DNA of 64,000 nucleotides from Dehalococcoidia bacterium (lineage in GTDB: Bacteria > Chloroflexota > Dehalococcoidia > Bin125). The translations under genes were made by a program, and so were the position numbers. Under the pieces are notes generated by a model. The model made no database searches and was not told the origin of the DNA. It was given only the letters and a program-made list of their open reading frames with translations. The stretch's first letter is position 1, and every line of letters starts with the position of its first letter. The stretch covers positions 273,119 to 337,118 of the forward strand of contig OZ251457.1 in NCBI GenBank assembly GCA_965242565.1, written 5' to 3'. Of this stretch, positions 1 through 64,000 are shown piece after piece.

Positions 1-860
1 CCGTCATCCCCGCGCCTCTCCCCACTTCCGTCATACCCGCGCTTGCCGCGGAGCCTGCCCCCGGCTCGAACGGGGGTATCTCGCTGTGACCAGCACCATC
101 GTTGCATCCCGCCTCCCCAACCCCCCGTCGCCCCATCCGTCGCCCCAGACTTGATCTGGGGCCCAAACCCAAGCCCTTTCGCAGGCCGAAGCCCCGAACC
201 ACCTCCCCCCTCCGTTCCCGCGCACTCCCCCCGTCATCCCCGCCCCCTTTTCCCCTACACCCTCGTACCCGCGCCTCTCACCACCCCGTCATCCCCGCGC
301 TTGCCGCGGAGCCTGCCCCCGGCTCGAACGGGGGTATCTCGCCGTGACCAGCACCAACGCCGCGCCCCGCCCCTTCCCTCGTCATTCCCGCCCCTTCCCT
401 CGTCATTCCCGCCCCTTCCCTCGTCATTCCCGCCCCCGAGCGGGAATCTGTCTCGAGCCGCCTCCGACCCCTCGTGCCCTAGGAGCCGCCGCCCTTTTTC
501 CGTCGTTCCAGACTTGATCTGGAACCCATACCCAACCCCCTTACGCAGCGCAGAGGACCGGAGCGGTCCTCCAACGAGCGTGCGCGGAGACTCCGGGGCT
601 TGGTCCCGCCGCCGACCGCCGTATGGGTTCCAGATCAAGTCTGGAACGACGGAAGGAGCGGCGGGTGTGGCGGGGGCGCGGCGAGGGTTGGGTGCTGCTC
701 ACGTCGAGATACCCCCGTTCGAGCCGGGGGCAGGCTCCGCGGCAAGCGCGGGTATGACGGAGTAGAGAGGCGCGGGTATGACGGAGTAGAGAGGCGCGGG
801 TATGACGGTGTAGGGGGAAAAGGGGGCGGGCATGACGGTGTGGGGGGAGAGGGGTGGGGA
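1..860. repeat. Cluster of CGTC-type palindromic (REP-like) repeats, families A, B and C, plus tandem half-sites
   Basis: A: cgtcatacccgcgcttgccgcgg[insert]gtatctcg at 29-83, about 287-341 and reverse about 705-759. B: ccgtcgccccagacttgatctggggccc at about 137, with variants at about 500 and reverse about 621. C: cgtcattcccgcccccgagcgggaatc at about 422. Tandem left-half copies at 380-440 and 748-840. Confidence 0.9.
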
Positions 861-871
861 TGCCCCCCAAA

Positions 872-3800
872 TCAGCCCGGGGGATCGGCCGAGAGCCAGA
901 GGGCGTCGCCGCGCGCGATGGTGAAATCGCGCGAACCATGCACCAGCTGGCCCGCCACCACCCCGTAGCGCAGCCAGCGGCCGTTGTGCCAGATGCTCAG
1001 CGTGGTCACGCCCTCCAGCGCCGGCAGCAGGTCCGACGCGCGGATGGACTCCGCGCTCGTCCAGATGGCGAACGCGCCCGCGCTCGTCGCCGTCAGCGAC
1101 TCCGTCAGGCTGGGCGGCGGCGGCGCGGCGACCCTGACCAGCGTGACCGCCGTCAGTCCGTCCGCCGCGGCGGTCAGCGTGACCATGCCCGGCGTCACCG
1201 CCGTGTACGTCGCCGATGCTTGCCCGTCGGTCGTGCTGAGGTCGCGGCGTAGCTGCACGACGCCCGCCGAGCCGCTCGGCGCGATCTCCGACCACTCCAC
1301 CGGCGTGCCGTCGGGCACCGACGCGCCCGCCGCGTCGCTCAGCGTCGCCGTCACCGTGAACTCGCCGTCGGGGTCGACCTGGACCGTTTCGGGCTCGAGC
1401 GAAATCGACGCCGCGGCCCCGGCCACGGTGAAGGTGCGCTCGGCCGTCAGCGCGCCCGCACGCACGCTCAGCGTGTACTCCCCGTTGGTCAGTGGCTGCG
1501 CCGCCGCGCGGTCCACGTCGATCCGCACCTGGCGCTGGCCGGCCGCGTTCAGCAGCGGTTCGTCGGCGCTGTCGAGCAGCGGCCAGCTCAGCTCCACCCC
1601 GCCCGCACCTGTTTGTACGCGCTTGCCGTCGGGCCCTGTCATCCAGGCCGTCTGCGAGCCGCTCGTGGGAGTCGGCACATCCGAGCCGTTCTCGTCCGCC
1701 GCCGTCACCGCCAGCGTCAGCACGTCGCGGTTGTCGACGGCCGCGCCCGTGTCCGCCGTATCCACGCCGAGCAGACTGGTGCTCGGTTCCGAAATCGCCA
1801 GCGACGTCGCCGGGCCGGCCAGCGCGATGCTCAGCGGTCCTGCGTTGGCCGTCTCGCCCGCCTTCGAAATCGCCGTCGCGCTCACGCTCGCCGTGCGCGC
1901 CCGCGCGATGTCGGCGTCGCGCGGGTAGCGCAAGGTCACGAATACCCGGTCCGAGTTGCCCGCCGTCAGCGCCGAACCGTCGATCACGCAGCTCGCCCCT
2001 CCGTTGCCGCCCTGACAGCCCCCGCCGAGCGTGGTGCTCAGCTCGCCCACTGTGGTCGTGATGTTCAGCACCCCCACGCTGCCGGTCCCCGCCGCCGCGC
2101 CGTTCTCGTTCAGCACCTGGAGGTGCAGGCGCGTCGTCTCGCCTCGCTGCAGCGTGTCCGGATAGAGCGTGTCGTCATCCGTGTTCGTCGTGCCCTGATC
2201 ATTGGTCGCGCGGTCCATTTTCAGCTCCGCGACCTCGACCACCTCGTCGATCGTGATCTCGAGCGGCTCGGCCCGCACCGTCACCGCGCTGCCCGCATCG
2301 CCCTCGGCTGCCATCGTCAGCTCGCCGTTAACCGTCAGCGTCTGCCCCTTCGTGCCGGCCGGAATCACCACGCTGCCGCTCGCGATCAGGCATTCCACGC
2401 CAGGCTCGCCGCCCACCGTTGCCGGCGCGCAGGCGTGGCCCTCGCTGAGGAAAAATCCGCTCGCCGCCGCGCCCGTCTGCGAGGCGACCGGCCGCGAGAT
2501 CACGTAGCGCGCGCCGTCCGGATCCCAGCGCGGCCGCACGCCGAAATAGCCCTGGTTCGCGTCGGTCGGCGGCTCCAGGCCGGGGTCGATCGTCGGAAAG
2601 CCTCCGCCGTCGACATATCGCCCGTCCGTCTGTCGGTTCCAGAAATGTACGTCCCCCGAGTTGCTGGGCGCCGCAACGGCGTAGCCGATCAGCATCTGGC
2701 TGTCGTCGCGATTGAAGGCCAGGCCGCCCCGGCCCAGACCGCCGGCGACGACATCAAAACCCCACCGACTGCCTCTGGTCTGCGAGACGGACCATCCCGA
2801 CACGGAGCTCACCTGGAACATCTGGACTCTGCCGTCCTGGCGCTGTGAGGAGGCCGCGATCGCCAGGCCGTCGCTCGAAACGGCGAGCGTCTGACCGAAA
2901 TACTGATTAGCGGTAAAGCTGCCGCTGCCCCGCAGCCGTCCGGTCTCCGCGACGACCCGCCGGGCCGGGCCCGGCGCATAGTGGTTGGCCGGATTGAAGC
3001 CGTTGGCGTTCGCGCCCGCCGCGATCAGCGTCTTGGTCGCGCCCCCCGTGCCGACGCTCGCCAACGGCGCCGCCGCCCAGCCGCCCTCCGGAGCCACGAA
3101 CACGTAGACCAGTCCCTGGTTTCGCACATCCTGGAGCGCGAAGATGCCATTCACATAAATCCCCCCTGTGCATCCGATCCCCTCAGCGACCGTCCTGTTG
3201 GGATTCACGTGGCACGACAGGGGAGCTGCGACTGCCAGCACCCGGCCGTCGCGCGAGATCGCCAGATCCGGGAAGGCGAACTGAAACGGGCCGCCCTCGA
3301 ACATCATCGCAGCGTCCCGGCACCACCAGTCGCAGTTGTTCGCGTCGGTGTGGTTGAACGGCCGCGTGCTGGCGTCGGACGGGTCGCCCCAGGGCGGCGT
3401 GGGCGCGGTCGTGACTTTGGTCCCGTCGGCGTACTCGATGTCGCCCCAGCTTTGGCCCGCGCCGTCGGGCCGCGTGTAGACGTAGACCGCGCCGATGTGG
3501 TTCATCCGCTGCGCCCCCACCGCCAGCGTCGAGCCGTCGCCCGAGATCACAATCGAAGAGCCGTAGCGCGGCTCATCCGCGGAACCCGAGGTGTTTTTGA
3601 CATTGCCGAACTCGCTGCGGGGCGGGACCAGCCGCTTGACCATCGTCACTTCGACCGGCGATGCGCTCCAGTCGACCGAGTAGATGTAGACGCTGCCGAC
3701 ATTGGCGGCGCCGCCGATGTCGTCGTCGGGCGAGGCGATGAACAGCCATGCGGTGTTCTCGGATTCCTGCCAGACCGCAGCCCCGGAGGCGACGGGGTGG

Positions 3801-4363
3801 TCGCTCAGGCTGCTGTCGGTGCGGCCGAATGTGCTGGTCGAGTCGACCGTGTCGGGCGCGCTGATCACCGCGACCTGGCGCCTGTTCCAGGTGTCGAAGA
3901 GGTAGGCCTCGCCGAGCACGGAGGTGGCCAGCAGGGTACGCGAGTGCAGCGCCGCCGCGACCACCAGGCCGGCCGAGCCGACCGGCTGCCCGTTGGCCCG
4001 CGTCGGCGAGAGCAGCTCCAGCGAGGTGCGCCCGGTGGTGGGATTCTCGGCCGGCCCCGTGTCCGAATCGGCCGGCGCCAGCCGCAGCCGCGACGAACTC
4101 TCCCACTGCCAGAAATAGTCGCCCCTCAGCCGCAGCGCCTTGTTGGAGAGGTTGTAGGCCTCACCGTCCAGCGAGCCGCGGAAGCGCAGCTGGGCGTTGA
4201 TGCTGATCTCGCTGTCCGGCGGCGCCACGTTGTCCGATTCGTCCGGCACCGTCAGCACCAGCTCCGGCTGCAAATGCCCGTCCGCCTGTACCGGCGCAAG
4301 CGCAACCAGCGATCCCGCCAGCAGCGCGGCCAGCGCGAGCAGGGCGGTGAGGGCCGCCGTCAC
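872..4363 (-). CDS. Large secreted/surface protein with FG-GAP-like repeats, Ig-like (invasin/Big-type) domains and a small C-terminal domain; the likely true start (ATG 4416) is separated by a G11 tract
   Basis: Hydrophobic segment TAALTALLALAALLAGSLVALAPVQA; FG-GAP-like motifs (YGSSIVISGDGSTLAVGA..GAVYVY; FGQTLAVSSDG); Big-like VTATLSDAAGASVPDGTPVEW..TTDGQASATY. The ORF-track extension to 4633 runs through repeats. Confidence 0.8.
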   Translation of the reverse strand: MTAALTALLALAALLAGSLVALAPVQADGHLQPELVLTVPDESDNVAPPDSEISINAQLRFRGSLDGEAYNLSNKALRLRGDYFWQWESSSRLRLAPADSDTGPAENPTTGRTSLELLSPTRANGQPVGSAGLVVAAALHSRTLLATSVLGEAYLFDTWNRRQVAVISAPDTVDSTSTFGRTDSSLSDHPVASGAAVWQESENTAWLFIASPDDDIGGAANVGSVYIYSVDWSASPVEVTMVKRLVPPRSEFGNVKNTSGSADEPRYGSSIVISGDGSTLAVGAQRMNHIGAVYVYTRPDGAGQSWGDIEYADGTKVTTAPTPPWGDPSDASTRPFNHTDANNCDWWCRDAAMMFEGGPFQFAFPDLAISRDGRVLAVAAPLSCHVNPNRTVAEGIGCTGGIYVNGIFALQDVRNQGLVYVFVAPEGGWAAAPLASVGTGGATKTLIAAGANANGFNPANHYAPGPARRVVAETGRLRGSGSFTANQYFGQTLAVSSDGLAIAASSQRQDGRVQMFQVSSVSGWSVSQTRGSRWGFDVVAGGLGRGGLAFNRDDSQMLIGYAVAAPSNSGDVHFWNRQTDGRYVDGGGFPTIDPGLEPPTDANQGYFGVRPRWDPDGARYVISRPVASQTGAAASGFFLSEGHACAPATVGGEPGVECLIASGSVVIPAGTKGQTLTVNGELTMAAEGDAGSAVTVRAEPLEITIDEVVEVAELKMDRATNDQGTTNTDDDTLYPDTLQRGETTRLHLQVLNENGAAAGTGSVGVLNITTTVGELSTTLGGGCQGGNGGASCVIDGSALTAGNSDRVFVTLRYPRDADIARARTASVSATAISKAGETANAGPLSIALAGPATSLAISEPSTSLLGVDTADTGAAVDNRDVLTLAVTAADENGSDVPTPTSGSQTAWMTGPDGKRVQTGAGGVELSWPLLDSADEPLLNAAGQRQVRIDVDRAAAQPLTNGEYTLSVRAGALTAERTFTVAGAAASISLEPETVQVDPDGEFTVTATLSDAAGASVPDGTPVEWSEIAPSGSAGVVQLRRDLSTTDGQASATYTAVTPGMVTLTAAADGLTAVTLVRVAAPPPPSLTESLTATSAGAFAIWTSAESIRASDLLPALEGVTTLSIWHNGRWLRYGVVAGQLVHGSRDFTIARGDALWLSADPPG

Positions 4364-4499
4364 TGGGTGTACCCCCCCCCCCTCAAGACGTAACCGCGAA
4401 CGCTGTTCAGTGCCATGTTGCCGCTCCGAATCGCACTCCCAAAAGGGCGCAAGGTGGTCCGCCGGAAAAGCGCAGTCGCGTCCCCGCAGGCTAGCACGG

Positions 4500-5110
4500 C
4501 CGGCGGGCCTCCCCGCCCCCTTATCCACCGCCCCTCCCGCCCCCCCGCACCCCTTCCGTCGCTCCCGCACTCCCTCCCGTCGCCCCAGTACCCCCTCCCG
4601 TCGCCCCAGCACCCCCTCCTGTCGCCCCAGCACCCCCTCCTGTCGCCCCAGAACCCCCTCCGTCGCCCCAGAACCCCCTTCCGTCGCCCCAGACTTGATC
4701 TGGGGCCCAAACCCAATGTTGTGCGCAGCGCTGGAGTCCCGAGCGGTCTCCCAACGCCGTGCGCGGGCTGTTCGGTGCGCTGTGCTGCGAACGGCCGCCG
4801 TCTGGGCCCCATCACAGTTGCTCCGTCATTCCCGCCCCTCACTTCTCCGTCATTCCCGCCCCTCACTTCTCTGTCATTCCCGCCCCCGAGCGGGAATCTC
4901 CCCGCGTCACCACTTCCGTCGCCCCAGACTTGATCTGGGGCCCATACGGCGGTGGTTGGCGAGACGGGGCCCCGAGTGGCCTGCGAACGGCGTTGGCAGG
5001 GCATCCCGACGCTCGACGTCGCGCACAACGTTGGGCTTAGTTGGGCTTAGCCCCCAGATCAAGTCTGGGGCGACGGCAAGGGGTGCTGGGGCGACGGATC
5101 CTGCGGCTGG
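4500..5110. repeat. Palindromic repeat cluster with a tandem 21-bp half-site array
   Basis: About six copies of ccccctccygtcgccccagna at 4570-4690 lead into full family B at 4681. Family C at about 4873 is preceded by half-copies. Family B also at about 4916 and reverse about 5050-5076. Confidence 0.9.
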
Positions 5111-5141
5111 AATGGCGCGAAAAGGGAGCGGTCGGCGCCCG

Positions 5142-5780
5142 TCAGACCACAAAGGCCAGGACGATGCCGAAGAGCGCGATCATGATCGTCAGCGTGATGC
5201 CGAAGAGCCAGCGTTGCTCCCGCCGCACGCGCTCTTCGCTGAAGGCGATTCTGTCGCCGAGCGCGTCGAACTTACCCTCCATTTTGCTGTCGAGCGCGTC
5301 GATTCTGTCGCCGAGCGCGTCGATCTTGCCCTCCATTTTGCCGTCGAGCGCGTCGATCTTACGCTCAAACTTGCTGTCGAGCGCGCCGATCTTGGCATCG
5401 AGAACTTCGAACTTGCGCTCGAATTTGCTGTCGAGCGCGTCGAACTTGTGCTCAAACTTACTGTCGAGCGCGCTGATCTTGCGGTCGAGCTCGCTGACCT
5501 GGCGGTCGATCTTCTGGTCGAGCTCGCTGAATCGGCGGTCGATCTTCTGGTCAAGCTCGTCGAACTTGCGGTCGAGCTCGCTGATCTTGCTGTCCACCTT
5601 TTTGTCGAGGTCGCCGATCTTGTTGTCGAGCGCGCGCTGACCCTGCCGGAGGTCCAGGAGTTGGGTGTCGACGTTCTGGAAGCGTTGGTTGACGTCGGTG
5701 AAGCGCCGGTCAATTTCGTTGAAGCGGCGCTCCGCTTCGTGCGACGTGAGTAGTTCGGTGCGTTCGTCTTGCGTGACCAT
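5142..5780 (-). CDS. Membrane-anchored coiled-coil protein with 11-aa repeats (DUF1640/Bdr-like)
   Basis: Repeats such as KFDALDSKFER and KIDALDGKMEG; C-terminal TM WLFGITLTIMIALFGIVLAFVV. Confidence 0.8.
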   Translation of the reverse strand: MVTQDERTELLTSHEAERRFNEIDRRFTDVNQRFQNVDTQLLDLRQGQRALDNKIGDLDKKVDSKISELDRKFDELDQKIDRRFSELDQKIDRQVSELDRKISALDSKFEHKFDALDSKFERKFEVLDAKIGALDSKFERKIDALDGKMEGKIDALGDRIDALDSKMEGKFDALGDRIAFSEERVRREQRWLFGITLTIMIALFGIVLAFVV

Positions 5781-5807
5781 GCCGCGATGGTAGCAGAACG
5801 CCCGCCC

Positions 5808-6800
5808 CTACCCCGCCAACTCCCCCTCCAGCGCCAAAATCTCCTCCAGCCCTGTCTCCCCCACCTCCCGCCCCTCCCGCAGCGCGGTGCGGGCGAGCAA
5901 CTGCAACGCGCGGTTGGCCGGCGTGGGGATGCCGTGCTCCACGCCCAGCAGCACGATTTCGCCGTTGAGGTAGTCGGTTTCGATGGCGGGCAGGCCGCGG
6001 CGGAAGGATTGCCAGGTGGAGCCGCCGCCGCGTTCGACGCCTTCGACCTGTTCGGAGGTGAAGACGGCGGCGCGGCGTCGGTTGATTTCGTCGAGCGGGG
6101 CGTAGGCGATGTCGGCGGCGGCGTAGCAGGCGAGCGCTTCGTCGCGCAGGCGGTCGACGAAGGCGCGGAGCTCGGGGCCGGCGCGCTCTTCGCGGACGCC
6201 GCAGAGGGCCTGGAGGGCGTTGCGCAGGTTGGTGAGCAGCTTGCCGTATTTGAGCCGCATGGCGTGGTCGTCGGGGGTTGCGCTGAAGCCGGCGGCGGTG
6301 AGGTCGGCGCAGACTGCCGCGATGCGGTCGTCGGTTCCGCGGGGGAAGCGCCCGCAATCGAGCAGGCCGGCGAGCGGCTCGGCGTGGAGGGCGACTTCGC
6401 CGGGGGTGAGGAAGGTGGCGGGCATCACGATCAGCATGGCGTAGACGTGGGTGAAGCGTCGGGCGGCGGCGCGCTCGTTGGCGACGCCGTTTTGGGCGCA
6501 GATCACGGGGATGTGCGGTCCGGCGGCGGCTTCGAGGTCGTCGAGCGCGGCGTGGGTGTCCTGGCCTTTCATGGTGAGGAGGACGATGTCGTCGTCGCGG
6601 AAGTCGATTTCGCTCGGGTGGGCGGCGGTCTGGACGGCGACGCGCTCGACGCTGTGGGGGCGGCGGACGGTGAGGCCCTGTTCGCGCATGGCGGTGAGGT
6701 GCTCGCCTCTGGCGATCAGGACGGCCTCGCGTCCGGCTTGGGTGAGCAGGGCACCGATGCCGCCGCCGATGCCGCCCGCGCCGTAGATGATGTAGCGCAT
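5808..6800 (-). CDS. Ketopantoate reductase family protein (ApbA/PanE)
   Basis: MRYIIYGAGGIGG Rossmann motif, CAQNGV, KYGKLLTNL, STWQS..RG..ETDYLNGEIV. Confidence 0.9.
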   Translation of the reverse strand: MRYIIYGAGGIGGGIGALLTQAGREAVLIARGEHLTAMREQGLTVRRPHSVERVAVQTAAHPSEIDFRDDDIVLLTMKGQDTHAALDDLEAAAGPHIPVICAQNGVANERAAARRFTHVYAMLIVMPATFLTPGEVALHAEPLAGLLDCGRFPRGTDDRIAAVCADLTAAGFSATPDDHAMRLKYGKLLTNLRNALQALCGVREERAGPELRAFVDRLRDEALACYAAADIAYAPLDEINRRRAAVFTSEQVEGVERGGGSTWQSFRRGLPAIETDYLNGEIVLLGVEHGIPTPANRALQLLARTALREGREVGETGLEEILALEGELAG

Positions 6801-6880
6801 TGTGTCGGCTTCTCCTCTGCGGGGCACGGTAGCGCGGTATTGCGCAATGGGGCGATACTGCGCGGCAGGGGAGGTGCGCG

Positions 6881-9172
6881 ATGGCTGCAACGAACGGCGC
6901 AACGGTCAGGGCGGAAGACTGTCTGCCGCAGGTGGAGGGCGAGCTGCGGGCGGCGGGGTTGGAGGGGGATGTACGGATTGTGCGCGACCGCTGGGGGGTA
7001 CCGCATGCGCGGGCGGGCAGCGCGCGGGATGCGTTTTTCGCGCAGGGCTTCTGTCTGGGGCAGGAGCGGACCTGGCAGCTCGAGCTGTACCGGCAGATGG
7101 CGCACGGTCGGGCGGCGGCGCTGCTCAACGAGGGGCTGCTGCGGATTGATCGGCTCAACCGTCGGATGGGCTACGGGCGCGACGCGGCGGCAGAGTGGGA
7201 GGAACAGTCGGACGACGCGCGGATGATCCTTCAGGCCTACGCGGACGGGGTGAATGCGGCGATTGCGGCGGGGCCGAGGCCGCTGGAGTTTCACCGGCTG
7301 GAGCACGAGATGTCGCCCTGGTCGCCGGTCGATTCGCTGGCGATTCTGAAGATGGTCTCGGCCAATGTGCATTGGTCGCTGAAGATCAGCAACGCGCGGC
7401 TGGCGGCGCAGCTGGGCGTAGAGGCGGCGACGGCATTGATTCCCGACGTGCCCGACGGGGGCGCGATGATCACGCCGGCGGGCGCGACCTGGGCTAATGG
7501 GGCGAACGGTCGGCACGCCTGGGAGGATGAGTTGCGCGCGCTGGCGGAGGAGCCGGGGATGCGGCGGGGCGGGGCGGACGGCTCAAACTGCTGGGTGATC
7601 GACGGGGCGCACACGGCGTCGGGCGCGCCGCTGGTGGTGGGAGATCCGCATCTGTCGCTGTCGGTACCGGCGCAGTGGTACCTGATGCACATGGAGTGCG
7701 AGGAGTTCAGCGTGGCTGGCCCGTGCAGCCCGGGCTATCCGGGGCCGGTCTACTACGGGCACAACGGGCGCGTGGCGTGGACGATGACGCACGCGCAGGG
7801 CGATCGCTGGGATGTGTACCGCGAGCGGATCACGCGCAACGGAGAACCGAGCGCGGAGTTTCGCGGGGAGCAGCGTCCGCTCCAGCGGCGCGACGAACTG
7901 ATCGAGGTGCGCGGGAGCGAGGCGGTGACGGAGACGGTCTGGTCGACCGAGCACGGCCCGGTGGTGCAGGGCGATCCGACGACGGACGACGAGGTGCTGG
8001 CGGCGCGCTTCGCGCTGGCGGAGCCGTGCCATGATTTCGACGGGATGCTGCCGATCTTCCGCGCGGCGACGATTGCGGAGGCGCGCGCCGGCTTTCGGCG
8101 CTACGACTCGATTTCGGGCAACTTCGCGTTCGCCGATCACGAGGGGGAGATCGGCTACCAGTACACGGGGCGGACGCCCAGGCGTCCGGCGGCGCTCGCG
8201 CCCGTGCCCGGCTGGGACGGATCGCACGAGTGGGACGGCGAAGTACCGGCCGATGAGCTGCCGCAGGAGACGAACCCCGAGAGCGGGGTGATCATCACGG
8301 CCAACAACCGCACGACGACGCCTGACTATCCGCACTATCTGAGCTGGAGTCAGACGCCGTTCCGCGCCGACCGGCTGCGCGAGCTGCTGAGCGGTCGGGA
8401 CGACTGGACGGCGGAGGCGATGATTGCGGTGCAATCCGACCAAACCAGCCTGCACGCGCGCCAGCTGGCGGCGCGGGCGGCAGCGGCGCCGAGCGACGAT
8501 CCGGCGGTACGCGAGTTACAGGCGCTGCTGGGCGGCTGGGACGCGCGGCTGTCGCGCGATTCGGCGGCGGGGCTGGTCTATCACGAGCTCTGCGAGCAGG
8601 TCGCGCGTCGCACGGTGCGGCGCTTCTTCGACGATCCGATGCGCGTCGTGCCGGGGATGGCCGATGAGCGGCGAATCGTGCATGAGCAGTTGAAGCGCAA
8701 CTCCGCGCTGACGCTGCCCGACGGTCAACACTGGGACGAGGTGCTGGTCGAGGCGCTGGCTGAAACGGGCCGCGTGCTGCGCGAGCGGCACGGCGCGGAC
8801 CCGAGCGGCTGGCGCTACGGCGACGCGCACAAGATTCTGTGGAAGCACAATCTGGGCCGCGACGCCGAGGGCGCGGCGATGTTCAACGTGGGCGAGATCG
8901 AGACGGGCGGCGACGATCACACGCCGAATAACGCGGGGACGATCTACGGTCGGCCCGGCGATCACGGAACGTCGTACCGGCAGATCTTCGATCTGCAAAA
9001 CCTCAACGGGGCGCGCGTTTGCATTCCGCCGGGCAACTCGGGGCGGCCGGGGTCGCCGCACTACTGCGATCACCTGGAGCGCTGGCGCGATGTGGAGTAT
9101 TTCCCGCTCTACGTGGAGTGGGGGGAGATTGAGGCGAACGCGGAATCGGAGCTGCGGCTCAGGCCCCGGTAG
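6881..9172 (+). CDS. Penicillin acylase / acyl-homoserine-lactone acylase family Ntn hydrolase (S45)
   Basis: IVRDRWGVPH; GSNCWVIDG (beta-chain N-terminal Ser); DPHL; TANN; PPGNSG..SPHY.D. No obvious signal peptide. Confidence 0.92.
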   Translation: MAATNGATVRAEDCLPQVEGELRAAGLEGDVRIVRDRWGVPHARAGSARDAFFAQGFCLGQERTWQLELYRQMAHGRAAALLNEGLLRIDRLNRRMGYGRDAAAEWEEQSDDARMILQAYADGVNAAIAAGPRPLEFHRLEHEMSPWSPVDSLAILKMVSANVHWSLKISNARLAAQLGVEAATALIPDVPDGGAMITPAGATWANGANGRHAWEDELRALAEEPGMRRGGADGSNCWVIDGAHTASGAPLVVGDPHLSLSVPAQWYLMHMECEEFSVAGPCSPGYPGPVYYGHNGRVAWTMTHAQGDRWDVYRERITRNGEPSAEFRGEQRPLQRRDELIEVRGSEAVTETVWSTEHGPVVQGDPTTDDEVLAARFALAEPCHDFDGMLPIFRAATIAEARAGFRRYDSISGNFAFADHEGEIGYQYTGRTPRRPAALAPVPGWDGSHEWDGEVPADELPQETNPESGVIITANNRTTTPDYPHYLSWSQTPFRADRLRELLSGRDDWTAEAMIAVQSDQTSLHARQLAARAAAAPSDDPAVRELQALLGGWDARLSRDSAAGLVYHELCEQVARRTVRRFFDDPMRVVPGMADERRIVHEQLKRNSALTLPDGQHWDEVLVEALAETGRVLRERHGADPSGWRYGDAHKILWKHNLGRDAEGAAMFNVGEIETGGDDHTPNNAGTIYGRPGDHGTSYRQIFDLQNLNGARVCIPPGNSGRPGSPHYCDHLERWRDVEYFPLYVEWGEIEANAESELRLRPR

Positions 9173-9184
9173 GGCCTGTTCACA

Positions 9185-9300
9185 CTTCCGGCTCCCGCGC
9201 CGCCCCTCCGCCACCGCCATACCCGCGCCTCTCCCCACCCCGTCATACCCGCGGCAAGCGCGGGTATGACGGAGCTGGGGGCGGGTGTGGGGGCGGCGTG
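9185..9300. repeat. Family A palindrome between convergent genes
   Basis: cgtcatacccgcggcaagcgcgggtatgacg at 9241-9271, preceded by degenerate half-sites. Confidence 0.8.
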
Positions 9301-9375
9301 GGCATAACGGAAGTGTGAGCACGCCCTGGCTGCGGCTGGCTGTGATTCAGCTGCAACCGGCCGCGGTGGGGCGGC

Positions 9376-10596
9376 CTATCCGCGGTCGGGCACGCCGTCC
9401 GGGAACTGCTCGGCCAAGAACGCCGCGATCGCCGCCAGCATTTCACGCGCCAGCTCCAGGTCGATCACGAACGGCTCCACATCGATCTGCGTGGTCGGCG
9501 AAAGCGCGATCCCCTCCGGCGGCAGGCCCAGCGCAATCGCGCTCAGGTAGAACTTCATGCTCGCCAGGGTGTAGTCGATCTGGAACCACGGCTGATCGGT
9601 GATCGCGAACAGCACCTGCCCCGAGGCCACCGCCTGGGCTGCTTCGAGCACGCCGATCGACCCGACTTTCACATCGCCGCCGACCGACTGCGCGGCCTCG
9701 GCCGACGGCAGCATCAGCGCGCTGTTGAGCGTCATCGTTGCGCCCACGCCGCCCGCCTCCAGCCGCTCCGTGATCTGCGCCTGCGAGCGCGGAATGTCCT
9801 CCACGCCGACCACGTAGAGCCGCTCCATTTCGCCGCCCGTGTAGGCCGCCTCCAGCGCGTTGCAGCGCTCCTCAAGGCCGCTGTTGTCGCGTTCGTGCAG
9901 GACGCAGAGCACGATCCCCTCCACGCCCGCCTCGTTGAAGGCGTTGCCTGCGTGGCGGCCCACCGCCTCCTCGTCCAGCGACACATGCACCACCACGCCC
10001 AAGCTCTCCGCGTCGGCGCGGCCCGAGTTGAAGGTCAGCACGAACACGCCGGCGTCCTGCGCGTAGCGGATCGCCTCGCGCAGCGCGTCGGCGTTCGGCA
10101 CGCTGGTCGCAATCCCCGCCACGCCGTCGTCCACGCACTCCCGAATGATCTCCGCCTGCTCCGCCCGGTCCGGGCTGCCGTAGACCGTCACGAACAACCC
10201 GAAGTTGGCGCCCGAGAGGATCGCGTTGCTCGTCAAATTCGCCCAGAACTCGTCCGCGAGGCTGCCGTGATGCACCACACAGACCAGAGGCTCCACCGCT
10301 GCTGTGGTTTCGATCACGGCCGCCGTCTCCAGCGTCGAGCTGGTCAGCCAGCGCCCGGTCGGCGCGTCGGCCGGCACGAAGCGCCGCTCCGGCAGATCCC
10401 GCTCGCTCCACGATCCGTCCCTCAACAGCTCTTGCAGCGCCACCTCGACCCGCCCGTCGGCGAGCCGCTGCGCCGCGATCCGCACCTGCTCGCCGCCGTG
10501 CGTCGCGGCGAACACCCCGCCGACCGCGACTCCGCCCAGCACGAACACCAGCAACATCGCGACCATCTGCCGCAGCTTCGGCATCGCAACCCTCAT
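9376..10596 (-). CDS. Sugar-type ABC substrate-binding protein with an extra N-terminal domain
   Basis: Signal peptide; VVHHG..DEFW, FVLTFNSG, FAITDQPWFQ resemble type I periplasmic binding proteins; N-terminal VRIAAQRLADGRVEVAL..GRWLTSS module. Confidence 0.85.
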   Translation of the reverse strand: MRVAMPKLRQMVAMLLVFVLGGVAVGGVFAATHGGEQVRIAAQRLADGRVEVALQELLRDGSWSERDLPERRFVPADAPTGRWLTSSTLETAAVIETTAAVEPLVCVVHHGSLADEFWANLTSNAILSGANFGLFVTVYGSPDRAEQAEIIRECVDDGVAGIATSVPNADALREAIRYAQDAGVFVLTFNSGRADAESLGVVVHVSLDEEAVGRHAGNAFNEAGVEGIVLCVLHERDNSGLEERCNALEAAYTGGEMERLYVVGVEDIPRSQAQITERLEAGGVGATMTLNSALMLPSAEAAQSVGGDVKVGSIGVLEAAQAVASGQVLFAITDQPWFQIDYTLASMKFYLSAIALGLPPEGIALSPTTQIDVEPFVIDLELAREMLAAIAAFLAEQFPDGVPDRG

Positions 10597-10785
10597 CTCT
10601 CTGCGCGCGCCGCAGCCAATCAGCCGCAGCCGCCTGTAAGGTAACGCACCAAGCCTGAGTTGCCGACTCGAGCGCCGGCGACGCGCCCTCTCGCCCCCCC
10701 TCGCACGCGCGGCGCGAGTGCGCTATCCTACCCGCGACGCACATTCAGGCGGCGCAAGCAGCGCCGCCGTGAGAGGAACAACACG

Positions 10786-12090
10786 ATGGAACTCCAGAAC
10801 GTAGTGATCGTCGACGGCGTGCGCTCGGCCTTCGCCCGCGGCGGACGCGGCGCCTTCACCGCCACCCGCCTCGACGACATCGGCGTCCAGGTCCTGCAGG
10901 AACTGCTCAGCCGCTACCCCCAGGTCGCACCCGAAGACATCGAAGACGTCGGCATGGGCTGCGTCGGCGGCGTCGCCGAACTCGCCGGCATCGGCGCCAA
11001 CCACATCGTCCGCCTCGCCGGCCTGCCCGAATCCGTCTGCACCTTCGACTCCAACCGACAGTGCGGCTCCTCCATGGAGACCCTCCACCGCGTCACCCAG
11101 GAAATCATGGTCGGCGCCATCGACGTCGGCGTCGCCCTCGGCGTCGAGCGCATGGGTCGCCAACTCGGCGGCGGCGGCGGCGCCGAACCCACCCGCATCA
11201 CCGAGTTCAACCAGGCCCGCCACGACCAGAACGACATGCAGCGCAACCTCGCGCGCGACCACGACGACTACTTCTCCGTCCCCATCCCCGACGCCATCCT
11301 CGACTCCTCGCCCGTCTGCTCCATGCTCCAGACCGCGCAGAACGTCGCCGAGATGTACGACATCAGCCGCGAAACGCTCGACGAATTCGCCGTCGAGAGC
11401 CACCGCAAATACGGCGAAGCCCTCGCCGCCGGCTTCTACAAGGACGAAATCGTCCCCGTCGAGGTCGAACTGCCCGTCTTCGACGACGAAGGCAACCTGC
11501 TGCTCGACCAGCGCGGCGACAAAAAGATCGTCGACGTCGACGAAGGCTTCCGCCCCGGCACCAACTTCGAGGGCCTCAGCCAGCTCCGCACCGTGCGCGG
11601 CACCGTCTCCCATCAGGAGCAGGAAATCCGCATCACCGCCGGCAACTCCTGCCCCACCAACGACGGCTTCACCGCCGCCCTGCTGATGAGCGAGCGCCGC
11701 GCCGACGAACTCGGCCTCGAGCCGCTCGCCCGCATCGTCGGCTTCGGCGTCGGCGGCGTCAAGCCGCAGGTCATGGGCCTCGGCCCCATCCCCGCCACCC
11801 GCAAGGCGCTCAACCACGCCGGCATCGACGCCTCCGAAATCGACCGCGTCGAGTTCAACGAAGCCTTCGCCGCCCAGGTCATCCCCTCCGTGCAGGAACT
11901 CGGCATCCCCATGGACCGGGTCAACGTCAACGGCGGCAGCCTCGCCATCGGCCACCCGCTCGGCGCCACCGGCACCCGCCTCGTCGCCACCGTCGCCCGC
12001 GAGCTGCGCAACAGCGGCACCCGCTACGGCCTCGCCACCCAGTGCATCGGCGCCGGCATGGGCATCAGCACCATCCTCGAAGCCGTCTAG
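10786..12090 (+). CDS. Acetyl-CoA C-acyltransferase (thiolase)
   Basis: NRQCGSS, NEAFA, GHPLGATG, CIGAGMG; RBS gagagga upstream of ATG 10786. Confidence 0.95.
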   Translation: MELQNVVIVDGVRSAFARGGRGAFTATRLDDIGVQVLQELLSRYPQVAPEDIEDVGMGCVGGVAELAGIGANHIVRLAGLPESVCTFDSNRQCGSSMETLHRVTQEIMVGAIDVGVALGVERMGRQLGGGGGAEPTRITEFNQARHDQNDMQRNLARDHDDYFSVPIPDAILDSSPVCSMLQTAQNVAEMYDISRETLDEFAVESHRKYGEALAAGFYKDEIVPVEVELPVFDDEGNLLLDQRGDKKIVDVDEGFRPGTNFEGLSQLRTVRGTVSHQEQEIRITAGNSCPTNDGFTAALLMSERRADELGLEPLARIVGFGVGGVKPQVMGLGPIPATRKALNHAGIDASEIDRVEFNEAFAAQVIPSVQELGIPMDRVNVNGGSLAIGHPLGATGTRLVATVARELRNSGTRYGLATQCIGAGMGISTILEAV

Positions 12091-12118
12091 CCCGCGGCAG
12101 CCGACCACCGCGCACCCC

Positions 12119-12150
12119 AGAGGGGGCGGCCCACCCAGGCCGCCCCCTCT
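12119..12150 (+). terminator. GC-rich hairpin after thiolase (probable terminator)
   Basis: 13-bp stem agagggggcggcc / ggccgccccctct; no clear U-tract. Confidence 0.55.
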
Positions 12151-12160
12151 CCGCACTTGC

Positions 12161-12217
12161 TTGAACGCACGTACAGTTGTGCTACATTGGTTCCGAACCG
12201 ACACTCGGTTCGAAACC
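12161..12217 (+). promoter_or_regulatory. Putative sigma70 promoter and inverted-repeat operator upstream of the RM cassette
   Basis: TTGAAC(12161)-16 bp-TACATT(12183), followed by the inverted repeat cgaaccga-cac-tcggttcg (12194-12212). Confidence 0.45.
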
Positions 12218-12294
12218 GGATGCGCAATATGTCAAGCTCGCACAAGCTCAACGACCACCAGACTGCCTACCGGTTTGACCGCTACCCTGCGCCA

Positions 12295-13389
12295 ATGACC
12301 GACACGACCTTTCGTTTCATCGACCTGTTCGCCGGCATCGGTGGCTTCCGCATCGCAATGGAGGCCGCTGGCGGTGAGTGTGTCTTCACCAGCGAGATCG
12401 ACCGCTGGTGCCGGGAGACCTACACCGCCAATTTCGACACCAATCACCCGGTGCGCGGCGACATCCGCGAGGTCCACGAAGACGACATCCCAGACTTTGA
12501 AGTGCTCGTTGCCGGCTTCCCCTGCCAGCCGTTCTCGATCGCCGGCGTGTCGAAGAAGCGGGCGCTCGGGCAGCCCGAGGGCTTCGCCTGCGACACACAG
12601 GGCACGCTGTTCTTCGACATCGCACGCATCCTCGCTGCGCGCCGCCCACGAGCGTTCCTGCTGGAAAACGTCCGCAACCTCGTCAGCCACGACGGCGGCA
12701 GGACGTTCGCCGTGATCCACGAGACGCTCGAACGCGAGCTCGGCTACGAGGTCCACTGGCGCATCCTCAACGCGAAGCATTGGCTCCCCCAACACCGCGA
12801 GCGCATCTTCGTCGTGGGTTTTCGCGAGCCAACGGCATTCGACTTCAACGACTTGTTGGTCCCGGATCTACCGGGGCCGACAATCGGCAGCATCCTCCAC
12901 CCGGAAGACGGGAGCGAGCAAGGTGGCGAGCCGTACGTGAACGGGCCAAGGGGAAAGGTCGATCAGAAATACATCCTCACGAAGCACCTGTGGGATTATC
13001 TCCGCGCATACGCGCGACGCCACAAGGCGCGCGGTAACGGCTTCGGTTTCGGCTTGGTCGGTCCTGACGACGTGTCACGGACGCTTTCTGCCCGGTACTA
13101 CAAGGACGGTTCAGAGATCCTCGTGAAGCGTGGTCTGCGGGGTCAAGCACGCCCGCGACGTTTGACCCCCCGCGAGTGCGCACGGCTGATGGGTTTCGAC
13201 GAACCGCTGGGAAGCAAGTTCCAGATCCGAGTGTCTGACGCGCAGGCGTATCGGCAGTTCGGCAACGCCGTGGCCGTTCCCGTCGCAACGGCCGTGGCGA
13301 ACCTCCTACAGGCGTACTTGCCGCCAGCGCAGCCGACCAATGAGCAACTGGCGATGTTCAGTCGAGAGCGAGAACTCGCATGGACATAG
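12295..13389 (+). CDS. dcm: DNA (cytosine-5) methyltransferase, Dcm/M.EcoRII-like
   Basis: [44 protein letters not shown] (Dcm-type TRD), YRQFGNAV. The start could be further upstream (12220/12229). Confidence 0.92.
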
Positions 13390-13832
13390 TCTCGCCTGAA
13401 ACGCGCAGCCGCATGATGTCGGGCATTCGTACGCGCGACACCAAGCCCGAAGTCCTTTTCCGCAAAGGGCTGCATCGTCGTGGCTACCGATATCGGCTAC
13501 GATCGCAGCACGTACCGGGCAAGCCCGACTTTGTCCTGCCAAAGCATCGAGTCGCGGCCTTCGTCCACGGTTGCTTCTGGCATCGTCACGAGTGTCACCT
13601 GTTCAAGTGGCCAAGCACGCGGCCGCACTTCTGGCGGGCCAAACTCAACCGAAATCAAGAGCGGGACTCAGAGGTCACCGAGGCCGTTGATGCGGCAGGT
13701 TGGCGGCAGTTGACGGTCTGGGAATGCGCGTTGCGCGGGCCCTACCAGATCGGACTGGGGTGTGCCTTGGACCGAACTGAGCGCTGGTTGACGTCAACTT
13801 CACGCAGACTCGAAATCCGGGGAGCAAAATGA
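13380..13832 (+). CDS. vsr: Very short patch repair endonuclease
   Basis: [36 protein letters not shown]. Confidence 0.95.
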
Positions 13833-15031
13833 GCGTTGACGCACTGCGCCGTTTCCTCGATCTTTTGGCCGACGAGCAGAATGTCAGGTGGTGGCTGAAG
13901 CGGTTGTCGGCCAACGATACACAGCAGACAGGCGGACACCAAGCCGGCGCCTACGTTCCCAAGGACGTGATCTTCAACGTGATCCCGGAGCTCAGGCGTG
14001 AATCCGAGTACAACCCGTACGAGCATCTCGATACGACAATCGAGTCACACAGCCACACGACAACCGCTAAAGCGATCTGGTACAACAACCGACTGCACGG
14101 TGGTACTCGAAACGAAGCTAGGATCACTGGGTGGGGCGGACGCACGTCGCCGCTGCTGGATCCTGACCTGACGGGAGCCGCAGCACTGTTCGCCTTTGGT
14201 GGCCGATCTGATGAGCGATGGTGCCGTGTGTGGGTCTGTGAAACGGAAGACGAGACCAACCTTGCCGAGGAACGGTTCGGCACGATTGAGCCGGGGCATG
14301 GTCTCGTGTTCCCTCCGCCGCAGCAAGAACCACCTGTCGGTGGGTGTGGTTTGGATGACGCCGACATTCCACCCGGATGGATCGCTGAGTTCCCGTCGCC
14401 GAACGACATCTTGGAGCGCTCTTTGGCAATGCGCCCGCAGTTTTCGTCCTTGGGCCCCGATCGGCGACTGCTCAAGCGCCGTGAGTGCGAATACGAACTG
14501 TTCAGGAGCATCGAACGAGCTGTCTGGCTTCCGCACATCAAAGAGGGATTTGCGTCCCTCAACTCGTTCTTGGCGGTTGCGCAAACGATCCTTCAGCGTC
14601 GCCGATCCCGATCGGGTCGATCGCTGGAACAGCACATCCTGCGCATCTTTGCGGAGGCAGGGATGATCGAGAGCACACATTTCGATGTGCAGGTCGAGAC
14701 GGAACCCAAGCACCAACCCGACTTCCTCTTTCCGTCGGAAACTGCGTATCACGACGACAGCTTCGATCACCGCAACCTCAGGATGTTGGCGGTCAAAACC
14801 ACACTCCGCGAGAGGTGGCGGCAGGTGCTGGAAGAGGCAGATCGGATCTCCACAAAGCATCTTCTGACGCTGCAAGAGGGAGTGTCACAGGCTCAGTTCG
14901 AGCAGATGCGCAGGGCCGGCATCGTCCTCGTCGTTCCCCAGCCCCTTCACAAGCGCTACCCAGAACAGGTCCGCGCTGAACTCCAGACCCTCGCTGGTTT
15001 CATTGCTGAAGCGAGCGCACTGTCGGCATAG
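13829..15031 (+). CDS. Type II restriction endonuclease, EcoRII-like (effector plus catalytic domain)
   Basis: KRLSANDT..TGGHQAG.Y, YNNRLHGGTRNEARIT, RRSRSGRSLE, PDFLFP, AVKTTLRERWRQVLEEA, HLLTLQEGVS; ATGA overlap with vsr. Confidence 0.92.
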   Translation: MSVDALRRFLDLLADEQNVRWWLKRLSANDTQQTGGHQAGAYVPKDVIFNVIPELRRESEYNPYEHLDTTIESHSHTTTAKAIWYNNRLHGGTRNEARITGWGGRTSPLLDPDLTGAAALFAFGGRSDERWCRVWVCETEDETNLAEERFGTIEPGHGLVFPPPQQEPPVGGCGLDDADIPPGWIAEFPSPNDILERSLAMRPQFSSLGPDRRLLKRRECEYELFRSIERAVWLPHIKEGFASLNSFLAVAQTILQRRRSRSGRSLEQHILRIFAEAGMIESTHFDVQVETEPKHQPDFLFPSETAYHDDSFDHRNLRMLAVKTTLRERWRQVLEEADRISTKHLLTLQEGVSQAQFEQMRRAGIVLVVPQPLHKRYPEQVRAELQTLAGFIAEASALSA

Positions 15032-15036
15032 TCGCG

Positions 15037-15507
15037 ATGGAATTCCTATTCGTCCTCACAGCGCTGATCTTCCTCGCGCTGCTCTGGCGGCTCATCCCCA
15101 AGCCCGACATCGACCGGCCCCACCTCATCTCCACGCCCAGTGCCCGCGGCGGGCTGACGTTGCGCGGCGTGCGCAACGTGCTCGTGGCGCTATTCATGGT
15201 TGGAGTGATCCTGAGCGCCTACCTCGATCCCTCGGAGGCCGGCAACGAGAGCCGAGGAGCGATGATCGGCGCGTTCATCTTCTGGGGCGGCGCCATCCTG
15301 ATGTTCCGCACGCCGAACCTGATTTCGGAGAGCACGGGCTTCGGCTCTTCCGGCGCCTCTGCCCCCAACCCTGCGGAGAGCGGCGGCTACCAGCTGCAAT
15401 GGGGCGACCGGACGGTCACCTACGACCTGCGCGGCGCAGCAGAGCGCTGGGTCACCCGAATCGCCTTCTGGTTCATGCTGATCAACGCGCTCGCAGTGGT
15501 GCTCTAG
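15037..15507 (+). CDS. Hypothetical membrane protein
   Basis: Four hydrophobic segments; starts 5 bp after the REase stop. Confidence 0.7.
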   Translation: MEFLFVLTALIFLALLWRLIPKPDIDRPHLISTPSARGGLTLRGVRNVLVALFMVGVILSAYLDPSEAGNESRGAMIGAFIFWGGAILMFRTPNLISESTGFGSSGASAPNPAESGGYQLQWGDRTVTYDLRGAAERWVTRIAFWFMLINALAVVL

Positions 15508-15609
15508 CGAGGCGTTGAGGCAGCGAACCCGGACGCGCTGGCCTACCATCGCAAGCGCATCTTCCTCACCTCTACGTAGGTCGCCACCGGAACGCGCCAA
15601 AGGAACGCC

Positions 15610-15837
15610 ATGCCCGACACCCTCGTCACCGTCATGATCATCGTCATCATCACCGAGCTCATCTGCCTCGGCGTCTTCTGGAAAGCCAACCTCATCCCCG
15701 ACTTCGATCTGGAGGTCTACATCCCGCTGCCCGGCGGCTCGGGCCTCACGACGACCGCCCGCAAGATCACGCTCACCGCCATCGCCGCCGTGATCGCCGT
15801 CTCCGCCGTCGTCCTGCTCATCGCCGCGCTGACCTAG
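15610..15837 (+). CDS. Small two-TM membrane protein
   Basis: RBS aagga, host-like codon usage, two hydrophobic helices. Confidence 0.7.
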   Translation: MPDTLVTVMIIVIITELICLGVFWKANLIPDFDLEVYIPLPGGSGLTTTARKITLTAIAAVIAVSAVVLLIAALT

Positions 15838-15892
15838 CCGACTACCGCCCCCCGTTCCGCTACCCTGCCCCCAACACCGTCTGGAGGTCCCC

Positions 15893-17881
15893 ATGGTCAC
15901 CGAAATCAAGCCCGACGCCCCCGCCCTGCTCGCCCACCCCCTCGACCCGCTCTCCACCGAGGAAATCGAGCGCGCCTCCGCGCTCGCCAAAGCCCGCGCC
16001 GGCGGCGCCGACTCCATCCGCTTCCCGCTCGTCGCCCTCGCCGAGCCCGACAAGCGCGCCGTGCGCAGCTTCACCGCCGGCGACGCCATTGAGCGGCGCG
16101 CGCTCGCCATCATCTTCAACACCGCCAACGGCGAAACCGCCGAAGCGATCGTCGACCTCAACGCCGACGCCGTCGTCTCCTGGACACCGCGCGACGATGT
16201 GCAGCCCTTCCCCCTGATGGAGGAGTTCGGCCGCGCGCAGGAAACGATCAAGAACGACCCCGAATGGCGCGCCGCCATGGCCCGCAAGGGCGTCACCGAA
16301 GAGCAGCTCAAGACGATCCAGATCGACCCCTGGCCGGCCGGCAACTTCGGCAGCCGCTGGGAGACCGGACATCGCATCCTCAAGGGCATCGCCTACCTGC
16401 GCGACACCGAGAGCGACAACGGCTACGGCCGCCCCGTCGACGGCGTGATGGCCGTGGTCGATCTCGTCGAAAACCGCGTGCTGGAGGTGGTCGAGGAAGA
16501 CGCCCCGCCGCCGCCCGGCTCGGCCTTGCGCTTCGACGGCGAGCACGCCGCCGCACACCCGCGCCAGGACCTCAAGCAGCTCGACATCGTGCAGCCCGAA
16601 GGCGTCTCCTTCACGCTCGACGGCCACCTGCTCAAGTGGCAGAAATGGCAAATGCGCGTCTCCCTCCACCCCCGCGAGGGCCTCGTCCTGCACCAGATCG
16701 CCTACGAAGACGACGGCCGCCTGCGCCCCATCTGCTACCGCGCCTCGATGGCCGAAATGGTCGTCCCCTACGGCGACCCCTCCATCACCCAGTCGTTCAA
16801 AAACGCCTTCGACAGCGGCGAGGTCGGCGGCCTCGGCCGGCTGACCAACTCGCTCGAGCTGGGCTGCGACTGCCTCGGCGAAATCGTCTACATGGACGGC
16901 CACGTGACCGACGAGCGCGGCGGCGCGCGCACCATCAAAAACGCCGTCTGCATCCACGAAGAGGACTTCGGCATCCTCTGGAAGCACACCTACGCCGACG
17001 AAAACGGCCAGCAGTCTTGGGTGCGCCGCTCCCGCCGCCTCGTCGTCTCCGCCATCGCCACCGTCGGCAACTACGACTACGGCTTCTACTGGTACTTCTA
17101 CCAGGACGGCTCCTGGGAGCAGGAAGTCAAGGCGACCGGCATCGTGCAGACCATCTCGATGGCCGACGACGACCCGCAGATCACCCGCCACCGCATCGCG
17201 CCCGGCCTGGGCGGCACCATCCACCAGCACTTCCTCTGCTTCCGCCTCGACATGGAAGTCGACGGCGCGGCCAACAGCGTCTACGAGATCGACACCGTGC
17301 CGCTGCCGCGCAGCGCCGAGTACCCGCTCGGCAACGCCTTCACCGCCCGCGCCACACTGCTCGGACGCGAGTCCGAGGCCGCGCGCTCCGTCAACTCCGC
17401 CTCCGCCCGCCACTGGCGCATCGCCAACGACGCCGCCCGCAACCCGCTGGGCGAGCCGCCCGCCTACATCCTCGCGCCCGGCGAGACGGTCGGCATGATG
17501 GCCGATGAGCAGTCCGCCGTCGGCCAACGCGCCGTCTTCGCCCGCAACCAGCTGCACGTCACCCCCTACGACGACGCCGAGTTCTACCCCGCCGGCGACT
17601 ACCCCAACCAGAGCGAGCCCGGCCAGGGCATCCCCGCCTGGATGGCCGCCGACCGCGCCCTGCAGGACGAGGACCTGGTCGTCTGGTACACCGTCGGGAT
17701 GAACCACCTGGTCTGCCCCGAGGACTGGCCCGTCGCGCCCGTCCACCGCGCCGGCTTCAACCTCAAGCCCTGGGGCTTCTTCGACCGCAACCCCGCGCTC
17801 GACGTCCCGATGCCCGACCACTGCGCGCACGACGAGGAGTCGCATGCCCACGACAACCACTCCCGCAATGGCCACAGCTGA
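15893..17881 (+). CDS. Copper-containing primary amine oxidase 1
   Basis: HPLDPLS, NAFDSGE (catalytic Asp), GNYDY (TPQ motif), HQH and NH..PEDWP Cu ligands, GFFDRNP. Confidence 0.95.
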   Translation: MVTEIKPDAPALLAHPLDPLSTEEIERASALAKARAGGADSIRFPLVALAEPDKRAVRSFTAGDAIERRALAIIFNTANGETAEAIVDLNADAVVSWTPRDDVQPFPLMEEFGRAQETIKNDPEWRAAMARKGVTEEQLKTIQIDPWPAGNFGSRWETGHRILKGIAYLRDTESDNGYGRPVDGVMAVVDLVENRVLEVVEEDAPPPPGSALRFDGEHAAAHPRQDLKQLDIVQPEGVSFTLDGHLLKWQKWQMRVSLHPREGLVLHQIAYEDDGRLRPICYRASMAEMVVPYGDPSITQSFKNAFDSGEVGGLGRLTNSLELGCDCLGEIVYMDGHVTDERGGARTIKNAVCIHEEDFGILWKHTYADENGQQSWVRRSRRLVVSAIATVGNYDYGFYWYFYQDGSWEQEVKATGIVQTISMADDDPQITRHRIAPGLGGTIHQHFLCFRLDMEVDGAANSVYEIDTVPLPRSAEYPLGNAFTARATLLGRESEAARSVNSASARHWRIANDAARNPLGEPPAYILAPGETVGMMADEQSAVGQRAVFARNQLHVTPYDDAEFYPAGDYPNQSEPGQGIPAWMAADRALQDEDLVVWYTVGMNHLVCPEDWPVAPVHRAGFNLKPWGFFDRNPALDVPMPDHCAHDEESHAHDNHSRNGHS

Positions 17882-19826
17882 GCCCGGCGCAGCGGCCGCG
17901 CCCCACCCGCTCGATCCGCTCTCGGCCGACGAAATCGTCCGCGCCTCCGCGATCGCCGCCCGGCACTACGGCTCTCCACCGTCGTTGCGCTTCCTGCTCG
18001 TCGCCGCGCTCGAGCCGCCCAAGGGCGCGCTCCACGACGCGCCGCGCTCCGCCGAACTGCTCTGTCTGGACGCCGAAGCGGGCCTCACCACCGAGGTCGT
18101 CGTCAACCTCGACGCCGGCAGCGTCGTCTCCGCGCTGCCGCGCCCCGGCGTGCAGCCGTTCGCCCTCTTCGAGGAGTACGAGCGCGCCGAGACCGCCATC
18201 CGCGCCGACGCCGGCTGGCGCGCCGCAATGGCCGCCCGCGGCTTCGGCGAGCGCCAAATCGAGCTCGCCTTCCTCCACCTCTGGCCCACCGGCAACTTCG
18301 GCCACAAGTGGGAGACCGAGCACCGCATCCTCAAAGGCATCGCCTACCTGCGCGACGAACCCGACGACAACGCCTACGGACGCCCCGTCGAGGGCCTCGT
18401 CGCCGTCGTCGATCTCGTCGAAAACCGCGTGCTGGAGGTGCTCGACGAACCGTCGCCCCCGCCCGCGCCCACCGCCCTGCGCTTCGACCACGAGCACGGC
18501 GGCGAGCCGCGCCGGGACCTCAAGCCGCTCGACATCACGCAGCCCGACGGCCCGTCGTTCACCCTCGACGGACGCCTGCTCAAGTGGCAGAAGTGGCAGC
18601 TGCGCGTCTCCCTCCACCCCCGCGAGGGCTTGGTCCTGCACCAAATCGGCTACGAGGACGACGGCCGCCTGCGTCCCATCTGCTATCGCGCCTCAATGGC
18701 CGAAATGGTCGTGCCCTACGGCGACCCCTCGGTCGGCCACTACTTCAAAAACGCCTTCGACTCCGGCGAGTGCGGCTTGGGCCGGATGACCAACTCGCTC
18801 GAACTCGGCTGCGACTGCCTCGGCGAAATCGCCTACCTCGACGCCGCCGTCACCGACGAGCGCGGCGGCGCGCGCACGATCAAAAACGCCGTCTGCATCC
18901 ACGAGGAGGATGTCGGCATCCTCTGGAAACACACCTACGAAAAGGGCGACGGAACCGAATCGGCCGTCCGCCGCTCGCGCCGACTGGTCGTCTCCAGCAT
19001 CGCCACCATCGACAACTACGACTACGGCTTCTACTGGTACTTCTACCAGGACGGCTCCTGGGAGCACGAGGTCAAGGCGACCGGCATCGTCCAGACCATG
19101 GCGATCACGGACGACGACCCGCAGATCACGCGCCACAAGATCGGCCCGCAGCTGGGCGCCGTGCATCACCAGCACTTCCTCAGCTTCCGCCTCGACATGG
19201 AGATCGACGGCGGCCCAAACACCGTCTACGAGGTCGACACCGTCCCGCTGCCGCGCAGCGCCGAGTACCCGCTCGGCAACGCCTTCACCGCCCGCGCCCA
19301 GCCGATCGCCGACGAATCGCAGAGCGCGCGCAGCGTCAACGCCGCCGCCGCCCGCCACTGGCGCATCGCCAACGACGACGCCTCCAACCCGCTCGGACAA
19401 CCGCCCGCCTACATCCTCATGCCCGGCCAAACCGTCGCCATGATGGCCGACGAACAGTCGGCCATCGGCCGACGCGCCGCCTTCGCCCGCAACCAGCTCT
19501 GGGTCACCGCCTACGACCCGGCCCAGCGCTACCCCGCCGGCGACTACCCCGCGCAGAGCGAGCCGGGCCAGGGCATGCCCCGGTGGATCGCCGCCGAGCG
19601 CCCGCTCGAGCAGGCCGACGTCGTGCTCTGGTACACCGTCGGCGTCAACCACATCGTGCGCCCCGAAGACTGGCCCGTCGCCCCCGTCCACCGCGCCGGC
19701 TTCGCGCTCAAACCCTGGGGCTTCTTCGACCGCAACCCCGCGCTCGACCTGCCCATGCCCGACCACTGTGCGCACGACGAAGAGGCGCACGGCGACAGCC
19801 ACGGCGCGCAGAACGGGCGCAGCTAA
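17868..19826 (+). CDS. Copper-containing primary amine oxidase 2 (tandem paralog)
   Basis: Same motif set (DNYDY, HHQH, NHIVRPEDWP); overlaps the end of copy 1. Confidence 0.95.
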   Translation: MATAEPGAAAAPHPLDPLSADEIVRASAIAARHYGSPPSLRFLLVAALEPPKGALHDAPRSAELLCLDAEAGLTTEVVVNLDAGSVVSALPRPGVQPFALFEEYERAETAIRADAGWRAAMAARGFGERQIELAFLHLWPTGNFGHKWETEHRILKGIAYLRDEPDDNAYGRPVEGLVAVVDLVENRVLEVLDEPSPPPAPTALRFDHEHGGEPRRDLKPLDITQPDGPSFTLDGRLLKWQKWQLRVSLHPREGLVLHQIGYEDDGRLRPICYRASMAEMVVPYGDPSVGHYFKNAFDSGECGLGRMTNSLELGCDCLGEIAYLDAAVTDERGGARTIKNAVCIHEEDVGILWKHTYEKGDGTESAVRRSRRLVVSSIATIDNYDYGFYWYFYQDGSWEHEVKATGIVQTMAITDDDPQITRHKIGPQLGAVHHQHFLSFRLDMEIDGGPNTVYEVDTVPLPRSAEYPLGNAFTARAQPIADESQSARSVNAAAARHWRIANDDASNPLGQPPAYILMPGQTVAMMADEQSAIGRRAAFARNQLWVTAYDPAQRYPAGDYPAQSEPGQGMPRWIAAERPLEQADVVLWYTVGVNHIVRPEDWPVAPVHRAGFALKPWGFFDRNPALDLPMPDHCAHDEEAHGDSHGAQNGRS

Positions 19827-19927
19827 TCCCCGCGGGCGGACATCTCGAAGCAACGACAGGCGACAATAACGACGCGATCAGGCATAGTGGAGACGAGGCG
19901 CGCGGGAATCGGAATGTGAGGCCTGCG

Positions 19928-21205
19928 ATGGTCACCGCCGAAGCGACATCGGCCGATGTGTTCGCCGAGCTCGAATCCGAAGTCCGCTCCTACTGCCGCG
20001 CCTGGCCCACCGTCTTCACCCGCGCCCAGGGCGCGCGGATCGAGGACGAATCAGGCCGCTCCTACATCGACTTCTTCGCCGGCGCCGGCGCGCTCAACTA
20101 CGGACACAACCCGCCCCAAATGATCGCCGCCCTGATCGACTACCTGCAATCCGGCGGCATCCTCCACAGCCTCGACATGTCCACCGCCGCCAAGCGCGAC
20201 TTCCTGCTGCGCTTCGACGAGCTGATCCTCGCCCCGCGCGGCATGCGCTACCGCGTCCAGTTCCCCGGCCCCACCGGCGCAAACGCCGTCGAAGCCGCGC
20301 TCAAGCTCGCCCGCAAGGTCACCGGACGCCGCACCGTCGTCTCCTTCACCAACGCCTTCCACGGCATGACGCTCGGCGCGCTCGCCGTCAGCGCCAACCC
20401 TTTCAAACGCGAGGGCGCAGGCGTCCCGCTTGAATACACCGCCACCGCCCCCTACGACGGCCAGCTGAACGGCCAACTGGGCGATGTCGACACCATCGAA
20501 ACGCTCGACGCGATGCTGACCGACGACCCGGCCGCCGCCGTGATCGTGGAAACCGTGCAGGGCGAGGGCGGGCTGCACGCCGCGAGCGACGGCTGGCTGC
20601 AACGACTCGAAGAGTGCTGCCGACGCCACGGCGCGCTGCTGATCGTCGACGACATCCAGGCCGGCTGCGGGCGCACCGGCGCGTTCTTCTCCTTCGAGCC
20701 GTCCGGCATTTCGCCCGACATCATCACCCTCTCCAAATCGATCAGCGGCCTCGGCCTGCCGCTCGCGCTCACGCTGATCCGCCCCGATCTGGACATCTGG
20801 AAGCCCGGCGAGCACAACGGCACCTTCCGCGGCAACAACGCCGCCTTCGTCACCGCAACCGCCGCGCTGGAGCACTGGCGCGACGACGCCCTCACACAGG
20901 CCCTTACACAGCCAGTCGAGCGCAAGGCAGCCCGCATCCGCGCCGAGCTCGAAGCCATCTGCGTCGAACAGGAACAACTGCGCGCCACCCCCCGCGGCCG
21001 CGGCCTCCTGCAAGGCCTGCACACCCCGCTCCCCAACCTCGCCAACCAAATCGCCGCGCAAGCCTTCACCCACGGCCTGCTGGTCGAAACCTCCGGCGCA
21101 GACGCCGACGTGGTCAAGCTGATGCCCCCCCTCACCATCAACGACGCCGACCTGGAGCAAGGCCTAAAAATCCTCCAAACCTCAGTCGCCGCCGCCCTCA
21201 CCTAA
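19928..21205 (+). CDS. ectB: Diaminobutyrate--2-oxoglutarate transaminase (EctB-like)
   Basis: ESEVRSYCRAWP, DFFAGAGALNYGHN, QFPGPTGANAVE, ETVQGEGG, DDIQAGCGRTG, PGEHNGTFRGNN. Confidence 0.9.
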   Translation: MVTAEATSADVFAELESEVRSYCRAWPTVFTRAQGARIEDESGRSYIDFFAGAGALNYGHNPPQMIAALIDYLQSGGILHSLDMSTAAKRDFLLRFDELILAPRGMRYRVQFPGPTGANAVEAALKLARKVTGRRTVVSFTNAFHGMTLGALAVSANPFKREGAGVPLEYTATAPYDGQLNGQLGDVDTIETLDAMLTDDPAAAVIVETVQGEGGLHAASDGWLQRLEECCRRHGALLIVDDIQAGCGRTGAFFSFEPSGISPDIITLSKSISGLGLPLALTLIRPDLDIWKPGEHNGTFRGNNAAFVTATAALEHWRDDALTQALTQPVERKAARIRAELEAICVEQEQLRATPRGRGLLQGLHTPLPNLANQIAAQAFTHGLLVETSGADADVVKLMPPLTINDADLEQGLKILQTSVAAALT

Positions 21206-21560
21206 CCCCTCCTCACACCCCTCTCTCCCTCCCGCCCCACTTCTCCCGTCAAACCCGTCCCCTTTTCCCGTCAAACCCGTCCCCTTTTCCCGTCAAACCC
21301 GTCCCCTTTTCCCGTCAAACCCGTCCCCTTTTCCCGTCAAACCCACCTCCTTTTTCCCGTCATCCCGCCTCCTTTTTCCCGTCATTCCCGCCCCCGAGCG
21401 GGAATCTGCCCCATCCCGCCTCAAACGCCCGCGCCCCATCTCCGCCAGGCCCGCCCTCACCCTTCCATCATCCCACCCCAACCCTCGCCAGCCGCCCCTC
21501 CGTCGCCCCCGACTTGATCGGGGGCCCAAACCCAACTCCGCTTGCAGCACAAGAGACCCG
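21206..21560. repeat. Tandem 22-bp array plus palindromes C and B
   Basis: ttttcccgtcaaacccgtcccc about five times (21240-21350), then family C at about 21379 and family B variant cgtcgcccccgacttgatcgggggccc at about 21501. Confidence 0.9.
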
Positions 21561-21660
21561 AACCCACCCCCAACGCCCGCCCGCAGACCATCCCGACACG
21601 CTGCACCGCCGAAGCCGTCGCATGGGTTCCCGCGCAAGGCGGGAACGACGGCAAAGGAAC

Positions 21661-22191
21661 TCAGCCGAGCTCGTGAACGATCTCCTCAAGATGAGGATCC
21701 ATCGCGTCCTTGAGCGCCGGGTAGAACGCGAGCATCCAGTCGCGGATTTCGTCAAGCCTCTCCTGCGGATCGTGGATGGTGCCATGCTCCAGCATCATGC
21801 CGATGAAGCGGTAGTACCTGGCCTTCGGGTGAGGCGATCTCGTAGTTGGATTCCACTGATTCACCTCGAAGCTGGGGTCGCGCAGCGCGAGATCGTGGTT
21901 AATCGCCGTCTCGCGGCGCTTGAGGTGGTCGAACACGCGCTTTGAACCGATCGGGTCGGGGATGCGAATCCACAGGTACACGAAGGGCCAGTGGCGATCT
22001 CTCGTGTTGGCACCCCAGAACCCGAAGTTGAAGCAGAGAGGCGCAAACTTCTGGGACTCGAAGCCACGGTCGTTGCCCGCCGGCATGACATTGAGCGTCC
22101 TCGGGCCTTCTCCTGCGTCCTTGAGCTCTCGAATGATCGGATCGAAGAACTCCTTGTACTGCGCGCGAACCGCTCGGAGCTCATCCTGCAT
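21661..22191 (-). CDS. DUF4268-like hypothetical protein
   Basis: YKEFF..LK, VYLWI, KRVFDHL...I..DL, EIRDWML pattern; paralog of 23503-23994. Confidence 0.6.
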   Translation of the reverse strand: MQDELRAVRAQYKEFFDPIIRELKDAGEGPRTLNVMPAGNDRGFESQKFAPLCFNFGFWGANTRDRHWPFVYLWIRIPDPIGSKRVFDHLKRRETAINHDLALRDPSFEVNQWNPTTRSPHPKARYYRFIGMMLEHGTIHDPQERLDEIRDWMLAFYPALKDAMDPHLEEIVHELG

Positions 22192-22439
22192 GCCGGGCTT
22201 CCGTCCTCTCATGAGCGATGCCGATCCACCTGCCTGTGGGGATGGTTTCTCACCCGCGAACGCCCATTCGCCCGTGGCTGCTTTCGTGACTCGGTCACGT
22301 TCTCCGACTCCCCTGGCTAGCTTACACCGCGCGACTGCGGCTGCGAGTGGCGACAGGGATCGCTGTGGCATATCCTCGCATTGCTTGCCGAGATGCCGGC
22401 TCGCGTAAGCGACGCTGTCCACAGATCAAGGAAGAGCGC

Positions 22440-23405
22440 ATGCGCCACATCATGATGATCGGAATCGCGACGCTTGGGGCGCTCGCGCTCGCGGCCCTGA
22501 TTGCGGCGAGTGCTCCTGCTTCAGCGCAGGATGATGGCGGCGGCTCACAGCTCGAACTGCGCGTGATTGCGCAACCGCTTGAGGACGGGCAGATCGAGTT
22601 CGGCATCGAATATCTCGGGGAGCAGATCCTGCCGACGGCGCGATATCTCACGCCGCGGCTGATCCGGCAGCGGCGCGGGCAGTGGTTGAGCAGCACGCCT
22701 GTTGAAGTCGTCGGCGATTCGCTGGCGCCGGCTGCGCTCAGCGCCGGCCCTGACGCCGACGAAGTCCTGTACCGCGATGTCGACGGCCTGTGGGAGACGC
22801 GCGGCTTCGGCCGCGCGGTGGAAGTGGTGCGCGTCGCCGCGCAGCCGCTCGCGGATGGGCGGGTTGAGTTCGCGATCGAGCACAACGGGGAGCGCATCCA
22901 GCCGGAGGCGCGCTACCTCACGCCGCCGCTGATCCGCGACCGGCAGGGTGATTGGCTGCGCAGTTCGCCGGTGTCGATCACTGCGGCCATCACGCCCGCG
23001 GAGCTTGTCAGGGCTGAGAGCACTCGGGCGGCTGCTGCAGGGTCGTTCTACGGCACTCCGGTTGATGTGGCCGCGATATGCGACTTGTCTTCGGTGGACC
23101 TTCTGAGCGAGGTACCCGGCACATTCACTATCTTTAATCTGCGCGAATGGGAGGGGTATTCGCACCTCGCTCACCGCGTGAGATCGACTCTCTGGACTGA
23201 GAACCAATCGCGCGGCGACGAGTGGATCATGATCCGCGCCAACGAAGACGATGATGTGTCCCGCAGAGAAAAGGTCCCCGCGACCGCTTACGGGTTCCTC
23301 GTGCAAGATGTCCGGTGGCGGGCCCCGACGGTGTGGTGGGTGGCGGAGTTCACCTGCGGAGACAGCGATGAGCAGTCGGGCGGCGCGAGCCAGAACTTGA
23401 GCTGA
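22440..23405 (+). CDS. Secreted protein with two copies of an approximately 55-aa RxxAQxLxDGxxEF module
   Basis: Signal peptide ending ASA-Q; internal duplication LRVIAQPLEDGQIEF..GQWLSSTPV / VRVAAQPLADGRVEF..GDWLRSSPV. Confidence 0.8.
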   Translation: MRHIMMIGIATLGALALAALIAASAPASAQDDGGGSQLELRVIAQPLEDGQIEFGIEYLGEQILPTARYLTPRLIRQRRGQWLSSTPVEVVGDSLAPAALSAGPDADEVLYRDVDGLWETRGFGRAVEVVRVAAQPLADGRVEFAIEHNGERIQPEARYLTPPLIRDRQGDWLRSSPVSITAAITPAELVRAESTRAAAAGSFYGTPVDVAAICDLSSVDLLSEVPGTFTIFNLREWEGYSHLAHRVRSTLWTENQSRGDEWIMIRANEDDDVSRREKVPATAYGFLVQDVRWRAPTVWWVAEFTCGDSDEQSGGASQNLS

Positions 23406-23502
23406 CGATCTTCCGCCAAGGCCGGCTCGGCGTATCGCCAGCGGGACGATGGCAGCTGTATTCCTGTCTGCGCAGGAATGAGGGGCCTGCGGGGTCTTCG
23501 CG

Positions 23503-23994
23503 TCAAGGTAGTGTGCGCAGGATTTCCTTGAGGCGAGGGTCCAAGACCTCCTTAATACGCGGGAGGTATTCAAGCACCCACTCGCGGATCTCTTGAAGCC
23601 GCTCGGGCGGGCTATAGATGCCACCGGGTGTGGTGACCCCGACAGCCGCGTAACCCCAATCCCTGGCTTGCCAGGTGTCCGGGTTCCAGTGCGCGTTCGT
23701 CAGCGGTTCACCATCGCCCATCTCGGCGTCGATCTCGGCTTTGGAAGCGCGCAGCTGGCGGTAGATGTGCTGATTGCGACGTTTGTCCCGTGGCGCGTGG
23801 ATCCACAGGTACACGCTGGCTAAGGACCTGTTATCTGGCCAGAAGCCGAAACGGTACGACAGGTACGGGAAGTCGGGGCTTTCGAAGACACGGTCGTTTT
23901 CGTACGGTTTGCCTGCCCGCCCTGGGAAACCGCCACGCCGCAGATCGTCCATCAGCGGCTTGAGGAATGCGTTGTACGCCTCCTTGTCGGACAT
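23503..23994 (-). CDS. DUF4268-like hypothetical protein (paralog)
   Basis: NDRVFES, FGFW, VYLWI, WNP.T, ERLQEIREW..DPRLKEI shared with 21661-22191. Confidence 0.65.
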   Translation of the reverse strand: MSDKEAYNAFLKPLMDDLRRGGFPGRAGKPYENDRVFESPDFPYLSYRFGFWPDNRSLASVYLWIHAPRDKRRNQHIYRQLRASKAEIDAEMGDGEPLTNAHWNPDTWQARDWGYAAVGVTTPGGIYSPPERLQEIREWVLEYLPRIKEVLDPRLKEILRTLP

Positions 23995-24001
23995 GTCGCA
24001 G

Positions 24002-25183
24002 CTACACCTCGTGGTGGTAAATTCGCGCCGCGTTGCGCTGGAGGACGTTGAGCAGGTCTTCCTCAGGCAGCACGCTGAGCACCTCTTCGACGTGCTGCTT
24101 GGGGTTGCGGGCGATGGAGTTGGGGCCCGGCGAGATGCTCGTCGGGTGCGGGAAGTCGGTCTCGAAGAGGAAGTTCTCCGAGCCCCACTGGTCGATCGCC
24201 TTGAGCGCGCTGGCTTCCTCGAACCAGAAGCAGCCGTAGCACTGGCGGCGGAAGTACTCGCTGGGCAGCAGGTCCATCTCGGGGTGCTCTTCGCGGCAGC
24301 CGCTGTTGAGCCACTGCCAGTCCATCGCTTCGAGCAGGTAGGGGATCCAGCCGACGCCGGATTCGACGGAGACGAAGTTGACGCCGGGGAAGCGGTGGCA
24401 CATGCCGGAGAGGATTACGTCGAGGATGGCGTTGGAGTTGTCGAGGAAGAGCTTGACGGTGCTCTTGGCGTAGGCGGCCTGGCGGCCGTTGTCGACGGTG
24501 ATGTCGCGCAGTTGGGTGAGGTCGCCGGAGCCGATGTGGAAGTTGATCGAGAGGCCGAGGTCCTGGGCCTGGTGCCAGAGCGGGTCCCAGTGCGACTCGG
24601 TCAGGCGGGGCATGCCGAAGACATGCGGCTGGTTGGTCATCAGCACGCCCTTGTGGCCGAGGCCGTGGGCGCGCTGCATCTCGTCGACGCAGGCCTGCAC
24701 ATCCCAGAACGGCATCGCCATGATCGGGATGAAGCGGTCGCGGTCGACGCTGGTCCACTCGACGAGGAAGTCGTTGTAGGCGCGCACGCAGTCGAGCCGC
24801 AGTTCTTCGTCGGTCAGGGTCAGGAAGTTGCCGCTGCCGAAGCCGCCGACGTTGGGGTAGACGACCTGGGCGTACATGCCGTATTCGTCCATCCGCTCGA
24901 GCCGCTCGCGGATCTCCCAGGAGCCGTGGTCGGCCTCTTGCAGGCTGGGCGGGTGGTCGGGCGGCGGGGACTTCCAGCCAGCCATCGCGGCGCCGGCGGT
25001 GGGCATGAACTTCTTGCCGCCCATCACCCAGCGGTCCTCGTTGATCTCGTCGTCGAAGACGACATGGGGCACGAGATCGCCCCACTTCTTGGTGGAGATG
25101 CGGTTGATCCAGAGGTCTTCGGGTTCGGAGACATGGGTGTCGGAGTCGATCACTTTGATCCGGTCGCAAATCATCTCGGCCAT
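24002..25183 (-). CDS. Amidohydrolase family 2 protein
   Basis: IDSDTHVSEP, NFHIG, ESGVGWIPY, ETDFPH. Confidence 0.9.
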   Translation of the reverse strand: MAEMICDRIKVIDSDTHVSEPEDLWINRISTKKWGDLVPHVVFDDEINEDRWVMGGKKFMPTAGAAMAGWKSPPPDHPPSLQEADHGSWEIRERLERMDEYGMYAQVVYPNVGGFGSGNFLTLTDEELRLDCVRAYNDFLVEWTSVDRDRFIPIMAMPFWDVQACVDEMQRAHGLGHKGVLMTNQPHVFGMPRLTESHWDPLWHQAQDLGLSINFHIGSGDLTQLRDITVDNGRQAAYAKSTVKLFLDNSNAILDVILSGMCHRFPGVNFVSVESGVGWIPYLLEAMDWQWLNSGCREEHPEMDLLPSEYFRRQCYGCFWFEEASALKAIDQWGSENFLFETDFPHPTSISPGPNSIARNPKQHVEEVLSVLPEEDLLNVLQRNAARIYHHEV

Positions 25184-25322
25184 TGGGAAACCTCGCTTTG
25201 TTCGCGGCGGCGCGCGGGCCGCCTGCCGTCAATGCGGCAAAGATAGCACTTCTGGCAAGGGACCGCGCGGGATGCGCTAGGCTGCCGTTAGTTCACCATC
25301 TCGAAGCATTGCCGGACGCCCG

Positions 25323-27404
25323 ATGAGCCACGTTGCCGCAGCCGAGACAGACGCTCCGTCCAGCGCGCCGGGGGCGGCGGAGATCGACGAGGAGCGCCCG
25401 CTGGGGATGGATTTGCCGCGCCGCGTCAAGGCGCTGGTGATGGCGGGCTCGGCGCTGGCGATGTTTCTGGCCGCGCTGGAGCAGAGCATTGTCAATCCGG
25501 CGATGCCGCGGATCGTCTCGGAGTTGGGCGGGCTGGAGCTCTATCCGTGGCTGGTGCAGGGGTTCGTGATCGCGCAGATCACGGCGATTCCGGCGGCGGG
25601 CGCGCTGAGCGACTCGCTGGGGCGCAAGCCGCTGCTGCTGGCCGGGCTGCTGATCTTCCTGGGCGGCAGCGCGGGCTGCGGGGCGGCCAACGACATCTAC
25701 ATGCTGATCGCGTTCCGCGCGTTGCAGGGCGTGGGCGCGGGCGTGCTGATGATGGCGACGTTCTCGGTGATCGGCGACCTCTTCCCGCCCTCGGAGCGGG
25801 GCAAGTTTATGGGGCTGTTCGCGGCGGTGTTCGCGCTCTCGAGCGTGATCGGCGCGCCGCTGGGCGGGGTGCTGACCGAGCAGCTGTCCTGGCGCTGGGT
25901 GTTCTGGGCGATGTTCGTGGTGGGGCCGCCGGCGCTGCTGGTGATCGCCTGGAAGATGCCCTGGCTGCGGCCGCAGCGGCAGGGACCGCTGCAGTTCGAC
26001 TGGCTGGGGATGGCGGCGCTGCTGCCGATGCTGATCGGCCTGACGATGGCGTTCAGCCTGACCGGCTCGAGCGGCTGGACGAGCCCGCTGGTGCTGGCGC
26101 TGTTCGCGGTGTCGGGCGTCTCGCTGGTGCTGTTCATCGCCGCCGAGCGGCGCGCGGCTGCGCCGATCGTGCCGCTGCACCTGTTCCGGATCAACACGGT
26201 GGCGAGCGTGGCGATTGCGATGTTCGTGATCGGCGTGGGGATGATGGGCGCGATGGTCTACTTGCAGGTCTTCCTGCAGGTGGGGCTGGGCGCGCCGCCG
26301 ACGACCGCGGGGATGATGATGATCCCGATGATCGTGACGGGGATGGTGTTCGCGGTGGTCTGCGGGCAGATCATGTCGCGCACGGGGCGCTACAAGTTTC
26401 TGGCGGTGACGGGTTCGCTGCTGATGGTGGCGGGGATGGCGCTGCTGGCGACGATGACGCGCGAGACGCTGGTGTTCAGCGGAGTGCTGCCGCGCCTGTT
26501 CGTGTTTGGCGTGGGGATGGGGATGATGATGCCGGTGCTGTCGCTGGCGGCGCAGAACGCCACGCCGCAGCGCTATCTGGGCCGCATTTCGGGCTTCACG
26601 CAGTTTTTCCAGCTGACGGGCGGCGCGGTGGGGATCGGGATCATCGGCGCGCTGTTCAACGCGCGGCTGTCGGACGGGTTGCAGGCGGCGCTGCCGGCCG
26701 ATCTGGTCGATGTGGTGCTGCCGGAGAAGCTGGTGGATCCCGATTTTCGCTCCGACATGATCGCCTCGATCGGGGCAACGCTGTGGGAGACGGTGGAGCC
26801 GGCGGTGCAGGGCGTGGTGGCGGGCGCGATCACAGACAATTTCCTGATGGTGCTGGGCATTTTGGGCTTCGCGGTGCTGGTGATTCTGCGAATGCGCGAA
26901 GTGCCGCTGCGGACGGGCGAGGAAGGCCGCATCGCGGCGGCGGCGCAAGCGGCCGAGGAGCCGCCGCCTGCGCCGGCTCCGGTTGCCGAGCCGATCGCTG
27001 CGGTGGTTGAGACCTCGCCGCAGCCCATTGCGAACGGTGCGACGGTTGAACCTGTGCCGGTTTCCGTCCCGCCGCCCGGCGTGATTGAGGAGCCGATCGC
27101 GCCGCCCGCGCCTGTTCAGCTCGAAGTATCCGTCCCCGTTCCCAACGGTGCCGGGCCGATGCCCAACGGCGCTCAGCCGCGCGCCGCGCAGTGGGCGCCG
27201 AGCGGCCGAGGGGTTGCGGCGGCCGCCTTTGTCGGCGCGAGCCTCGGCATCGCGCTGTCCTACGCCTGGTCGGGCAACAGGTCGGGCAACGGCCGACACA
27301 ACGGCCGAGCGGGTAGCCAGTGGACGGCGGCGCGGCAGCGGGCGGCGGAGTGGATTACGCCTCGCCGAACTCTGCACGCACGGCCGCGAACGCCTCGTCG
27401 CTAG
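25323..27404 (+). CDS. MFS transporter, DHA2 (EmrB/QacA) type, with a Pro-rich C-terminal extension
   Basis: LAALEQSIV, GALSDSLGRK, RALQGVG, LSWRWVF; about 14 TM segments. Confidence 0.9.
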   Translation: MSHVAAAETDAPSSAPGAAEIDEERPLGMDLPRRVKALVMAGSALAMFLAALEQSIVNPAMPRIVSELGGLELYPWLVQGFVIAQITAIPAAGALSDSLGRKPLLLAGLLIFLGGSAGCGAANDIYMLIAFRALQGVGAGVLMMATFSVIGDLFPPSERGKFMGLFAAVFALSSVIGAPLGGVLTEQLSWRWVFWAMFVVGPPALLVIAWKMPWLRPQRQGPLQFDWLGMAALLPMLIGLTMAFSLTGSSGWTSPLVLALFAVSGVSLVLFIAAERRAAAPIVPLHLFRINTVASVAIAMFVIGVGMMGAMVYLQVFLQVGLGAPPTTAGMMMIPMIVTGMVFAVVCGQIMSRTGRYKFLAVTGSLLMVAGMALLATMTRETLVFSGVLPRLFVFGVGMGMMMPVLSLAAQNATPQRYLGRISGFTQFFQLTGGAVGIGIIGALFNARLSDGLQAALPADLVDVVLPEKLVDPDFRSDMIASIGATLWETVEPAVQGVVAGAITDNFLMVLGILGFAVLVILRMREVPLRTGEEGRIAAAAQAAEEPPPAPAPVAEPIAAVVETSPQPIANGATVEPVPVSVPPPGVIEEPIAPPAPVQLEVSVPVPNGAGPMPNGAQPRAAQWAPSGRGVAAAAFVGASLGIALSYAWSGNRSGNGRHNGRAGSQWTAARQRAAEWITPRRTLHARPRTPRR

Positions 27405-28647
27405 CCGCCACCGTCTCGTCCACATCCTCCTCCGTCAGCGCCGCGCTGAGGAAGCCGTTGTGGAACGGGTGCATGTAGACGCCGCGCTCGGCCAGCTCGG
27501 CGCTGAAGGTGGTGCTGCGGAGCTTCTTGAGGCTGGTGAAGAGGTCCGCGCCCGGCTCGATCTTGTCGTCCTCGAAGATCATCAGCGGCATCTCGACCGG
27601 CCCCGTCTGGCGGATGCCGACGCCGTGCGCCTCCGCGCGGTCGGCCAGACCGGTGCGCAGCCGCTCGCCCATCGCGTGGATGTGGGCGATGCCGCTCGTC
27701 TCCTGCAGTGTGGTGATGGTGGTGATCGCGGCGGCCATCGGGCCGCTCGAGTACCAGTAGGAGCCGGTCGCCATCACCCGTCCGATCGTCTCCGCCAGGC
27801 TGTCGCGCCCCAGCAGCGCCGAGATCGGATAGCCGTTGCCGATCGCCTTGCAGTAGGCGCTCAGGTCCGGATCCACGCCCAGCGGGGCCCAGCTGCCGCG
27901 GATGTCGAGCCGGAAGCCGCCGCGCACGTCGTCGAGAATCAGCACCGCGTCGTGTGCGTCGCAGAGGTCCCGTACACCCTGCGCGAACTCCTGCGTGGGC
28001 ATCTCCTGATCGACGAACACATCGTGGCGGAAGGCCGAGACCATCAGCCCGGCGAAATCGCCGTCGGCGGCGTCGATCGCCGCGCGGACGGAGGCGAGGT
28101 CGTTGTACTTGTACTCCAGCGTGCCGTCGGCGAGCGAGCCGCGCTCGATGCCCATCCAGGTCGGCGCGGAGCCGTGGTACGCGCCGTTGGCGCGCAGGAT
28201 CGTGCCGCGCCCCGTCGCCGCGCGCGCCACCGTCGCCGCGTAGACGGTTGCGTCGGTGCCGTTCTTGGCGAACCATGCCCAGTCGGCCCAGGGGGTGATT
28301 TCGACGAGCAGTTCGGCGAGCTCGACCATCTTCTCGCCCGGACCGTTGAGGCAGTCGCTCCGCTCGAGCTCGGCCGCGGCGGCGCGATCGACGCTGGGGT
28401 GCGCGTGGCCGAGCAGGATCGGGCCGTAGGAGCAGAGGTAGTCGATGTATTCGTTGCCGTCGACGTCCCAGATGCGCGCGCCGTCGCCGCGACTGAAGAA
28501 CTGGGGGAAATTGTCCGGCAGCAGAGCGGCGTTCTGGTGGCCGTACATCCCGTTGGGGATCACGGCGGCAGCGCGTTCGCGCAGCGCGGCGTCGGTCGTG
28601 TGGGGGCGGTTCGTGGCGTCGGGGGCGGCGTGCGTCATAAGTGACAT
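27355..28647 (-). CDS. Class III aminotransferase (glutamate-1-semialdehyde aminomutase-like)
   Basis: WDVDGNEYIDY..YGPILLGH, KNGTDAT, DDVRGGFR, KAIGNGYP. Confidence 0.9.
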   Translation of the reverse strand: MSLMTHAAPDATNRPHTTDAALRERAAAVIPNGMYGHQNAALLPDNFPQFFSRGDGARIWDVDGNEYIDYLCSYGPILLGHAHPSVDRAAAAELERSDCLNGPGEKMVELAELLVEITPWADWAWFAKNGTDATVYAATVARAATGRGTILRANGAYHGSAPTWMGIERGSLADGTLEYKYNDLASVRAAIDAADGDFAGLMVSAFRHDVFVDQEMPTQEFAQGVRDLCDAHDAVLILDDVRGGFRLDIRGSWAPLGVDPDLSAYCKAIGNGYPISALLGRDSLAETIGRVMATGSYWYSSGPMAAAITTITTLQETSGIAHIHAMGERLRTGLADRAEAHGVGIRQTGPVEMPLMIFEDDKIEPGADLFTSLKKLRSTTFSAELAERGVYMHPFHNGFLSAALTEEDVDETVAASDEAFAAVRAEFGEA

Positions 28648-28713
28648 CCGATCGTGCGATCATTGCGTGCAGGCGTAGTCTAAACCGCGCCGCGTCGTAC
28701 AATGCGGCGCGTC

Positions 28714-29868
28714 ATGTGTACGGACCCCGCCGAACACGATCTGGTGCAGCGTGCGCGCGCATTGGCTCCACGGATCGCCGCCTGCGCCGCCGAGATCGAG
28801 ACATCCGGCTCGATCCCTTCGGAGTTGATTGAAGCGCTCACCGACGACCGCCTCTTCCGGCTCAACATCCCCTCCGAGGCCAACGGCGAGGAGGCGGATC
28901 CGCTGGTCGTCTTCCATGTGATCGAGGCGCTGGCGGCGGCCGACGCCTCGACCGCCTGGGTGGTGATGATCGCGACCGAGGTCTCGCTGCTGACGGGCTG
29001 GCTGCCGGGCGCGGTGCTGAGCCAGATGATCGGCGGCGACGAACCCGGCGGGCCGCGCTGCCGGATCGTTGGCTCCAGCCGCGTGCTGGCGAGCGGCTAC
29101 CGCGCGGAGTCCGGCTGGCGGCTCTCGGGGCGGCTGAACTTTGTGAGCGGCATCGAGCACGCCAAATTCGTCGTGGCGACCTTCCGCGACGAACAGGACG
29201 ACGAGGTGCGGATGGCGCTGCTGCCGCAGCGCGCCGGCGTCGTTGAGCGCACCTGGGACACGATGGGGCTGCGCGGCACGGGCAGCCACGACTGGCTGCT
29301 CGACGACGCCTACGTGCAGGCCGCGCACACCTGGCGTCCGTCCGATCAGCCCTGCGCGGCCGGCCCGGCCTGGCGCGCGCCGGAGCGTTCGGTCGTGGCT
29401 TGGATCGGCAACGCAGGGCACGCGCTGGGCGCGGCGCAGGGAGCGATTGACGAGGTTGCGGCGGCGAGCGTCGAGGTTGCCAGCACGCTGGATGAGCGTC
29501 CGCTGGCGGAACGCGAGGCGTTCCGGCTCGCGTTGGCGCGGGCGCAGGCGTGCGTCTGGGCGGCGCGCGATTTCGTCCGCGCGGCCGCCGCGGATGCCTG
29601 GGAGACGCTCATCGCCGGCTCGCCGGACCGAGCCAAACTGGGCCGCTGGCGGCTGGCCAATGTGCATGCGGTGCATGAGGCCGCCGATGCGGTGGAGCAG
29701 CTCTTCCGCGCCGTGGGAACCAACGCGATTCATCGCCGCTGGACGCTGGAGCGGCGCTTCCGCGACTTGCAGGTGGCGCGTCAGCACGGAGCGGCGCTGG
29801 ATCCGAATTTCGACGGCGCGGCGCGGGCGATGCTCGGCCTGCCGCCGCCCGGACCGCCGTACCGCTGA
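28714..29868 (+). CDS. Acyl-CoA dehydrogenase-like flavin-dependent monooxygenase (HsaA/IacA type)
   Basis: ADASTAWV, FVSGIEHA, WDTMGLRGTGSHD, LERRFRD. Confidence 0.88.
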   Translation: MCTDPAEHDLVQRARALAPRIAACAAEIETSGSIPSELIEALTDDRLFRLNIPSEANGEEADPLVVFHVIEALAAADASTAWVVMIATEVSLLTGWLPGAVLSQMIGGDEPGGPRCRIVGSSRVLASGYRAESGWRLSGRLNFVSGIEHAKFVVATFRDEQDDEVRMALLPQRAGVVERTWDTMGLRGTGSHDWLLDDAYVQAAHTWRPSDQPCAAGPAWRAPERSVVAWIGNAGHALGAAQGAIDEVAAASVEVASTLDERPLAEREAFRLALARAQACVWAARDFVRAAAADAWETLIAGSPDRAKLGRWRLANVHAVHEAADAVEQLFRAVGTNAIHRRWTLERRFRDLQVARQHGAALDPNFDGAARAMLGLPPPGPPYR

Positions 29869-29887
29869 GGTAGTGGAGGGCCGCCCG

Positions 29888-31015
29888 CTACAGCTCGAAG
29901 GGCAGGGCGGAGCCGATGCCGAAGGTGATGGCGGCGAAGCCGAGGCCCACGGCGACGAAGCGCGCGGAGGCGTAGAGCGGGTTGCGGCTGGTGATCACCG
30001 AGGTCAGCAGGCCGGCAATCGCCAGCGCCGCAGTCGAACCCAACGTCGCCGCCAGCAGCGCCCACCAGCCGTGCGTCCAATCGGCCCACCAGGCGATCAG
30101 AAAGGGCAGCAGCGGAATGAGCGCGCCCAGCGAAAAGGCGGCGAACGAGCCGAGCGCGGCGCGCACCGGCGAGCCCAGCTCGCCCGGATCCAGGCCCAGC
30201 TCCTCACGCGCAAGCGTGTCGAGCGCCGTCTGCGGATTGGCCATCAACTCGCTCGCCACTTCCGCCGCCAGCGCCGGCGACAGCCCCTTGCGGCGGTAGA
30301 TGCGCTCCAGCTCGCGCCGCTCTTCGGTGGGATCGAGCAGCAACTCCTCGAGTTCGAGGCCGATCTGATGCTGGTGCAGCTCTTTCTGGCTGCGTACCGA
30401 GATGTATTCGCCGGCCGCCATCGAGAACGCGCCGGCCAGCCAGCCGCCGATGCCGGCCACGATCACCGCGTCGGAGCCGACCGCCACGCCGGCCACGCCG
30501 GCCACCAGCGCGAGATTGGAGACGATGCCGTCGTTGAAGCCGAACAACGAGGCGCGAAAGGTGCCGGCGGCGCTCGAGCTCGCGCCGTGCCCCACGAGCA
30601 GCTCGTCGTGCCCCTCAAGCTCGGCCAGCGCTGCGCGGTGCTCGCGCTCTTCTTCCGCCAGATTGCCCGAGTCGGGATCAGATTCGTAGAGGTAGATGTC
30701 GGTCAGCTCTTCGCGGCGCAGCTGCGAGACGACCAGGCCGAGCCCGCCCAGGCGCGCCTGCCAGGCCAGCAGGCGGCGGCGCAGCGAGGGCGAAACCGAC
30801 TCTTCCAGCAGCGAGTCGTCGCCCAGGATGCCGCACCAGTGGGCGGCGTGCTCGCGCTCGGTCGCGGCCATGCCGCGCAGTGAGTCCGCCAGCCGCTCCT
30901 CGCTGTGCTCGGCCAGCGCGTCGTAGAGCCAGGCGGTCTCCAGCTCGTCGCGGATCATCTCGCGCACGCGCACGCGCCGCGCTTCGGTCAGCGGAACCTG
31001 CGGAGCAGCAGCCAT
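29888..31015 (-). CDS. VIT1/CCC1 transporter with an N-terminal rubrerythrin/ferritin-like domain
   Basis: DE..E.EH di-iron motifs; FGFNDGIVS, AGAFSMAAGEYISV. Confidence 0.92.
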   Translation of the reverse strand: MAAAPQVPLTEARRVRVREMIRDELETAWLYDALAEHSEERLADSLRGMAATEREHAAHWCGILGDDSLLEESVSPSLRRRLLAWQARLGGLGLVVSQLRREELTDIYLYESDPDSGNLAEEEREHRAALAELEGHDELLVGHGASSSAAGTFRASLFGFNDGIVSNLALVAGVAGVAVGSDAVIVAGIGGWLAGAFSMAAGEYISVRSQKELHQHQIGLELEELLLDPTEERRELERIYRRKGLSPALAAEVASELMANPQTALDTLAREELGLDPGELGSPVRAALGSFAAFSLGALIPLLPFLIAWWADWTHGWWALLAATLGSTAALAIAGLLTSVITSRNPLYASARFVAVGLGFAAITFGIGSALPFEL

Positions 31016-31019
31016 ACCC

Positions 31020-31460
31020 CCAGTCTATCCCTGCATCCCGTCCCACCCGTCGCCTCCTTCTCCATCCTACCCGCGCTTGCCGCGGGTATCTCGACGCGAC
31101 CAGCACCCACCCCGCTCTCCGCTCCCCCGCCCCCTCCCCCTCGTCATTCCCGCCCCCGAGCGGGAATCGGCCCCATCGCACCTCCAACACCCGTCACTCA
31201 CCCCTCCGTCGCCCCAGACTTGATCTGGGGCCCAAACCCAACCCCCTCGCACCGCCGGCGCCCCAAACCATCCTCCAACCCCCACACGCAGGACATCCCG
31301 CCCCCTACACCGTCATTCCCGCCCCCTTTTTCCGTCATACCCGCGCTTGCCGCGGGTATCTCGACGTGAACAGCACCCAACCCGTGCGCGGGAGGCAGCG
31401 CGAGGCCGCTTCCCCCGTTCGAGCCGGGGGCAGGCTCCGCTCAGGGGCGGGAATGATGGC
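31020..31460. repeat. Palindromic repeat cluster (A, C, B, A, and reverse C carrying the 24-bp insert)
   Basis: A at about 31066 and 31333, C at about 31142, B at about 31206, reverse C with insert at about 31408-31458. Confidence 0.9.
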
Positions 31461-31468
31461 GGGCGGGG

Positions 31469-32224
31469 TTAGACGGCCTGGCGTTGTTTGCGGGCCTGTC
31501 GCTGGGTTTGGCGTTGGGCCTGTCGCTGGGCGCGGCGGCGTTGGGCGCGGTTTTGAGGGGCGGCGGGTTGGCGGGCGGGAGCGGTTTCCGGGATCGGGGC
31601 TGCGGCGGGGTTCGGCTGGGGGTTTGTATCTGGTCGAGGCGGTTGGGGGTGTTCGGAATTGGTCGGTTCTGTCCGGTTCTGTTCGGTCTGGTCGGGCGTC
31701 TGGAGGCCGCCGGCGAGGTTGAGGAGCTGTTGCGGGGAGAGCCGGGGGAGCTGCGGCGGGGCGGTGGCGGGGAGCGCTTCGGGGGCGGTGAGGGGGAGCA
31801 GGTCGAGGTTGAGGGGGGGCATGGGCGGACGGGCGCTCTGGCGGAGTTCGCGGAGGGCGAGGCGCTGTTCGCGGAAGAGGGCGACGACGGTGGAGCGGTA
31901 CTGCCGGTGGATGTCCTGGAGGCGGTCGGGGGGGATGGGCGGCGCGTCGTCGGTCTGGTCGCCGAGGTCGTTGGCGGGGCCGAGCGGGCCGTGGGCGAGG
32001 AGTTGTTCGAGGAAGGCGTTGAGGGAGAGGGCGTGGTTGACGGCGAGGGTTTGGGCAAGGGAGCGGGCGAGGTCGGGGTAGTGGTCGTCGAAGTGTTGGA
32101 GGTCGTCGTGGACGGTGGAATGGGAGACGTTGAGTTGTTCGGCGATTTGGCGGAGGGAGTTGCCCTGGTGGTGGAGCAGTTGGGCGTGGATGATGCGCGC
32201 GCGGCGCTGCGCGGAGAGTTGCAT
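31469..32224 (-). CDS. HTH-domain hypothetical protein with a low-complexity C-terminus
   Basis: GNSLRQIAEQLNVSHSTVHDDL HTH motif; basic C-terminus NRAQRRRAQRQ. Confidence 0.7.
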   Translation of the reverse strand: MQLSAQRRARIIHAQLLHHQGNSLRQIAEQLNVSHSTVHDDLQHFDDHYPDLARSLAQTLAVNHALSLNAFLEQLLAHGPLGPANDLGDQTDDAPPIPPDRLQDIHRQYRSTVVALFREQRLALRELRQSARPPMPPLNLDLLPLTAPEALPATAPPQLPRLSPQQLLNLAGGLQTPDQTEQNRTEPTNSEHPQPPRPDTNPQPNPAAAPIPETAPARQPAAPQNRAQRRRAQRQAQRQTQRQARKQRQAV

Positions 32225-32530
32225 GGGGGCGCTCCTGTTGTTTGATGTGTACAGGTGTTCTATTGAGGGTAGCACGGGTGGGCGGGCGTTGCGAACGGCG
32301 TTGGGTTTGGGCCCCCTGTTCAGGCCAGGGGCAGGCCCAGATCAAGTCTGGGGCGACGGATCCTGGGAATGGCGGGAAGAGGGAGAGCTGGAGCGGCGGA
32401 AGCGTGAATGCGCCATCAGTTCCCCAGCCGCGCCCCTTCCGGGGCGATGACACGTAGGGAACACGATCCAAAGCGCCGTAGGCGCGATGATCACCCCAAC
32501 CGCAGCGCAGACGGGAGAGGACGCCGCGCC

Positions 32531-33400
32531 ATGCTCAAACTCGGCTTGCCCAAAGGCTCGCTCGAAACCCCCACGCTCGAACTCTTCCGCCGCGCCGGCT
32601 TCCAGATTTCGACCAACAGCCGCTCCTACTTTCCGGAGATCGACGACGACGAAATCAACTGCACGATGTTCCGCGCGCAGGAAATGGCGCGCTACGTGGA
32701 AGACGGCGTGGTCGACTGCGGCATCACCGGCCACGATTGGGTGCGCGAGACCGGCGCCGATGTGGTGGAGATCGCCGAGCTGCGCTACAGCCGTGCGACC
32801 AGCCGCCCCGCCCGCTGGGTGCTGGCCGTGCCGGCTGAGAGCGGCGTGACCGAAATCGAGCAGCTGGCCGGCGGCGTGGTGGCGACCGAGCTGGTGCGCA
32901 CCACCCGCGAGTTCTTCGCCGCCCGCGGCGTCGATGTGCGCGTCGAATTCTCCTGGGGCGCGACCGAGGTCAAGGCGCGGATCATCGACGCCATCGTGGA
33001 TATCACGGAGACCGGCTCGAGCCTGCGGGCGAACAACCTGCGGGTGATCGCCGAGGTGCTCTCCAGCACGACGCGCTTCATCGCCAACCGTGAGGCCTGG
33101 GCGGACGCGGCGCGGCGGGAGAAGATCGAGGCGGTCAACACCTTGCTGCAGGGCGCGATCGCGGCGACGACGAAAGTCGGGCTCAAGCTGAACACGCCGC
33201 GCGAGCGGCTGGATGATGTGCTGGCGGTGATCGGCCGCTTCGGCGAGCACGCGCCGACGGTCAGCCCCCTGATCGACGACGGCTGGGTGGCGCTCGAGAT
33301 CATCCTCGACGAGCGCCAGGAGCGCGAGATCATCCCGCAACTGCGCCGCGCCGGCGCCAGCGGGCTGGTCTCCTATCCGCTCAACAAGGTGATCTCCTGA
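32531..33400 (+). CDS. hisG: ATP phosphoribosyltransferase (long form)
   Basis: LPKGSL, RAQEM, DCGITGHDW, SWGATEVK, DITETGSSLRANNL, C-terminal regulatory domain. Confidence 0.95.
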   Translation: MLKLGLPKGSLETPTLELFRRAGFQISTNSRSYFPEIDDDEINCTMFRAQEMARYVEDGVVDCGITGHDWVRETGADVVEIAELRYSRATSRPARWVLAVPAESGVTEIEQLAGGVVATELVRTTREFFAARGVDVRVEFSWGATEVKARIIDAIVDITETGSSLRANNLRVIAEVLSSTTRFIANREAWADAARREKIEAVNTLLQGAIAATTKVGLKLNTPRERLDDVLAVIGRFGEHAPTVSPLIDDGWVALEIILDERQEREIIPQLRRAGASGLVSYPLNKVIS

Positions 33401-33466
33401 GCGATCCCCGGACGCCCGCCCGCGCTGGAGTACCATCGTGCCAGACGACCGCGATTGGAGGACGCC

Positions 33467-34909
33467 GTGGGGCTGCGAACGCCGGCTGAATACATCGAGT
33501 CGCTGCGCGACGACCGCGAGGTCTGGTACCGGGGCGAGCGCGTCGACGACGTGACCACCCACCCGACGATCGGCAAGGCGGTGCACCACGCCGCGATCGA
33601 CTATGAGATGGCCGAGTCGGAGCAATACCGCGAGCTGGCGACCTATGAGGAAGACGGCCAGCTGCACAGCCGCTACTACAAGCTGCCGCGCAGCCGCGAC
33701 GACCTGCTCAAGCGCTCGCAACTGATCGAGGCCGCCACCGCCGAGGGCGACACGCTGGTGGTGCTGATCAAGGAGATCGGGACGGACGCGCTCTTCGCGC
33801 TGCTCGCGGTGACCGCGGAGTTCGACGATCCGGTCTACCACCGGCGCGTCCGCGACTACTACGAATTCTGCCGCGACAACGACCTGGCGCTGGCCGTGGC
33901 GCAGACCGACGTCAAGGGCGATCGGGTGAAGCGTCCGAGTCAGCAGGCGGATCCGGACATGTATCTGCGGGTGGTCGAGCGCCGCCCGGACGGCGTGGTG
34001 GTGCGCGGAGCGAAGGCGCACACCTCGGTCGTGACCAACACCAACGAGGTGATCGTGCTGCCGACGCGGGCGATGGGGCCGGAGGAGCAGGACTGGAGCA
34101 TCGCCTTCGCGCTGCCCGTCGACACCGACGGCCTGCGCCTGATCGCCAGCCCCTTCGGCGACGGCGCGAACCACCCCGGCGAACGACCGATCTCGGCCGT
34201 CCGCAAGATGATGGAAACCGTCACGATCTTCGATGATGTCTTCGTCCCCAACGAGCGCATCTTCCTCGACGGCGATGTCGAAGCGGCCGGGCAGCTCGCT
34301 CTCACGTTCGTCGAGTACCACCGCTTCACCGCCGTCTCCTACAAGCTGCCGCTGGTCGACGCGCTGGGCGGCGCGGCGGCGCTCGCCGCCGACTACAACG
34401 GCATCATCGGCGCCGGCCATGTCCGCGAGAAATTCGTCGACCTGATCGCCTACGCCGAGACCACCCGCGCGTTGCTCGAAAAGTCCGCCGAGCGCTGCAT
34501 TCCAAAGCCCAACGAGCAGGTCGCGCCCGACCCGATGACCGTCAACCTCGCCAAAAGCCACTTCGCCCACGGCTACCACGAGGCCGTCCAGCACGTGCAG
34601 GAAATCGCCGGCGGCATTCTCGTGACCGGCCCCGGCGACGAGGACTGGGAGCAGGAGGAGCTGCGCCCGTTGCTGCAGAAATATCTGGCCGGGCGCGAGG
34701 GTGTCGGCGGCGAGCAGCGGATGAAGCTGCTCAACTTCGTGCGCGATCTGACCTCCTCGGACTACGGCGCGTATCAGGAGGTGCTGGCGATCCACGCCGA
34801 AGGCTCGCTCCAGGCCGAGCGGCTCCAGGTCTTCCGCGCCTTCAATGAGAACGGCGGCGCGCGCCGCGTTACCGGCCTGGTCGGCCGGATGGCCGGCCTG
34901 CGCGGCTAG
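33467..34909 (+). CDS. 4-hydroxyphenylacetate 3-hydroxylase / 4-hydroxybutyryl-CoA dehydratase family protein
   Basis: EYIESLRD, AQTDVKGDR..RP..Q, VVRGAKAH, FDDVFVPNERIF, HAEGS. Confidence 0.88.
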   Translation: MGLRTPAEYIESLRDDREVWYRGERVDDVTTHPTIGKAVHHAAIDYEMAESEQYRELATYEEDGQLHSRYYKLPRSRDDLLKRSQLIEAATAEGDTLVVLIKEIGTDALFALLAVTAEFDDPVYHRRVRDYYEFCRDNDLALAVAQTDVKGDRVKRPSQQADPDMYLRVVERRPDGVVVRGAKAHTSVVTNTNEVIVLPTRAMGPEEQDWSIAFALPVDTDGLRLIASPFGDGANHPGERPISAVRKMMETVTIFDDVFVPNERIFLDGDVEAAGQLALTFVEYHRFTAVSYKLPLVDALGGAAALAADYNGIIGAGHVREKFVDLIAYAETTRALLEKSAERCIPKPNEQVAPDPMTVNLAKSHFAHGYHEAVQHVQEIAGGILVTGPGDEDWEQEELRPLLQKYLAGREGVGGEQRMKLLNFVRDLTSSDYGAYQEVLAIHAEGSLQAERLQVFRAFNENGGARRVTGLVGRMAGLRG

Positions 34910-34926
34910 GGATCGGACGGGCGCGA

Positions 34927-35574
34927 ATGGTTCGGCTGCCGCTGTTTCCGCTGCAAATCGTGGTGTTCCCCGACGAGGAAGTGCCGCTGCACATCTTCGA
35001 GCCGCGCTACCGCCAGCTGGTGCGCGACATGACCGACGTGGGCGAGGCGTTCGGCATTGCGTTGCTGCGGCGCGGCGGGCGGGCGGAGGAGACCCACGAG
35101 ATCGGCTGCACAGTGCGGATTGAGCAGACCGAACAGTTTCCCGACGGGCGCTACAACATCATCTGCCGCGGCGAGCAGCGTTTCCGGATCATCGAGCGGC
35201 TGGACGCCGCGCCCTACTGGATTGCAGAGGTGGAGCTGCTCGAGGATCCGGCCGACGCGGAGAGCGGCGACGCCTACGCGGCGTGTGAAGAGACGAGCGC
35301 GCTCTACCGCCAGCATCTGGGGATGACGCTGGCGCTGCAAAACTCATGGCAGCGGCGCTTCCGACTGCCGAGCAGCCCGATGTCGCTGGTGCATCACATC
35401 GGCGCGCAGGTGGAAGCCCCGCCTTCGGTGAAGCAGGAAGTGCTGAAGGCGGAGACGGCGGTGGAGCAGCTGCGGCTGCTGGCGCGGCTGCTGCGGGCGA
35501 CGAACCGGCAGCTGGCGGACCGCGTCGGCCTGCATCAACGCCAGCGTTGGTCGGGGCTGGGGGTCGCCAACTGA
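34927..35574 (+). CDS. Lon protease substrate-binding (LON N) domain protein
   Basis: LPLFPL..VVFP..PLHIFEPRY; DGRYNI..G..RFRI. Confidence 0.92.
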   Translation: MVRLPLFPLQIVVFPDEEVPLHIFEPRYRQLVRDMTDVGEAFGIALLRRGGRAEETHEIGCTVRIEQTEQFPDGRYNIICRGEQRFRIIERLDAAPYWIAEVELLEDPADAESGDAYAACEETSALYRQHLGMTLALQNSWQRRFRLPSSPMSLVHHIGAQVEAPPSVKQEVLKAETAVEQLRLLARLLRATNRQLADRVGLHQRQRWSGLGVAN

Positions 35575-35577
35575 GGG

Positions 35578-36642
35578 TCAGAGCAGCGGCACGGTGACGG
35601 GCCGCGTCATGCCGCCGAATGTCGGCATCCAGCAGGAGTGCTTGCCGGGGCCGCCGGCGACGATGAGGTGGATTTCCTCGGGGCGATCGGTGATCGGCAG
35701 CAGGTCGTCCGCGCCGTGCCTGGGCAGCGAGCCGCCCGCCATCCGGTCGTTGACCGCGCTGAGGAACTCCGGCGAGAGCCGCGACGCCGGGAAGCGCGCG
35801 TTCTCCCAGAGATACTCCTGCATGCCGGCGCGCGACCAGCCGCCCTCGGCGACGGTCGCCGCGTGCTCGGGGCCGAACGCCAGCACCGGCTCGCCCTTGC
35901 CCAGAATGTTGTTACTGCCGGCCTGCCCCATCGCGCCCGCGACGGTCTGCAAAATGCCTTCGGCGGTGTTACTGCCGTGATCCTGGATGTTATGCGGTCC
36001 CTCGCAGGCCCAGACGGTAACGGCGCTCTGCTCCGGCTCAAGGCCGCGCGTAGTCTGGAAGGGCGGCCAGGGTGAGGCGTCCTCGCGCTCGGCGGCGCAG
36101 AAGGCGAACTTGGCCGGCGTGCCCTGCGTCGCGCGGTCGCCGCGCCCGGGCGTCGCGCCGGCGACATTCAGCTGCACCAGCCGCACCGCGCGGCCGATCG
36201 CCGCGTTGGCCGGAAAGGTGGGCCCAAAGCAGCCCGCGCCGCCATGCACGCCCGCCGCCCGCGCAGCCGGCCCGCTGACCAGCACAAACACCGCGCAGGG
36301 ATGCGTAGTGGCGTTGATCCCGTCGAGGTTGAACGGCGGCTGGGCGATCGCCTCAACCGCTGCGAGCACGACAGGGAACTGCTGAGGGCGACAGCCCGCC
36401 ATCACCGCGTTGACCGCGACGACCTGCACGGTCGCCTCACCCTGGCGCGGCGAGAGGACGCCGAGAATCTCGAGCGGATCGCGCTCAACGGCGTCAAGCA
36501 TCTCCGCCACGCGGTCGGGCGTCGGCGGAATCAGCGGCAGCCCATCGGACCACCCGCGCCGGATGCACTCCTGCGAAAACGCCGCCGCTTCCGCCGGCAG
36601 CGTGAACGCTTCGGCCGCGCGGCCGGCCTGTGATGTGGTCAT
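35578..36642 (-). CDS. Conserved protein of the type found beside UGSC (seleno)proteins
   Basis: GWSDGLPLIPPT, VAVNAVMAGC.P, ANAAIGRAVRL, IVAGGPG motifs; family recalled, not searched. Confidence 0.75.
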   Translation of the reverse strand: MTTSQAGRAAEAFTLPAEAAAFSQECIRRGWSDGLPLIPPTPDRVAEMLDAVERDPLEILGVLSPRQGEATVQVVAVNAVMAGCRPQQFPVVLAAVEAIAQPPFNLDGINATTHPCAVFVLVSGPAARAAGVHGGAGCFGPTFPANAAIGRAVRLVQLNVAGATPGRGDRATQGTPAKFAFCAAEREDASPWPPFQTTRGLEPEQSAVTVWACEGPHNIQDHGSNTAEGILQTVAGAMGQAGSNNILGKGEPVLAFGPEHAATVAEGGWSRAGMQEYLWENARFPASRLSPEFLSAVNDRMAGGSLPRHGADDLLPITDRPEEIHLIVAGGPGKHSCWMPTFGGMTRPVTVPLL

Positions 36643-36713
36643 CGGAGCGTCCCTTCCGCAAAAGTGTTGCCGGCTCGAATGGTTACTCTGACCTCAGGCA
36701 CGGGAGGTTCCCA

Positions 36714-36995
36714 ATGGACCGCAACGCAGAGCTGCGACGCGAATTCGAGCGCATGCTGGCGGCCTGCGCCGACGGACAGGCGACCAGCCGCGACTTTCTC
36801 GCCTTCGCCGTCCCTTACGCGCTCGAGGACTGGGTTGAACCGACGCTGCGCAGCGAGCTCGATCGGCTCTCGCTGGCCGCCGACGAGGTCGGGCTGGGCG
36901 ACGTCGGCGAAGAGGCGTTTCTCGAAGCAGCCCGCGCCGCCATGCGCAGCCGATCGCCCGCCCGTCGCCCGGCGTTGCAGGATGTCGCCGACTGA
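36714..36995 (+). CDS. Small hypothetical protein
   Basis: Strong RBS gggagg before ATG 36714; 93 aa; fills the gap between two minus-strand genes. Confidence 0.65.
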   Translation: MDRNAELRREFERMLAACADGQATSRDFLAFAVPYALEDWVEPTLRSELDRLSLAADEVGLGDVGEEAFLEAARAAMRSRSPARRPALQDVAD

Positions 36996-37010
36996 GCGCC
37001 CCCGCCAGCA

Positions 37011-37541
37011 TCACGCCGTCAGCGCCGCCACAAGCTGATCGACCACCGCGTCATCCACCTTGCGCTGCACGGCCTCCGGCTTGAGGCCGCCGATTGGGTG
37101 CGGCACGATCACGCGGTCCAGATCCGCCAAGCCGCGCTGCTCAGCCTCCAGTTGGAGCAGATCGGTGAACGCCGTCGTACCGACGGTCACCGTGGGGATG
37201 CCGAGTTCTTCAAAGAGGACGGCGGCGTGGACACTCCACGTCGTGCAGGAGCCTCAATCACAGGAGCCGATCAGCAGAAAGTCGGCCCTGTTGCGCAGCG
37301 CGTCGATGGTCGAGTCGGAGGGCGGTCCGGCGACGGGCTTGCTGCCGACGGTCAGTTCGCCGAGCTCGACGCGCCCGCGCAGACCGTCGACCATCGCCTC
37401 CATCAGCGTCCGCGCGTTGGCCTTGCGGTTCTCGAGGATGCCGGGTCGCAGCCCGGCGAGCGATGCAGGGCGCACGGCCGCCGACGCTTCGCGTACGGCC
37501 ACATGCGCCACCGGGCTCAGCACTTGCACGGTCTCGGTCAT
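37011..37541 (-). CDS. UGSC family selenoprotein (in-frame UGA at 37254-37256 read as Sec)
   Basis: RBS aaggagg plus ATG 37541; ...LIGSCD-UGA-GSCTTWSVHAAVLFEELGIPTV..VPHPIGG..ALTA-stop at 37011; hairpin after UGA. Confidence 0.88.
37226..37240 (-). promoter_or_regulatory. Candidate bacterial SECIS apical hairpin
   Basis: mRNA cgugga-gug-uccacg starts 13 nt after the UGA, with G in the loop. Confidence 0.6.
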
Positions 37542-37584
37542 GATCTTCCTCCTTGCCCGCGTTTCTGCTGGCGGCACGACCGCC

Positions 37585-37836
37585 TCAGTCGAGGTAGGCG
37601 TAGATGGTTTCCTTGAGCTCGTCGAGATCGGGGAAGCGGCCCATGGCGGCCTTGCTGAAGACGAGTTGGCCGTTGACGCTCCACTCGAAGACGCCGCGCG
37701 TGCCGGGCACCAGCTTGACATCGCTGACGAGGTGCTGGATATCGGCCATGATTTCGCCGAGCATCCAGCTGGTGCGCGGCCAGTAGCCGCAGTCGGCGCA
37801 GTATTCGACTTCCAGTTGCAGTTGCGCGTCGGCCAT
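37585..37836 (-). CDS. Rdx / SelW-SelT-SelH family protein (CxxC form)
   Basis: VEYCADCGY, GVFEWSVNGQLVFSK..GRFP. Confidence 0.9.
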   Translation of the reverse strand: MADAQLQLEVEYCADCGYWPRTSWMLGEIMADIQHLVSDVKLVPGTRGVFEWSVNGQLVFSKAAMGRFPDLDELKETIYAYLD

Positions 37837-37850
37837 CGGACCGCTCCCGC

Positions 37851-38843
37851 TCAGCCCAGGTATTGTGCGAGTCGCGCGCCGACCTCGGCGGCGCTGCCTT
37901 CGGGCATCGGCACCATCTGCACCTCTGCGCCGAGCTCGGAGCGCTCTTTGAGCTGCTCCTGCACCGACCCGATCGGGCCGATCACCTGGATGTCGCGCAC
38001 CATCTGTTCGGAGATCGCCATCAGCGCGCCCTCGGCGTCGCGTTCGGCCCAAGCCGCGCGGGAGGCCGTCACTTCCGACTCGAAGCCCGAGCGGGAGAGC
38101 ATCTGGTAGTAGAAGACGCCCATCCGGTTGGTGTAGTGGAAGAGCGGCTGGCGGGCGCGCCGCCAGGTCTCCTCGTCGTCGCCTTCGCCCAGCACGTAGA
38201 CGTTGGTGAACGGCGCGATGGTCACCGAGTCTTCGGGCCGGCCGGCGTCGCGCGACGCGCCGGAGAGCTGCGCGCGCAGCCCCTGGAAGGCCCGCTTCGG
38301 CCAGTGAATCGGGTAGATGCCGTCGGCCACCTCACCCGTCTGCTGGATCGAGCGCGGCGTGATCGCGGCGATGTAGACGGGCACATCCTCGCGCTGCGCG
38401 TCGTAGTCGATCCGGAAGCCGCGCTGGAGCGTGTAAATCTCGCCCTCGTAGCTGAGCCGCTGCCCGGAGAGCAGCATCTTGATGATCTCGGTGTACTCGC
38501 GCAGCCGCCGCAGCGGGCGGTCGAACTGCACGCCGTGGAAGCCCTCGATCACCAGCTGCCCCGACGAACCGAGCCCGCAGACCATCCGCCCGCCGGAGAT
38601 CATCTCCAGCGTGGCGAACTCCTGCGCGATCACGGCGGGTGAGCGCGAGTAGCAGTTGAGGATGCCGGTGCCGATCTGGATCTTCTCGGTCTGGGCTGCG
38701 ATCACGGTCAGCCAGGGCAGCACCGAGGGGCCCCAGGCCTCGCCGGTCGAGACCAGCTCGTAGCCCAGGTCCTCCGCGATTTTGACCTTCTCCAGAGTGT
38801 CCCGCCAATCGCCGGAAAATCCGGCCAACACGCCAAGCCGCAT
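37851..38843 (-). CDS. LLM-class (probably F420-dependent) oxidoreductase
   Basis: GEAWG, IGTGILNCYSRSP, GLGSSG..IEGFHG. Confidence 0.9.
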   Translation of the reverse strand: MRLGVLAGFSGDWRDTLEKVKIAEDLGYELVSTGEAWGPSVLPWLTVIAAQTEKIQIGTGILNCYSRSPAVIAQEFATLEMISGGRMVCGLGSSGQLVIEGFHGVQFDRPLRRLREYTEIIKMLLSGQRLSYEGEIYTLQRGFRIDYDAQREDVPVYIAAITPRSIQQTGEVADGIYPIHWPKRAFQGLRAQLSGASRDAGRPEDSVTIAPFTNVYVLGEGDDEETWRRARQPLFHYTNRMGVFYYQMLSRSGFESEVTASRAAWAERDAEGALMAISEQMVRDIQVIGPIGSVQEQLKERSELGAEVQMVPMPEGSAAEVGARLAQYLG

Positions 38844-38940
38844 GCGCTTGCTCCTCCGCTAGCTGCTCGTTCCAGGCGCAGTCTACGCCCGCCGGCGCCA
38901 AGCCGCCGAGGTACCGTTGAGGGTGAGGGGAGGCAACGTC

Positions 38941-41040
38941 ATGCAACGCTCCACGCAACGTCCCGTGCAGCGCTCCATGCAGCACCTCGTGCAGCGTAAG
39001 GTCAGCCGCCGATCGCTCCTCGCCAAGTCGCTCTTCGCAGGCGTCGGCGCGGCCGGGCTGGCGCTGGTCGGCTGCGGCGAGGACGAGTCCGATTCGCCGC
39101 AGCGGCAGCCCTCCGCCCGCGCCGGCGACGAGCAGCCGCAGCCCGCGCAGCAGAGCGCCGTCGCCGCCACCGACCAGTCCGACCCGCAGCCGGAGCCGTC
39201 CGAAACTGAGCAACGCGCGACGGGCGCTCAGAGCGCGGCCGGCGCGTTGGCTCAGCCTCCCGTCGCCATGTTGGTCGATCCGCTGGAGTGGCGCGAGCGC
39301 TTTCACTGGCGCAAGCTGCGCGACGCGCCCGGCCGTCCCGCCCAGCCGCAGCGCGGCGGCGAGTTGGCTGTGTACGCTCTCGCGCCGTACGACGGCAACT
39401 GGAGTCCGCTACCGCAGTCCCACCACTCGGCGAAAACGAGCCTCCTGCCGCTCTTCTACAGCCAGCTGGTCGAGCTGGCCGCCGACGATCACATTCATGC
39501 GCACCGCAACACGATCGCCGGCGACCTCGCCCAGGCGTGGGAGACGCCGGACGCGCAGACGATCAGCTTCACGATCCGGCCCGATGCGGTCTGGCCCGCA
39601 CTCGAGCCGCTCGAAGCGCGCAAACTCACCGTCGAAGATGTCCGCGCCACGCACGAGGTCTACCGCACCACCCATGCCGACTTCACCCAGGGCCTGCCCC
39701 AAGGCTCGCCGTACCGGGATGTCGAGCGGATCGAACTGGATGCCGACCGCCGCAGCGTGGTCTTCCGGCTCGCCGGGCCCAACGCCGCGCTGCTCAGCCA
39801 GATGACTTCGCCATTGCAGGTCATCCTGCGCGAGGAGATCGTCTCGGATCGCGCGAGGTGGGATCTGGCGGCGACGCCGGCCGGCACCGGTCCGTTCAGG
39901 TTGACGAATTCGGACGAATTCGGCCTCGTCAGCTGGGAAGCGGAGCGCAACCCGACCTACTTCAAGCGCGACGAACGCGGCGTTCAGCTGCCCTATCTCG
40001 ACTCCCTGCACGGCCGTTCCGACGGCGCCGTCCACAGCGCGGCCGATTCCAACGAGTGGTTGCTGCTCGGCTGGGATTACGACAGCGGCCTGGACCAGCT
40101 GAGTCTTCCTACGCCGGAACTCTGGCGTCCGGCGCTCGACGCCCAACCCGGGTCGGTTACCCAGGTCTCGCCGCCGACGCCCGGCGCTGCGCCATCCCTG
40201 TACTTCAAGTCGCTTCGCGAGCCGCCCTTTGACGATGTCCGGGTGCGGACGGCGATCTCGCGCTCAATCGACCGCGAGCTGCTCGCGCATTGGGTCTACG
40301 ATGGGCTGGCTGCGCCCGACTGCGGGCAAAACTGGACGTTCGTCGCCGACCCGTCGTCGGAATGGGGCTTCCGCGAATGGCCCTGGAGCCTCGACGAACT
40401 CGGCGAGTCGTTCCTGCCAGACGCGCAGGCCGCGCGCCAGTTGCTGGCCGCCGCCGGCCACACGGCGGAGCAGCCGTTGCCGATTCGCCTTGACGCCCCG
40501 CCCGATGCGGAGGGCGCGCCGCGGTTCGCCGTCCCCGAACACGAACCCATCACTGAAGCGGTTGAGCGCAGCCTGCGCGACTCGTTGGGCGACGCGGTTG
40601 ATGTCCGGCGCGCGCCACGCGCCGTCACCAGCGAGAACCAGGGAGAAATCACCGGCTACCGCGTCGATCCCCACGCGAACGCCAACATCATGTTCTCCGC
40701 CGGTTGGCTGTTCGGCTACAACGTCGATCCGGCTGACCTGGTCACGGCGCTGACACGTTTCGGGGGCTGGAGCGACGCCGCCGGCATCGCCGACGCGGAG
40801 CTCGACGCGCTCGCGGAGGCGCAACGGCGGGAGCTGGATCCGCTGGCGCGCTCGGCGTTGCTGGAGCAAATTCGGCGGCGCGAGGCGGAAGAGGTTTGGC
40901 GGCTGCACCTCGTCAATCCCTACGGCCTGAGCGTGCGGCGGGAGTACGTCTTCGACAAGGTCGATACGTATTTCGGCAAGTTGATCGAGCAGCGCCCGCG
41001 CCAGCTCGAGCGCGTCTGGCGCGCGGACGCCCCGGCGTAG
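38941..41040 (+). CDS. Peptide/nickel-type ABC substrate-binding lipoprotein (family 5), Tat signal
   Basis: VSRRSLL, lipobox LVGC, GDLAQAWE, GTGPF, PPFDDVRVRTAISRSIDRE. Confidence 0.88.
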   Translation: MQRSTQRPVQRSMQHLVQRKVSRRSLLAKSLFAGVGAAGLALVGCGEDESDSPQRQPSARAGDEQPQPAQQSAVAATDQSDPQPEPSETEQRATGAQSAAGALAQPPVAMLVDPLEWRERFHWRKLRDAPGRPAQPQRGGELAVYALAPYDGNWSPLPQSHHSAKTSLLPLFYSQLVELAADDHIHAHRNTIAGDLAQAWETPDAQTISFTIRPDAVWPALEPLEARKLTVEDVRATHEVYRTTHADFTQGLPQGSPYRDVERIELDADRRSVVFRLAGPNAALLSQMTSPLQVILREEIVSDRARWDLAATPAGTGPFRLTNSDEFGLVSWEAERNPTYFKRDERGVQLPYLDSLHGRSDGAVHSAADSNEWLLLGWDYDSGLDQLSLPTPELWRPALDAQPGSVTQVSPPTPGAAPSLYFKSLREPPFDDVRVRTAISRSIDRELLAHWVYDGLAAPDCGQNWTFVADPSSEWGFREWPWSLDELGESFLPDAQAARQLLAAAGHTAEQPLPIRLDAPPDAEGAPRFAVPEHEPITEAVERSLRDSLGDAVDVRRAPRAVTSENQGEITGYRVDPHANANIMFSAGWLFGYNVDPADLVTALTRFGGWSDAAGIADAELDALAEAQRRELDPLARSALLEQIRRREAEEVWRLHLVNPYGLSVRREYVFDKVDTYFGKLIEQRPRQLERVWRADAPA

Positions 41041-41053
41041 CCGCGCCGCCGCG

Positions 41054-41515
41054 CTACTCGACCTCGACGATCATCTCGATCTCGACCGCCATCCCGGCCG
41101 GCAGCGCCTGCATACCGACCGCCGAGCGCGCGTGGCGGCCGGCCTCGCCGAAGATCTCGACCAGCAGGTCCGACGCGCCGTTGGCGACGGCCGGGTGATC
41201 ACCGAAATCGGGCGTGCAGTTGACCATGCAGAGCAGCTTGGCGATCCGCGAGACGCCGTCGAGCGTGCCGAGCTCGGCGCGCAGCGAGGCGAGCAGCTGC
41301 ACCACGACGGCGCGCGCGGCCTCGCGGCCCGCGTCCACATCCAGATCCGCGCCCAGCTTGCCGCGAATCAGCTTGCCCTCGTGAAAGGGTCCGTGCCCCG
41401 AAAGGAAAACGAGGTTGCCGGTGCGCACGGCCGGCACATAGTTGGCCATCGGTGGGTTGGCGCTCAGGTCCAGTCCGAGTTCCGCGACTTTCGCCTCTGC
41501 ATTGTGATTGGGCAT
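41054..41515 (-). CDS. RidA / YjgF-like family protein
   Basis: ANYVP..GNLVFLSGHG, NGASDLL..FGEAGRHARSAVG. Confidence 0.92.
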   Translation of the reverse strand: MPNHNAEAKVAELGLDLSANPPMANYVPAVRTGNLVFLSGHGPFHEGKLIRGKLGADLDVDAGREAARAVVVQLLASLRAELGTLDGVSRIAKLLCMVNCTPDFGDHPAVANGASDLLVEIFGEAGRHARSAVGMQALPAGMAVEIEMIVEVE

Positions 41516-41614
41516 CGTTTGGTCTCCGCTGGTTGGGGATGGAGGGTGTTGGCGCATCGTAGCTGTCGGAGCTTCCGGGGGCGGCGGACCCCAGTCGCTG
41601 CGCGACTCATCTTC

Positions 41615-41745
41615 CGATTCCGTCATACCCGCGCCCTCCTCCGTCATACCCGCGCTCCGCCGCGGCAATCTCGCCGAGTGCTGTACCGACGTCTGTGCCC
41701 AGCTCGGCGAGATACCCGCGGCAAGCGCGGGTATGACGGAAGAGG
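41615..41745. repeat. Inverted pair of family A palindromes (REPIN-like doublet)
   Basis: Forward A with a half-site at 41621-41672 and reverse A at about 41708-41738; inner arms ctcgccgag / ctcggcgag. Confidence 0.85.
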
Positions 41746-41767
41746 GTGCGGCGGGTGGCAGAGGGGG

Positions 41768-42157
41768 CTAGCGGCTGGGGTAGGCGCGGAGTTCGATTTC
41801 GTTGCCGTCGGGATCGCGGATGTAGAGGCCGTCGGCCAGCCCGCGCGCGCCGTAGAGGGCGAAATCGGGGTCCCGCGCGATCTCGAACCCGCCCGATGCG
41901 CGGACGTACTCCAGGTCCCCGGCGGAGACGACCAGGCAGAAGTGGTCGAGGTTGCGCCCGGCGGGCTCGCCGCCGCCTCGCTCGATCAGATCGATGATCG
42001 TGTCGGCCGAGACGCGGACGGAGGGGAATGGCGCGTCGCCGGCGCGCCATTCGTCGGCGCGGACCGGCTCCAGGCCGAGCGCGCCGCAATACCAGGCCAG
42101 CGAACGCTCGACGTCGGCGACGGCCAGCACGATGTGATCGAGGGCTTGGACGCGCAC
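41768..42157 (-). CDS. VOC / glyoxalase family protein
   Basis: LDHIVL.V.DVERSLAWY, NLDHFCL, YIRDPDGNEIEL. Confidence 0.9.
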   Translation of the reverse strand: MRVQALDHIVLAVADVERSLAWYCGALGLEPVRADEWRAGDAPFPSVRVSADTIIDLIERGGGEPAGRNLDHFCLVVSAGDLEYVRASGGFEIARDPDFALYGARGLADGLYIRDPDGNEIELRAYPSR

Positions 42158-42252
42158 GGTCCACCCCCTTTCCCCGTTAGACACACTACGCCGTTTCTGA
42201 GACGGCGGTCGTTTCTAGAGTAGAAGCGCGTTGCCGCCGGCGGGAGGCGTTG

Positions 42253-42564
42253 ATGGCTGAGGTTGAGGTGCTGTTCGCGCGCTCGCTGCAATCGCAGGCG
42301 CGACTGCCGGCTTCGTGCGGGACGCAGGCCGCGACGGCGAATGAGGCAGTGCATGCGCTCGCGCAGCGCTACCCCCAGCTGCGGCGCTTCGTGCTCGACG
42401 ACCAGCTGCGGCTGCGCCGGCACGTGAACATCTTCATCAACGACGCGCTGATCCGCGACCGCGTGAAGCTGTCCGATCGGCTCAGCGACGGCGACCGGCT
42501 GCACATTTTGGCCGCCGTCTCCGGCGGCGCAGGCAAACCTCATGAGGAGGCTGGAGATGAGTGA
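42253..42564 (+). CDS. MoaD/ThiS ubiquitin-like protein with an extension after GG
   Basis: LRRHVNIFIN, DGDRLHILAAVSGG followed by AGKPHEEAGDE. Confidence 0.85.
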   Translation: MAEVEVLFARSLQSQARLPASCGTQAATANEAVHALAQRYPQLRRFVLDDQLRLRRHVNIFINDALIRDRVKLSDRLSDGDRLHILAAVSGGAGKPHEEAGDE

Positions 42565-43669
42565 AACAGGACTGCTGGTCAGCACCCGCAAGGGGCTGCT
42601 GGTCGGGCGCAGCAGCGGCGGGCGCTCGCAATGGGACTGGTCGCCGCTGGCCTTCGCGGGCTGGCTCTGCGACTACGCGACGCACGATCCGCGCGACGGT
42701 TCGCTCTGGGCGAGCGTCAGCCACGAGATGTGGGGGCCGCGCATTCACCGCTCGACCGACTGCGGCGAAACCTGGCAGGAGATGGCCACGCCGACGTTCG
42801 CCGAGGGCGAGAAGATCGAGGCCGACGGCGGCGGCGACACGGTGCGCACGATCTGGACGATCCAGCCCGGCGCGCGCGAGGGGGAGCTCTACGCGGGCGT
42901 GGATCCGGGCGCGCTGTTCATCAGCCGCGACGGCGGGGCGTCGTGGCAGCTGAGCGAAAGCCTGGCCCAGCACCCGACGCTCGGCACCTGGATGGCGGGC
43001 GCTGCGGGGCTATCGATCCACAGCATCAGCATCGATCCGCGTGACCCGGACCGCATCCTGCTGGCCGGCTCGGCCACGGGCTGCTACCTCTCGCGCGACG
43101 GCGGCGAAACCTGGACGCCGCGCAACCTCGGTCTGCGCGCCCTGCACCTGCCGCCCGAGATGATGGATGCGTTCTCCGAAGAGGCGGCCGGCCACTGCAT
43201 TCACTCGATGCACGCCCACCCGTTGCGCCCCGACCGCATCTGGCAGCAGAATCACTGGGGCCAGTACCGCTCCGACGACGGCGGCGAAACCTGGATCGAC
43301 ATCGGCGAGGGGCTGCCCGGCGAGTTCGGCTTCGCCACGGCAATCGACCCGCGCGACCCGGATACCGCTTGGTACGTGCCGCTCGATCAGGACCAGGCGC
43401 GGATGCCGCGCGGCGGCCAGCTGACGGTCTTCCGCACGCGCGACGCCGGCGCCAGCTGGGAACCGCTGCGCGAGGGACTGCCGACCGGCGCGTTCCACCA
43501 GACGATCTACCGCCAGGCGCTGGGCGTGGACCAGGGCGATCCGGTGGGCCTCTACATGGGCACCAGCGGCGGCGAGCTGCTGGCCGGCGCAGACGCCGGC
43601 GAGCGCTGGACGACGCTGCGACGGCACCTCGCTGCTATCACAGCCGTCCGCGCCTGGACCATCACCTGA
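42557..43669 (+). CDS. BNR/Asp-box beta-propeller protein (sialidase-like fold)
   Basis: Multiple S.DGG.TW Asp-box motifs; overlaps the MoaD-like gene. Confidence 0.9.
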   Translation: MSETGLLVSTRKGLLVGRSSGGRSQWDWSPLAFAGWLCDYATHDPRDGSLWASVSHEMWGPRIHRSTDCGETWQEMATPTFAEGEKIEADGGGDTVRTIWTIQPGAREGELYAGVDPGALFISRDGGASWQLSESLAQHPTLGTWMAGAAGLSIHSISIDPRDPDRILLAGSATGCYLSRDGGETWTPRNLGLRALHLPPEMMDAFSEEAAGHCIHSMHAHPLRPDRIWQQNHWGQYRSDDGGETWIDIGEGLPGEFGFATAIDPRDPDTAWYVPLDQDQARMPRGGQLTVFRTRDAGASWEPLREGLPTGAFHQTIYRQALGVDQGDPVGLYMGTSGGELLAGADAGERWTTLRRHLAAITAVRAWTIT

Positions 43670-43960
43670 GGCCGCCTCAAACCATCCCCGTTCCCCGAAT
43701 CGTCCCCCTCCGAATCGCCCCCCTATGCAGGGGGGCTGTCCGCGTAAGCGGACTGGGGGTCGGCCGCCCCCCAACCCACGAGACACCCGCCGCTAGCAGC
43801 GCAAGCACGCAGAGGGCGCATTGGTAATCCGTCAAAGACCACATCCATCCGCCCTTCCTGTCATTCCTACGTAGGGGGCGATTCGGAAAACAGCCCTCTA
43901 CCCATGCAACACCCGATCTGAATTGCAGATTTAGGGGCTGCGAGGGGTAAGATTCGGCGG

Positions 43961-44947
43961 ATGTCAAGACAGGAGACGCCGCAGTCCGACGGCTCGCAGC
44001 CGGGCGTCTGGGTGGAACCGTCGCTTCAGGCGGATCTGCTGTCGTGGGGGCTGGCGGCGCTGTGGGGCGGCAGCCCGGCGGCGGTCAAGCTCAGCCTGGA
44101 ACACATGCATCCGCTGCGGCTGGCGATGCTGCGGCTGCTCGTCGCCGCGGCCACGACGTTCATCGCCGCTCTGCTGCTGCGCGTGCAACTCCGACCGACG
44201 CGCCGCGAAGCGCCGTTTCTCGCCGCGCTGGGGCTGCTGCTCGCGGGGCACATCGCGGCCAGCTACTACGGCCACCATCACACCAGCGTCAGCCACGCCT
44301 CCGTGCTATTGGGCGCCAACCCGATCTTCGCCATGCTGCTGGCCCACTTCTTCATTCCCGGCGACCCGCTGACCGGGCGCAGCGTGCTCGGCATGGCGAT
44401 CGTCTACGCGGGGCTGATCGTCCTCTTCTCCCAGCACTTCGGCGGCGAAGGAGAGACGCTGACCGGCGACCTGCTGATGATCGGGGCCTCGGCCTCGATC
44501 GCGATCCGCCAGGTCTCGGTCGCGCGGCTGACGCAGTGGATCCATCCGATCAAAGTCGTCTTCTGGGAGACGTTCATCGCCCTGCCGTTCTTCGTGATCG
44601 CCGTGCTGGTGGTGGAGACGGATCACTGGACCTGGCACTGGGAGCTGCTGATCGCGCTGATCTATCAGGGCTTCCTGATGTTCGGCCTGGGGCTGATCCT
44701 CAACACGCAGCTGCTCCAGCGCTACCTGCCGTCGCGCATTCTGGCGACGCAGATGATGATCCCGATCTTCGGCATACTGTTCGGCTGGGCGCTGTTCGGC
44801 GACGCGGTGGGCTGGGAGCTCTGGGCGGCGATCGTGCTGACCACGCTGGGCGCAATCGTCTCGCCGCGCCGCCCGTTCTCAGTGCCGACGAATCTCCCGG
44901 CCATTCGCCGGCGCGGCGATGGCAATGACAGCGGTGGGGGCGGATAG
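43961..44947 (+). CDS. DMT/EamA family transporter
   Basis: About 10 TM segments, LWGG, two EamA halves. Confidence 0.88.
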   Translation: MSRQETPQSDGSQPGVWVEPSLQADLLSWGLAALWGGSPAAVKLSLEHMHPLRLAMLRLLVAAATTFIAALLLRVQLRPTRREAPFLAALGLLLAGHIAASYYGHHHTSVSHASVLLGANPIFAMLLAHFFIPGDPLTGRSVLGMAIVYAGLIVLFSQHFGGEGETLTGDLLMIGASASIAIRQVSVARLTQWIHPIKVVFWETFIALPFFVIAVLVVETDHWTWHWELLIALIYQGFLMFGLGLILNTQLLQRYLPSRILATQMMIPIFGILFGWALFGDAVGWELWAAIVLTTLGAIVSPRRPFSVPTNLPAIRRRGDGNDSGGGG

Positions 44948-44953
44948 CCTGCG

Positions 44954-45886
44954 GTGGTGCCACCCGAGCCGCCGCAGCCCAGCACGCCGCCGGCCGATCC
45001 GCGCCGCCCGCTGACGCTGCGCGCCGGCGCGTTCGCGCTGCTGCTAGCGATGCTCTGGGGCGGTAACCCCGTCGCGATTAAGGCTGGGCTGGACCACGCC
45101 GGGCCGCTGCGGCTGGGCGCGCTGCGGATGTTCCTCGGCGGCTTGGCGGTGCTGGTTTTTGCGCTGTTCGCCGGCGTTTCGCTGCGCCCGCAGCGCTCGG
45201 AGTGGACGCCGCTGGCCGGCCTGGCCGTGCTCTTCACCGCGCAGACCGCGCTGATGTATTTCGGCGGCGACCACACCAGCGCGGGGCACGCAGCCGTGCT
45301 GATCTCCACCTTCCCGCTCTGGGCGGCGCTCTGCGCCCACTTCGTCGTGCCGGGCGACCGGATGACGGCGGGGCGGACCGTCGGGACGCTGATCGCCTAT
45401 TCGGGCGTGGTCGTCGTCTTCTCCGGCGATCTGGCCGGCGGCGAGGGTTTGACCGGCGACCTGATGATGCTGTCCTCCGCGCTGCTGCTCGGCGTGCGCC
45501 AGATTTACCTCTCGCAGAGCTCGCAGGCGATCCCCGTCTCGCGGCTGCTGATGACCCAGGCCGTCTCCGCCGTGATCGTCTTCCTGCCGCTCAGCTTCTG
45601 GCTGGAGTCCGAGCCTTGGACCTATTCGGCGGGCTTTATCGGCGCGCTGCTCTACCAGGGGCTGGTGATCGCCGGCTTCGGCTTCCTCGGCAACACCTGG
45701 CTGCTCCAACACTTCCTGCCCTCGCGCGTCACCGCCACCCAGCTCACGACGCCGGTCTTCGGCGTGATTCTCAGCTGGCTGGTGCTGGGCGAGTCGGTCG
45801 GCCCTGAGCTGGCGGTCGGCGTCGCGCTGCTCACCTTCGGCTCGGCCCTGGCGCAGCGCCGGCCGCAGACGAAGACGGACGGCTGA
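44954..45886 (+). CDS. DMT/EamA family transporter (tandem paralog)
   Basis: LWGGNPVAIK, HF.VPGD, LTGDL motifs shared with the previous gene. Confidence 0.88.
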   Translation: MVPPEPPQPSTPPADPRRPLTLRAGAFALLLAMLWGGNPVAIKAGLDHAGPLRLGALRMFLGGLAVLVFALFAGVSLRPQRSEWTPLAGLAVLFTAQTALMYFGGDHTSAGHAAVLISTFPLWAALCAHFVVPGDRMTAGRTVGTLIAYSGVVVVFSGDLAGGEGLTGDLMMLSSALLLGVRQIYLSQSSQAIPVSRLLMTQAVSAVIVFLPLSFWLESEPWTYSAGFIGALLYQGLVIAGFGFLGNTWLLQHFLPSRVTATQLTTPVFGVILSWLVLGESVGPELAVGVALLTFGSALAQRRPQTKTDG

Positions 45887-45891
45887 GGTGG

Positions 45892-46737
45892 CTACCAGTC
45901 GTCCAGACCGAGCAGCCGGCGTCCCAACGGCGTCAGCTCGGCCGGCGGCGACTGCTGCTCGCGGCGGCGCGGATCGCCCGGGAAGGCGCGCGGATTCTGG
46001 AACGCGGGGTGCATCCGCTCGCGCCAGGACGCGACACGCTGCTCCCGCAGCTCCGCGTTCTGCGGCTGCGCGGGCGCCATTCGCACGTACTGCGCGAGGC
46101 GCGGCTTGTCGGAGCGGTTGCGGCTGTTGCCGTGCGGCAGCGCCGAGTGCCAGATGATGAAGTCCCCGGCCTCCGCCGCGATCTCCCGCGGCGCGCTGAT
46201 CGCGTCGTGGCGCAGATCCAGCCGCTGGTCGCGGATCTCCTCGTCGGGCCGCCCCTGCGCCCACTCCGAGACCCAGCGATGCACCCCCGGCACGCACTGA
46301 AAACCGCCTTCGCCCTCGGCGGTGTCGACGAGGTAGAGCACGCCCTGCACCTCGTAGGGCAGCGGCGTCCGGCGCACATCAATGTCCCAGTGGATCATGC
46401 CCGGGTGGTCGTATTCGGGCGCGTCGGAGTTGGGCGGCGGCTTGAGGTTGGCGCGATCGAGGAAGACCCAAAGGTCCTCGCGGTCGAAGAGATCGACGAA
46501 CAGCTCGTAGACGCGCGGGTTCTGGCGCACATTCCAGAGCGCCTGGTGGTGGTACATCTCCACCATCCCGTTGGGGCGGTGCGGCTCGCGGTACCAGCCC
46601 GACGGATCGTCGCGGTCGAAATCCAGGAAACCCCAGATCGCGTCCACCACAGCCTCAACCTGCTCGCGCGGAATCAGCTGCGGCACGACAAGGTAGCCGT
46701 GCTCGTCGAAGAAGCGGCGTTGTTCGTCGGTCAGCAT
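45892..46737 (-). CDS. Phytanoyl-CoA dioxygenase family protein
   Basis: FFDEHGYLVV, IHWD, AGDFIIWHSALPHG. Confidence 0.9.
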   Translation of the reverse strand: MLTDEQRRFFDEHGYLVVPQLIPREQVEAVVDAIWGFLDFDRDDPSGWYREPHRPNGMVEMYHHQALWNVRQNPRVYELFVDLFDREDLWVFLDRANLKPPPNSDAPEYDHPGMIHWDIDVRRTPLPYEVQGVLYLVDTAEGEGGFQCVPGVHRWVSEWAQGRPDEEIRDQRLDLRHDAISAPREIAAEAGDFIIWHSALPHGNSRNRSDKPRLAQYVRMAPAQPQNAELREQRVASWRERMHPAFQNPRAFPGDPRRREQQSPPAELTPLGRRLLGLDDW

Positions 46738-46760
46738 GGGGCAACCTCAGTCTGCGATCG

Positions 46761-47354
46761 TCAGTCCGGGAACGGCGCGTCGACGCCGGGCGGCATATCG
46801 ACGTCGAAGGTGTTCAGCGCGATCGAGACGAGCGCGTAGTAGCCCATCACCGAGGCGACCTCAAAGACGCCCCGCTCGCCCACCAGCTCCTTGAGCGCCG
46901 AATAGCGCGCATCGGAGACACGCTTCGTCTCAATCAGCTCGCGCCCGAAGGCGTAGACGGTCTCGTGGCGCGGATCGTCGAACTGCGGGGTTTCGCCCTC
47001 GCGGATCGCGTCGATCGCGGCCTGCGGCACGCCCGCCGCCGCGCCCAGCCGGGCGTGCGCCCAGAACTCGAAGTTGGCGCGCCACTCGCCGCCGACGGTG
47101 AGGATCGCGACCTCCAGCAGGTCGGATGGCAGCGATGTCCCGTAGCGCAGGGCCGCCCCCAGCTGTTGCGCCGCGTCGCCGATCTCGGGCGACTGAAAGA
47201 GCGCGTTGAATGGCCCGATCAGCGCCCCGTCCTTCCCCGCCAGCCCGCCGTGGGGACGGTCGGGGTTGGCGCGCGGCCCGCTGGTGATGTTCTCCCAGAG
47301 AGCGCGTTGTTCATCGGTGAGGTCGTCGAATGTGACGGGTGCGAGGCGTCCCAT
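46761..47354 (-). CDS. Carboxymuconolactone decarboxylase family protein
   Basis: LIGPFNA, EVAIL, FEFWAH, MGYY. Confidence 0.88.
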   Translation of the reverse strand: MGRLAPVTFDDLTDEQRALWENITSGPRANPDRPHGGLAGKDGALIGPFNALFQSPEIGDAAQQLGAALRYGTSLPSDLLEVAILTVGGEWRANFEFWAHARLGAAAGVPQAAIDAIREGETPQFDDPRHETVYAFGRELIETKRVSDARYSALKELVGERGVFEVASVMGYYALVSIALNTFDVDMPPGVDAPFPD

Positions 47355-47411
47355 GTGGTGCTCCGTTCGGTTGGGTGTTCATGGTACGGGGGTTTTGGGA
47401 GGGCTGGTAAG

Positions 47412-47620
47412 GGTTGTTCGGGGCTGGTCGGTTTTGGTCGGGGTGTTCGGGGCTGTGCCTTATCTGGTCGGGGCGATTCTGCGTGTTCGGGGTTGTTCGG
47501 GGTTGTTCGGGGCTGGTCGGTTTTGGTCGGGGTGTTCGGGGCTGTGCTTTATCTGGTCGGGGTGATTCTGCGTGTTCGGGGTTGTTCAGGTTTGTTCGAG
47601 TTTGGTCAGGGTGTTCGGGG
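47412..47620. repeat. 89-bp direct repeat (two copies) built from approximately 10-bp units
   Basis: Units start at 47412 and 47501 (ggttgttcggggctggtcggttttggtcggggtgttcgg...). Confidence 0.85.
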
Positions 47621-47739
47621 GGCTGCTGTAGTGAGGTGGGTGGCGGTGGGCATCGGTAGGTCCGTTGTTCTGTTGTGGAGGGGTGACGGTATCACGGCGC
47701 GGCGTGATGGGACGAGATGGGGCATCGAGGCGGCTCGAG

Positions 47740-48110
47740 GGTGATTCCCGCTCGGGGGCGGGAATGACGGGAAACGGGGGCGGAATGGAGGGAGTGGAGG
47801 ACGGAATGGGGCGCGATGTGACGTTGGAGGCGGCTTGGGGGCGGTTCCCGCTCGGGGCGGGAATGACGGGAAACGGGGGCGGAATGACGGGAAACGGGGG
47901 CGGAATGACGGGAAGCGAGGGGCGGGAATGACGGAATTTTAGGGCGGGCACTGGCGCCGCCCTCGGCGAGATACCCCCGTTCTAGCCGGGGGCAGGCCCC
48001 GTGGCAAGCGCGGGTATGACGGAGAAGTGGTGGCGGGTGATGACGGAGAAGTGAGGGCGGGTGATGACGGAGAAGTGAGGGCGGATATGACGGAGGGGGA
48101 GTGGGGGTGG
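47740..48110 (-). repeat. Reverse-oriented palindrome cluster (C twice, A with insert) with half-site arrays
   Basis: ttcccgctcggg(g)gcgggaatgacgg at about 47742 and 47843; cgagatacccccgttctagccgggggcagg..gcgggtatgacgg at about 47967-48022; tandem atgacgg units follow each. Confidence 0.9.
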
Positions 48111-48139
48111 TGGGGCGACTGTGGTGGGGAAGCGGGGGG

Positions 48140-50686
48140 TTAGGGGTTGCGGAGGTGTTGGGGGAGGAGGTCGTCGGGGTAGGCGGCGCCGACGAGGCCT
48201 TTGCGTTTGAGGGCGGCGAGTTGGCGGGCGGTGTAGCCAAGCAGGCCGCGGTAGATTTCGTCGTTGTGTTCGCCGAGCAGGGGCGGCGGGAGGCGGAGGC
48301 TGTTGGGGGTGCGCTGCATCTGGATGGTGAGGCCGGGGTAGTCGTGGGTACCGACGCCGGACATGGTGAGTGGTTCGAAGAAGCCGATTTCGCGGAGGTG
48401 GGGGTCTTGCAGGGCTTCGACGGAGTCGAGCAGTGGAGCGGCGCAGACGCCGGCGGCTTGGAGGGCGTGGAAGAGCTCGTGTTTGTCCCAGGCGGCGGTG
48501 GCGGCGCTGATCAGGGCATCGAGCGCGTCGACGCCGCGGAGGCGTTGCTGCGCGGTTGCGAAGCGGGCGTCCTGCGGGGCGTGGCCGATGTCGGTCTCGT
48601 CGGAGCCGGCGTGGGTGGCGGCGAGCACATCGCAGAGGGCGACGAACTCGGCGTCGGTCGCTACGTCGATGGCGATCCACTGGTCGTCGCCGGCGCAGGG
48701 ATAGACGTTGTGCGGGGCGTGCCAGCGGTGGCGGTTGGCCTGGGAGGGCGGGTTGAGGCCGTTCATGGTGTAGTCGAAGAGGTATTCGGCGAGCGAGGGG
48801 ATGAAGCTCTCGTTGAGGGGCATTTCGATCAGTTGTCCCTCGCCGGTCGCTTCACGGCGGCGGAGAGCCATGAGGACGGCGACGGCGCCCTGGACGCCGG
48901 AGAGTCCGTCGCTGGCGAGGGTTTCGCCGATGCCGTCGGGGCCACGGTCCGGGTAGCCGCGGAGGTGGGTGTGGCCGACCATCGCCTCGACGTGCAGGCC
49001 GAAGGCGCGGTAGCTGCCGTAGGGGCCTTCGAGGCCGAAGGCGGGCATGCGGAGCATGATCAGGCGGGGGTTGACCTCGCGGAGTTCGTCCCAGCCGATG
49101 CGGGCGCGGTCGATGGTTTGGGGGACGTTGTTTTCGATCAGGACATCGCACTGCGCGATGAGTTTGAGGAAGGCTTCGCGGCCTTCGGGGGACATAATGT
49201 CGCAGGTCATGGAGCGCTTGTTGCGGGCGTGGGAGTTGAAGGAGGCGAAGCGATTCCAGGGGTCGTCGCCGAGTTCGGCGTCGGGGTACTGCGGCTGGAC
49301 GCCGCGCTGCGCGGCGCGCAGCATTTGCTCGCGGGTGGGGGCGTTTTCCGCACCGCGGGTGTAGGGCTGGATGCGGTTGACGGGTTCGACCTGGATGACG
49401 TCGGCGCCCCATTCGGCGAGCAGCTGGGCGACATGCGGGCCGGCCCAGACGACGGTGATGGCGGCGACGCGCAGGCCCTCGAGCGGGAGGGGGAGCGGAT
49501 CGCGTGGTCCGGCGGCGCGTGGTTCGGCGTCGAGCGGTGCGAGGTCGAGGACGGCGCGGGCGTGTTCGCCGAGGTGGGGGGCGCGGCGGGGCGGGTCGGG
49601 GGAGGCGGCGGAGAAACGGAAGGGGTGGCCGGGGTAGAGCAGGGGGGCACCGTGCCAGTGGGTGATTTCATGCCACCAGCCGCGGGCTTGCAGTTGTGGG
49701 TCGTTGAAGAGGTCGGCGGGGGTCATGACGGCGCCGGCGAGCAGGCCGAGCGACTGGGCTTCGGCAACGACGTCGAGTTTGGCGCGGTCGGCGAGGAAGT
49801 CGGCGACGGCCTGGTCAACCTGATCGCCGAAGCCGCTGACGGGGCCATCGGCTTCGTTGACGGCCTGGAGCAGGTCGGGGCGGTTGATCCATTCGAGCAG
49901 GCGGGGCAGGCGGAGGCCGGAGCCGACGATGCTGACGAAGCCATCGGCGCAGGGAAAGATGCCGAAACCGACCCAGCGGCTGCCGGGTCGGGCGCGGCCG
50001 GCGGCGACGCCGCTGTAGGCGGCGGCGGTGAGGTGGATGGTGCGGCGGTCGCGGCAGCCGGCCTGGCAGCGGTAGACGCTGATGTCGATCCAGTCGCCGG
50101 CGCTGCGGTCGTGTTCGGAGCGTCGCAGGGCGAGGAGGATGGCGAGTGCGGCGGTGGCGCCGGCATGGTAATGGGCGTAGTGCCCGGCGACTTTGAGCGG
50201 CTCGCGGTCGGCGGCGCCGGTGGCGTGGAGCGGTCCGCCGATGGCCTGGAGGGTGAGTTCGGAGCCGCGGTAGTCGCGGTAGGGGCCGGTTTGTCCGAAG
50301 GGGGTGATGGAGCAGAGCACGAGGCGTGGGTTGAGGGCGTGGAGGATGTCCCAGCCCCAGCCGGCGGCGGCGGCTTCGCCGGGCGCGCCGTCTTCGACGA
50401 CGGCGTGTACCTGGCGGGCGAGGCGTCGGACAGTGGTTGCGCCGTCGGGGGTGTGCGGATCGAGGACGATGGATTCCTTGTTGGTGTTGAGGTGGAGAAA
50501 GAGGCCGGAGGCTTCGATGTCGGGTTTGTCGTCGGGGAAGGGGCCGAACTGCCGCGAGGGGTCGCCGCCGCGGGGTTCGACTTTGATGACGCGCGCGCCG
50601 AAGTCGGCGAGCAGCTTGGTCGCGTAGGGACCCGCGACATTGCGGGAGAGGTCGAGGATGGTGAGTCCGTCGAGTGGGCCGGCCAT
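48140..50686 (-). CDS. CaiB/BaiF family III CoA transferase, two fused domains
   Basis: AGPYATKLLADFGARVIKVE and WAGPHVAQLLAEWGADVIQVE; PHLGEH / PLLGEH ends. Confidence 0.92.
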   Translation of the reverse strand: MAGPLDGLTILDLSRNVAGPYATKLLADFGARVIKVEPRGGDPSRQFGPFPDDKPDIEASGLFLHLNTNKESIVLDPHTPDGATTVRRLARQVHAVVEDGAPGEAAAAGWGWDILHALNPRLVLCSITPFGQTGPYRDYRGSELTLQAIGGPLHATGAADREPLKVAGHYAHYHAGATAALAILLALRRSEHDRSAGDWIDISVYRCQAGCRDRRTIHLTAAAYSGVAAGRARPGSRWVGFGIFPCADGFVSIVGSGLRLPRLLEWINRPDLLQAVNEADGPVSGFGDQVDQAVADFLADRAKLDVVAEAQSLGLLAGAVMTPADLFNDPQLQARGWWHEITHWHGAPLLYPGHPFRFSAASPDPPRRAPHLGEHARAVLDLAPLDAEPRAAGPRDPLPLPLEGLRVAAITVVWAGPHVAQLLAEWGADVIQVEPVNRIQPYTRGAENAPTREQMLRAAQRGVQPQYPDAELGDDPWNRFASFNSHARNKRSMTCDIMSPEGREAFLKLIAQCDVLIENNVPQTIDRARIGWDELREVNPRLIMLRMPAFGLEGPYGSYRAFGLHVEAMVGHTHLRGYPDRGPDGIGETLASDGLSGVQGAVAVLMALRRREATGEGQLIEMPLNESFIPSLAEYLFDYTMNGLNPPSQANRHRWHAPHNVYPCAGDDQWIAIDVATDAEFVALCDVLAATHAGSDETDIGHAPQDARFATAQQRLRGVDALDALISAATAAWDKHELFHALQAAGVCAAPLLDSVEALQDPHLREIGFFEPLTMSGVGTHDYPGLTIQMQRTPNSLRLPPPLLGEHNDEIYRGLLGYTARQLAALKRKGLVGAAYPDDLLPQHLRNP

Positions 50687-50855
50687 GGCGGCTCCCGGCA
50701 GGATTTTGGGGTCGCGTTGCATGGTAGCCCTGCGACGCAACTGTTTTCGCCGGTCGTGCGGCGGTCTATCTGGTCGGGTCGGCCAGGGCTGGTCAGGTTT
50801 GGTCGGATTTGTTCGGGTTTGGTCGGCTCTGTTCAGGTCTGGTCGGGGTGCGGGC

Positions 50856-52604
50856 TTACTCCAGTTCGATGACTTCGACGGTTGCGCCGGCGTTGAGGAG
50901 GATGTCTTCGAGCCGGTCGGCATCGGGTTCGCTGAGGCCGGCTTGGACGGTGACGGGGGCGCGTTCGACGAGTCGCTTGGCGGTGAGCAGGGGGATGTGG
51001 AGGGTGGAATGGACGGCGTCGACCACGGCGAGGCGGTTGGTTCCGTAGTCCTCGAGGATGACTTTGAAGCCGGCGGGTTCGTCTTCTTCTTCGTCGTCGA
51101 AGGGCGGCTCGATGGCCGGCTCAACGGCAGGTGCGACGGCTTCGGGGATTGGCGCGGGCGCCGGTGCGGGAGCTGCGAGGCCGGGTGCGACGGGAGCTGC
51201 GAGGCCGGGTGCGGCAGCGGGCGCGATCCCAGGTGCGGCGGCGGGCGCAGCGCCGGGCAGGGCGAAGTCGCCGAGGATGGAGGAGATGTCGAAGTCGTCG
51301 ACGGCGATCGGCATGTAGCGGCGGGGGAGTTGGTAGCTGAAGGCGCCGACGTCGCGTTCGAGGTCGAAGGTGTCGACCCAGTCTTCGCTGCGGTAGAGGC
51401 CGCTCATTTCGTCGATGAAGCCGATCACGCCGAAGCGTCGGTGGAAGAGGCCGTGTTGGCGGAGTTCCTGCATGTGCTGGAGGTAGCCGCCGTCGTTGCT
51501 GACGATGAGCACATCGCACTCGCGGTCGCGCAGGCCAGAGAGGGCATGGTGGATCGCCTCGTCGACGACGGGGCGTCGGCGGCCGGTCGCGTCGACCTGG
51601 GACTGGAGGAGGACGGGTCGGAAGCCTTCTTCGCCGTCGAGGTAGACGGCGAAGCCGGTGATGGCGTCGTTGTGCTGGAGGAAGGAAATGAATTGGGTGT
51701 TGCCACCGGCGGCGCGCTGCTCGACGAAGCGGCGGAGTTCGCTCCAGCGAGGGCGGGTTTCGGCGTTGAGGCGTTCGGGGCCGATCAGGTTGCCGAGCGA
51801 CCAGTCGATGTTTTCGTGGTCGATCAGGACAAGGATGTTGCGCGGGCCGGCGGGCGCGTCCGGCGGCGGAGCGTAGGGCGGTGGCGCTTGCGGAGCGGGC
51901 GGAGCGGTGAAGTCCGGGGTGGCATCAATGGCCTGGCGGAGTTGTCTGCCGAAGGGTGATTCGAGGGAGACGGCGGGCGGCGGCGGTGGAGGCGGTTGCG
52001 GCGCGGTCTGCGGCTGGGTGGCCTGGAGGTAGCCCTCCGGGTAGCGAGTGCGCTCGTCGGACTCGTGGTAGACGTGGGGGGGGACGGCTTCGACATCGGT
52101 GACGAGGTCGAGGGTTTCCAGTTCGGTGCCGATGAAGTCGGTGCGGCGGTCGAAGTGGGCGACGCGGAGTTTGCGTCGGGAGCCGTCGGGTCGGATGCGG
52201 AGGTTGAGGAGGGCGACGGTGATTTCGCCGGCGTAGCTGTCTCCGCCGACGTAGAGCACGTCGTTGTCGGTGTTGCGGAGGTTCTGGAGCTCGTTGACGA
52301 TGTTGCGCTTGACGATGCGCCAGGAGTCGATTTCGTTGTAGTCGGTGAGGACGAGCTCATAGCCGAAGCGTTCGAGGGCGTTGTAGAAGGCGGTGGAGGG
52401 CTGGCGGCGCTGAAAGTAGCGCGCGGTGACGTAGTAGCCGCCGGTGCGCATGCTGGCGGCGTAGCGCTTGAGTTCTTCAAAGTCGGTGCGGTCGCCGCTG
52501 GTGGGGGGGCGTCCGAGCACGTCCTTGAAGGCGCGGTAGAGGTAGTCGCCGTCGACGACGAGGATGAGAGAGTTGGTGTCTTGGGATTCGTCGGGGGTGG
52601 TCAA
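50856..52604 (-). CDS. Tandem NYN (PIN-like, LabA/DUF88) domains fused to a ribosomal bL12 (L7/L12) C-terminal domain
   Basis: LVVDGDYL; LIDHENID..VVDEAI..VSNDG; Ala/Pro linker; FKVILEDYGTNRLAVVDAVHSTLHIPLLTAKRLVERAP..AGATVEV. Confidence 0.85.
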   Translation of the reverse strand: MTTPDESQDTNSLILVVDGDYLYRAFKDVLGRPPTSGDRTDFEELKRYAASMRTGGYYVTARYFQRRQPSTAFYNALERFGYELVLTDYNEIDSWRIVKRNIVNELQNLRNTDNDVLYVGGDSYAGEITVALLNLRIRPDGSRRKLRVAHFDRRTDFIGTELETLDLVTDVEAVPPHVYHESDERTRYPEGYLQATQPQTAPQPPPPPPPAVSLESPFGRQLRQAIDATPDFTAPPAPQAPPPYAPPPDAPAGPRNILVLIDHENIDWSLGNLIGPERLNAETRPRWSELRRFVEQRAAGGNTQFISFLQHNDAITGFAVYLDGEEGFRPVLLQSQVDATGRRRPVVDEAIHHALSGLRDRECDVLIVSNDGGYLQHMQELRQHGLFHRRFGVIGFIDEMSGLYRSEDWVDTFDLERDVGAFSYQLPRRYMPIAVDDFDISSILGDFALPGAAPAAAPGIAPAAAPGLAAPVAPGLAAPAPAPAPIPEAVAPAVEPAIEPPFDDEEEDEPAGFKVILEDYGTNRLAVVDAVHSTLHIPLLTAKRLVERAPVTVQAGLSEPDADRLEDILLNAGATVEVIELE

Positions 52605-52706
52605 GGCGCGTTCCTTTGTAGGAGGAGATCGGAGTTTCTTGCGTACGGTCCGTGGTCAACGCTCGGGTCAGGCTCTGTGCGGTGCTCATGCGGCGCTCAG
52701 AGGCTA

Positions 52707-54281
52707 TCACGGCGGCCTGGCATGGTGCGACGTTGGGTGGCGGGAATTGGTCGTGCTCGGCCAGGTCTTTTGGCCGAGCGGGACGGCGATGAGGGGATCG
52801 ACCGAGGCAGGCAAACGGATGTTGGGCAGGGCGGACGCCGCACCGAAAACGTCGAGCGATGATGCAGGGTCGTAGTCGTCCACGGTGGTGACGGTGACGG
52901 GCGTGCTGCGGTTGGGAAGCCGATAGTCGAAGGCGTGTATGTCGCGTTCGAGGTCGATTCGATCGATCCAATGCGTCGAGTAGCGCGCGTTCATCAGCTC
53001 GACGAAACCAACGACGCCGATGCGACGGTCCGGATCCGACTCATGCAATGCTTCGAGATCGTCGTAGTAGTCGCCGTCGTGGCTGACGAGCAGGATGTCG
53101 ACGCTGCGGTCGCGGATGGCGGCGAGGTTCTTGCAGATGGCTTCGTCGACGACCGAGCGTTGGCGGTACGGTTCGTCGGGGCGGGATTCGCGTTGGAGGA
53201 GAACGGCTTCGAATCCGATGCTGCGGAGGTAGCCGGCGAAGCCTTTTTCCCTTTCGCCATCTTGGAGGAACGCCTTGATCACGAACGGCCCGTCGTCCGC
53301 GCGTTGTTCGACGAACTCGCGCAGCTTGTTCCAGTCCGGGCGCGTTTGTCGATTGAGCGACTTCGGCCGAATGATCTCGATTAGGGCTCCGTCGATGTTC
53401 TCGTGGTCGATCAGAACCAGCAGGCCGCGCGATTTCGCCGGTGGGGCGCTATCAGTATCGCGCGCCTGGGGCGGTTGGGGTTTTGGCTCGGGTTCGGACG
53501 GAGCCTCGTCGGTGGGTGGATGTTCGTCCGCGTCGCCGTCGCCAGGGCGGAAGCCTTGATTCGCTTCCAGGTAACCAAGCGGGTACGGAGAGGGTGCAGG
53601 TTGGGCGGAGGCTTCATTTTGCGATTGGGAGTCCGATGCGGATTCGCGGGCTGCGTGAAGTGCGGCGCCGAGTGCAGTTTCGTTTTCGTCGGCGTCCTGG
53701 TCGATCGATCGGCTATTGCTCGCGCGGTGGGCGGCGACATCGGCCTCGGCGTAGATATGCGCAGGAGCTGCGTTGATGTCGTCGACGATATCGAGCAGGC
53801 GGAAATCGTCGTTCTCGAAATTGGTGCGGGGCTTGAAGTGGGCGATGGTTATGCTGCGCGGCGAGCCGTCGGGTCGCTTGCGTAGATTGTTCAGAGCCGC
53901 CGTGAGCTTGCCGTTGTAGCTGTAGCCGCCGACGTAGAGGATGTCATGATCGGTTGTGCGCAATGAATCGAGTTCTGCGATGATGTTGTCCCTGGTCGGC
54001 CGGTGCGAGTCGTGGTCGCCGTCGCCGTTGAGGGTGAGATCGTAGCGCAGGCTCTCGAGCCTGTTGTAGAACGAGTCGGCCTGGGGTTGGCGGCGGTCGA
54101 AGTAGCGAGCGTCTACGAGATAGCGGTCGGAGCGCATGGACGCGGCGCGGCGCTTGAGCTGATCCAGGTCGACGCGTTCGTCGGTCGCCGGAGGGCGGCC
54201 CAATACATCGCGGAGCGCGTAGAAGAGATAGCCGCCGTCGACGATTAAGGCGAGGCGTTGAGTTGCGCTTGATTCTGTCAT
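52707..54281 (-). CDS. Tandem NYN-domain protein (paralog without bL12 domain)
   Basis: LIVDGGYL; LIDHENID..VVDEAI..VSHDGDY..DLERDIHAF. Confidence 0.85.
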   Translation of the reverse strand: MTESSATQRLALIVDGGYLFYALRDVLGRPPATDERVDLDQLKRRAASMRSDRYLVDARYFDRRQPQADSFYNRLESLRYDLTLNGDGDHDSHRPTRDNIIAELDSLRTTDHDILYVGGYSYNGKLTAALNNLRKRPDGSPRSITIAHFKPRTNFENDDFRLLDIVDDINAAPAHIYAEADVAAHRASNSRSIDQDADENETALGAALHAARESASDSQSQNEASAQPAPSPYPLGYLEANQGFRPGDGDADEHPPTDEAPSEPEPKPQPPQARDTDSAPPAKSRGLLVLIDHENIDGALIEIIRPKSLNRQTRPDWNKLREFVEQRADDGPFVIKAFLQDGEREKGFAGYLRSIGFEAVLLQRESRPDEPYRQRSVVDEAICKNLAAIRDRSVDILLVSHDGDYYDDLEALHESDPDRRIGVVGFVELMNARYSTHWIDRIDLERDIHAFDYRLPNRSTPVTVTTVDDYDPASSLDVFGAASALPNIRLPASVDPLIAVPLGQKTWPSTTNSRHPTSHHARPP

Positions 54282-54438
54282 CGCGTTCTCCGGTTGATAT
54301 CGAAACGCTGGACATTCAGTTGGGTCGGCGGGTCTTCCCGCTCAGCGCGCTGCGGAGCTTTTTTCGCCGACGCTGGCAGCGTACGGATGAGTCCGTGCGT
54401 TTGCAAGCGCGAGCTGATTGGCTGGACGGTTGTGGGCT

Positions 54439-57072
54439 TCATGTCGTGCGGGCCTGGACTGTCACGGGGCCGCCGGCGGCGCCGAGGAGGCGCTGGGGCG
54501 CGCCCTGGTTGTGGAGGATGGGGAGCCAGACGGCGCCGGGAGGGACATCTTCGCTGATTTCGGCCTGGGCGGTGAGTTCTGCGCCGCCGCCTGTGGTTGC
54601 GCTGATTCTGACCGACGCGCCTGCGGTGATGCCTCGTTCAGCGGCGTCGGCGGGGTGGAGTTGGACGGTGTCGGCGCGGTGCAGGAGGTCGGCGTCGGCC
54701 GCGCCACGGGCCGCCGAGAGCCGGTCGGTGTAGAGGTCGCGGCCGGTCAGCAGCGTGAGGCCGTCGCCGCTCGCGCCCACCGCCTCGACCGGCAGGAGGC
54801 GCTGGGTGGCCGCGCCGTTGGTCGGCTGGCGCGACTGCGTCGCCGCCGCCCCCGGACCGGTCAGGGCCGAGTAGCGCGCATCATGCGCGGCGATGGCGGC
54901 GCGGGCTTCGGCGGCGTTCTGCGGCATTTGGGGAGCGGGGATCACGGTCGGCTCGGCGTCCTCGTCCTCGGCGGCGATGGTGATGTCCATCGCGGGCAGG
55001 CCGGCCGCGAGCAGCGTCAGCCAGTCGGCCAGGCCGCGCCCGTTGCGCTGCGCCTCGGCGGCGGCGCGCAGGCGCAGAATCTGGCGGTCGGCGTTGGTGA
55101 TGTGCCCGTCCTTGCCGAAGGCGGAGATGTCGGGCAGCACGTGGGTGGCGAGTTCGACGGTTTGAGTGCGGACCTCGTCGATCACGACCAGCAGGTCCAG
55201 CGCTTCGAGCGCCGCGCGCGTGGCGTCCTGATCGGGGTGGAGCAGCATCGGGTTGTCGCGGGCGACGAGCAGCGCCTTCAGCTCGCCGGCGCGGGCGGCT
55301 TCGAGCATTTGGGCGACGCCGAGCCCGCCCTCGCCGGGCGCAATGCCGAGGTCGCGCAGACCCACGCTGTTGGCTTCGGGCGGCAGCACGTGAAGCGCCG
55401 CGGGCGCAGCCTCGGGCCCGGCCAGGATCACGGCGAGGTTGGCGGCGGCGCGCACCTGCGCAGCTGCCTGCGCGGCGTTGGCGCGGGAGGGCGCGACGAC
55501 GATCGCGGCGGCTCCGCCGCGGCGGCGGGCGAGCGTGGCGACGGCGTCGTCGAGTTCGTTGCGAGTGGCGGCGGTCACGTCGGAGAGGCCGTCGAGCTCG
55601 GAGAGCGAGGCGCGGATGTCCATGTCGCGCAGCAGCCCGGCGGCGAGCGCCTGCGCCACGCCGGCGAGATCGCCGTCGGACGGGTGGACGGCGTGCCGCT
55701 CATCGACGGCGTAGTCGGCGAGCGGGTTGCGGCGCGCGGAGATGCTGACGAGCGCCGCGCCGTTGTTGGCCACGGCATCCTTAATCCGCACGCCGAGCAC
55801 GTTGTTGGAGGCGGAGATGTCGTCGCCGATAGCCACGATCAGATCCGCCGACTCAACCGACGTGAGGCGCGAGGGCAGGTGCTCGGAGCCGAAAGCGTCG
55901 CGCAGTGCGTCGCCGATCGCGGCGGTGACGGGGCCGAGCGAGGAGTCGAGGTTGCGCACGCCGAGCCGCCGGGCGAGCGCGCGGAGGGCGAACAGCTCTT
56001 CCGTAGGGGATTGTCCGGAGCCGAGGATGCCGACGGCGGCCGGGCCGTGCTCGGCGAGGACGGCCCCGAGCTTGCTTGCGGCATCGGCGGCGACCGCTGC
56101 GCCGTCCTGCTCGAAGGCGTCTTCGCCGCGCCCGATCGAGGCGGCGCGCAGGCGGTCCTTGTCGCGCGTCTGGTCGTAGCCGAAGCGTCCGCGCACGCAA
56201 ATCTGGCTGCGCGAGACATCGTTGCCGTTGCCCGGCCGCACCTGCACGCCGCGCCCGTCGCGGACGCCCATCTGGATCGTGCAGCCCATCGAGCACTCCG
56301 TGCAGGTGGTCGTGACCCACTTGTCGGGCCGCGCCACCCACTTGTTGGGCGCTTCCATCAGCGTGGCGGTGGGGCAGACATCGACGCACGCGCCGCAGAA
56401 GTCGCAGTTGGACTCGTCGATCTGCCCGCCCGCGCCGAAGGCGATCCGGGTGGTGAAGCCGCGCCCGGCCAGCGTGATCGCGGTCGTGTGGCGCAGGTCG
56501 TCGCAGGCCCGCACGCAGCGGGTGCAGATGATGCACATCTGCGGGTCGAACTCGAAGAAGGGGTTGGCGCGGTCCGGTTCGGGCTGCTGGTGGCGGTAGT
56601 AGGTGCGCGCCTCGTCGATGTAGGGCTCGACGTTGGCGCGCCCCACATCGGCGGCGTCGCAGGTGGTCTGGAGCTCGCAGCGGTAGTTCTTCGAGCAGGT
56701 CACGCAGCGGTGCGTGACCTCGTTGTCGCGCAGGCAGATTTCGCCGGTGCGGCAGTGCTCGACACGGTGGCAGGTGAGGCAGCGGTCGGAGTGGTTGGCC
56801 AGGATCACGGCCAGCACTTCCTGGCGCATCTCGGTCACGGCCGGGGTGTCGGTGCGGACCACCATGCCGTCACTCACCTGGGTGGTGCAGGAGAGCGGAA
56901 GGCCGCGCATGCCCTCGATCTCGACCGCGCAGGTGCGGCAGCCGGCGTAGGCGGGCAGCCCGTCCAGGTAGCAGAGGTTGGAGATGGGGAAACCGGCGTT
57001 CTTGATGACTTCGACGAGCGGCGCGCGCTCAGGCGCGTCGACGGCGACGCCGTTGATGGTGATCCGTGCCAT
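54439..57072 (-). CDS. NuoG / formate dehydrogenase alpha-like Fe-S and molybdopterin-fold oxidoreductase subunit
   Basis: 2Fe-2S (C..GCRTC), H...C..C, CIICTRCVRAC, CDFCGACVDVCP, CTECSMGC..ICVRG, C-terminal molydop-binding domain. Confidence 0.88.
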   Translation of the reverse strand: MARITINGVAVDAPERAPLVEVIKNAGFPISNLCYLDGLPAYAGCRTCAVEIEGMRGLPLSCTTQVSDGMVVRTDTPAVTEMRQEVLAVILANHSDRCLTCHRVEHCRTGEICLRDNEVTHRCVTCSKNYRCELQTTCDAADVGRANVEPYIDEARTYYRHQQPEPDRANPFFEFDPQMCIICTRCVRACDDLRHTTAITLAGRGFTTRIAFGAGGQIDESNCDFCGACVDVCPTATLMEAPNKWVARPDKWVTTTCTECSMGCTIQMGVRDGRGVQVRPGNGNDVSRSQICVRGRFGYDQTRDKDRLRAASIGRGEDAFEQDGAAVAADAASKLGAVLAEHGPAAVGILGSGQSPTEELFALRALARRLGVRNLDSSLGPVTAAIGDALRDAFGSEHLPSRLTSVESADLIVAIGDDISASNNVLGVRIKDAVANNGAALVSISARRNPLADYAVDERHAVHPSDGDLAGVAQALAAGLLRDMDIRASLSELDGLSDVTAATRNELDDAVATLARRRGGAAAIVVAPSRANAAQAAAQVRAAANLAVILAGPEAAPAALHVLPPEANSVGLRDLGIAPGEGGLGVAQMLEAARAGELKALLVARDNPMLLHPDQDATRAALEALDLLVVIDEVRTQTVELATHVLPDISAFGKDGHITNADRQILRLRAAAEAQRNGRGLADWLTLLAAGLPAMDITIAAEDEDAEPTVIPAPQMPQNAAEARAAIAAHDARYSALTGPGAAATQSRQPTNGAATQRLLPVEAVGASGDGLTLLTGRDLYTDRLSAARGAADADLLHRADTVQLHPADAAERGITAGASVRISATTGGGAELTAQAEISEDVPPGAVWLPILHNQGAPQRLLGAAGGPVTVQARTT

Positions 57073-57220
57073 CGTGGTCCTTCCGTTGCGGAGGGCGGCT
57101 TTGGCTTTGGGCGCAGTCTAGCAGCGCATCGGTTGAGGCATGGAAGGCATGGGTTGACTTGTGCCCGAAGACCACTTACCTTTGCCCGACCGAGAGGTGA
57201 GGGAGAGGAAGGTCGCGGCG

Positions 57221-58783
57221 ATGAGACACGCAGCATTCGTGTTCGCACGAACGTTCTGTGGGGGGGGGGGGGGGGCAACTCTCCTAGCTAGCGCCGTGGC
57301 GCTGACCATAGCGGTGGCTTGGGCGACGACAGCCGCGAGCGCGCAAGGGTCATGTCCGACGCTCGCCGATTTGCGACCGGAACTGAATGCCCCGGTGACT
57401 GTCTCGGGTTCGTGGTCTTCTTCGGATTGCGAAGCGCCGTGGCGAGAGGATCGCTACTCGGATCGATACCGCCTGCACATCTCGGAGCTCGCGTGGGTGA
57501 TGATCGATCTCACTTCGCGTGTCGACACATGGCTCCGCCTCGTCGATGCGGACGACCGTCGACCAGTGGACAACGACGACATCAGCTACTCCAGTCGTAA
57601 CCTTAACTCTCGGATCGTGCGGCCGCTTGAACCGGGGACATACTACGTCGAAGCGTCGACCTACGGCCCTCGAGCAACAGGCTCCTATGCCTTGCGCATC
57701 AGCGTCGACGACTGCAAGGCGATCGAGATCGCAGTCCCGTACAGCAGTCGTGAGAGCCTGTCGCCTGACGGCTGCCACGACCTGTACGACCTCGCCGACT
57801 ACGCGGACATCTACAGCTTCCAGCTGGATGTCGAGGCCGAGCTGACCATTGACTTGGGGTCCAGAGCATTCAACGCATTCGTGCGCCTGCTGGACGATCG
57901 CGGAACCGAGATCGAACACGACAATGACGACGGCAACGGACAGGACTCGTGGATCGAACTGGTGCTTCCGGCAGGGGCGTACCATATCGTCGCAACGGAC
58001 TACAGCAGGGGCCGAGGGGAAGGCTCCTACGAGCTTCGCGTGGCAGTGGAGTGGGCAGAGAGCGTCTACAGAGACGAAGTTCATGAACCATGTGAGCCGG
58101 ATCGACATCTCCGCACCAGCCCATACTGGAAGGACGATCCGCTGGACGTCCAATCCGTGAAGCAGCTGATGACAAGGGTGCTGTTTCAGATCGCAGCTGA
58201 TGATGACGTTACCCTCTGCACCAACTCCGACTACAACGACTTCGGCGCACCAAGGCCGTGGCATGGAGCGGGAGGGTATACCGGCGGCCACGCAGGGTGG
58301 GACGTTCAGACGACGAACGTCTACCAAGACCGCACGGCGAACGTGCCGTTCTACTCTCTGACCGACGGCGAGGTCGTCTATGTCGATTCCATGTCGCTTG
58401 GCGCTATCGGGGTGTATGACGCCGACGAGGGCTTCACTGTCTACTACCTTCACGCACGCCACGTGTACGTGCGTGAAGGCCAGCGAGTGTCGGTCGATCA
58501 GCGTCTCGGAATCCAGGGAGACGCAGGTGTTCCGGGGAAGGAGCACATCCATATTGAGGTGCATCGCGGTAGCCGTACCGTCCCTGACGAGCAGGGAAAT
58601 TTACGCCACCACTTTGGAGGAGCATTCAACGCTCCTGGCCGTGGCGGTGCTAACACCCTGCTGCTGTGGCACGAACAGCTGAATTACCTGTGCGAGGCGT
58701 CGGCGGGCAGCCAGCTTCGGCTGGACAATGGACGGTGTCCGTCACTAGACGCGACTGACGCGCCCAGCCCGGATCTCAGATGA
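57221..58783 (+). CDS. Secreted protein with two PPC-like domains and an M23 peptidase; G16 tract in the signal-peptide region
   Basis: DTWLRL..DNDD..NSRI..PGTYYVEAST (PPC-like, twice); HAGWD, YLH and HIH M23 zinc motifs. Confidence 0.85.
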   Translation: MRHAAFVFARTFCGGGGGATLLASAVALTIAVAWATTAASAQGSCPTLADLRPELNAPVTVSGSWSSSDCEAPWREDRYSDRYRLHISELAWVMIDLTSRVDTWLRLVDADDRRPVDNDDISYSSRNLNSRIVRPLEPGTYYVEASTYGPRATGSYALRISVDDCKAIEIAVPYSSRESLSPDGCHDLYDLADYADIYSFQLDVEAELTIDLGSRAFNAFVRLLDDRGTEIEHDNDDGNGQDSWIELVLPAGAYHIVATDYSRGRGEGSYELRVAVEWAESVYRDEVHEPCEPDRHLRTSPYWKDDPLDVQSVKQLMTRVLFQIAADDDVTLCTNSDYNDFGAPRPWHGAGGYTGGHAGWDVQTTNVYQDRTANVPFYSLTDGEVVYVDSMSLGAIGVYDADEGFTVYYLHARHVYVREGQRVSVDQRLGIQGDAGVPGKEHIHIEVHRGSRTVPDEQGNLRHHFGGAFNAPGRGGANTLLLWHEQLNYLCEASAGSQLRLDNGRCPSLDATDAPSPDLR

Positions 58784-58927
58784 CGGCATGAATGGCGGTG
58801 CGTGCAACGACGTCATCACCACGTGTGGCGCAGAAGCGGCCACCAGTGGGTCGGGGCAAGATCGACTCTAGGGGTGTCGCGATCCGGAGGTAGGATAGGC
58901 TGCGGAGGCGAGGTGAGTTAGGGGACT

Positions 58928-59866
58928 GTGGTGTGGTTCTGGGTGCTTGGGCTGTTGGTGGGGTTGGCGGTTTCGCTGGCGTTGGGGCGGGCGTCTGCGC
59001 CGTCGGCAGAGCAGGCGGAGGCCGCGCCGGCTGATGCGCCGATCGCTGCGCCGGCGGTGGAGCAGAGCACGGCGCCCGATGTGGCGGCGGTCAGCGTGGG
59101 AGGATCGCACTCTTGCGCGCTGGATGCGGAGGGCGGGGTGGTGTGCTGGGGGGCGAACGGGGATGGGCAGCTGGATGCGCCGGAAGGGGCGTTCGCGTTG
59201 GTGAGCGCGGGGGATACCCATACGTGCGCGATTGACGTTGACGGGGCGCTCCGATGCTGGGGATCGGCGGAGTTCGGCAAGGCGTCGGTCCCGGCGGGGC
59301 GATTTGCGCGGGTGAGCGCCGGCGAGGATCACACCTGCGCGGTGCGCGAGGACGGGGCGATCGTCTGCTTCGGCTGGGATCGCTACGGGCAGTCGAGCGC
59401 GCCGGCGGGTGAGTGGCAGGATGTGGGCGTGGGCGAGGATCACTCGTGCGGACTGCGGGTGGATGGGACGATCGTGTGCTGGGGCGACAACTCGTGGGAT
59501 CAGCTGGAGTCGCCGGCGGGAACGTTCGCGGCGCTGACGGTGGGCGATGATCACAGCTGCGCGCTGACATCGGCGGGGCGCATGGTCTGCTGGGGGTTCG
59601 ATCAGCGCGGGCAGCTGTGGCCGCCGGAGGGTTTGGAGGCGGCGCGGATTTCGGCGGGATACGACAGCGCGTGCGCACTGACGGTCGCGGGGCGGGTGCG
59701 TTGTTGGGGCGCGCTGGAGGAGCCGTCGGCGGAGCTTCAGGCGTTGGGGTTTGTGATGGTGGATGTTGGGCACGGGCACGCGTGCGGGGTGACAACGGAG
59801 CGGCGGGTGCATTGCTGGCCGGCGAGTCCGACGGATGTGCCATCTGGAGTCGGCGGTGGCGGTTGA
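58928..59866 (+). CDS. Secreted RCC1-repeat protein
   Basis: About seven repeats of VSAG..HTCA...DG...CWG....GQ. Confidence 0.9.
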   Translation: MVWFWVLGLLVGLAVSLALGRASAPSAEQAEAAPADAPIAAPAVEQSTAPDVAAVSVGGSHSCALDAEGGVVCWGANGDGQLDAPEGAFALVSAGDTHTCAIDVDGALRCWGSAEFGKASVPAGRFARVSAGEDHTCAVREDGAIVCFGWDRYGQSSAPAGEWQDVGVGEDHSCGLRVDGTIVCWGDNSWDQLESPAGTFAALTVGDDHSCALTSAGRMVCWGFDQRGQLWPPEGLEAARISAGYDSACALTVAGRVRCWGALEEPSAELQALGFVMVDVGHGHACGVTTERRVHCWPASPTDVPSGVGGGG

Positions 59867-59913
59867 CATCATGATCTGAGAGGGCGATCCTGCGACGGGA
59901 TGGAGGTGCTGTT

Positions 59914-60666
59914 GTGCGACGGTTGGGTTGGCTGCTGGTTGCGGTGCTGGCTGTCGCGGGCGTGGTTGCAGCGTGCGGCGGCGGCGCGCCGGAGCGGGAG
60001 GTGGGGTCTCAGCGGCCGGCGGAGCAGGAGGCGGGGTCGCAGCGCGATGCGTCGGGTGCTCTGGCGGGCGCGTCTTCGTCGGACGGCGACCGAAGGACTG
60101 CGTCGGCCAGCGCAGCGCCAAGCAGCAGCGAGGGGATCCGGGGTCGTGTGGTGGCGGTGGACCCGGTTGCAGACGAGCGGGCGGCGCGGGAGCGTGCGTC
60201 GAGCGACGCTGCGGGTTCGGGAGGGGTGATGGTAGGGGGGGCGGAGGTACCGGATGGCGCAATCCGCATCGATGTGTCCCCTATGGTGGGCGGGTTGACG
60301 TTTAGCGGACCCAACAACATTCCGCCGGTCCCGCTGCCGTTGCAGTTGCCCGCCGGCGCGTACAACTGCGCGGTCGAGGTGGACCGTCCGGCGCCCGACG
60401 ATGCGGAGGGGCGGCTCGTCGTGACGTTCACCGATTTCGACGAGTCGGGCTCGGAGACGCAGGTGGAGGCGTCCGACCCCGAGTGGAGCGGCGAGGCGAG
60501 GCTGGAGGTGGTGGAGTCCGCGGATGAAGACGACGGCGAAGAGACGCCGACGCGCGCGTTTCAGGGGATCAGGGGATCGCTGACCGGGCGCGCGTTGACG
60601 GCGACGATCGTGTCGGCTCTGCAGGACGGAATGTGGACGATCAACTGCCGTCTCGTTGAGGAATAG
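59914..60666 (+). CDS. Hypothetical lipoprotein
   Basis: MRRLGWLLVAVLAVAGVVAAC lipobox. Confidence 0.75.
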   Translation: MRRLGWLLVAVLAVAGVVAACGGGAPEREVGSQRPAEQEAGSQRDASGALAGASSSDGDRRTASASAAPSSSEGIRGRVVAVDPVADERAARERASSDAAGSGGVMVGGAEVPDGAIRIDVSPMVGGLTFSGPNNIPPVPLPLQLPAGAYNCAVEVDRPAPDDAEGRLVVTFTDFDESGSETQVEASDPEWSGEARLEVVESADEDDGEETPTRAFQGIRGSLTGRALTATIVSALQDGMWTINCRLVEE

Positions 60667-60682
60667 GGACGGCCGTTAGGCT

Positions 60683-62026
60683 GTGCCTATGGCTGTGCCC
60701 GATGTGCCGGGGTCTCTGACGCTGCTGCTGCCGGATCACTGGGCGGCGTCTGATCGCGCGTTGGAGGCGATTGAGTATCCCAATCCGGCCTGGACGTTCC
60801 AGCGCGGACATTTCGGCGAGCTGGCGCTGACGCCGCTGCCGGGGCATCGCAACTCGGCCGTCAGCACCGAGGTCACGATGCAGTTCCTCGAGTGGCACAA
60901 GCAGCACGAGGAGGGCGTGTTGCACGGCTTCAACATCGGCTACGCGCCGACCGATGACGAGGGCCGCGCGCCGGGCCTGGCGGCCGCGACCTCCTGGATC
61001 GCGCCGGATCAGGTCGAGGCGCTGCGCGAGGAGCGCGGCGAGCCGCTGGGCGAGTACGACCCCGAAAAGCCGTTCCCGGCCTGCGCGCCCGCCTTCGTGC
61101 TGGAAATCCGCTCGCCCTATCAGTCGCTGCGGCAATGCACCGACAAAATGCGCCTCTGGATGCACTTCGGGACACGACTCGGCTGGCTCTTCGACCCCGA
61201 CAATCTGGAGGTGCGGATCTACCGCCCCGGTCGGCCGGCGCAGCGGCGAATGAAGCCGCCCCAGCTGCGCGGCGAGGAAGTGTTACAGGGGCTGGTCTTC
61301 GACTGCCGCCCGATCTGGGAGGAGCTGGCCGAGCGCGGCGAGCCCTCGCGCTCCAACCAGCCGCTGCTCGACTGGCGGGCGCACGGCGACATTCGCGGCG
61401 CGGTCGATCCGAGTTATCGCCCGGGCGGATCGGACCCGGCGCTGCAAACAATCCGTGAGGGCCCGCTGCCGCTGCTGGACCTCTGGCTGCCCGATGAGTG
61501 GCCGCTCGACGACGCGGCGCTGGCGCAGCTGAACGAGCGCAATCCGCAGTGGGCGTTCGAGATGGGCCTCGACGGCGGCTTGCAAATTACCGATCCGAAC
61601 GAAGCGGAAGCCTCGCCGCGCACAAGCAGCAGTAGCACACTGATGAACCCCGACGCGCCCCGCGCCCCGCAGGTGATGAGCGCCGCGACCTCCTGGGTAT
61701 CCGACGAGCGGCTGAAGAACGCAAAGCGCGCCGACTCCGCAGGCACGATCGAAGTAGTGCCCAACTTCGTAGCCGAGATTCGCTCCGGCTCACAATCGCT
61801 CACGGATCTCCAACACAAAATGCTGCGCTGGATCTACTACGGCGTGCAACTCGGCTGGCTGCTGGACCCCGATACCCGCACAGTCTGGATCTACCGCGAA
61901 AACCAGCCCCCCGAAAAAGTAGTAAGCCCCCGCCAACTGTCGGGCGAAGATGTAATGGTCGGCTTCACGCTGGAGCTGGACCAAATCTGGGACTGGGCGG
62001 GGGACCTGGAGGAGGGCGAAGGGTAG
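60683..62026 (+). CDS. Double Uma2 (DUF820) domain protein
   Basis: PAFVLEIRSP..KM..W...GTRLGWLFDP and PNFVAEIRSG..KM..W...GVQLGWLLDP. Confidence 0.88.
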   Translation: MPMAVPDVPGSLTLLLPDHWAASDRALEAIEYPNPAWTFQRGHFGELALTPLPGHRNSAVSTEVTMQFLEWHKQHEEGVLHGFNIGYAPTDDEGRAPGLAAATSWIAPDQVEALREERGEPLGEYDPEKPFPACAPAFVLEIRSPYQSLRQCTDKMRLWMHFGTRLGWLFDPDNLEVRIYRPGRPAQRRMKPPQLRGEEVLQGLVFDCRPIWEELAERGEPSRSNQPLLDWRAHGDIRGAVDPSYRPGGSDPALQTIREGPLPLLDLWLPDEWPLDDAALAQLNERNPQWAFEMGLDGGLQITDPNEAEASPRTSSSSTLMNPDAPRAPQVMSAATSWVSDERLKNAKRADSAGTIEVVPNFVAEIRSGSQSLTDLQHKMLRWIYYGVQLGWLLDPDTRTVWIYRENQPPEKVVSPRQLSGEDVMVGFTLELDQIWDWAGDLEEGEG

Positions 62027-62104
62027 GGGCCGACTTGGGCGGGGTTGACTCAGACGGAAGAGCGTGCGTAGCCTGTGGGCCGCATCGCAGAGAGGACTCG
62101 ATAG

Positions 62105-64000
62105 ATGGGCCAATCCGAGCCGCCATTCTCTTTCAGCGCCGTCGCGGCGAGGGCGGTCCTGGCCGCGTTCGCCGTGGTGCTCGCGCTGTCGGCGGCCTGG
62201 GCTCTGCGAGCGCCGGCAGAGGCGCAGTCGATCCGCGACGGCTCGTTCATCCGCCAGAGCGGCGCCAACGACATCTACCGCGTCAACATCGTCAACGGCA
62301 AGCGATTCAAGTGGCTTGTCGTCAACGAGGCCGCCTTCTGCAGCTACGGCTGTCCGTGGGGTTCGGTCATCAACGTGTCGCGGTCCGTCATGGCGCGCTA
62401 CACGACCAGCTACCTGGCGCGCCGGGGCAGCGACGAGAAGGTGTGGCGCTTTGCGCCGAGTGGCGATTCGGGGACGCGCCGCTGGCTGAACATAACGGAC
62501 AGGGAGTTTGAGGCCGCGGGGTTCGACTGGGACGCCGTCCACTCAATCACCACGACTGACTTCAACCAGTACACGCGAGGCTCGGATCTCACGTGCGCCG
62601 ATTTCAATGTGTGCAACGAGCCGCCGCGCATCACAGACGCGAGGAATCTGTCGTTCGACGCCGGCGAGCGGGTGACGTCACGGCGGGTGGCGACCATCAG
62701 CGATCGGGACACGCGGCTGCGGGACTTGACGGTGCGTGTCAGCGGGCTGCCGTCGGGCTGGCGGCACAGCTTCAGCACCTCCAGCGGGCGACTCATCGTG
62801 AGTGGGACGGCGCCGTCGCGCGCAGGGTCGCACCGGGTCACGATCACGGCGTCGGATGGGCAGGGGAGTGACACGGAGCGGTTCACGATCACGGTGAACG
62901 CGACTCACGACCCGGAGATCACGTTGACGGACGACGGGTTTGCGGTGCAGGCCGGCGAGCGGGTGACATCACGGCGGGTGGCGACGATTCATGATCGGGA
63001 CACGCGGCTGCGGGACTTGACGGTGCGCGTGAGTGGGCTGCCGTCGGGTTGGCGGCACAGCTTCAGCACCTCCAGCGGGCGACTCACCGTGAGCGGGACG
63101 GCGCCGTCGCGCGCAGGGTCGCACCGGGTCACGATCAGAGTGTCGGACGGGCGGGGGAGCGACACGGAGCGGTTCACGATCACGGTGACTGCGCCGGACT
63201 GTGCGGAGACGATTCAGAGCGGCTCCTTCATTCGGCGGAGCGGCACGGAGGATGTGTACCGCGTCAGGATCGCGAACGGCAAGCGGTTCAAGTGGCTGAT
63301 CCTCAACGAGTCCGCGTTCAACAGCTACGGCGTTTCGTGGGACCAGATCTGCGACACATCTCAATCAGTGCTGAACCGCTACACGACCAGCACCCTGGCT
63401 CGCCGTGGCAGCGACGAGAAGGTCTGGCGGTTCACGTCGAGCGGCGATTCTGGGACGCGGCGCTGGCTGAACATCACCGCGTCTGAATTCGAGCGCGCCG
63501 GTTACGACTGGGACGCAGTCTTCTCGCTCCGGTCCGGCGACTTCAACGCCTACACGGAGGCGATCCCGCCAACCACATGCGACAACGTGGACGGTCGGAA
63601 TGTCTGCGACATAAGGCCAGCCCCCGTCATCAGCATCGTCTCAAGCAGCGTGACGTGGGATGCCGGGCAGCGAGTCTCGCAGCAACACGTGGCCACCCTG
63701 ACCGATGCCGACACGGCGCTGCGGGACTTGATTGTGGACGTGAGCGGGCTGCCGGCTGGGGTGACGCACAGCTTCGGCACATCCAGCGGGCGGCTGACGG
63801 TGAGCGGGACAGCGCCGTCGAGCGCGGGGTCGCACCGGGTCACGATCACGTCATCGGATGGGCCGAGGAGCGACACGGAGACGTTCACGATCACGGTGGC
63901 TGCTGCGCCGCCGGACTGCGCGGAGACGATTCAAGACGGGTCGTTTATTCGACAGAGCGGCACCGCCGATGTGTACCGCGTCAGAATCGCGAACGGCAAG
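62105..64000 (+). CDS. Large secreted repeat protein, running off the window (absent from the ORF track); repeated approximately 120-aa domain alternating with Ig-like (He_PIG-type) repeats
   Basis: Manual translation from ATG 62105: MGQSEPPFSFSAVAARAVLAAFAVVLALSAAWALRAPAEA-QSIRDGSFIRQSG..; frame checked at 62672, 62963, 63212, 63692 and 63929; Ig repeats VSGLPSG..SGTAP..VTIT.SDG..FTITV. Confidence 0.85.
   Translation, partial: MGQSEPPFSFSAVAARAVLAAFAVVLALSAAWALRAPAEAQSIRDGSFIRQSGANDIYRVNIVNGKRFKWLVVNEAAFCSYGCPWGSVINVSRSVMARYTTSYLARRGSDEKVWRFAPSGDSGTRRWLNITDREFEAAGFDWDAVHSITTTDFNQYTRGSDLTCADFNVCNEPPRITDARNLSFDAGERVTSRRVATISDRDTRLRDLTVRVSGLPSGWRHSFSTSSGRLIVSGTAPSRAGSHRVTITASDGQGSDTERFTITVNATHDPEITLTDDGFAVQAGERVTSRRVATIHDRDTRLRDLTVRVSGLPSGWRHSFSTSSGRLTVSGTAPSRAGSHRVTIRVSDGRGSDTERFTITVTAPDCAETIQSGSFIRRSGTEDVYRVRIANGKRFKWLILNESAFNSYGVSWDQICDTSQSVLNRYTTSTLARRGSDEKVWRFTSSGDSGTRRWLNITASEFERAGYDWDAVFSLRSGDFNAYTEAIPPTTCDNVDGRNVCDIRPAPVISIVSSSVTWDAGQRVSQQHVATLTDADTALRDLIVDVSGLPAGVTHSFGTSSGRLTVSGTAPSSAGSHRVTITSSDGPRSDTETFTITVAAAPPDCAETIQDGSFIRQSGTADVYRVRIANGK

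Follow-up and report, generated by a model that had tools for sequence, protein, structure and literature searches.

A poly-G tract as a probable phase-variation switch in the signal-peptide coding region of an integrin-alpha-like protein gene from a sponge-associated Dehalococcoidia

Results

The stretch of DNA analyzed in this work (the window, 64,000 nucleotides of contig OZ251457.1, assembly GCA_965242565.1) comes from a sponge-associated Dehalococcoidia with 68.5% G+C. On its minus strand, a long open frame occupies positions 872..4633, with a GC3 of 0.88 over its whole length, similar to that of the neighbouring genes. Positions 872..4282 (1,136 codons plus the stop) encode an intact mature integrin-alpha-like surface protein, and positions 4283..4371 the remaining part of a signal peptide, whose translation contains a hydrophobic core and ..APVQA followed by DGH, the predicted cleavage site. 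Further upstream, a Shine-Dalgarno-like GGAG (4424..4427) precedes a leader ATG (4414..4416) with a spacer of 7 nt, as stated in the original prediction; this GGAG aligns with the GGAG/AGGAG of the 5' ends of the four closest paralogs, and the 3' end of the 16S rRNA, ..GGATCACCTCCTTTCT, carries the standard anti-Shine-Dalgarno sequence (CCUCC). A homopolymeric tract of 11 G (C11 on the plus strand; 4372..4382), the proposed slippage site, lies 34 nt past the A of the ATG, inside the 5' coding region, and is longer than the approximately 8-9 nt from which slippage is expected.

The long frame is open across the G11 tract. The frame of ATG 4416, as assembled, translates as MALNSVRGYVLRGGGYTQ, 18 codons that end in ..GGGYTQ at a TGA (4360..4362) three codons past the tract, which agrees with the original reading. 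Entry from this ATG into the long frame needs a tract length divisible by three, that is, G12 or G9, as had been proposed, and also G15. One additional G joins the ATG frame to a frame of 1,165 codons, and the product would have 16 + 1,165 = 1,181 residues. The features of a Sec (type I) signal peptide, judged by eye, are R7 and R12 before the tract in the ATG frame, an L/A-rich core and ..APVQA before DGH; the consensus of the family alignment has the same L/A-rich core, followed by A.AD. An in-frame GTG (4361..4363), 8 nt past the G run and a Val codon in the in-frame orthologs, is a possible bypass start, and the leader translated from it has no basic residue ahead of the hydrophobic core, in line with the claim that this start lacks a basic n-region. 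Neither a sigma-70-like promoter nor a terminator was found in 4300-5100, no Rfam family matched 4200-5200, and the RNA fold around the tract was not unusual (z = 0.05), with no stimulatory structure apparent.

In the structural model, an integrin-alpha-like FG-GAP propeller precedes Ig-like domains, and the product is presumably located at the cell surface. In Foldseek searches with its AlphaFold model (mean pLDDT 80.6), the best matches were integrin alpha-V, alpha-IIb and alpha-5 chains (E 2.7e-16 to 5e-14), and integrin alpha chains made up 16 of the 17 first-listed matches (E 2.7e-16 to 7.5e-14) with alignments of about 1,150-1,290 columns; the TM-scores of just 0.15-0.31 are those expected for multi-domain chains. 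This fold fits the FG-GAP/Ig description given originally. At the sequence level, Pfam FG-GAP_2 reached 23.3 bits against a cut-off of 23, with no single stretch passing alone, and Big_1 reached 24.2 bits, below its cut-off of 34.9. PF14312 was precomputed on 9 of 72 homologs, and the matching Atlas features were FG-GAP_2 clusters at 0.90. The protein sequence matched no chain among the solved structures, and nothing was found with it in NCBIfam.

A comparison of orthologs had been suggested together with the original prediction. The protein P0002 (97% identical, 1,181 aa) begins MALHSVLGYVLRGGGVRPVTAVLTALL; it starts at the equivalent ATG, shares 13 of its first 15 residues with the short ATG frame of the window and reads through the tract as ..RGGGV... 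It has the form with a complete signal peptide that G12 had been predicted to restore. The tract length hence differs between the window and this ortholog, the G12 of P0002 being deduced from its protein (RGGGV) and not from DNA. A more distant ortholog, P0004 (59% identical), begins M.LNSVRGYVLRGGGV; it starts at the same Met and likewise continues through ..RGGGV.. into the signal peptide. The position of GTG 4363 is retained as Val/GTG in both. Three of the five closest homologs in the database (P0003, P0006 and P0007) have only downstream starts called, that of P0006 at the position equivalent to GTG 4363 (M-IAALTAL). A protein search for relatives in genome contigs and metagenome contigs returned none, and a search of metagenome contigs for the exact flanks around a tract of variable length gave no match.

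The protein has at least 16 paralogs of about 1,150-1,350 aa in the same genome, with a tract in at least 12 of the 16. The four closest paralogs align with the window in their Shine-Dalgarno sequence and ATG and share its order of elements (ATG, a stretch of 34-38 nt, G tract, signal peptide). In three paralogous 5' ends the 100 nt preceding the tract show 100% identity, whereas the tracts themselves are C11, C14 and C12. Basic residues in the family stand directly after the tract (K, R) or, as at the locus studied here, before it. Some members are clearly broken: the gene behind the tract at 612254 stops after 58 codons, and that behind the tract at 1093418 is in two pieces. The architecture is shared by two sister species, G001 and G005, where the states are mixed (6 of 12 in frame) and where 20 of the 31 family 5' ends fetched carry a tract of at least 11 nt. 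Two loci of G005 (L029 and L030) differ, by our count, at 2 of 75 upstream bases and have tracts of G13 and G12, respectively. G tracts were also observed upstream of family genes.

A scan of the whole genome for long tracts in genes of secreted proteins, another of the checks proposed originally, placed the locus in a wider context. Runs of G or C become about 5-fold rarer per extra base (6,121 of 5 nt, 1,192 of 6, 229 of 7, 31 of 8, 10 of 9 and 2 of 10), and extrapolation of this decay predicts 0.36 runs of 11-16 nt, against 38 present. Since a model of base composition alone would predict 32.7 such runs, the excess holds relative to the tendency of this genome to avoid long runs. By our classification, 28 of the 38 lie inside signal-peptide coding regions, 22 as G ahead of the hydrophobic core and 6 as C (poly-Pro) directly before the A-x-A site; of the other 10, 4 are in promoters or 5' UTRs and 6 elsewhere or unclear. 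A second switch of this kind is found in the window itself: a G16 tract (57260..57275, plus strand), at present in frame, in the leader of a secreted M23-peptidase/PPC protein (57221-58783). G tracts were further seen within genes of the N6_N4 methylase type (by Pfam; in L133 on visual inspection of the translation). The genome encodes MutS and MutL, so that no repair defect raises slippage rates, and a mismatch-repair defect was ruled out as the cause of tract instability.

We also analyzed what follows the tracts. A stop lies directly after the tract in one frame at 20 of 23 loci, compared with 4.6% of 20,000 random positions, and both wrong frames stop within 5 codons at 15 of 23 loci, compared with 1.4% of random positions; paralogous loci are not independent, and these counts therefore overstate the statistical weight. 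In-frame starts at most 5 codons past the tract occur at just 2 of the 23 comparable loci. Eight of the 29 coding tracts are in frame; as all frames stay open upstream at 68.5% G+C, longest-ORF calling was uninformative, and the states were called from the Shine-Dalgarno sequence and start codon, some by hand, including four start codons assigned by hand without a Shine-Dalgarno match (1093418, 612254, 1907067 and 2060602). Runs of at least G11 number 38 in the genome of the window (G000), 88 in G001, 77 in G005, 49 in G007 and 30 in G006, as opposed to 0-9 in a sample of 16 genomes that belong to other families of the class. In a sample of every fourth tract of G001 (20 of 88), 7 were in signal peptides and 4 were of the promoter type.

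The read evidence across the tract consists of assembled contigs from four runs, two of which break at the tract, while one bridges it and one carries an indel. The tract marks the end or the start of contigs of X1 and X2, and two pieces of X2 overlap by exactly C11 plus 19 nt, as a branch in tract length would give. Contig breaks at homopolymers can also stem from sequencing error, and a variation of length inside one sample is only hinted at by these breaks. The X1 and X2 contigs that hold the complete tract read C11. An X3 contig, from a study other than that of the best-matching run, is the one true bridging contig; it spans 2500-4629 without any difference and has the C11 of the assembly, with the proviso that X1, X2 or X3 may be the assembly's own source run. 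In X6, a diverged strain, the contig has one extra letter somewhere within 4291-4564.

Discussion

Taken together, these results make it probable that the G11 run serves as a hypermutable contingency tract, with the start codon on one side and the hydrophobic core of a predicted Sec-type signal peptide on the other. Slipped-strand mispairing at replication would add or remove G residues. As read from the sequence, a ribosome starting at ATG 4416 would stop after 18 codons at G11, leaving the gene OFF, whereas G12, G9 or G15 would yield the 1,181-aa precursor, the form on record in the 97%-identical ortholog. Because the tract sits in the cleaved leader, in-frame changes of length would alter only the number of glycines in the part that is removed, and the mature protein would be unaffected. 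The differing tract lengths between identical flanks argue for a tract that would be hypermutable relative to its surroundings, and the early stops in both wrong frames point to a probable selection for clean termination. With many tracts on a family of at least 16 paralogs, a population could therefore display shifting combinations of surface proteins, and the likely benefit would be to elude phages, or to avoid being recognized and taken up by sponge cells. The contingency locus of the original prediction is thereby supported, but not as a lone feature, as the tract belongs to a genome-wide set: the comparisons of sequences support a view in which it would be one of about thirty length-variable switches.

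It could be argued that the tract tunes expression rather than switching it, with full-length protein still being made at G11. This explanation is compatible with the main one and we regard it as unlikely. It could operate if ribosomes initiated at GTG 4363 and used the G run as Shine-Dalgarno sequence, if they slipped by -1 on this run, or if RNA-polymerase slippage gave some G12 transcripts; to these routes we likewise assign a low probability. GGGGG could pair with the CCUCC anti-Shine-Dalgarno via one G-U pair, and the GTG stands in frame 8 nt past such a run, so that some protein might arise at any length; the retention of the Val/GTG position in P0002 and P0004 and its use as the called start of P0006 go in the same direction. 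In addition, the passage from the ATG frame to the long frame amounts to a -1 shift, the run being one that allows tRNA-Gly to re-pair, and polymerase slippage on long homopolymers is well established. However, (i) a leader started at GTG 4363 would come without a basic residue ahead of its core, while the family keeps such residues just after the tract or, at this locus, before it, (ii) an in-frame start shortly past the tract is present at very few of the comparable loci, (iii) wrong-frame stops at frequencies far above those of random positions suggest selection for clean termination, and (iv) the unremarkable RNA fold and the absence of an Rfam match around the tract leave no stimulatory structure apparent for a ribosomal slip.

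Long homopolymers are the commonest site of error for long-read and some short-read chemistries, and the assembled length might be a consensus error, the true tract being G12, the gene simply ON and nothing switching. The in-frame form of P0002 would fit this possibility. We consider it very unlikely, as the X3 contig and the whole-tract contigs of X1 and X2 all have C11, and as it would leave unexplained the architecture common to three species, the wrong-frame stops and the varied lengths between identical flanks; even with a wrong length at this position, the tract would still be prone to slippage. Least probable of all is that the gene is a decaying pseudogene, a redundant paralog that a 1-nt deletion has inactivated for good. 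Some members of this large family are clearly broken, but here 1,165 stop-free codons follow the tract, GC3 is like that of neighbouring genes, and the sole defect coincides precisely with a tract that differs in length between orthologs.

Beyond this contingency tract, it is tempting to speculate that the genus of sponge-associated Dehalococcoidia runs a large phasome, in which dozens of G/C tracts in cleaved signal peptides, together with others in promoters and DNA methyltransferase genes, would shuffle the display of an expanded family of integrin-alpha-like, eukaryote-like surface proteins, so that the cells would evade uptake by sponge cells or attack by phages. We put this forward tentatively, at somewhat less than even chances. 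Within such a phasome, a promoter tract and a coding tract may occur together in some genes, ATG and GTG starts that overlap in two frames may render two of the three length classes productive at some loci, and a mutualistic or commensal symbiont of an early-branching animal may have stochastic surface variation among its core strategies.

Most known cases of phase variation by repeat slippage come from vertebrate pathogens and commensals. The same device now appears in an uncultured, high-GC sponge Chloroflexota, at a scale at least that of Neisseria and with a family of integrin-like proteins, resembling animal adhesion receptors, as its targets. Our literature search found no report of such surface variation in Chloroflexota, which bears out the expectation of a lineage where it is little described. 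If the switching is real, it offers a testable handle on the means by which symbionts of sponges persist alongside phagocytic host cells and abundant phages, and existing metagenomes allow tract lengths to be read directly and compared across individuals, tissues and host species. A practical consequence is that automated annotation will call many intact surface-protein genes truncated or pseudogenes, of which the starts of P0003, P0006 and P0007 are examples.

Several known systems resemble the one proposed here. In the fim genes of Bordetella a poly-C homopolymer is placed in the promoter spacer, and phase-variable DNA methyltransferases are known as phasevarions; the G tracts seen upstream of family genes and inside genes of the N6_N4 methylase type, both side observations, may be their counterparts. 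Neisseria has working mismatch repair, and MutS and MutL are present here as well. In Listeria monocytogenes, a 5' poly(A) tract in inlA leads to a truncated InlA of 8 aa, with high-frequency reversion (PMC2831843). This case shares with ours a homopolymer at the 5' end that yields a very short truncated product, in accordance with the general 5' bias of homopolymeric tracts, although it concerns poly(A/T) tracts no longer than about 7 nt in a genome of low GC content, whereas here runs of G/C of 11-16 nt would act in a high-GC genome that otherwise avoids them. In terms of phasomes, the contingency loci of Campylobacter jejuni are poly-G tracts (PMC3025981), and Neisseria has on average 15.4-19.4 poly-G tracts per genome (PMC5953494). 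In these organisms and in the bacteria studied here alike, the poly-G/C tracts number in the tens per genome and fall mainly in genes for surface structures, presumed ones in our case. The former, however, are host-restricted Proteobacteria and Campylobacterota of vertebrates, while the latter is an uncultured sponge associate from another phylum, with tract numbers that are equal or higher (38-88 runs of at least 11 nt).

The opa genes of Neisseria have CTCTT repeats in the leader coding region of a multigene family, and cells express from none to several copies (PMC5354566). Both cases involve a paralogous family of surface proteins in which each copy has its own repeat in a cleaved leader; opa has a pentamer repeat and 11-12 small outer-membrane proteins, in contrast to a homopolymer and at least 16 proteins of about 1,150-1,350 aa in our case. 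In the pilC genes of Neisseria gonorrhoeae and N. meningitidis, frameshifts at a homo-guanine tract in the signal-peptide region switch a large surface adhesin on and off (PMC5354566), with tracts ranging from G 9 to 20 (PMC5953494). The likeness to the locus described here lies in a poly-G tract in the signal-peptide part of the gene of a large surface adhesin, presumed in our case, and in the proposed switching by frameshift. The differences lie in the organism, a monoderm-type Chloroflexota with 68.5% G+C; in the product, an integrin-alpha-like propeller rather than a pilus-tip protein; and in the use of one device on 28 genes of one genome. Altogether, the mechanism is apparently the classical one of pilC and opa, and what appears to be new is the lineage, the scale and the family of target proteins.

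Results

The minus-strand gene of the integrin-alpha-like surface protein contains every element that the original prediction had described. An SD-like (Shine-Dalgarno) GGAG (4427-4424) is followed, after a 7-nt spacer, by an ATG (4416-4414) located 31 nt before a G11 tract (4382-4372), and the frame opened by this ATG, translated as MALNSVRGYVLRGGGYTQ, terminates at a TGA (4362-4360). The translated long frame (872..4633, minus strand) is open across the tract, with 1,165 stop-free codons downstream starting at the tract; it includes GTG 4363 and, further on, a hydrophobic stretch rich in L and A whose end, ..APVQA, precedes DGH, and in agreement with the original claim no basic n-region was found downstream of GTG 4363. 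ATG 4416 and the long frame are in register only if the tract length is divisible by 3 (for example 12, 9 or 15), in which case the joined product has 1,181 aa.

A search with the long-frame protein retrieved 72 homologs. The best match, P0002 (97% identical), is exactly 1,181 aa long and has the N-terminus MALHSVLGYVLRGGGVRPVTAVLTALL; its residues 1-15 agree with the short ATG frame of the window at 13 of 15 positions and it matches the long frame starting at GGGV, so that the window's two frames correspond to the two parts of a single ortholog ORF, with the tract as their junction. RGGGV in P0002 is the encoding expected of G12 (a tract length deduced from the protein sequence), and the full signal peptide that G12 was predicted to restore from ATG 4416 would have the same form as in this 1,181-aa ortholog. 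The N-terminus of P0004 (59% identical; encoded in a different near-complete genome) is M.LNSVRGYVLRGGGV, and this similarity indicates that the pre-tract leader is conserved as protein. P0006 and P0007 (52-53%) are annotated only from a start at the GTG 4363 position or later, and P0003 (79%) from one further downstream; these starts would reflect the treatment of out-of-frame alleles by gene callers. Three or more consecutive Gly occur in the first 30 residues of 15 of the 72 homologs, and three or more consecutive Pro in the first 50 residues of a further 12.

The stretch is present in 12 sequencing runs from 6 studies, several of them labelled sponge metagenome, the evidence consisting of assembled contigs rather than of a read-level length spectrum. 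In run X3, a single contig (2500-4629) has zero differences and hence C11. In X1 (depth ~930) contigs stop at 4401 and others start at 4383, and in X2 two contigs (3317-4401 and 4372-4629) overlap by exactly C11 plus 19 nt, which we read as the outcome expected from a 31-mer de Bruijn graph if some reads have C for the A before C11; sequencing error at the homopolymer could also cause such a break. Run X6 holds a strain with ~3% substitutions, whose contig 4291-4564 has one extra letter somewhere along it. These results are compatible with tract-length variation, although they are not proof of it.

The genome of the window is a single contig of 3,259,939 bp with 68.5% G+C. Its G/C runs become ~5-fold rarer per extra base (for lengths 5 to 10: 6,121, 1,192, 229, 31, 10 and 2), and extrapolation of this decay predicts 0.36 runs of 11-16 nt, against 38 observed. 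Because a naive composition model predicts 32.7 such runs, the signal is the second peak of the length distribution, in a genome where long runs are otherwise avoided. When we sorted the 38 runs by their flanks, 22 were G tracts within signal-peptide sequences, downstream of the start codon and ahead of the hydrophobic core, 6 were C tracts (poly-Pro) placed after the hydrophobic core and before an A-x-A site, and 4 lay in promoters or 5' leaders; the remaining 6 fell in REP-like repeats (3), a collagen-repeat gene, a DNA methylase gene and one unassigned place. An SD-preceded or paralog-aligned start is in frame at 8 of 29 coding tracts, near the one-third expected under unconstrained phase.

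The tracts share the flank G(n)TAAA(A)C, whose productive frame reads GGT AAA (Gly-Lys, a basic n-region) and which in another frame gives TAA, an instant stop. Among 23 G-tract loci (the 22 signal-peptide G tracts plus one G10), which are partly paralogous and thus not independent, one frame stops immediately after the tract in 20, and the two wrong frames both terminate within 5 codons in 15; at 20,000 positions drawn at random from the genome the respective frequencies are 4.6% and 1.4%. These loci cover unrelated protein types, namely the integrin-like family, RCC1-like proteins, an M23 peptidase and lipoproteins. At the surface-protein gene itself the post-tract sequence, TACACCCAGTGA, diverges slightly from the common flank; the present frame terminates 3 codons past the tract and the third frame after 69. 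All 28 coding tracts fall inside the precursor part expected to be cleaved off, and in-frame length changes would therefore leave the mature proteins unaltered.

At least 16 paralogous loci of this protein exist in the same genome (our grouping of 29 matches, with 16 of 46 candidates scored): 6 have a leader G tract, 5 a leader C tract, 1 a G16 upstream of the gene, and 4 are without a run of at least 8 at the 5' end. When the 5' ends of its four nearest paralogs are aligned with the locus, the SD, ATG, a 34-38-nt spacer, tract and signal peptide are all in register. Three paralogous leaders are 100% identical across the 100 nt before the tract, yet carry C11, C14 and C12; in G005, a same-genus sister species, two leaders that by our count show 2 differences over 75 upstream bases carry G13 and G12. 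Judging from these alignments, tracts evolve faster than their flanks. A tract of at least 11 nt is present in 20 of 31 family 5' ends from G005 and the other sister species, G001; the windows of the other 11 were set from alignment starts and may miss the true 5' end. Twelve coding tracts of these two species could be scored, 6 in frame and 6 out of frame. A sample of every fourth long tract of G001 (20 of 88) comprised 7 signal peptides, 4 of promoter type, 5 REP-like repeats and 4 others. Across 40 relatives, runs of at least G11 were most numerous in G001 (88), G005 (77), G007 (49, some at contig ends and maybe artefacts or assembly break points) and the window's genome, G000 (38), followed by G006 and G015 (30 each), G009 (28), G018 (24), G002 (22) and G021 (20); the remaining genomes of the family have 0-12, and 16 sampled genomes from other families of the class 0-9.

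Further arrangements were seen around these genes. Several family genes (G000:C1 near 108645, 755200, 1093470 and 2004650) start with ATGTGG, that is, with ATG and GTG overlapping two bases apart, which might make two tract-length classes out of three productive there; homologs of the 1093418 locus are annotated in both frames (P0016 vs P0014 and P0025), and the surface-protein gene has no such second overlapping start. Upstream of family genes there is a second class of tracts (G12-G18), preceded by an A/T-rich motif of which TTTGTAAAAT is an example (G000:C1:728959-728970 with 729148-729161; G000:C1:2980225-2980240; G001 loci L023-L027, L143 and L144; G005 loci L039-L042). Three genes (G000 729148, G001 L026, G005 L041) combine an upstream G tract with a leader C tract, a possible double switch. 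In the window, a G16 tract (57260-57275, plus strand) in the leader of a secreted Peptidase_M23 and PPC protein (57221-58783, plus strand) is at present in frame with an SD-preceded ATG. Elsewhere in the genome, a G14 (G000:C1:470566-470579, L125) lies ~100 codons into a 666-aa collagen triple-helix repeat protein (Pfam 3.4e-53) and is in frame now; a C15 (G000:C1:2899694-2899708) lies 5 nt ahead of the ATG of a membrane permease-like gene, and a G15 (G000:C1:3141790-3141804) immediately follows a TTGACA ahead of the gene for a protein whose leader is of the twin-arginine type. A G15 (G000:C1:3167556-3167570; L124:257-271) falls within the 5' portion of an N6_N4_Mtase ORF (Pfam 9.5e-39) and a G14 within the gene at G001 L133, DNA methylase-like in translation as judged by eye; both genes are candidates for phase-variable DNA methyltransferases of the 'phasevarion' type. 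The intergenic block at 4644-5045 consists of short G-rich units (gggaatgacgg, gggtatgacgg and similar), with summed contig depths of ~830-3,700 in X3 (flanks ~14) and 91,000-274,000 in X1 (flanks ~950), and looks like a REP-like repeat family dispersed in this genome and its relatives; such repeats contain several G9-G14 runs.

The surface protein has no more than borderline Pfam hits, namely FG-GAP_2 (23.3 bits, cut-off 23), for which no stretch passes by itself, and Big_1 (24.2 bits, cut-off 34.9); NCBIfam and PDB sequence searches with it gave no match. Its AlphaFold model (45 family sequences; mean pLDDT 80.6, pTM 0.60) is nearly all beta, and the top Foldseek matches in the PDB are integrin alpha chains (alpha-V, alpha-IIb, alpha-5, alpha-X, alpha-M; E 2.7e-16 to ~1e-12), followed by bacterial S-layer and Ig-domain adhesins. 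The integrin alignments cover the whole length with low TM-scores (0.15-0.31), as would be expected of many domains hinged in different ways, and on the predicted model we take the match as one of common domain types and order, not of rigid superposition. The label 'FG-GAP/Ig adhesin' is a reasonable one, adhesion itself being a putative function. Neighbouring genes belong to ordinary metabolism (ketopantoate reductase, penicillin amidase, thiolase, copper amine oxidases, two of the latter in tandem at 15893-19826, plus strand, Pfam ~1e-150 each). The window also encodes a C-5 cytosine DNA methylase (12157-13389, plus strand) and a Uma2-family putative endonuclease (60683-62026, plus strand). 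The nearest genomes by a neighbouring thiolase gene, chromosome-level Dehalococcoidia MAGs, and the sponge labels of the sequencing runs together indicate a sponge-associated Dehalococcoidia (Chloroflexota).

Discussion

The best-supported reading, which we hold to be probable, is classical phase variation, in which slipped-strand mispairing at G11 would operate a translational switch sited in the leader peptide. The sequence features are confirmed, and the proposed contingency locus is supported by the in-frame ortholog P0002, the excess of long runs (38 vs 0.36) and the shared design; switching itself is what we infer from them. A repair defect as the source of instability is rejected, as the genome encodes MutS and MutL; instability would therefore stem from tract length. 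In Neisseria, tract instability likewise occurs without a repair defect.

The switch may be leaky, some full-length protein being produced at G11, since GTG 4363 sits 8 nt past a G run able to pair with the standard anti-SD, and the ATG frame needs a -1 shift on a run permitting tRNA-Gly re-pairing. However, a large bypass is disfavored by the lack of any basic residue in the leader from GTG 4363, by the presence of a nearby in-frame start in only 2 of 23 loci, and by the absence of an apparent stimulatory RNA structure around the tract. Assembly error is unlikely to lie behind the whole pattern, and contigs of three runs have C11; a dead pseudogene is also unlikely in view of the intact 1,165-codon frame and a GC3 of 0.88 across the long frame.

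The phase variation proposed here is of a kind already known. PMC2831843 describes the inlA case and a bias of homopolymers in general toward the 5' end, and Neisseria genomes are given a mean of 15.4-19.4 poly-G tracts in a section of PMC5953494. Among the top 12-20 hits of full-text searches of open-access papers and bioRxiv we found no report tying sponge symbionts or Chloroflexota to this mechanism, and the words 'Chloroflex' and 'symbiont' are absent from a 2025 review (PMC11868660). The nearest precedents are gonococcal pilC, with a homo-guanine tract within the signal-peptide region, and the opa family, in which every paralog has CTCTT repeats in the sequence coding for the leader peptide, both as described in passages of PMC5354566. 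The novelty lies in the lineage (a sponge-associated member of the Chloroflexota with high G+C) and the scale, together with the consistent siting in cleaved signal peptides and an expanded integrin-like family as the target.

Follow-up and report, generated by a model that had tools for sequence, protein, structure and literature searches.

The window, that is, the whole 64,000-nucleotide stretch of a Dehalococcoidia contig analysed here, contains two adjacent, co-oriented genes, P0002 and, downstream of it after a gap of 102 nt, P0001. They encode paralogous proteins (44% identity over 491 aa, E 1e-109), and their N-terminal and C-terminal domains are in turn homologous to each other (hhalign probability 98.5%, E 3e-15). 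These reading frames and homologies bear out the first-pass annotation, made from the letters alone, in its description of two co-oriented paralogues with two NYN-like domains each. The TTG start codon of P0001 aligns with the ATG start of its orthologues, which are 65-83% identical to it and share its architecture; the orthologues of P0002 are 57-78% identical. The fused gene sits between a molybdopterin oxidoreductase gene and a CoA-transferase gene (Table 1), both metabolic and in conserved synteny: the oxidoreductase is 82-86% identical in loci L003 and L005-L007 and also lies upstream of the NYN genes of genome G155, and the CoA-transferase is 88.5% identical in L004.

Table 1. Genes and features of the NYN-bL12 locus (positions in the window)
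Feature	Position	Strand	Description and basis
Downstream neighbour	48140..50722	(-)	Double family-III CoA-transferase; Pfam PF02515, 2 stretches
P0001	50856..52604	(-)	582 aa; tandem NYN-like domains, then bL12-type hinge and CTD; ORF and translation
P0001 bL12-type C-terminal domain, residues 511-582	50859..51074	(-)	PF00542; fold match 1ctf; 40% identity to the genome's own bL12 CTD
P0001 Ala/Pro-rich hinge and acidic patch, residues 448-510	51075..51263	(-)	Translation; pLDDT below 50; partly from a 24-nt tandem repeat
P0001 C-terminal LabA-type NYN domain, residues 252-447	51264..51851	(-)	Likely catalytic domain, from alignments, 2qip profile, fold matches and dN/dS
P0001 Pro-rich disordered linker 1, residues 179-251	51852..52070	(-)	pLDDT below 50; length variable among orthologues
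P0001 N-terminal degenerate NYN-like domain, residues 10-178	52071..52577	(-)	hhalign against the C-domain; model pLDDT about 80-90
P0002	52707..54281	(-)	524 aa; unfused paralogue with tandem NYN-like domains; ORF
P0002-family short C-terminal motif IA-x-PLGQK	52767..52793	(-)	Conserved in a 13-sequence alignment
P0002 C-terminal NYN domain, residues 283-480	52842..53435	(-)	PF01936, 28.5 bits; Foldseek 2qip
P0002 N-terminal degenerate NYN-like domain, about residues 8-178	53748..54260	(-)	53% identical to the P0001 N-domain; pLDDT 80-93
Upstream neighbour	54439..57072	(-)	Molybdopterin oxidoreductase (formate-dehydrogenase/NuoG-like); Pfam; syntenic anchor

A search with the Pfam NYN model PF01936 placed P0002 above the cut-off (28.5 bits against 24.2, residues 289-427) and gave no match for P0001 at E<=1. 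The C-terminal domain of P0001, 49% identical to that of P0002, is recognised as NYN through a subfamily profile, P0001 included, that matches the LabA-like NYN structure 2qip (E 2.4e-5). The structural models of both proteins match 2qip and the MARF1 NYN domain by fold, the PIN-like alpha/beta/alpha Rossmannoid type, with Foldseek E 4.1e-5 and TMt 0.76 for P0001 on 2qip (1.1e-4 on MARF1) and E 2.1e-6 and TMt 0.78 for P0002 on 2qip, the tool not specifying for either protein whether the N- or the C-terminal domain is the one aligned. The AF2 model of P0001 consists of three folded domains with disordered linkers between them; its pTM of 0.37 makes it uninformative on domain packing. P0002 ends differently, in the IA-x-PLGQK motif, in which A499, Q504 and K505 do not vary among the 13 sequences and G503 hardly does, and directly after which most of its orthologues stop.

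The acidic motifs, which we assigned to S1, H4 and S4 following passages of PMC5499597, agree with the earlier reading that only one of the four NYN domains is complete: the C-domain of P0002 carries all four residues (DHEN / VVD / SHDGD, within LIDHENID / VVDEAI / VSHDGDY), that of P0001 three (DHEN / VVD / SNDGG, within LIDHENIDW / GRRRPVVDEAI / VSNDGGY), and both N-domains are degenerate, the helix-4 aspartate of VVD being replaced in each (VK/TR; V-K in P0001). Across the C-domain subfamily the S1, helix-4 and S4 aspartates are invariant or nearly so, and the C-domain of P0001 has kept all residues with full conservation or conservation of 90% and above. Among them are the Asp of S1, that of VVD and the first one of S-x-D, the putative core metal-binding aspartates; the aspartate that P0001 lacks, the second of S-x-D-x-D, is present in only 19 of 28 members. 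RPRW and a C-terminal extension, DLExD..AF..LPR..FDP, are further conserved features of the subfamily.

Behind its C-terminal NYN domain, P0001 carries a hinge (AAPAAAPG...) and an acidic run (DDEEEDE), both visible in the translation, with TRF arrays in the hinge region at 51167-51257, and then a domain that PF00542 (Ribosomal_L12) matches over residues 513-578 with 46.9 bits (cut-off 25.9). The family profile matches residues 23-119 of E. coli bL12, hinge included (E 3e-16), and the AF2 model of the tail (pLDDT about 90) superposes on 1ctf, the E. coli L7/L12 CTD, with TMt 0.95 and an rmsd of 0.7 A over 67 columns at 45% identity. The bL12 hinge and CTD that the first-pass annotation had read in the downstream gene are thus upheld by domain model, profile and predicted fold. 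P0001 is not a ribosomal stalk protein: a canonical 125-aa bL12 follows bL10 elsewhere in the genome, as an rplJ-rplL pair (G000:C1:2372137-2372442), and TIGR00855 gives P0001 41.7 bits, under its cut-off of 84.4, matching model positions 40-124 only. The N-terminal dimerisation and bL10-binding domain is absent, the first 450 residues being NYN-like.

On the ribosome, the bL12 CTD is known to recruit EF-Tu, EF-G, IF2 and RF3. The positions K65/V66/I69/K70/R73 of helices 4/5, which we take to be its GTPase-binding face, read R/L/V/D/H in the fusion, as had been noticed earlier: in helix 4, K-I-x-x-I-K-x-x-R of the canonical bL12 of the same genome has become R-L-x-x-V-D-x-x-H. An alignment of 10 canonical Dehalococcoidia bL12 CTDs has 13 invariant charged columns, of which P0001 keeps 4 (9/13 changed); within the two fused clades described below 1 is kept throughout clade A and 0 throughout clade B. 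The hydrophobic columns are mostly kept, with the hydrophobic core and the glycines. Since the charged face is mostly changed, canonical GTPase binding by this head is doubtful, and the head could be drifting.

The NYN-bL12 fusion is genuine and conserved, not an assembly chimera. PF00542 is present in 30 of 40 homologue clusters, and the junction is bridged by contigs from runs of three studies (X2, 50700-53682, 0 differences; X6, 50792-54450, 60 differences; X4, 50700-53057), which disposes of the possibility of a fusion unique to one assembly. Among the genomes sampled, the protein family is confined to one Dehalococcoidia family. The hosts are uncultured, sponge-associated Dehalococcoidia. 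Conservation does not extend to the gene pair: G400 has the fused gene only, with no paralogue anywhere in 2.6 Mb, G357 has the fused gene without an adjacent two-domain paralogue, G138 has one unfused gene, and the adjacent fused/unfused pair is repeated only in G401. The slot varies in its paralogue content, G155 having as many as four family genes. At the position of the bL12 tail, unfused relatives have other short tails (PLGQK, or an acidic stretch with -AA at its end), and 2 of 145 relatives of the P0001/P0002 family carry OST-HTH. No published description of the architecture was found in the literature, in line with the earlier remark that no description of it was known, and the fusion is apparently undescribed so far.

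The two NYN copies of the fused proteins have different histories. A single clade (SH-aLRT 100) unites all 11 fused rows in the C-domain tree, whereas they split in the N-domain tree; in AU tests the N-domain rejects monophyly of the fused rows (p 0.0006) and the C-domain rejects the grouping obtained with the N-domain (p 0.005). P0001 and clade B, which represent the two fused clades, show 76-78% C-domain and 38-40% N-domain identity, and the N-domain of P0001 is 53% identical to that of P0002. By comparison of these sequences we show a reconstructed history in which the tandem NYN arose by internal duplication, the bL12 hinge and CTD, without the bL10-binding N-terminal domain, were fused once to the C-terminal NYN domain, the resulting unit was from then on passed down as a module and, in the window's clade, this module was recombined onto the N-terminal domain of a P0002-like paralogue. 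Selection also differs along the protein: the C-domain is its most constrained part (dN/dS 0.13-0.18), while the bL12-like head reaches 0.41 and 0.65 (72 codons; against 0.11-0.18), equal to or above the disordered linkers.

P0001 resembles several known systems and differs from each of them: (i) With the LabA-like NYN proteins (PF01936, COG1432; 2qip, VPA0982) the C-domains of P0001 and P0002 have in common the fold (TMt 0.76-0.78) and the motifs vDgeN, vvD and SxDgDf; what sets them apart is the tandem duplication with a degenerate first copy, the RPRW and DLExD..AF..LPR..FDP additions and, for P0001, a score below the Pfam threshold. (ii) Proteins that combine NYN with OST-HTH/LOTUS, such as MARF1 and bacterial PIN-OST-HTH, likewise join NYN to a small accessory domain thought, in passages of PMC5499597, to recruit a substrate or partner. 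In contrast to their RNA-binding winged helix, P0001 has a fragment of a ribosomal protein, attached by a long Ala/Pro tether, as its accessory domain and putative protein-binding module. (iii) The tail shares the hinge, acidic patch and CTD fold of bL12 (L7/L12), with 40% identity to the host bL12 CTD; unlike bL12, P0001 lacks the N-terminal bL10-binding domain, lies outside the rplJL operon, scores below the TIGR00855 cut-off, has a changed charged face and evolves fast. (iv) Rae1/YacP, whose family we take to be PF05991, is of NYN type as P0001 is and sets a precedent for NYN nucleases acting at the ribosome, although it belongs to another NYN family and has no bL12-like domain; the Pfam model NYN_YacP had no match in P0001 or P0002 at E<=1. 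In Bacillus subtilis it is a ribosome-associated NYN endoribonuclease, and PMC12407103 describes its cleavage as translation-dependent. (v) Cami1, a CRISPR-associated ribosome-dependent RNase, is linked to the bL12 stalk, a nuclease-bL12 link as in P0001; the preprint 10.1101/2023.04.14.536948 names it as an L12-mediated interaction, and PDB 8phj ('cA4-bound Cami1 in complex with 70S ribosome') is among the fold matches of P0001, via its bL12 chain. However, Cami1 binds the ribosome's bL12, whereas P0001 itself carries a bL12 head, and there is neither sequence relation nor CRISPR context.

The reading that we favour, tentatively and at a probability of roughly 40%, is that P0001 is a single-chain tandem-NYN RNase of LabA type (PIN-like), specific to its lineage, with a tethered bL12-derived recruiting module. 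To judge from the kept residues and the constraint on it, the C-domain would be the active RNase; the N-terminal copy, which has lost the helix-4 carboxylate, may be a pseudo-nuclease or a scaffold. A flexible tether of about 60 residues would bear the small protein-binding head, as in the predicted NYN-OST-HTH nucleases, which passages of PMC5499597 treat as predicted stand-alone RNA-degradation systems with an accessory domain that recruits substrates. The head would catch a partner and so bring partner or nuclease to the RNA substrate. Given the bL12 origin of the head, the ancestral partner was presumably a translational GTPase (EF-Tu, EF-G, IF2 or RF3), with cleavage coupled to translation; as conservation of the canonical binding face has been lost, the head may have a different partner today. 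P0002 would be a separate paralogue in which a short C-terminal motif replaces the head, and not an obligate subunit. Against this reading stand the fast evolution of the head and its changed charged columns, the missing second Asp of S-x-D-x-D and the failure of the Pfam NYN model to score P0001; moreover, LabA-type NYN proteins are not known to have proven nuclease activity. A more specific version, in which P0001 catches translational GTPases or bL12-docking proteins off the stalk and cleaves the RNA that accompanies them (tRNA in ternary complexes; rRNA or mRNA at the GTPase centre), or serves as a bL12 bait and, once seized by a foreign factor, triggers the nuclease, seems to us rather unlikely; if true, P0001 would define a new class of RNase or sensor, coupled to translation and constructed from a module of a ribosomal protein.

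The same changes in the head can be read in another way, which we hold to be somewhat unlikely: the bL12-derived domain would have kept its fold without binding GTPases, having been repurposed for a new lineage-specific partner, for RNA or for solubility or spacing, or being a passenger in decay, and the tandem-NYN core would work without any link to translation. A dN/dS of 0.41-0.65, at or above that of the disordered linkers, a retained core and glycines next to 12 of 13 canonical charged columns not kept across clade A, and the other short tails that unfused relatives bear at the same place are all consistent with this. Nevertheless, the fold is intact in both fused clades in spite of 22-24% divergence in the C-domain and 60% in the N-domain, the head is strictly coupled to one C-domain variant, and its dN/dS is still below 1. 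The fast-changing CTD surface is also what would be expected of a bL12 look-alike that serves as bait for foreign stalk-targeting proteins and switches on the NYN nuclease in abortive infection or dormancy, and divergence is indeed much faster at the locus than next to it (47% NYN-NYN identity, against 82-83% for the adjoining oxidoreductase), with a paralogue content that varies up to the four family genes of G155. However, PADLOC assigned 0 defence families to P0001 and P0002, and Pfam analysis of the neighbours revealed no mobile-element or defence genes adjoining the pair; because the neighbours are metabolic, in conserved synteny, and PADLOC gave no match, nothing points to defence, and a conflict or defence element of this kind, the anti-phage sensing raised by the first-pass annotation included, appears very improbable.

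That annotation had also proposed a heteromeric RNase with P0002 as catalytic subunit and P0001 as a dead targeting or decoy subunit bearing the bL12 head. PIN-like domains commonly dimerise, the genes are adjacent, co-oriented and 102 nt apart, the arrangement recurs in G401, and all four acidic residues occur only in the P0002 C-domain. Yet G400 lacks any paralogue and G357 an adjacent one, and the supposedly dead C-domain is the most conserved part of P0001, with the core subfamily residues kept and a missing Asp that is variable in the subfamily anyway, so that we consider such a heteromer quite improbable. Highly improbable, in our view, is a non-catalytic regulator whose tandem NYN domains would bind RNA or protein without cleavage, as cyanobacterial LabA. 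Passages of PMC5499597 list the LabA group as of unknown function, with predicted active and inactive members, and for LabA itself they give a genetic role only, in the regulation of KaiC feedback; two of the four NYN domains here are, moreover, clearly degenerate. Against it, the (nearly) invariant S1, helix-4 and S4 aspartates of the C-domain subfamily form the pattern expected of an active metal site.

The locus is a case of module-wise evolution, with one fusion event followed by exchange of the N-terminal domain between tandem paralogues. As a conserved, non-ribosomal copy of the bL12 CTD on a tether to a nuclease-type domain, it would amount to a natural experiment on what the head can do alone, and the fusion may represent a new route for coupling RNA cleavage to translation. 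If the head has lost factor binding, the finding would reduce to a lineage-specific domain co-option in these uncultured, sponge-associated Dehalococcoidia.

The NYN-bL12 fusion is genuine, as claimed in the first-pass annotation, and it is not confined to one assembly. The search with P0001, the fused gene product, gave 40 homologue clusters, 30 of which contain the Pfam domain PF00542, and Logan contigs from the sequencing runs of three studies bridge the junction: 50700-53682 in run X2 (0 differences), 50700-53057 in X4 and 50792-54450 in the sponge-metagenome run X6 (60 differences). These two results rule out an assembly chimera. An exhaustive HMMER scan of P0001 residues 1-450 against 1.84 billion representatives returned only 145 proteins at E<=1e-3, of which 24 reach E<=1e-30. 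Among the 145, Pfam recognized NYN in 53, OST-HTH in 2 and Ribosomal_L12 in 2, the latter representing two fused groups: clade A, the P0001-like proteins of 543-586 aa, and clade B, whose members measure 579-606 aa among the protein-search matches and include a 673-aa ORF in genome G357. Cullin_Nedd8, Pyr_redox_2 and Inositol_P each occur in one member of the set (alignment A2), as putative fusions or gene-call artefacts. All named records are Dehalococcoidia MAGs. In 400 sampled genomes of the class, and among the matches listed, NYN-NYN matches appeared only in 10 of the 25 genomes of the window's family (5/5 in its own genus, 2/2 in g4, 3/15 in g2), those listed for the other genomes being canonical bL12. 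Because canonical bL12 dominated this search with the whole of P0001, it was repeated at phylum level without the tail, and 2 of 401 genomes were found, the window's own and one of the same family. A query with the bL12 C-terminal domain (CTD) only, among longer proteins, gave 8 of 384 candidates, all from this family, and is uninformative on other non-ribosomal bL12 fusions.

The identity of the tail is clear from both sequence and fold. Pfam places the Ribosomal_L12 C-terminal domain at P0001 residues 513-578 (46.9 bits, cut-off 25.9), the NCBIfam bL12 equivalog aligns over model positions 40-124 only (41.7 vs a cut-off of 84.4), and with a profile made from 12 fused homologues the match to E. 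coli bL12 (E 3e-16) spans residues 23-119 and takes in the hinge. In a PDB sequence search the whole-protein profile retrieved only bL12 chains, through the tail, and no NYN structure. The AlphaFold2 model of P0001 has three folded parts (~10-170, 255-420 and 510-582) with low-confidence linkers between them; superposition of its tail (pLDDT ~90) on 1ctf, the crystal structure of the L7/L12 CTD from E. coli, covers 67 columns (45% identity) and gives TMt 0.95 and rmsd 0.7 A. A canonical rplJ-rplL pair, with a bL12 of 125 aa, lies elsewhere in the genome, which makes the fused gene an additional copy, truncated so that the bL10-binding N-terminal domain is missing. The tether is polymorphic in length, orthologues measuring 543-586 aa; a tandem repeat lies within the hinge-coding part, and one contig carries an in-frame deletion in the acidic run (see table).

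Coordinates of the features discussed (window positions unless a locus is named)
Feature	Position	Strand	Description
P0001 gene	50856-52604	(-)	ORF, 582 aa; TTG start aligned with ATG starts of orthologues
P0002 gene	52707-54281	(-)	ORF, 524 aa; 102 nt upstream of P0001, co-oriented
C-terminal motif of P0002	52767-52793		IA-x-PLGQK, residues 497-505
Hinge repeat	51167-51257		24-nt tandem repeat
Acidic-run deletion	51091		in-frame, 3 nt; one sponge-metagenome contig (run X7)
G-rich arrays	47401-48095 and 50789-50847		tandem repeats, units 89, 29, 21-24 and 10-20 nt
Contig ends	~50784-50826		many short contigs begin or stop, 4/4 runs mapped
M23 peptidase gene	57161-58783	(+)	540 aa, with PPC domain
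Uma2 protein gene	60683-62026	(+)	447 aa, two Uma2 stretches (PF05685, putative restriction endonuclease)
Four-gene array of G155	L041 (G155:C3:2511000-2522000), 3289-7966		another genus

P0002, the unfused tandem-NYN neighbour, is a paralogue of P0001 (44% identity over 491 residues, E 1e-109). The pair lies in a window of GC ~0.69 and is flanked by genes that Pfam identifies as metabolic; the molybdopterin oxidoreductase upstream is 82-86% identical in related genomes, and identity of the adjoining NYN-NYN gene is 75% at locus L003 but only 47% at L005-L007. No site came out of the promoter scan, the 4 terminator-like sites are about what chance predicts (3.6 expected), Rfam found no family in 46000-58000, and the sequencing runs listed for the locus include no RNA runs. 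The G-rich arrays fill the intergenic DNA downstream of a CoA-transferase gene and the 130 nt directly after the P0001 stop, which, with the contig ends piled up there, suggests a dispersed repeat. The Uma2 protein and the M23 peptidase appear to have no link to the NYN-bL12 finding.

Turning to the nuclease-like domains, Pfam detects NYN at P0002 residues 289-427 (28.5 bits, cut-off 24.2) and gives no direct NYN match in P0001. A profile of both C-terminal NYN-like domains (C-domains) and 26 single-domain relatives, 28 sequences in all, matched the LabA-like NYN structure 2qip (E 2.4e-5) and MARF1 (E 0.007) in the PDB; ABC-F matches (E 0.002-0.16), based on a VSHD..F motif only, were discounted. 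By fold, the full-length models match 2qip (TMt 0.76 for P0001, 0.78 for P0002) and also the MARF1 NYN domain, the GT-B and epimerase matches from Foldseek (TM 0.2-0.3, rmsd ~20 A) being meaningless overlaps of two Rossmann folds. In the protein atlas NYN clusters scored 0.88-0.89, under its own lead threshold. Alignments of the first (N-) and second (C-) domains match in hhalign with 98.5% probability (E 3e-15), and each protein is thus an internal duplication. The full acidic set (DHEN, VVD, SHDGD; 4/4) was confirmed in the C-domain of P0002, the only one of the four domains to retain it, and both N-domains are degenerate, as had been noted, the V-V-D aspartate being replaced by Lys or Arg. 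By our own assignment this aspartate is the carboxylate with which the crossover helix begins, a residue to which a passage of the PIN-superfamily classification (PMC5499597) ascribes an exceptional role in catalysis.

The two domains have different histories. P0001 and clade B share 76-78% identity in the C-domain and 38-40% in the N-domain; P0001 and P0002 share 49% and 53%, respectively. A combined N+C quick tree was ambiguous between one and two fusion origins, and separate domain trees (quick trees, LG+G4) settled the matter: in the C-domain tree one clade holds all 11 fused rows (SH-aLRT 100), and in the N-domain tree clade A groups with P0002-type proteins and clade B with other unfused proteins. 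AU tests, which omit five long rows (P0054, P0061, P0071, P0076 and P0083), rejected a single fused clade for the N-domain (p 0.0006) and, for the C-domain, the N-domain grouping (p 0.005), a group defined only after tree inspection. A single event therefore produced the C-domain-plus-bL12 unit, and the N-domain of clade A was acquired by recombination from a P0002-like paralogue. The anatomy and history of the fusion are well supported.

At the site occupied in the fused paralogue by the bL12 head, the P0002 family carries, after a variable linker, the conserved short motif IA-x-PLGQK, which forms the very end of most P0002 orthologues and may be a partner-binding peptide. Separately, 12 of the 145 family representatives end in -AA, 10 of them in D/E/N-A-A after an acidic stretch (P0062-P0081 and others; A2), an ending reminiscent of C-terminal degradation tags.

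Several accounts of P0001 compete. In the heteromer of the first-pass annotation, P0002 is the active subunit and P0001 a bL12-mimic targeting or decoy subunit. The pair, however, is not obligatory, and its expected conservation did not hold: the adjacent pair recurs in G401, but G400 (2.6 Mb, possibly incomplete) carries no family gene other than the fused one, G357 has, besides two C-domain-only relatives, a fused gene of clade B at a different locus, and G138 has one unfused gene. In G155, four consecutive family genes stand behind the same molybdopterin oxidoreductase gene. Two of them encode short N-domain-like proteins (~226 and up to 308 aa), the others a tandem-NYN protein of 462 aa and a protein of 560 aa whose C-domain is degenerate. 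Complex prediction for P0001(1-450) with P0002(1-490) (score 0.01, mark 0.32) is evidence neither way. Another rival account makes P0001 a non-catalytic regulator. The C-domain of P0001 has 3/4 acidic residues, with SNDGG at the last motif. Of the four, the residue missing there varies most (Asp in 19 of the 28 subfamily sequences); the other three columns, invariant or at least 90% conserved, are all kept by P0001. Against a defence bait stand the metabolic neighbours and PADLOC, which finds no defence match for either protein.

A further rival holds that the head has been repurposed or is drifting. An alignment of 10 canonical Dehalococcoidia bL12 CTDs has 32 invariant columns, of which 19 are kept in P0001, 13 throughout clade A and 9 throughout clade B, mostly core hydrophobic residues and glycines; for the 13 charged columns these figures fall to 4, 1 and 0. 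Helix 4 changes from K-I-N-V-I-K-A-V-R in the host bL12 to R-L-A-V-V-D-A-V-H in P0001, bearing out the R/L/V/D/H reported earlier at K65/V66/I69/K70/R73, which we take to be the GTPase contacts of bL12. Nei-Gojobori dN/dS of the head is 0.41 vs G401 and 0.65 vs G400; in the same order the C-domain has 0.18 and 0.13 and the N-domain 0.18 and 0.11. The head comprises only 72 codons, dS is 0.5-1.3, and the values for the hinge are unreliable. Residue retention and dN/dS together indicate that the head is retained and folded, with its canonical binding face outside ribosomal constraint.

Full-text literature searches found no prior description of an NYN + bL12 architecture, in keeping with the earlier remark that none was known, and in the portion of the PIN-superfamily classification that forms its main text (PMC5499597) neither 'L12' nor 'ribosomal protein' occurs. 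We infer that P0001 is a candidate self-contained tandem-NYN RNase, in which the C-domain would be the catalytic part, the N-domain a pseudo-nuclease, and the bL12-derived head, on a tether of ~60 residues, would recruit a partner. This last role is proposed by analogy with NYN-OST-HTH proteins, as treated in part of PMC5499597, where an accessory part would likewise serve recruitment, and with the action of the ribosomal stalk for elongation factors, as outlined in part of 10.1101/2023.04.14.536948. A translational GTPase is still a candidate for the partner of the head.

Follow-up and report, generated by a model that had tools for sequence, protein, structure and literature searches.

We believe that the run of 16 G's 13 codons into the gene of a secreted M23 peptidase is a contingency locus, a hypermutable homopolymer subject to slipped-strand phase variation, and we put the probability of this reading at about 0.68. 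The general course of such switching can be sketched. Consider a cell in which slipped-strand mispairing during replication adds G's to the run or removes them. With 16, 13 or 19 G's, the start codon and n-region would be in frame with the h-region of the signal peptide, and the PPC-PPC-M23 peptidase would be made and exported. One G more or fewer would bring a TAG into frame 3 or 4 codons past the run and leave a peptide of about 22 amino acids, the OFF state, and a three-base change would alter only the number of glycines, in a signal peptide that would be cleaved off anyway. With about 40 such switches in this genome, the cells of one population would differ in their surface and secreted proteins.

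The features of the target gene in the window, the whole stretch of DNA that was analysed (64 kb), are these:

57154..57182, + strand: candidate promoter, TTGACT, a 17-nt spacer and TACCTT (a TAnnnT-type -10 box), picked out by eye
57201..57212, + strand: Shine-Dalgarno-like GGGAGAGGAAGG, 8 nt 5' of the ATG; the leader ATG is flagged SD-positive
57221..58783, + strand: whole gene, 520 aa, an ORF from ATG
57221..57259, + strand: start codon and 13-codon leader MRHAAFVFARTFC, the signal-peptide n-region, from the ORF reading
57260..57275, + strand: homopolymer G16, 16 G counted in the sequence; codons 14-19, five Gly and the first base of Ala; the proposed slipped-strand switch
57275..57343, + strand: signal-peptide h- and c-regions ATLLASAVALTIAVAWATTAASA; 12-aa hydrophobicity maximum of 2.50 directly past G16, predicted cleavage after ASA
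57285..57291, + strand: TAGCTAG, with TAGs at 57285-57287 and 57289-57291, one per wrong frame, 3 and 4 codons past G16
57458..57658, + strand: first PPC (pre-peptidase C-terminal) domain, residues ~80-146, 21.2 bits alone
57803..57991, + strand: second PPC domain, residues ~195-257, 24.9 bits alone
58337..58579, + strand: Peptidase M23 domain with the motifs HAGWD (residue 357) and HIH (residue 442)

The tract begins at codon 14 and the ORF runs through it, translating as MRHAAFVFARTFC-GGGGG-ATLLASAVALTIAVAWATTAASA/QG, so that the G16 is in frame, or ON, as the first-pass annotation had read it; the placement given there, in the signal peptide of a PPC-PPC-M23 peptidase where the n-region meets the h-region, agrees with the ORF, the hydrophobicity and Pfam. 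Lying inside an ORF, the homopolymer exceeds the length of ~8-9 bases at which contingency loci are hypermutable, and gaining or losing one base truncates the product at a TAG, whereas a three-base change keeps the frame. The strain in run X4 carries a C at 57285, and the first TAG is gone there. A strict sigma-70 scan returned 0 sites and left the candidate TTGACT/TACCTT promoter of the peptidase gene unflagged; TTGAC(C/T)...TAGCCT pairs, similar to it, lie 5' of other tract genes. RNA folding around G16 gave a z-score of 0.56, no notable structure, and an Rfam scan of the 64-kb window gave 0 matches.

The encoded protein has the marks of a predicted Sec-type signal peptide, namely R2 and R10 in the leader, an h-region, and ASA/QG at residues 39-43, the cleavage site being placed there by the AXA rule. 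On the whole protein, Pfam scores PPC at 38.8 bits against a cut-off of 25.9, with each PPC stretch singly below that cut-off, and Peptidase_M23 (PF01551) at 42.8 bits against 28.7. The HxxxD and HxH zinc motifs, which we take to be the defining marks of peptidase family M23, are both found. The closest solved chains are ShyA (E = 3e-5) and LytM (E = 2e-4), a weak similarity; together with the zinc motifs, it is in keeping with the first-pass description of the enzyme as peptidoglycan-hydrolase-like, which we retain as a putative function.

The tract belongs to a large and unusual set. In the whole genome (3.26 Mb, 68.5% GC, a single contig), 40 G/C runs of 10 or more bases were seen against 2.5 expected from a log-linear fit of G/C runs of lengths 3-8, and the long runs form a second mode at 11-16 bases; 0.001 or less is expected at each length of 15 or more, and 7 G15 and 3 G16 were seen. 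A/T runs reach 8 bases at most across the genome. In the window itself, the G/C runs of 9 or more bases are the G16 and one other:

4372..4382, - strand: G11 (C11 on the + strand), in the gene of an FG-GAP/Big_1 protein, 34 nt past the ATG at 4416-4414 and before the h-region

In the 1165-aa FG-GAP/Big_1 protein the G11 tract is out of frame, or OFF, and +1 or -2 bases would be needed to open it. The first-pass annotation had noticed only two long G/C homopolymers in 64 kb, both early in genes of secreted proteins, and had argued from them against chance; the two are indeed alone in the window, at codon 14 and 34 nt past the ATG, and the genome-wide excess carries the argument much further than two runs could.

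The placement of the runs is as telling as their number. An automatic test that required a hydrophobic stretch within a long high-GC3 frame found a signal-peptide-like stretch directly past the run in 23 of the 40 long tracts, and the same test was positive at 4.2% of 20,000 random positions (binomial p = 8e-22), an enrichment in signal-peptide segments that the first-pass annotation had anticipated. Only 2 of 41 runs of 8-9 bases show such placement. By manual reading, 29 of the 40 tracts lie within signal-peptide coding segments, and their genes encode secreted repeat proteins (RCC1, PKD, fn3, Big_1/FG-GAP, collagen) and three M23 peptidases; all M23 peptidase paralogs of the genome (3/3) carry a tract. 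The runs are thus both in large excess and non-random over gene classes, as in contingency loci. Other tracts lie 5' of genes, in an Eco47II-type restriction endonuclease (PF09553; C15 seven codons past the start) and in a HEAT-DNA-methylase fusion (HEAT-N6_N4, PF01555; G15 internal to the ORF), and the runs in these two restriction-modification genes are conserved in a second species of the genus. Three of the upstream-region tracts are:

728959: G12, 17 nt 5' of a TAGCAT box
2980225: G16, 12 nt 5' of a TTGATC box
3141790: G15, directly past TTGACA

Upstream-region tracts near promoter-like boxes recur in genome G005, and their spacing alone makes them candidates for a promoter role. As for the secretome-wide phase-variation design that had been proposed from the window, the genome-wide placement of the tracts upholds its core, but the genes concerned are a subset of large repeat-domain secreted proteins, not the whole secretome. 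The upstream-region tracts and the two restriction-modification genes fall outside such a design. With regard to replication, the G strand is the leading one at 19 loci and the lagging one at 21, the GC skew being too noisy for an origin; MutS and MutL are present in the genome, so slippage would not go unrepaired by default.

Among signal-peptide loci, 8 of 28 are ON, close to the one in three of a free phase, and 20 of 28 are out of frame, calls that hinge on exact homopolymer lengths in one single-contig assembly. The OFF genes are mostly undecayed, with open bodies of 146 to 1951 aa and a GC3 of 0.72-0.92. At position 612254 the tract gene is truly broken, a 58-aa frame being followed by a continuation in another frame. 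At 16 of 29 loci a stop ends each of the two wrong frames no more than 8 codons past the run, as against 1.5% of 2297 control genes; wrong frames rarely close by chance in so GC-rich a genome, and the stop-closed loci span at least 10 different leader groups. A stop trap cannot, however, explain the whole motif, because the TAA also stands past the run on the G strand where the gene uses the other strand, as in the Eco47II gene and the poly-C family.

At sites with conserved flanks, run lengths do differ. Five paralogs of ~1250 aa carry C11, C11, C14, C12 and C12; the RCC1 loci have G11 in genome G001 and G15, G15, G17 and G17 in genome G005; and the site 5' of a DinB-like gene has G15 in genome G000 and G11 in genome G006. 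Since length change is seen between paralogs and between species only, and at loci other than the target, we infer, rather than observe, population-level switching, with tract length changing fast enough to switch within a population. A gapped DNA pattern for the tract of the ~1250-aa family found 0 matches in metagenome contigs.

At the target, contigs of runs X1, X4 and X5 (three samples of one study) all have G16 and bridge it without gaps, a comparison of assembled contigs, which drop rare length variants, so that the shared G16 neither proves invariance nor supports switching. The contigs of a fourth sample, X3, break at 57266 and 57287, and low depth (12-15) may be the sole cause of the break at the run. 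Loose contig ends occur at 57260 in X1 and X4, probably from other G-run loci or low-complexity contigs. In run X5, one clean contig spans 57052-58959 at a depth of 239, and the flanks stand at ~1000 or more with many variants. No full-length match to the peptidase gene was found in 39 related genomes, and the gene appears to be accessory, present only in some strains. Exact look-up of the 520-aa and 540-aa protein forms in the protein collection gave no match, and a protein-guided scan of metagenome contigs matched its pattern in 69 stretches, none of which encodes a relative. The leader MRHAAFVFARTFC is conserved in homologs of other assemblies (P0002, P0003). P0002, a distant homolog, likewise has five Gly (TFC-GGGGG-ATLLAG), and P0003, P0005 and P0007 have GG, LP and FG where the target has its Gly run; judged from these sequences, the Gly run of the target is an insertion.

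Could the runs be no switch at all? A mutational bias of the lineage might lengthen G/C runs at any site that can bear them, as signal peptides can bear runs of Gly at the n/h junction and of Pro at the h/c junction, and the out-of-frame genes would then be inactivated accessory genes. We regard this as unlikely. It would agree with runs located exactly where Gly or Pro is harmless, with the 20 of 28 loci out of frame, with an accessory target gene whose tract is G16 in three samples, and with at least one truly broken tract gene (612254), but it leaves unexplained why both wrong frames should be closed so soon and so often (16/29 versus 1.5% of controls), why OFF genes as long as 1951 aa have stayed open, why a restriction endonuclease and a methylase should carry runs, why tracts recur 5' of genes, and why 8-9-base runs lack such placement (2/41). 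That the runs are an artefact of sequencing or assembly, whether poly-G from two-colour chemistry or homopolymer miscalls, is close to refuted. It is true that exact lengths of 11-16 bases are difficult to call on any platform and that the fragmented relatives G007, G013 and G020 have artefact-like G runs no more than 120 bases from the ends of contigs. The G16, however, is internal to a 3.26-Mb contig and is matched base for base by contigs of three other runs, GGGGG is translated in the independent homolog P0002 of another assembly, and a conserved context is common to dozens of loci.

A further alternative is slippage of a different kind. Homopolymer slippage is known for A/T runs, and no bacterial example of it in the transcription of G runs is known to us; still, RNA polymerase or the ribosome might slip on DNA whose G11-G16 is fairly stable, the run setting a low expression level and not an on/off state, with each locus yielding a small in-frame fraction. 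The ribosome might shift on GGG codons near a stop, GGG-TAA-A resembling the prfB +1 site and the G run being Shine-Dalgarno-like. The G(n)TAAA loci lend this some colour: just 1 of 18 is ON in the DNA, below the free-phase expectation (a post hoc binomial of ~0.007, worked by hand), their bodies are still intact, and 10 of 18 are phased as GGG-TAA, so that shifting by +1 leads to the ON frame GGT-AAA. The identity of the target G16 in three samples would fit as well. Yet the target ORF is already in frame at the DNA level and its product needs no frame change, run lengths in DNA vary between paralogs and species, and tracts 5' of genes, outside coding sequence, cannot act in this way; on balance we consider slippage in expression distinctly unlikely. 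A separate role for the G run, as the Shine-Dalgarno sequence of a later start, was rejected, there being no suitably spaced in-frame ATG, GTG or TTG in the TAAAAC loci.

The contingency-locus reading has precedents. The poly-G of Neisseria pilC lies within the signal-peptide coding region, and by analogy pilC and the target would share an early in-ORF G run in the signal-peptide part, whose length would set the frame of an exported protein. The pilC product is a pilus tip adhesin, unrelated to the M23 peptidase of the target, and the Neisseria genome has ~50% GC against 68.5% here. To our knowledge, a conserved stop pair past the run has not been described for Neisseria pilC. Promoter homopolymer switches are known from the poly-G of Treponema pallidum tpr and the poly-C of Bordetella fim; the minority upstream-region tracts here are akin to these, whereas the target tract lies in an ORF. 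Campylobacter is not known to have MutS or MutL, both of which are present in this genome. Known phasevarions are likewise comparable, a methylase and a type II endonuclease here having a long run near the start of the ORF or within it, but they mostly involve repeat-bearing genes of the Type III mod or Type I hsdS kinds, in contrast to the HEAT-repeat-methylase fusion and Eco47II-type endonuclease that would be switched here.

The gene pilC is among the core phase-variable genes of Neisseria, in which 15-19 poly-G tracts per genome, of modal length 9-10, serve OMP and restriction-modification modules (PMC5953494); Campylobacter capC has a promoter G tract and capD an in-ORF G tract (PMC7168839). 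The Neisseria and Campylobacter phasomes resemble this genome in having tens of G/C runs, in surface and restriction-modification genes, and in both ORFs and promoters. Compared with theirs, the runs here have a greater length (mode 11-16), in a GC-rich genome, and a single position in the signal peptide, the n/h junction, accounts for most of them; they belong to an uncultured bacterium associated with sponges. In this genus each genome has 7 to 88 runs of at least 11 bases, and in the other searched families of the class 0 to 9.

A broader possibility, which we put forward tentatively and hold to be less likely than its alternatives taken together, is that the genus possesses a modular, recombining 'switchable export leader', by which a sponge symbiont varies eukaryote-like surface proteins and restriction enzymes cell by cell. 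Such a leader would consist of a promoter, an RBS, an ATG, 7-13 leader codons, 11 to ~20 G's in a row, a T-AAA-AC flank and the h-region, the flank closing one wrong frame at once and a second stop closing the other. Consistent with modularity, the PKD protein at 2088184 has a leader 84-100% identical to those of RCC1 proteins and a body without homology to theirs, and the leaders of two M23 genes are 95% identical, their bodies only 37%. At the target gene the module may have arisen independently, by expansion of a GG seed. Out-of-frame copies might leak via RNA or ribosome slippage, and the A-rich flank, on the G strand whichever strand codes, might be an element of mutability or decoding and not only a stop.

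Homopolymer phase variation is textbook material for a few host-adapted pathogens of low or moderate GC. Here the same logic would operate in an uncultured, GC-rich bacterium, found in sponge metagenomes, at a scale equal to or above that of the pathogens, a known kind of system that would now extend to a sponge-associated organism. In full-text literature searches, none of the papers found connected phase variation with sponge symbionts. The tract genes include the usual candidates for contact between symbiont and host, namely RCC1, PKD, fn3, Ig-like and collagen-like secreted proteins, along with bacteriolytic-type M23 peptidases and restriction-modification enzymes. Should the contingency-locus reading hold, the symbionts within a single sponge would form a mosaic in their surface types, which bears on escape from host feeding and on phage resistance, and the reading could be tested directly on existing long-read data. 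Gene callers would then mistake most tract genes for truncated genes or pseudogenes, given the 20 of 28 loci that the assembly shows out of frame. G11 followed by TAAAAC occurs in at least 113 stretches in a collection of 185,579 species, from which records close to this genome may be absent, and among the matches listed these are scattered over many phyla.

The gene at window positions 57221 to 58783 (forward strand, 520 aa) contains, in the sequence as read, exactly 16 G at 57260-57275, a run that begins in frame at codon 14 with a charged n-region before it and a hydrophobic h-region after it (12-residue hydrophobicity maximum 2.50). From the ATG, which GGGAGAGGAAGG precedes, the open reading frame reads MRHAAFVFARTFC-GGGGG-ATLLASAVALTIAVAWATTAASA/QG; PPC (two stretches) and Peptidase_M23 both exceed the Pfam cut-off, the protein has the zinc motifs HAGWD and HIH, and its closest solved relatives are ShyA and LytM, at weak E-values. 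The first-pass annotation had therefore described the run correctly in every element: position, frame, place at the n/h junction and PPC-PPC-M23 architecture. It was also right that the window holds only two long G/C homopolymers, as a scan of the 64 kb for runs of at least nine bases returns this G16 and a C11 at 4372-4382. The TAGCTAG after the run closes each wrong frame with a TAG of its own, 3 and 4 codons on. Homologs in other assemblies read TFC-GGGGG-ATLLAG (P0002), TFV-GG-TLLAS (P0003), TFC-LP-TLLVS (P0005) and FVF-GV-TLLAS (P0007), a comparison that marks the glycine run as an insertion; no other gene of the genome has this leader, and the run arose in place. An exact look-up of the protein in the protein collection returned no entry, and neither a protein-guided scan of metagenome contigs for relatives nor a pattern scan of them for the tract of a ~1250-aa protein family found any.

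The genome is a single contig of 3,259,939 bases (68.5% GC) in which G/C run counts fall by a factor of about 0.21 with each extra base up to length 10 and then rise anew, with 7, 9, 3, 9, 7 and 3 runs of 11, 12, 13, 14, 15 and 16 bases. Across the whole genome, 40 G/C runs of at least 10 bases are observed against 2.5 expected from a log-linear fit to lengths 3-8, and the longest A and T runs are 8 and 7 bases. The long G/C runs are a separate population rather than the tail of base composition, and the suggestion that they did not arise by chance is borne out. An automatic test required a frame after the run to be open for 100 aa or more, with a GC3 of 0.72 or higher and a hydrophobic stretch of 12 residues within 32 aa; it is passed by 23 of these 40 runs, by 2 of 41 runs of 8-9 bases, and by 4.2% of 20,000 random positions (p = 8e-22), which supports genome-wide the proposed enrichment of tracts in signal-peptide coding.

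Placement of the 40 G/C runs of at least 10 bases, by manual reading
Signal-peptide n/h junction, read as Gly, 20-57 nt 3' of the ATG: 21 runs
Following a lipoprotein-like Cys: 1 run
Poly-C at the signal-peptide h/c junction, read as Pro (ILT-PPPP-TNAQQ), in a ~1250-aa family and one related gene: 6 runs
Broken RCC1 gene (612254): 1 run
Signal-peptide coding, total: 29 of 40 runs
ABC permease, 5 nt before the ATG: 1 run
Upstream of signal-peptide-protein or solute-binding-protein genes, candidate -35/-10 boxes adjoining 3 and none read at 2414525: 4 runs
Eco47II-type restriction endonuclease, seven codons in: 1 run (C15)
Flanked by HEAT-repeat and N6_N4 DNA methylase domains: 1 run (G15)
Within a collagen-repeat ORF: 1 run
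Loop of a 13-bp hairpin, 27 nt past a stop codon: 1 run
Remaining runs, no class given: 2 runs

The tract gene products include RCC1 repeats (six genes), PKD, fn3, Big_1 and FG-GAP domains, and all three M23 peptidase genes of the genome carry a tract. Directly downstream of the M23 gene in the window, 58928-59866 encodes an RCC1-repeat protein with a hydrophobic N-terminus and no tract, of the same domain family as the six tract-bearing genes elsewhere.

With so much GC, wrong frames in this genome mostly run on without a stop: in 2297 control genes, both wrong frames are closed after a median of 113 codons, whereas both are closed within 8 codons of the run at 16 of 29 loci, as compared with 1.5% of controls. 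These double-stop loci are spread over at least 10 unrelated leader groups, and so are not one inherited accident. Of 22 G-type signal-peptide loci, 19 have a stop immediately 3' of the run, most often in the form G(n)-TAAAAC; the second TAA or TAG lies 2-6 codons further on in 15 of these and 9-58 codons further on in the other four. If a gene is called ON when its start codon is in frame with its body across the run, and OFF otherwise, 8 of 28 signal-peptide loci, near one in three, are ON. The bodies of most OFF genes are still open (146 to 1951 aa) with high GC3, which argues against plain decay; one RCC1 gene, at 612254, is broken and forms the exception.

Run lengths differ at conserved sites. 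Five paralogs with near-identical flanks carry C11, C11, C14, C12 and C12, of which C11 and C14 both keep the frame and encode PPP and PPPP. At RCC1 loci with matching flanks the run is G11 in one related genome (G001) and G15, G15, G17 and G17 in another (G005), where a second flank type carries G16 and G20. A tract common to the endonuclease gene and a DinB-like upstream region is G15 in this genome and G11 at the orthologous site of G006, a third relative (L013/L034), and both small M23 genes of G001 have G14 where the small M23 paralog here has G15.

Ordinary slipped-strand phase variation is the best-supported reading of these loci, and the main claim of the first-pass annotation, a genome-wide phase-variation design, is supported by the placement of 29 of 40 runs in signal-peptide coding, by the stops after the runs, and by the lengths differing between paralogs and species. 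Such a run would cost least where it lies, right at the beginning of the ORF, within a part of the protein that accepts stretches of Gly or Pro and is afterwards removed by cleavage, and the stops 3' of it would leave a tiny OFF product. MutS and MutL are both present in the genome, as they are in Neisseria. Two facts sit awkwardly with this reading: of the 18 G(n)TAAA loci a single one is ON, and the TAA flank stays on the G strand even when the gene lies on the opposite strand. In view of these, RNA- or ribosome-level slippage may contribute, and the A-rich flank may affect mutability.

The leaders are also modular, recurring in front of unrelated protein bodies. That of the PKD protein at 2088184 is 84-100% identical over 29-90 nt to those of the RCC1 genes at 2299787 and 2929439, with no match of its body to theirs. 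Conservation is much higher in leaders than in bodies: two M23 genes share 95% identity over 86 nt of leader and 37% over 210 aa of body. In pilC of Neisseria the poly-G run lies within signal-peptide coding, and this gene is the nearest single parallel to the run under study. The closest parallels overall are the phase-variable poly-G gene sets of Neisseria and Campylobacter, as described in PMC5953494 and PMC7168839. The locus probably belongs to a known kind of system, in what is an unusual host, an uncultured sponge-associated bacterium; a literature search, with subscription journals and preprint supplements outside it, turned up no paper that connects phase variation with sponge symbionts. 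Features of the design include the pair of stops, the fixed junction and the leaders in common.

Runs of at least 11 bases number 38 in this genome, 88, 22, 7, 9, 77, 30 and 49 in the other seven genomes of the genus, 0 to 30 in other genera of the family and 0 to 9 in 16 genomes from other families of the class, counts that in some fragmented assemblies include artefact-like runs at contig ends. Five of the eight genus genomes contain the form G(10 or more)-TAAA, at 19, 3, 5, 11 and 2 copies; it was absent from all 32 genomes searched outside the genus. Among the first 20 tract regions of G005 in coordinate order, 9 of 23 tracts precede a signal-peptide h-region and several others lie 16-17 nt 5' of a TAGCAT-type box. 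Among the matches listed, other MAGs of unrelated taxa contain paralogous loci whose flanks are identical and whose G runs before TAAAAC differ: G20, G22, G22 and G15 (L088, L099, L117, L143) in one labelled Bryobacterales by its submitters, G16 and G11 (L049, L052) in one labelled Binatia, and G15 and G17 (L054, L067) in one labelled Alphaproteobacteria. One labelled Dehalococcoidia has C21 six codons after the ATG, before a signal-peptide h-region (L077). Variable tracts may be widespread in such MAG assemblies.

In three samples from a single study (X1, X4, X5), among them possibly the source, assembled contigs cross the G16 with no gaps and therefore carry it, and in a sample of another study (X3, depth 12-15) they end at 57266 and resume at 57287; these being contigs, not reads, the comparison shows neither invariance nor variation of run length. 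In X4, position 57285 reads C, not T, at full depth; Leu22, where the h-region begins, thereby becomes Pro, and one off-frame TAG of the pair is lost. In X5, one clean contig at depth 239 spans 57052-58959 with the M23 gene, between flanks of depth about 1000 or more with many variants, and a loose end at 57081 runs into different sequence, so the gene seems to be an insertion present in part of the strains only. Its GC3 of 0.73 is below that of most tract genes.

Several loci elsewhere in the genome (contig C1) carry tracts of other kinds. At 3073971-3073985, C15 lies seven codons past the GTG start of the Eco47II-type endonuclease (PF09553, E = 5e-30; body in L193), which is out of frame by +1/-2; read from the opposite strand, the run is about 140 nt 5' of a DinB/MDMPI gene. 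At 3167556-3167570 (L195, L196), G15 separates a 175-aa HEAT-repeat ORF from the N6_N4 methylase domain, which has no start codon of its own and which G14 or G17 would join to the HEAT ORF, making this a candidate phase-variable methylase; G006 likewise has G15 there (L037). At 1886102-1886113, 27 nt past the stop codon of a 490-aa ORF, C12 makes up the loop of a perfect 13-bp G+C hairpin (GGGGGGCGAGCGC / GCGCTCGCCCCCC) that looks terminator-like with a variable loop. One FG-GAP gene (1164 aa) has two tracts, an upstream G12 (728959-728970) 17 nt 5' of a TAGCAT box and a C14 (729148-729161) at the signal-peptide h/c junction. An AT-rich motif (GTAAA..TTTGTGAAAT-like) lies just 5' of upstream-region tracts in G005 (L204, L205, L211, L212), in G006 (L022, L027) and here at 2980225, and at L211 and L212 the run has a TAnnnT box 16-17 nt 3' of it. 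At window 4531-4692, just 5' of the window's first tract gene, is a 21-nt tandem repeat (7.9 copies, 88% matches); the tract at 2980225 has a similar G-rich repeat before it. Finally, two stretches of a 447-aa ORF at window 60683-62026 match the Uma2 putative restriction endonuclease family, and the protein thus appears to be an internal tandem duplication.
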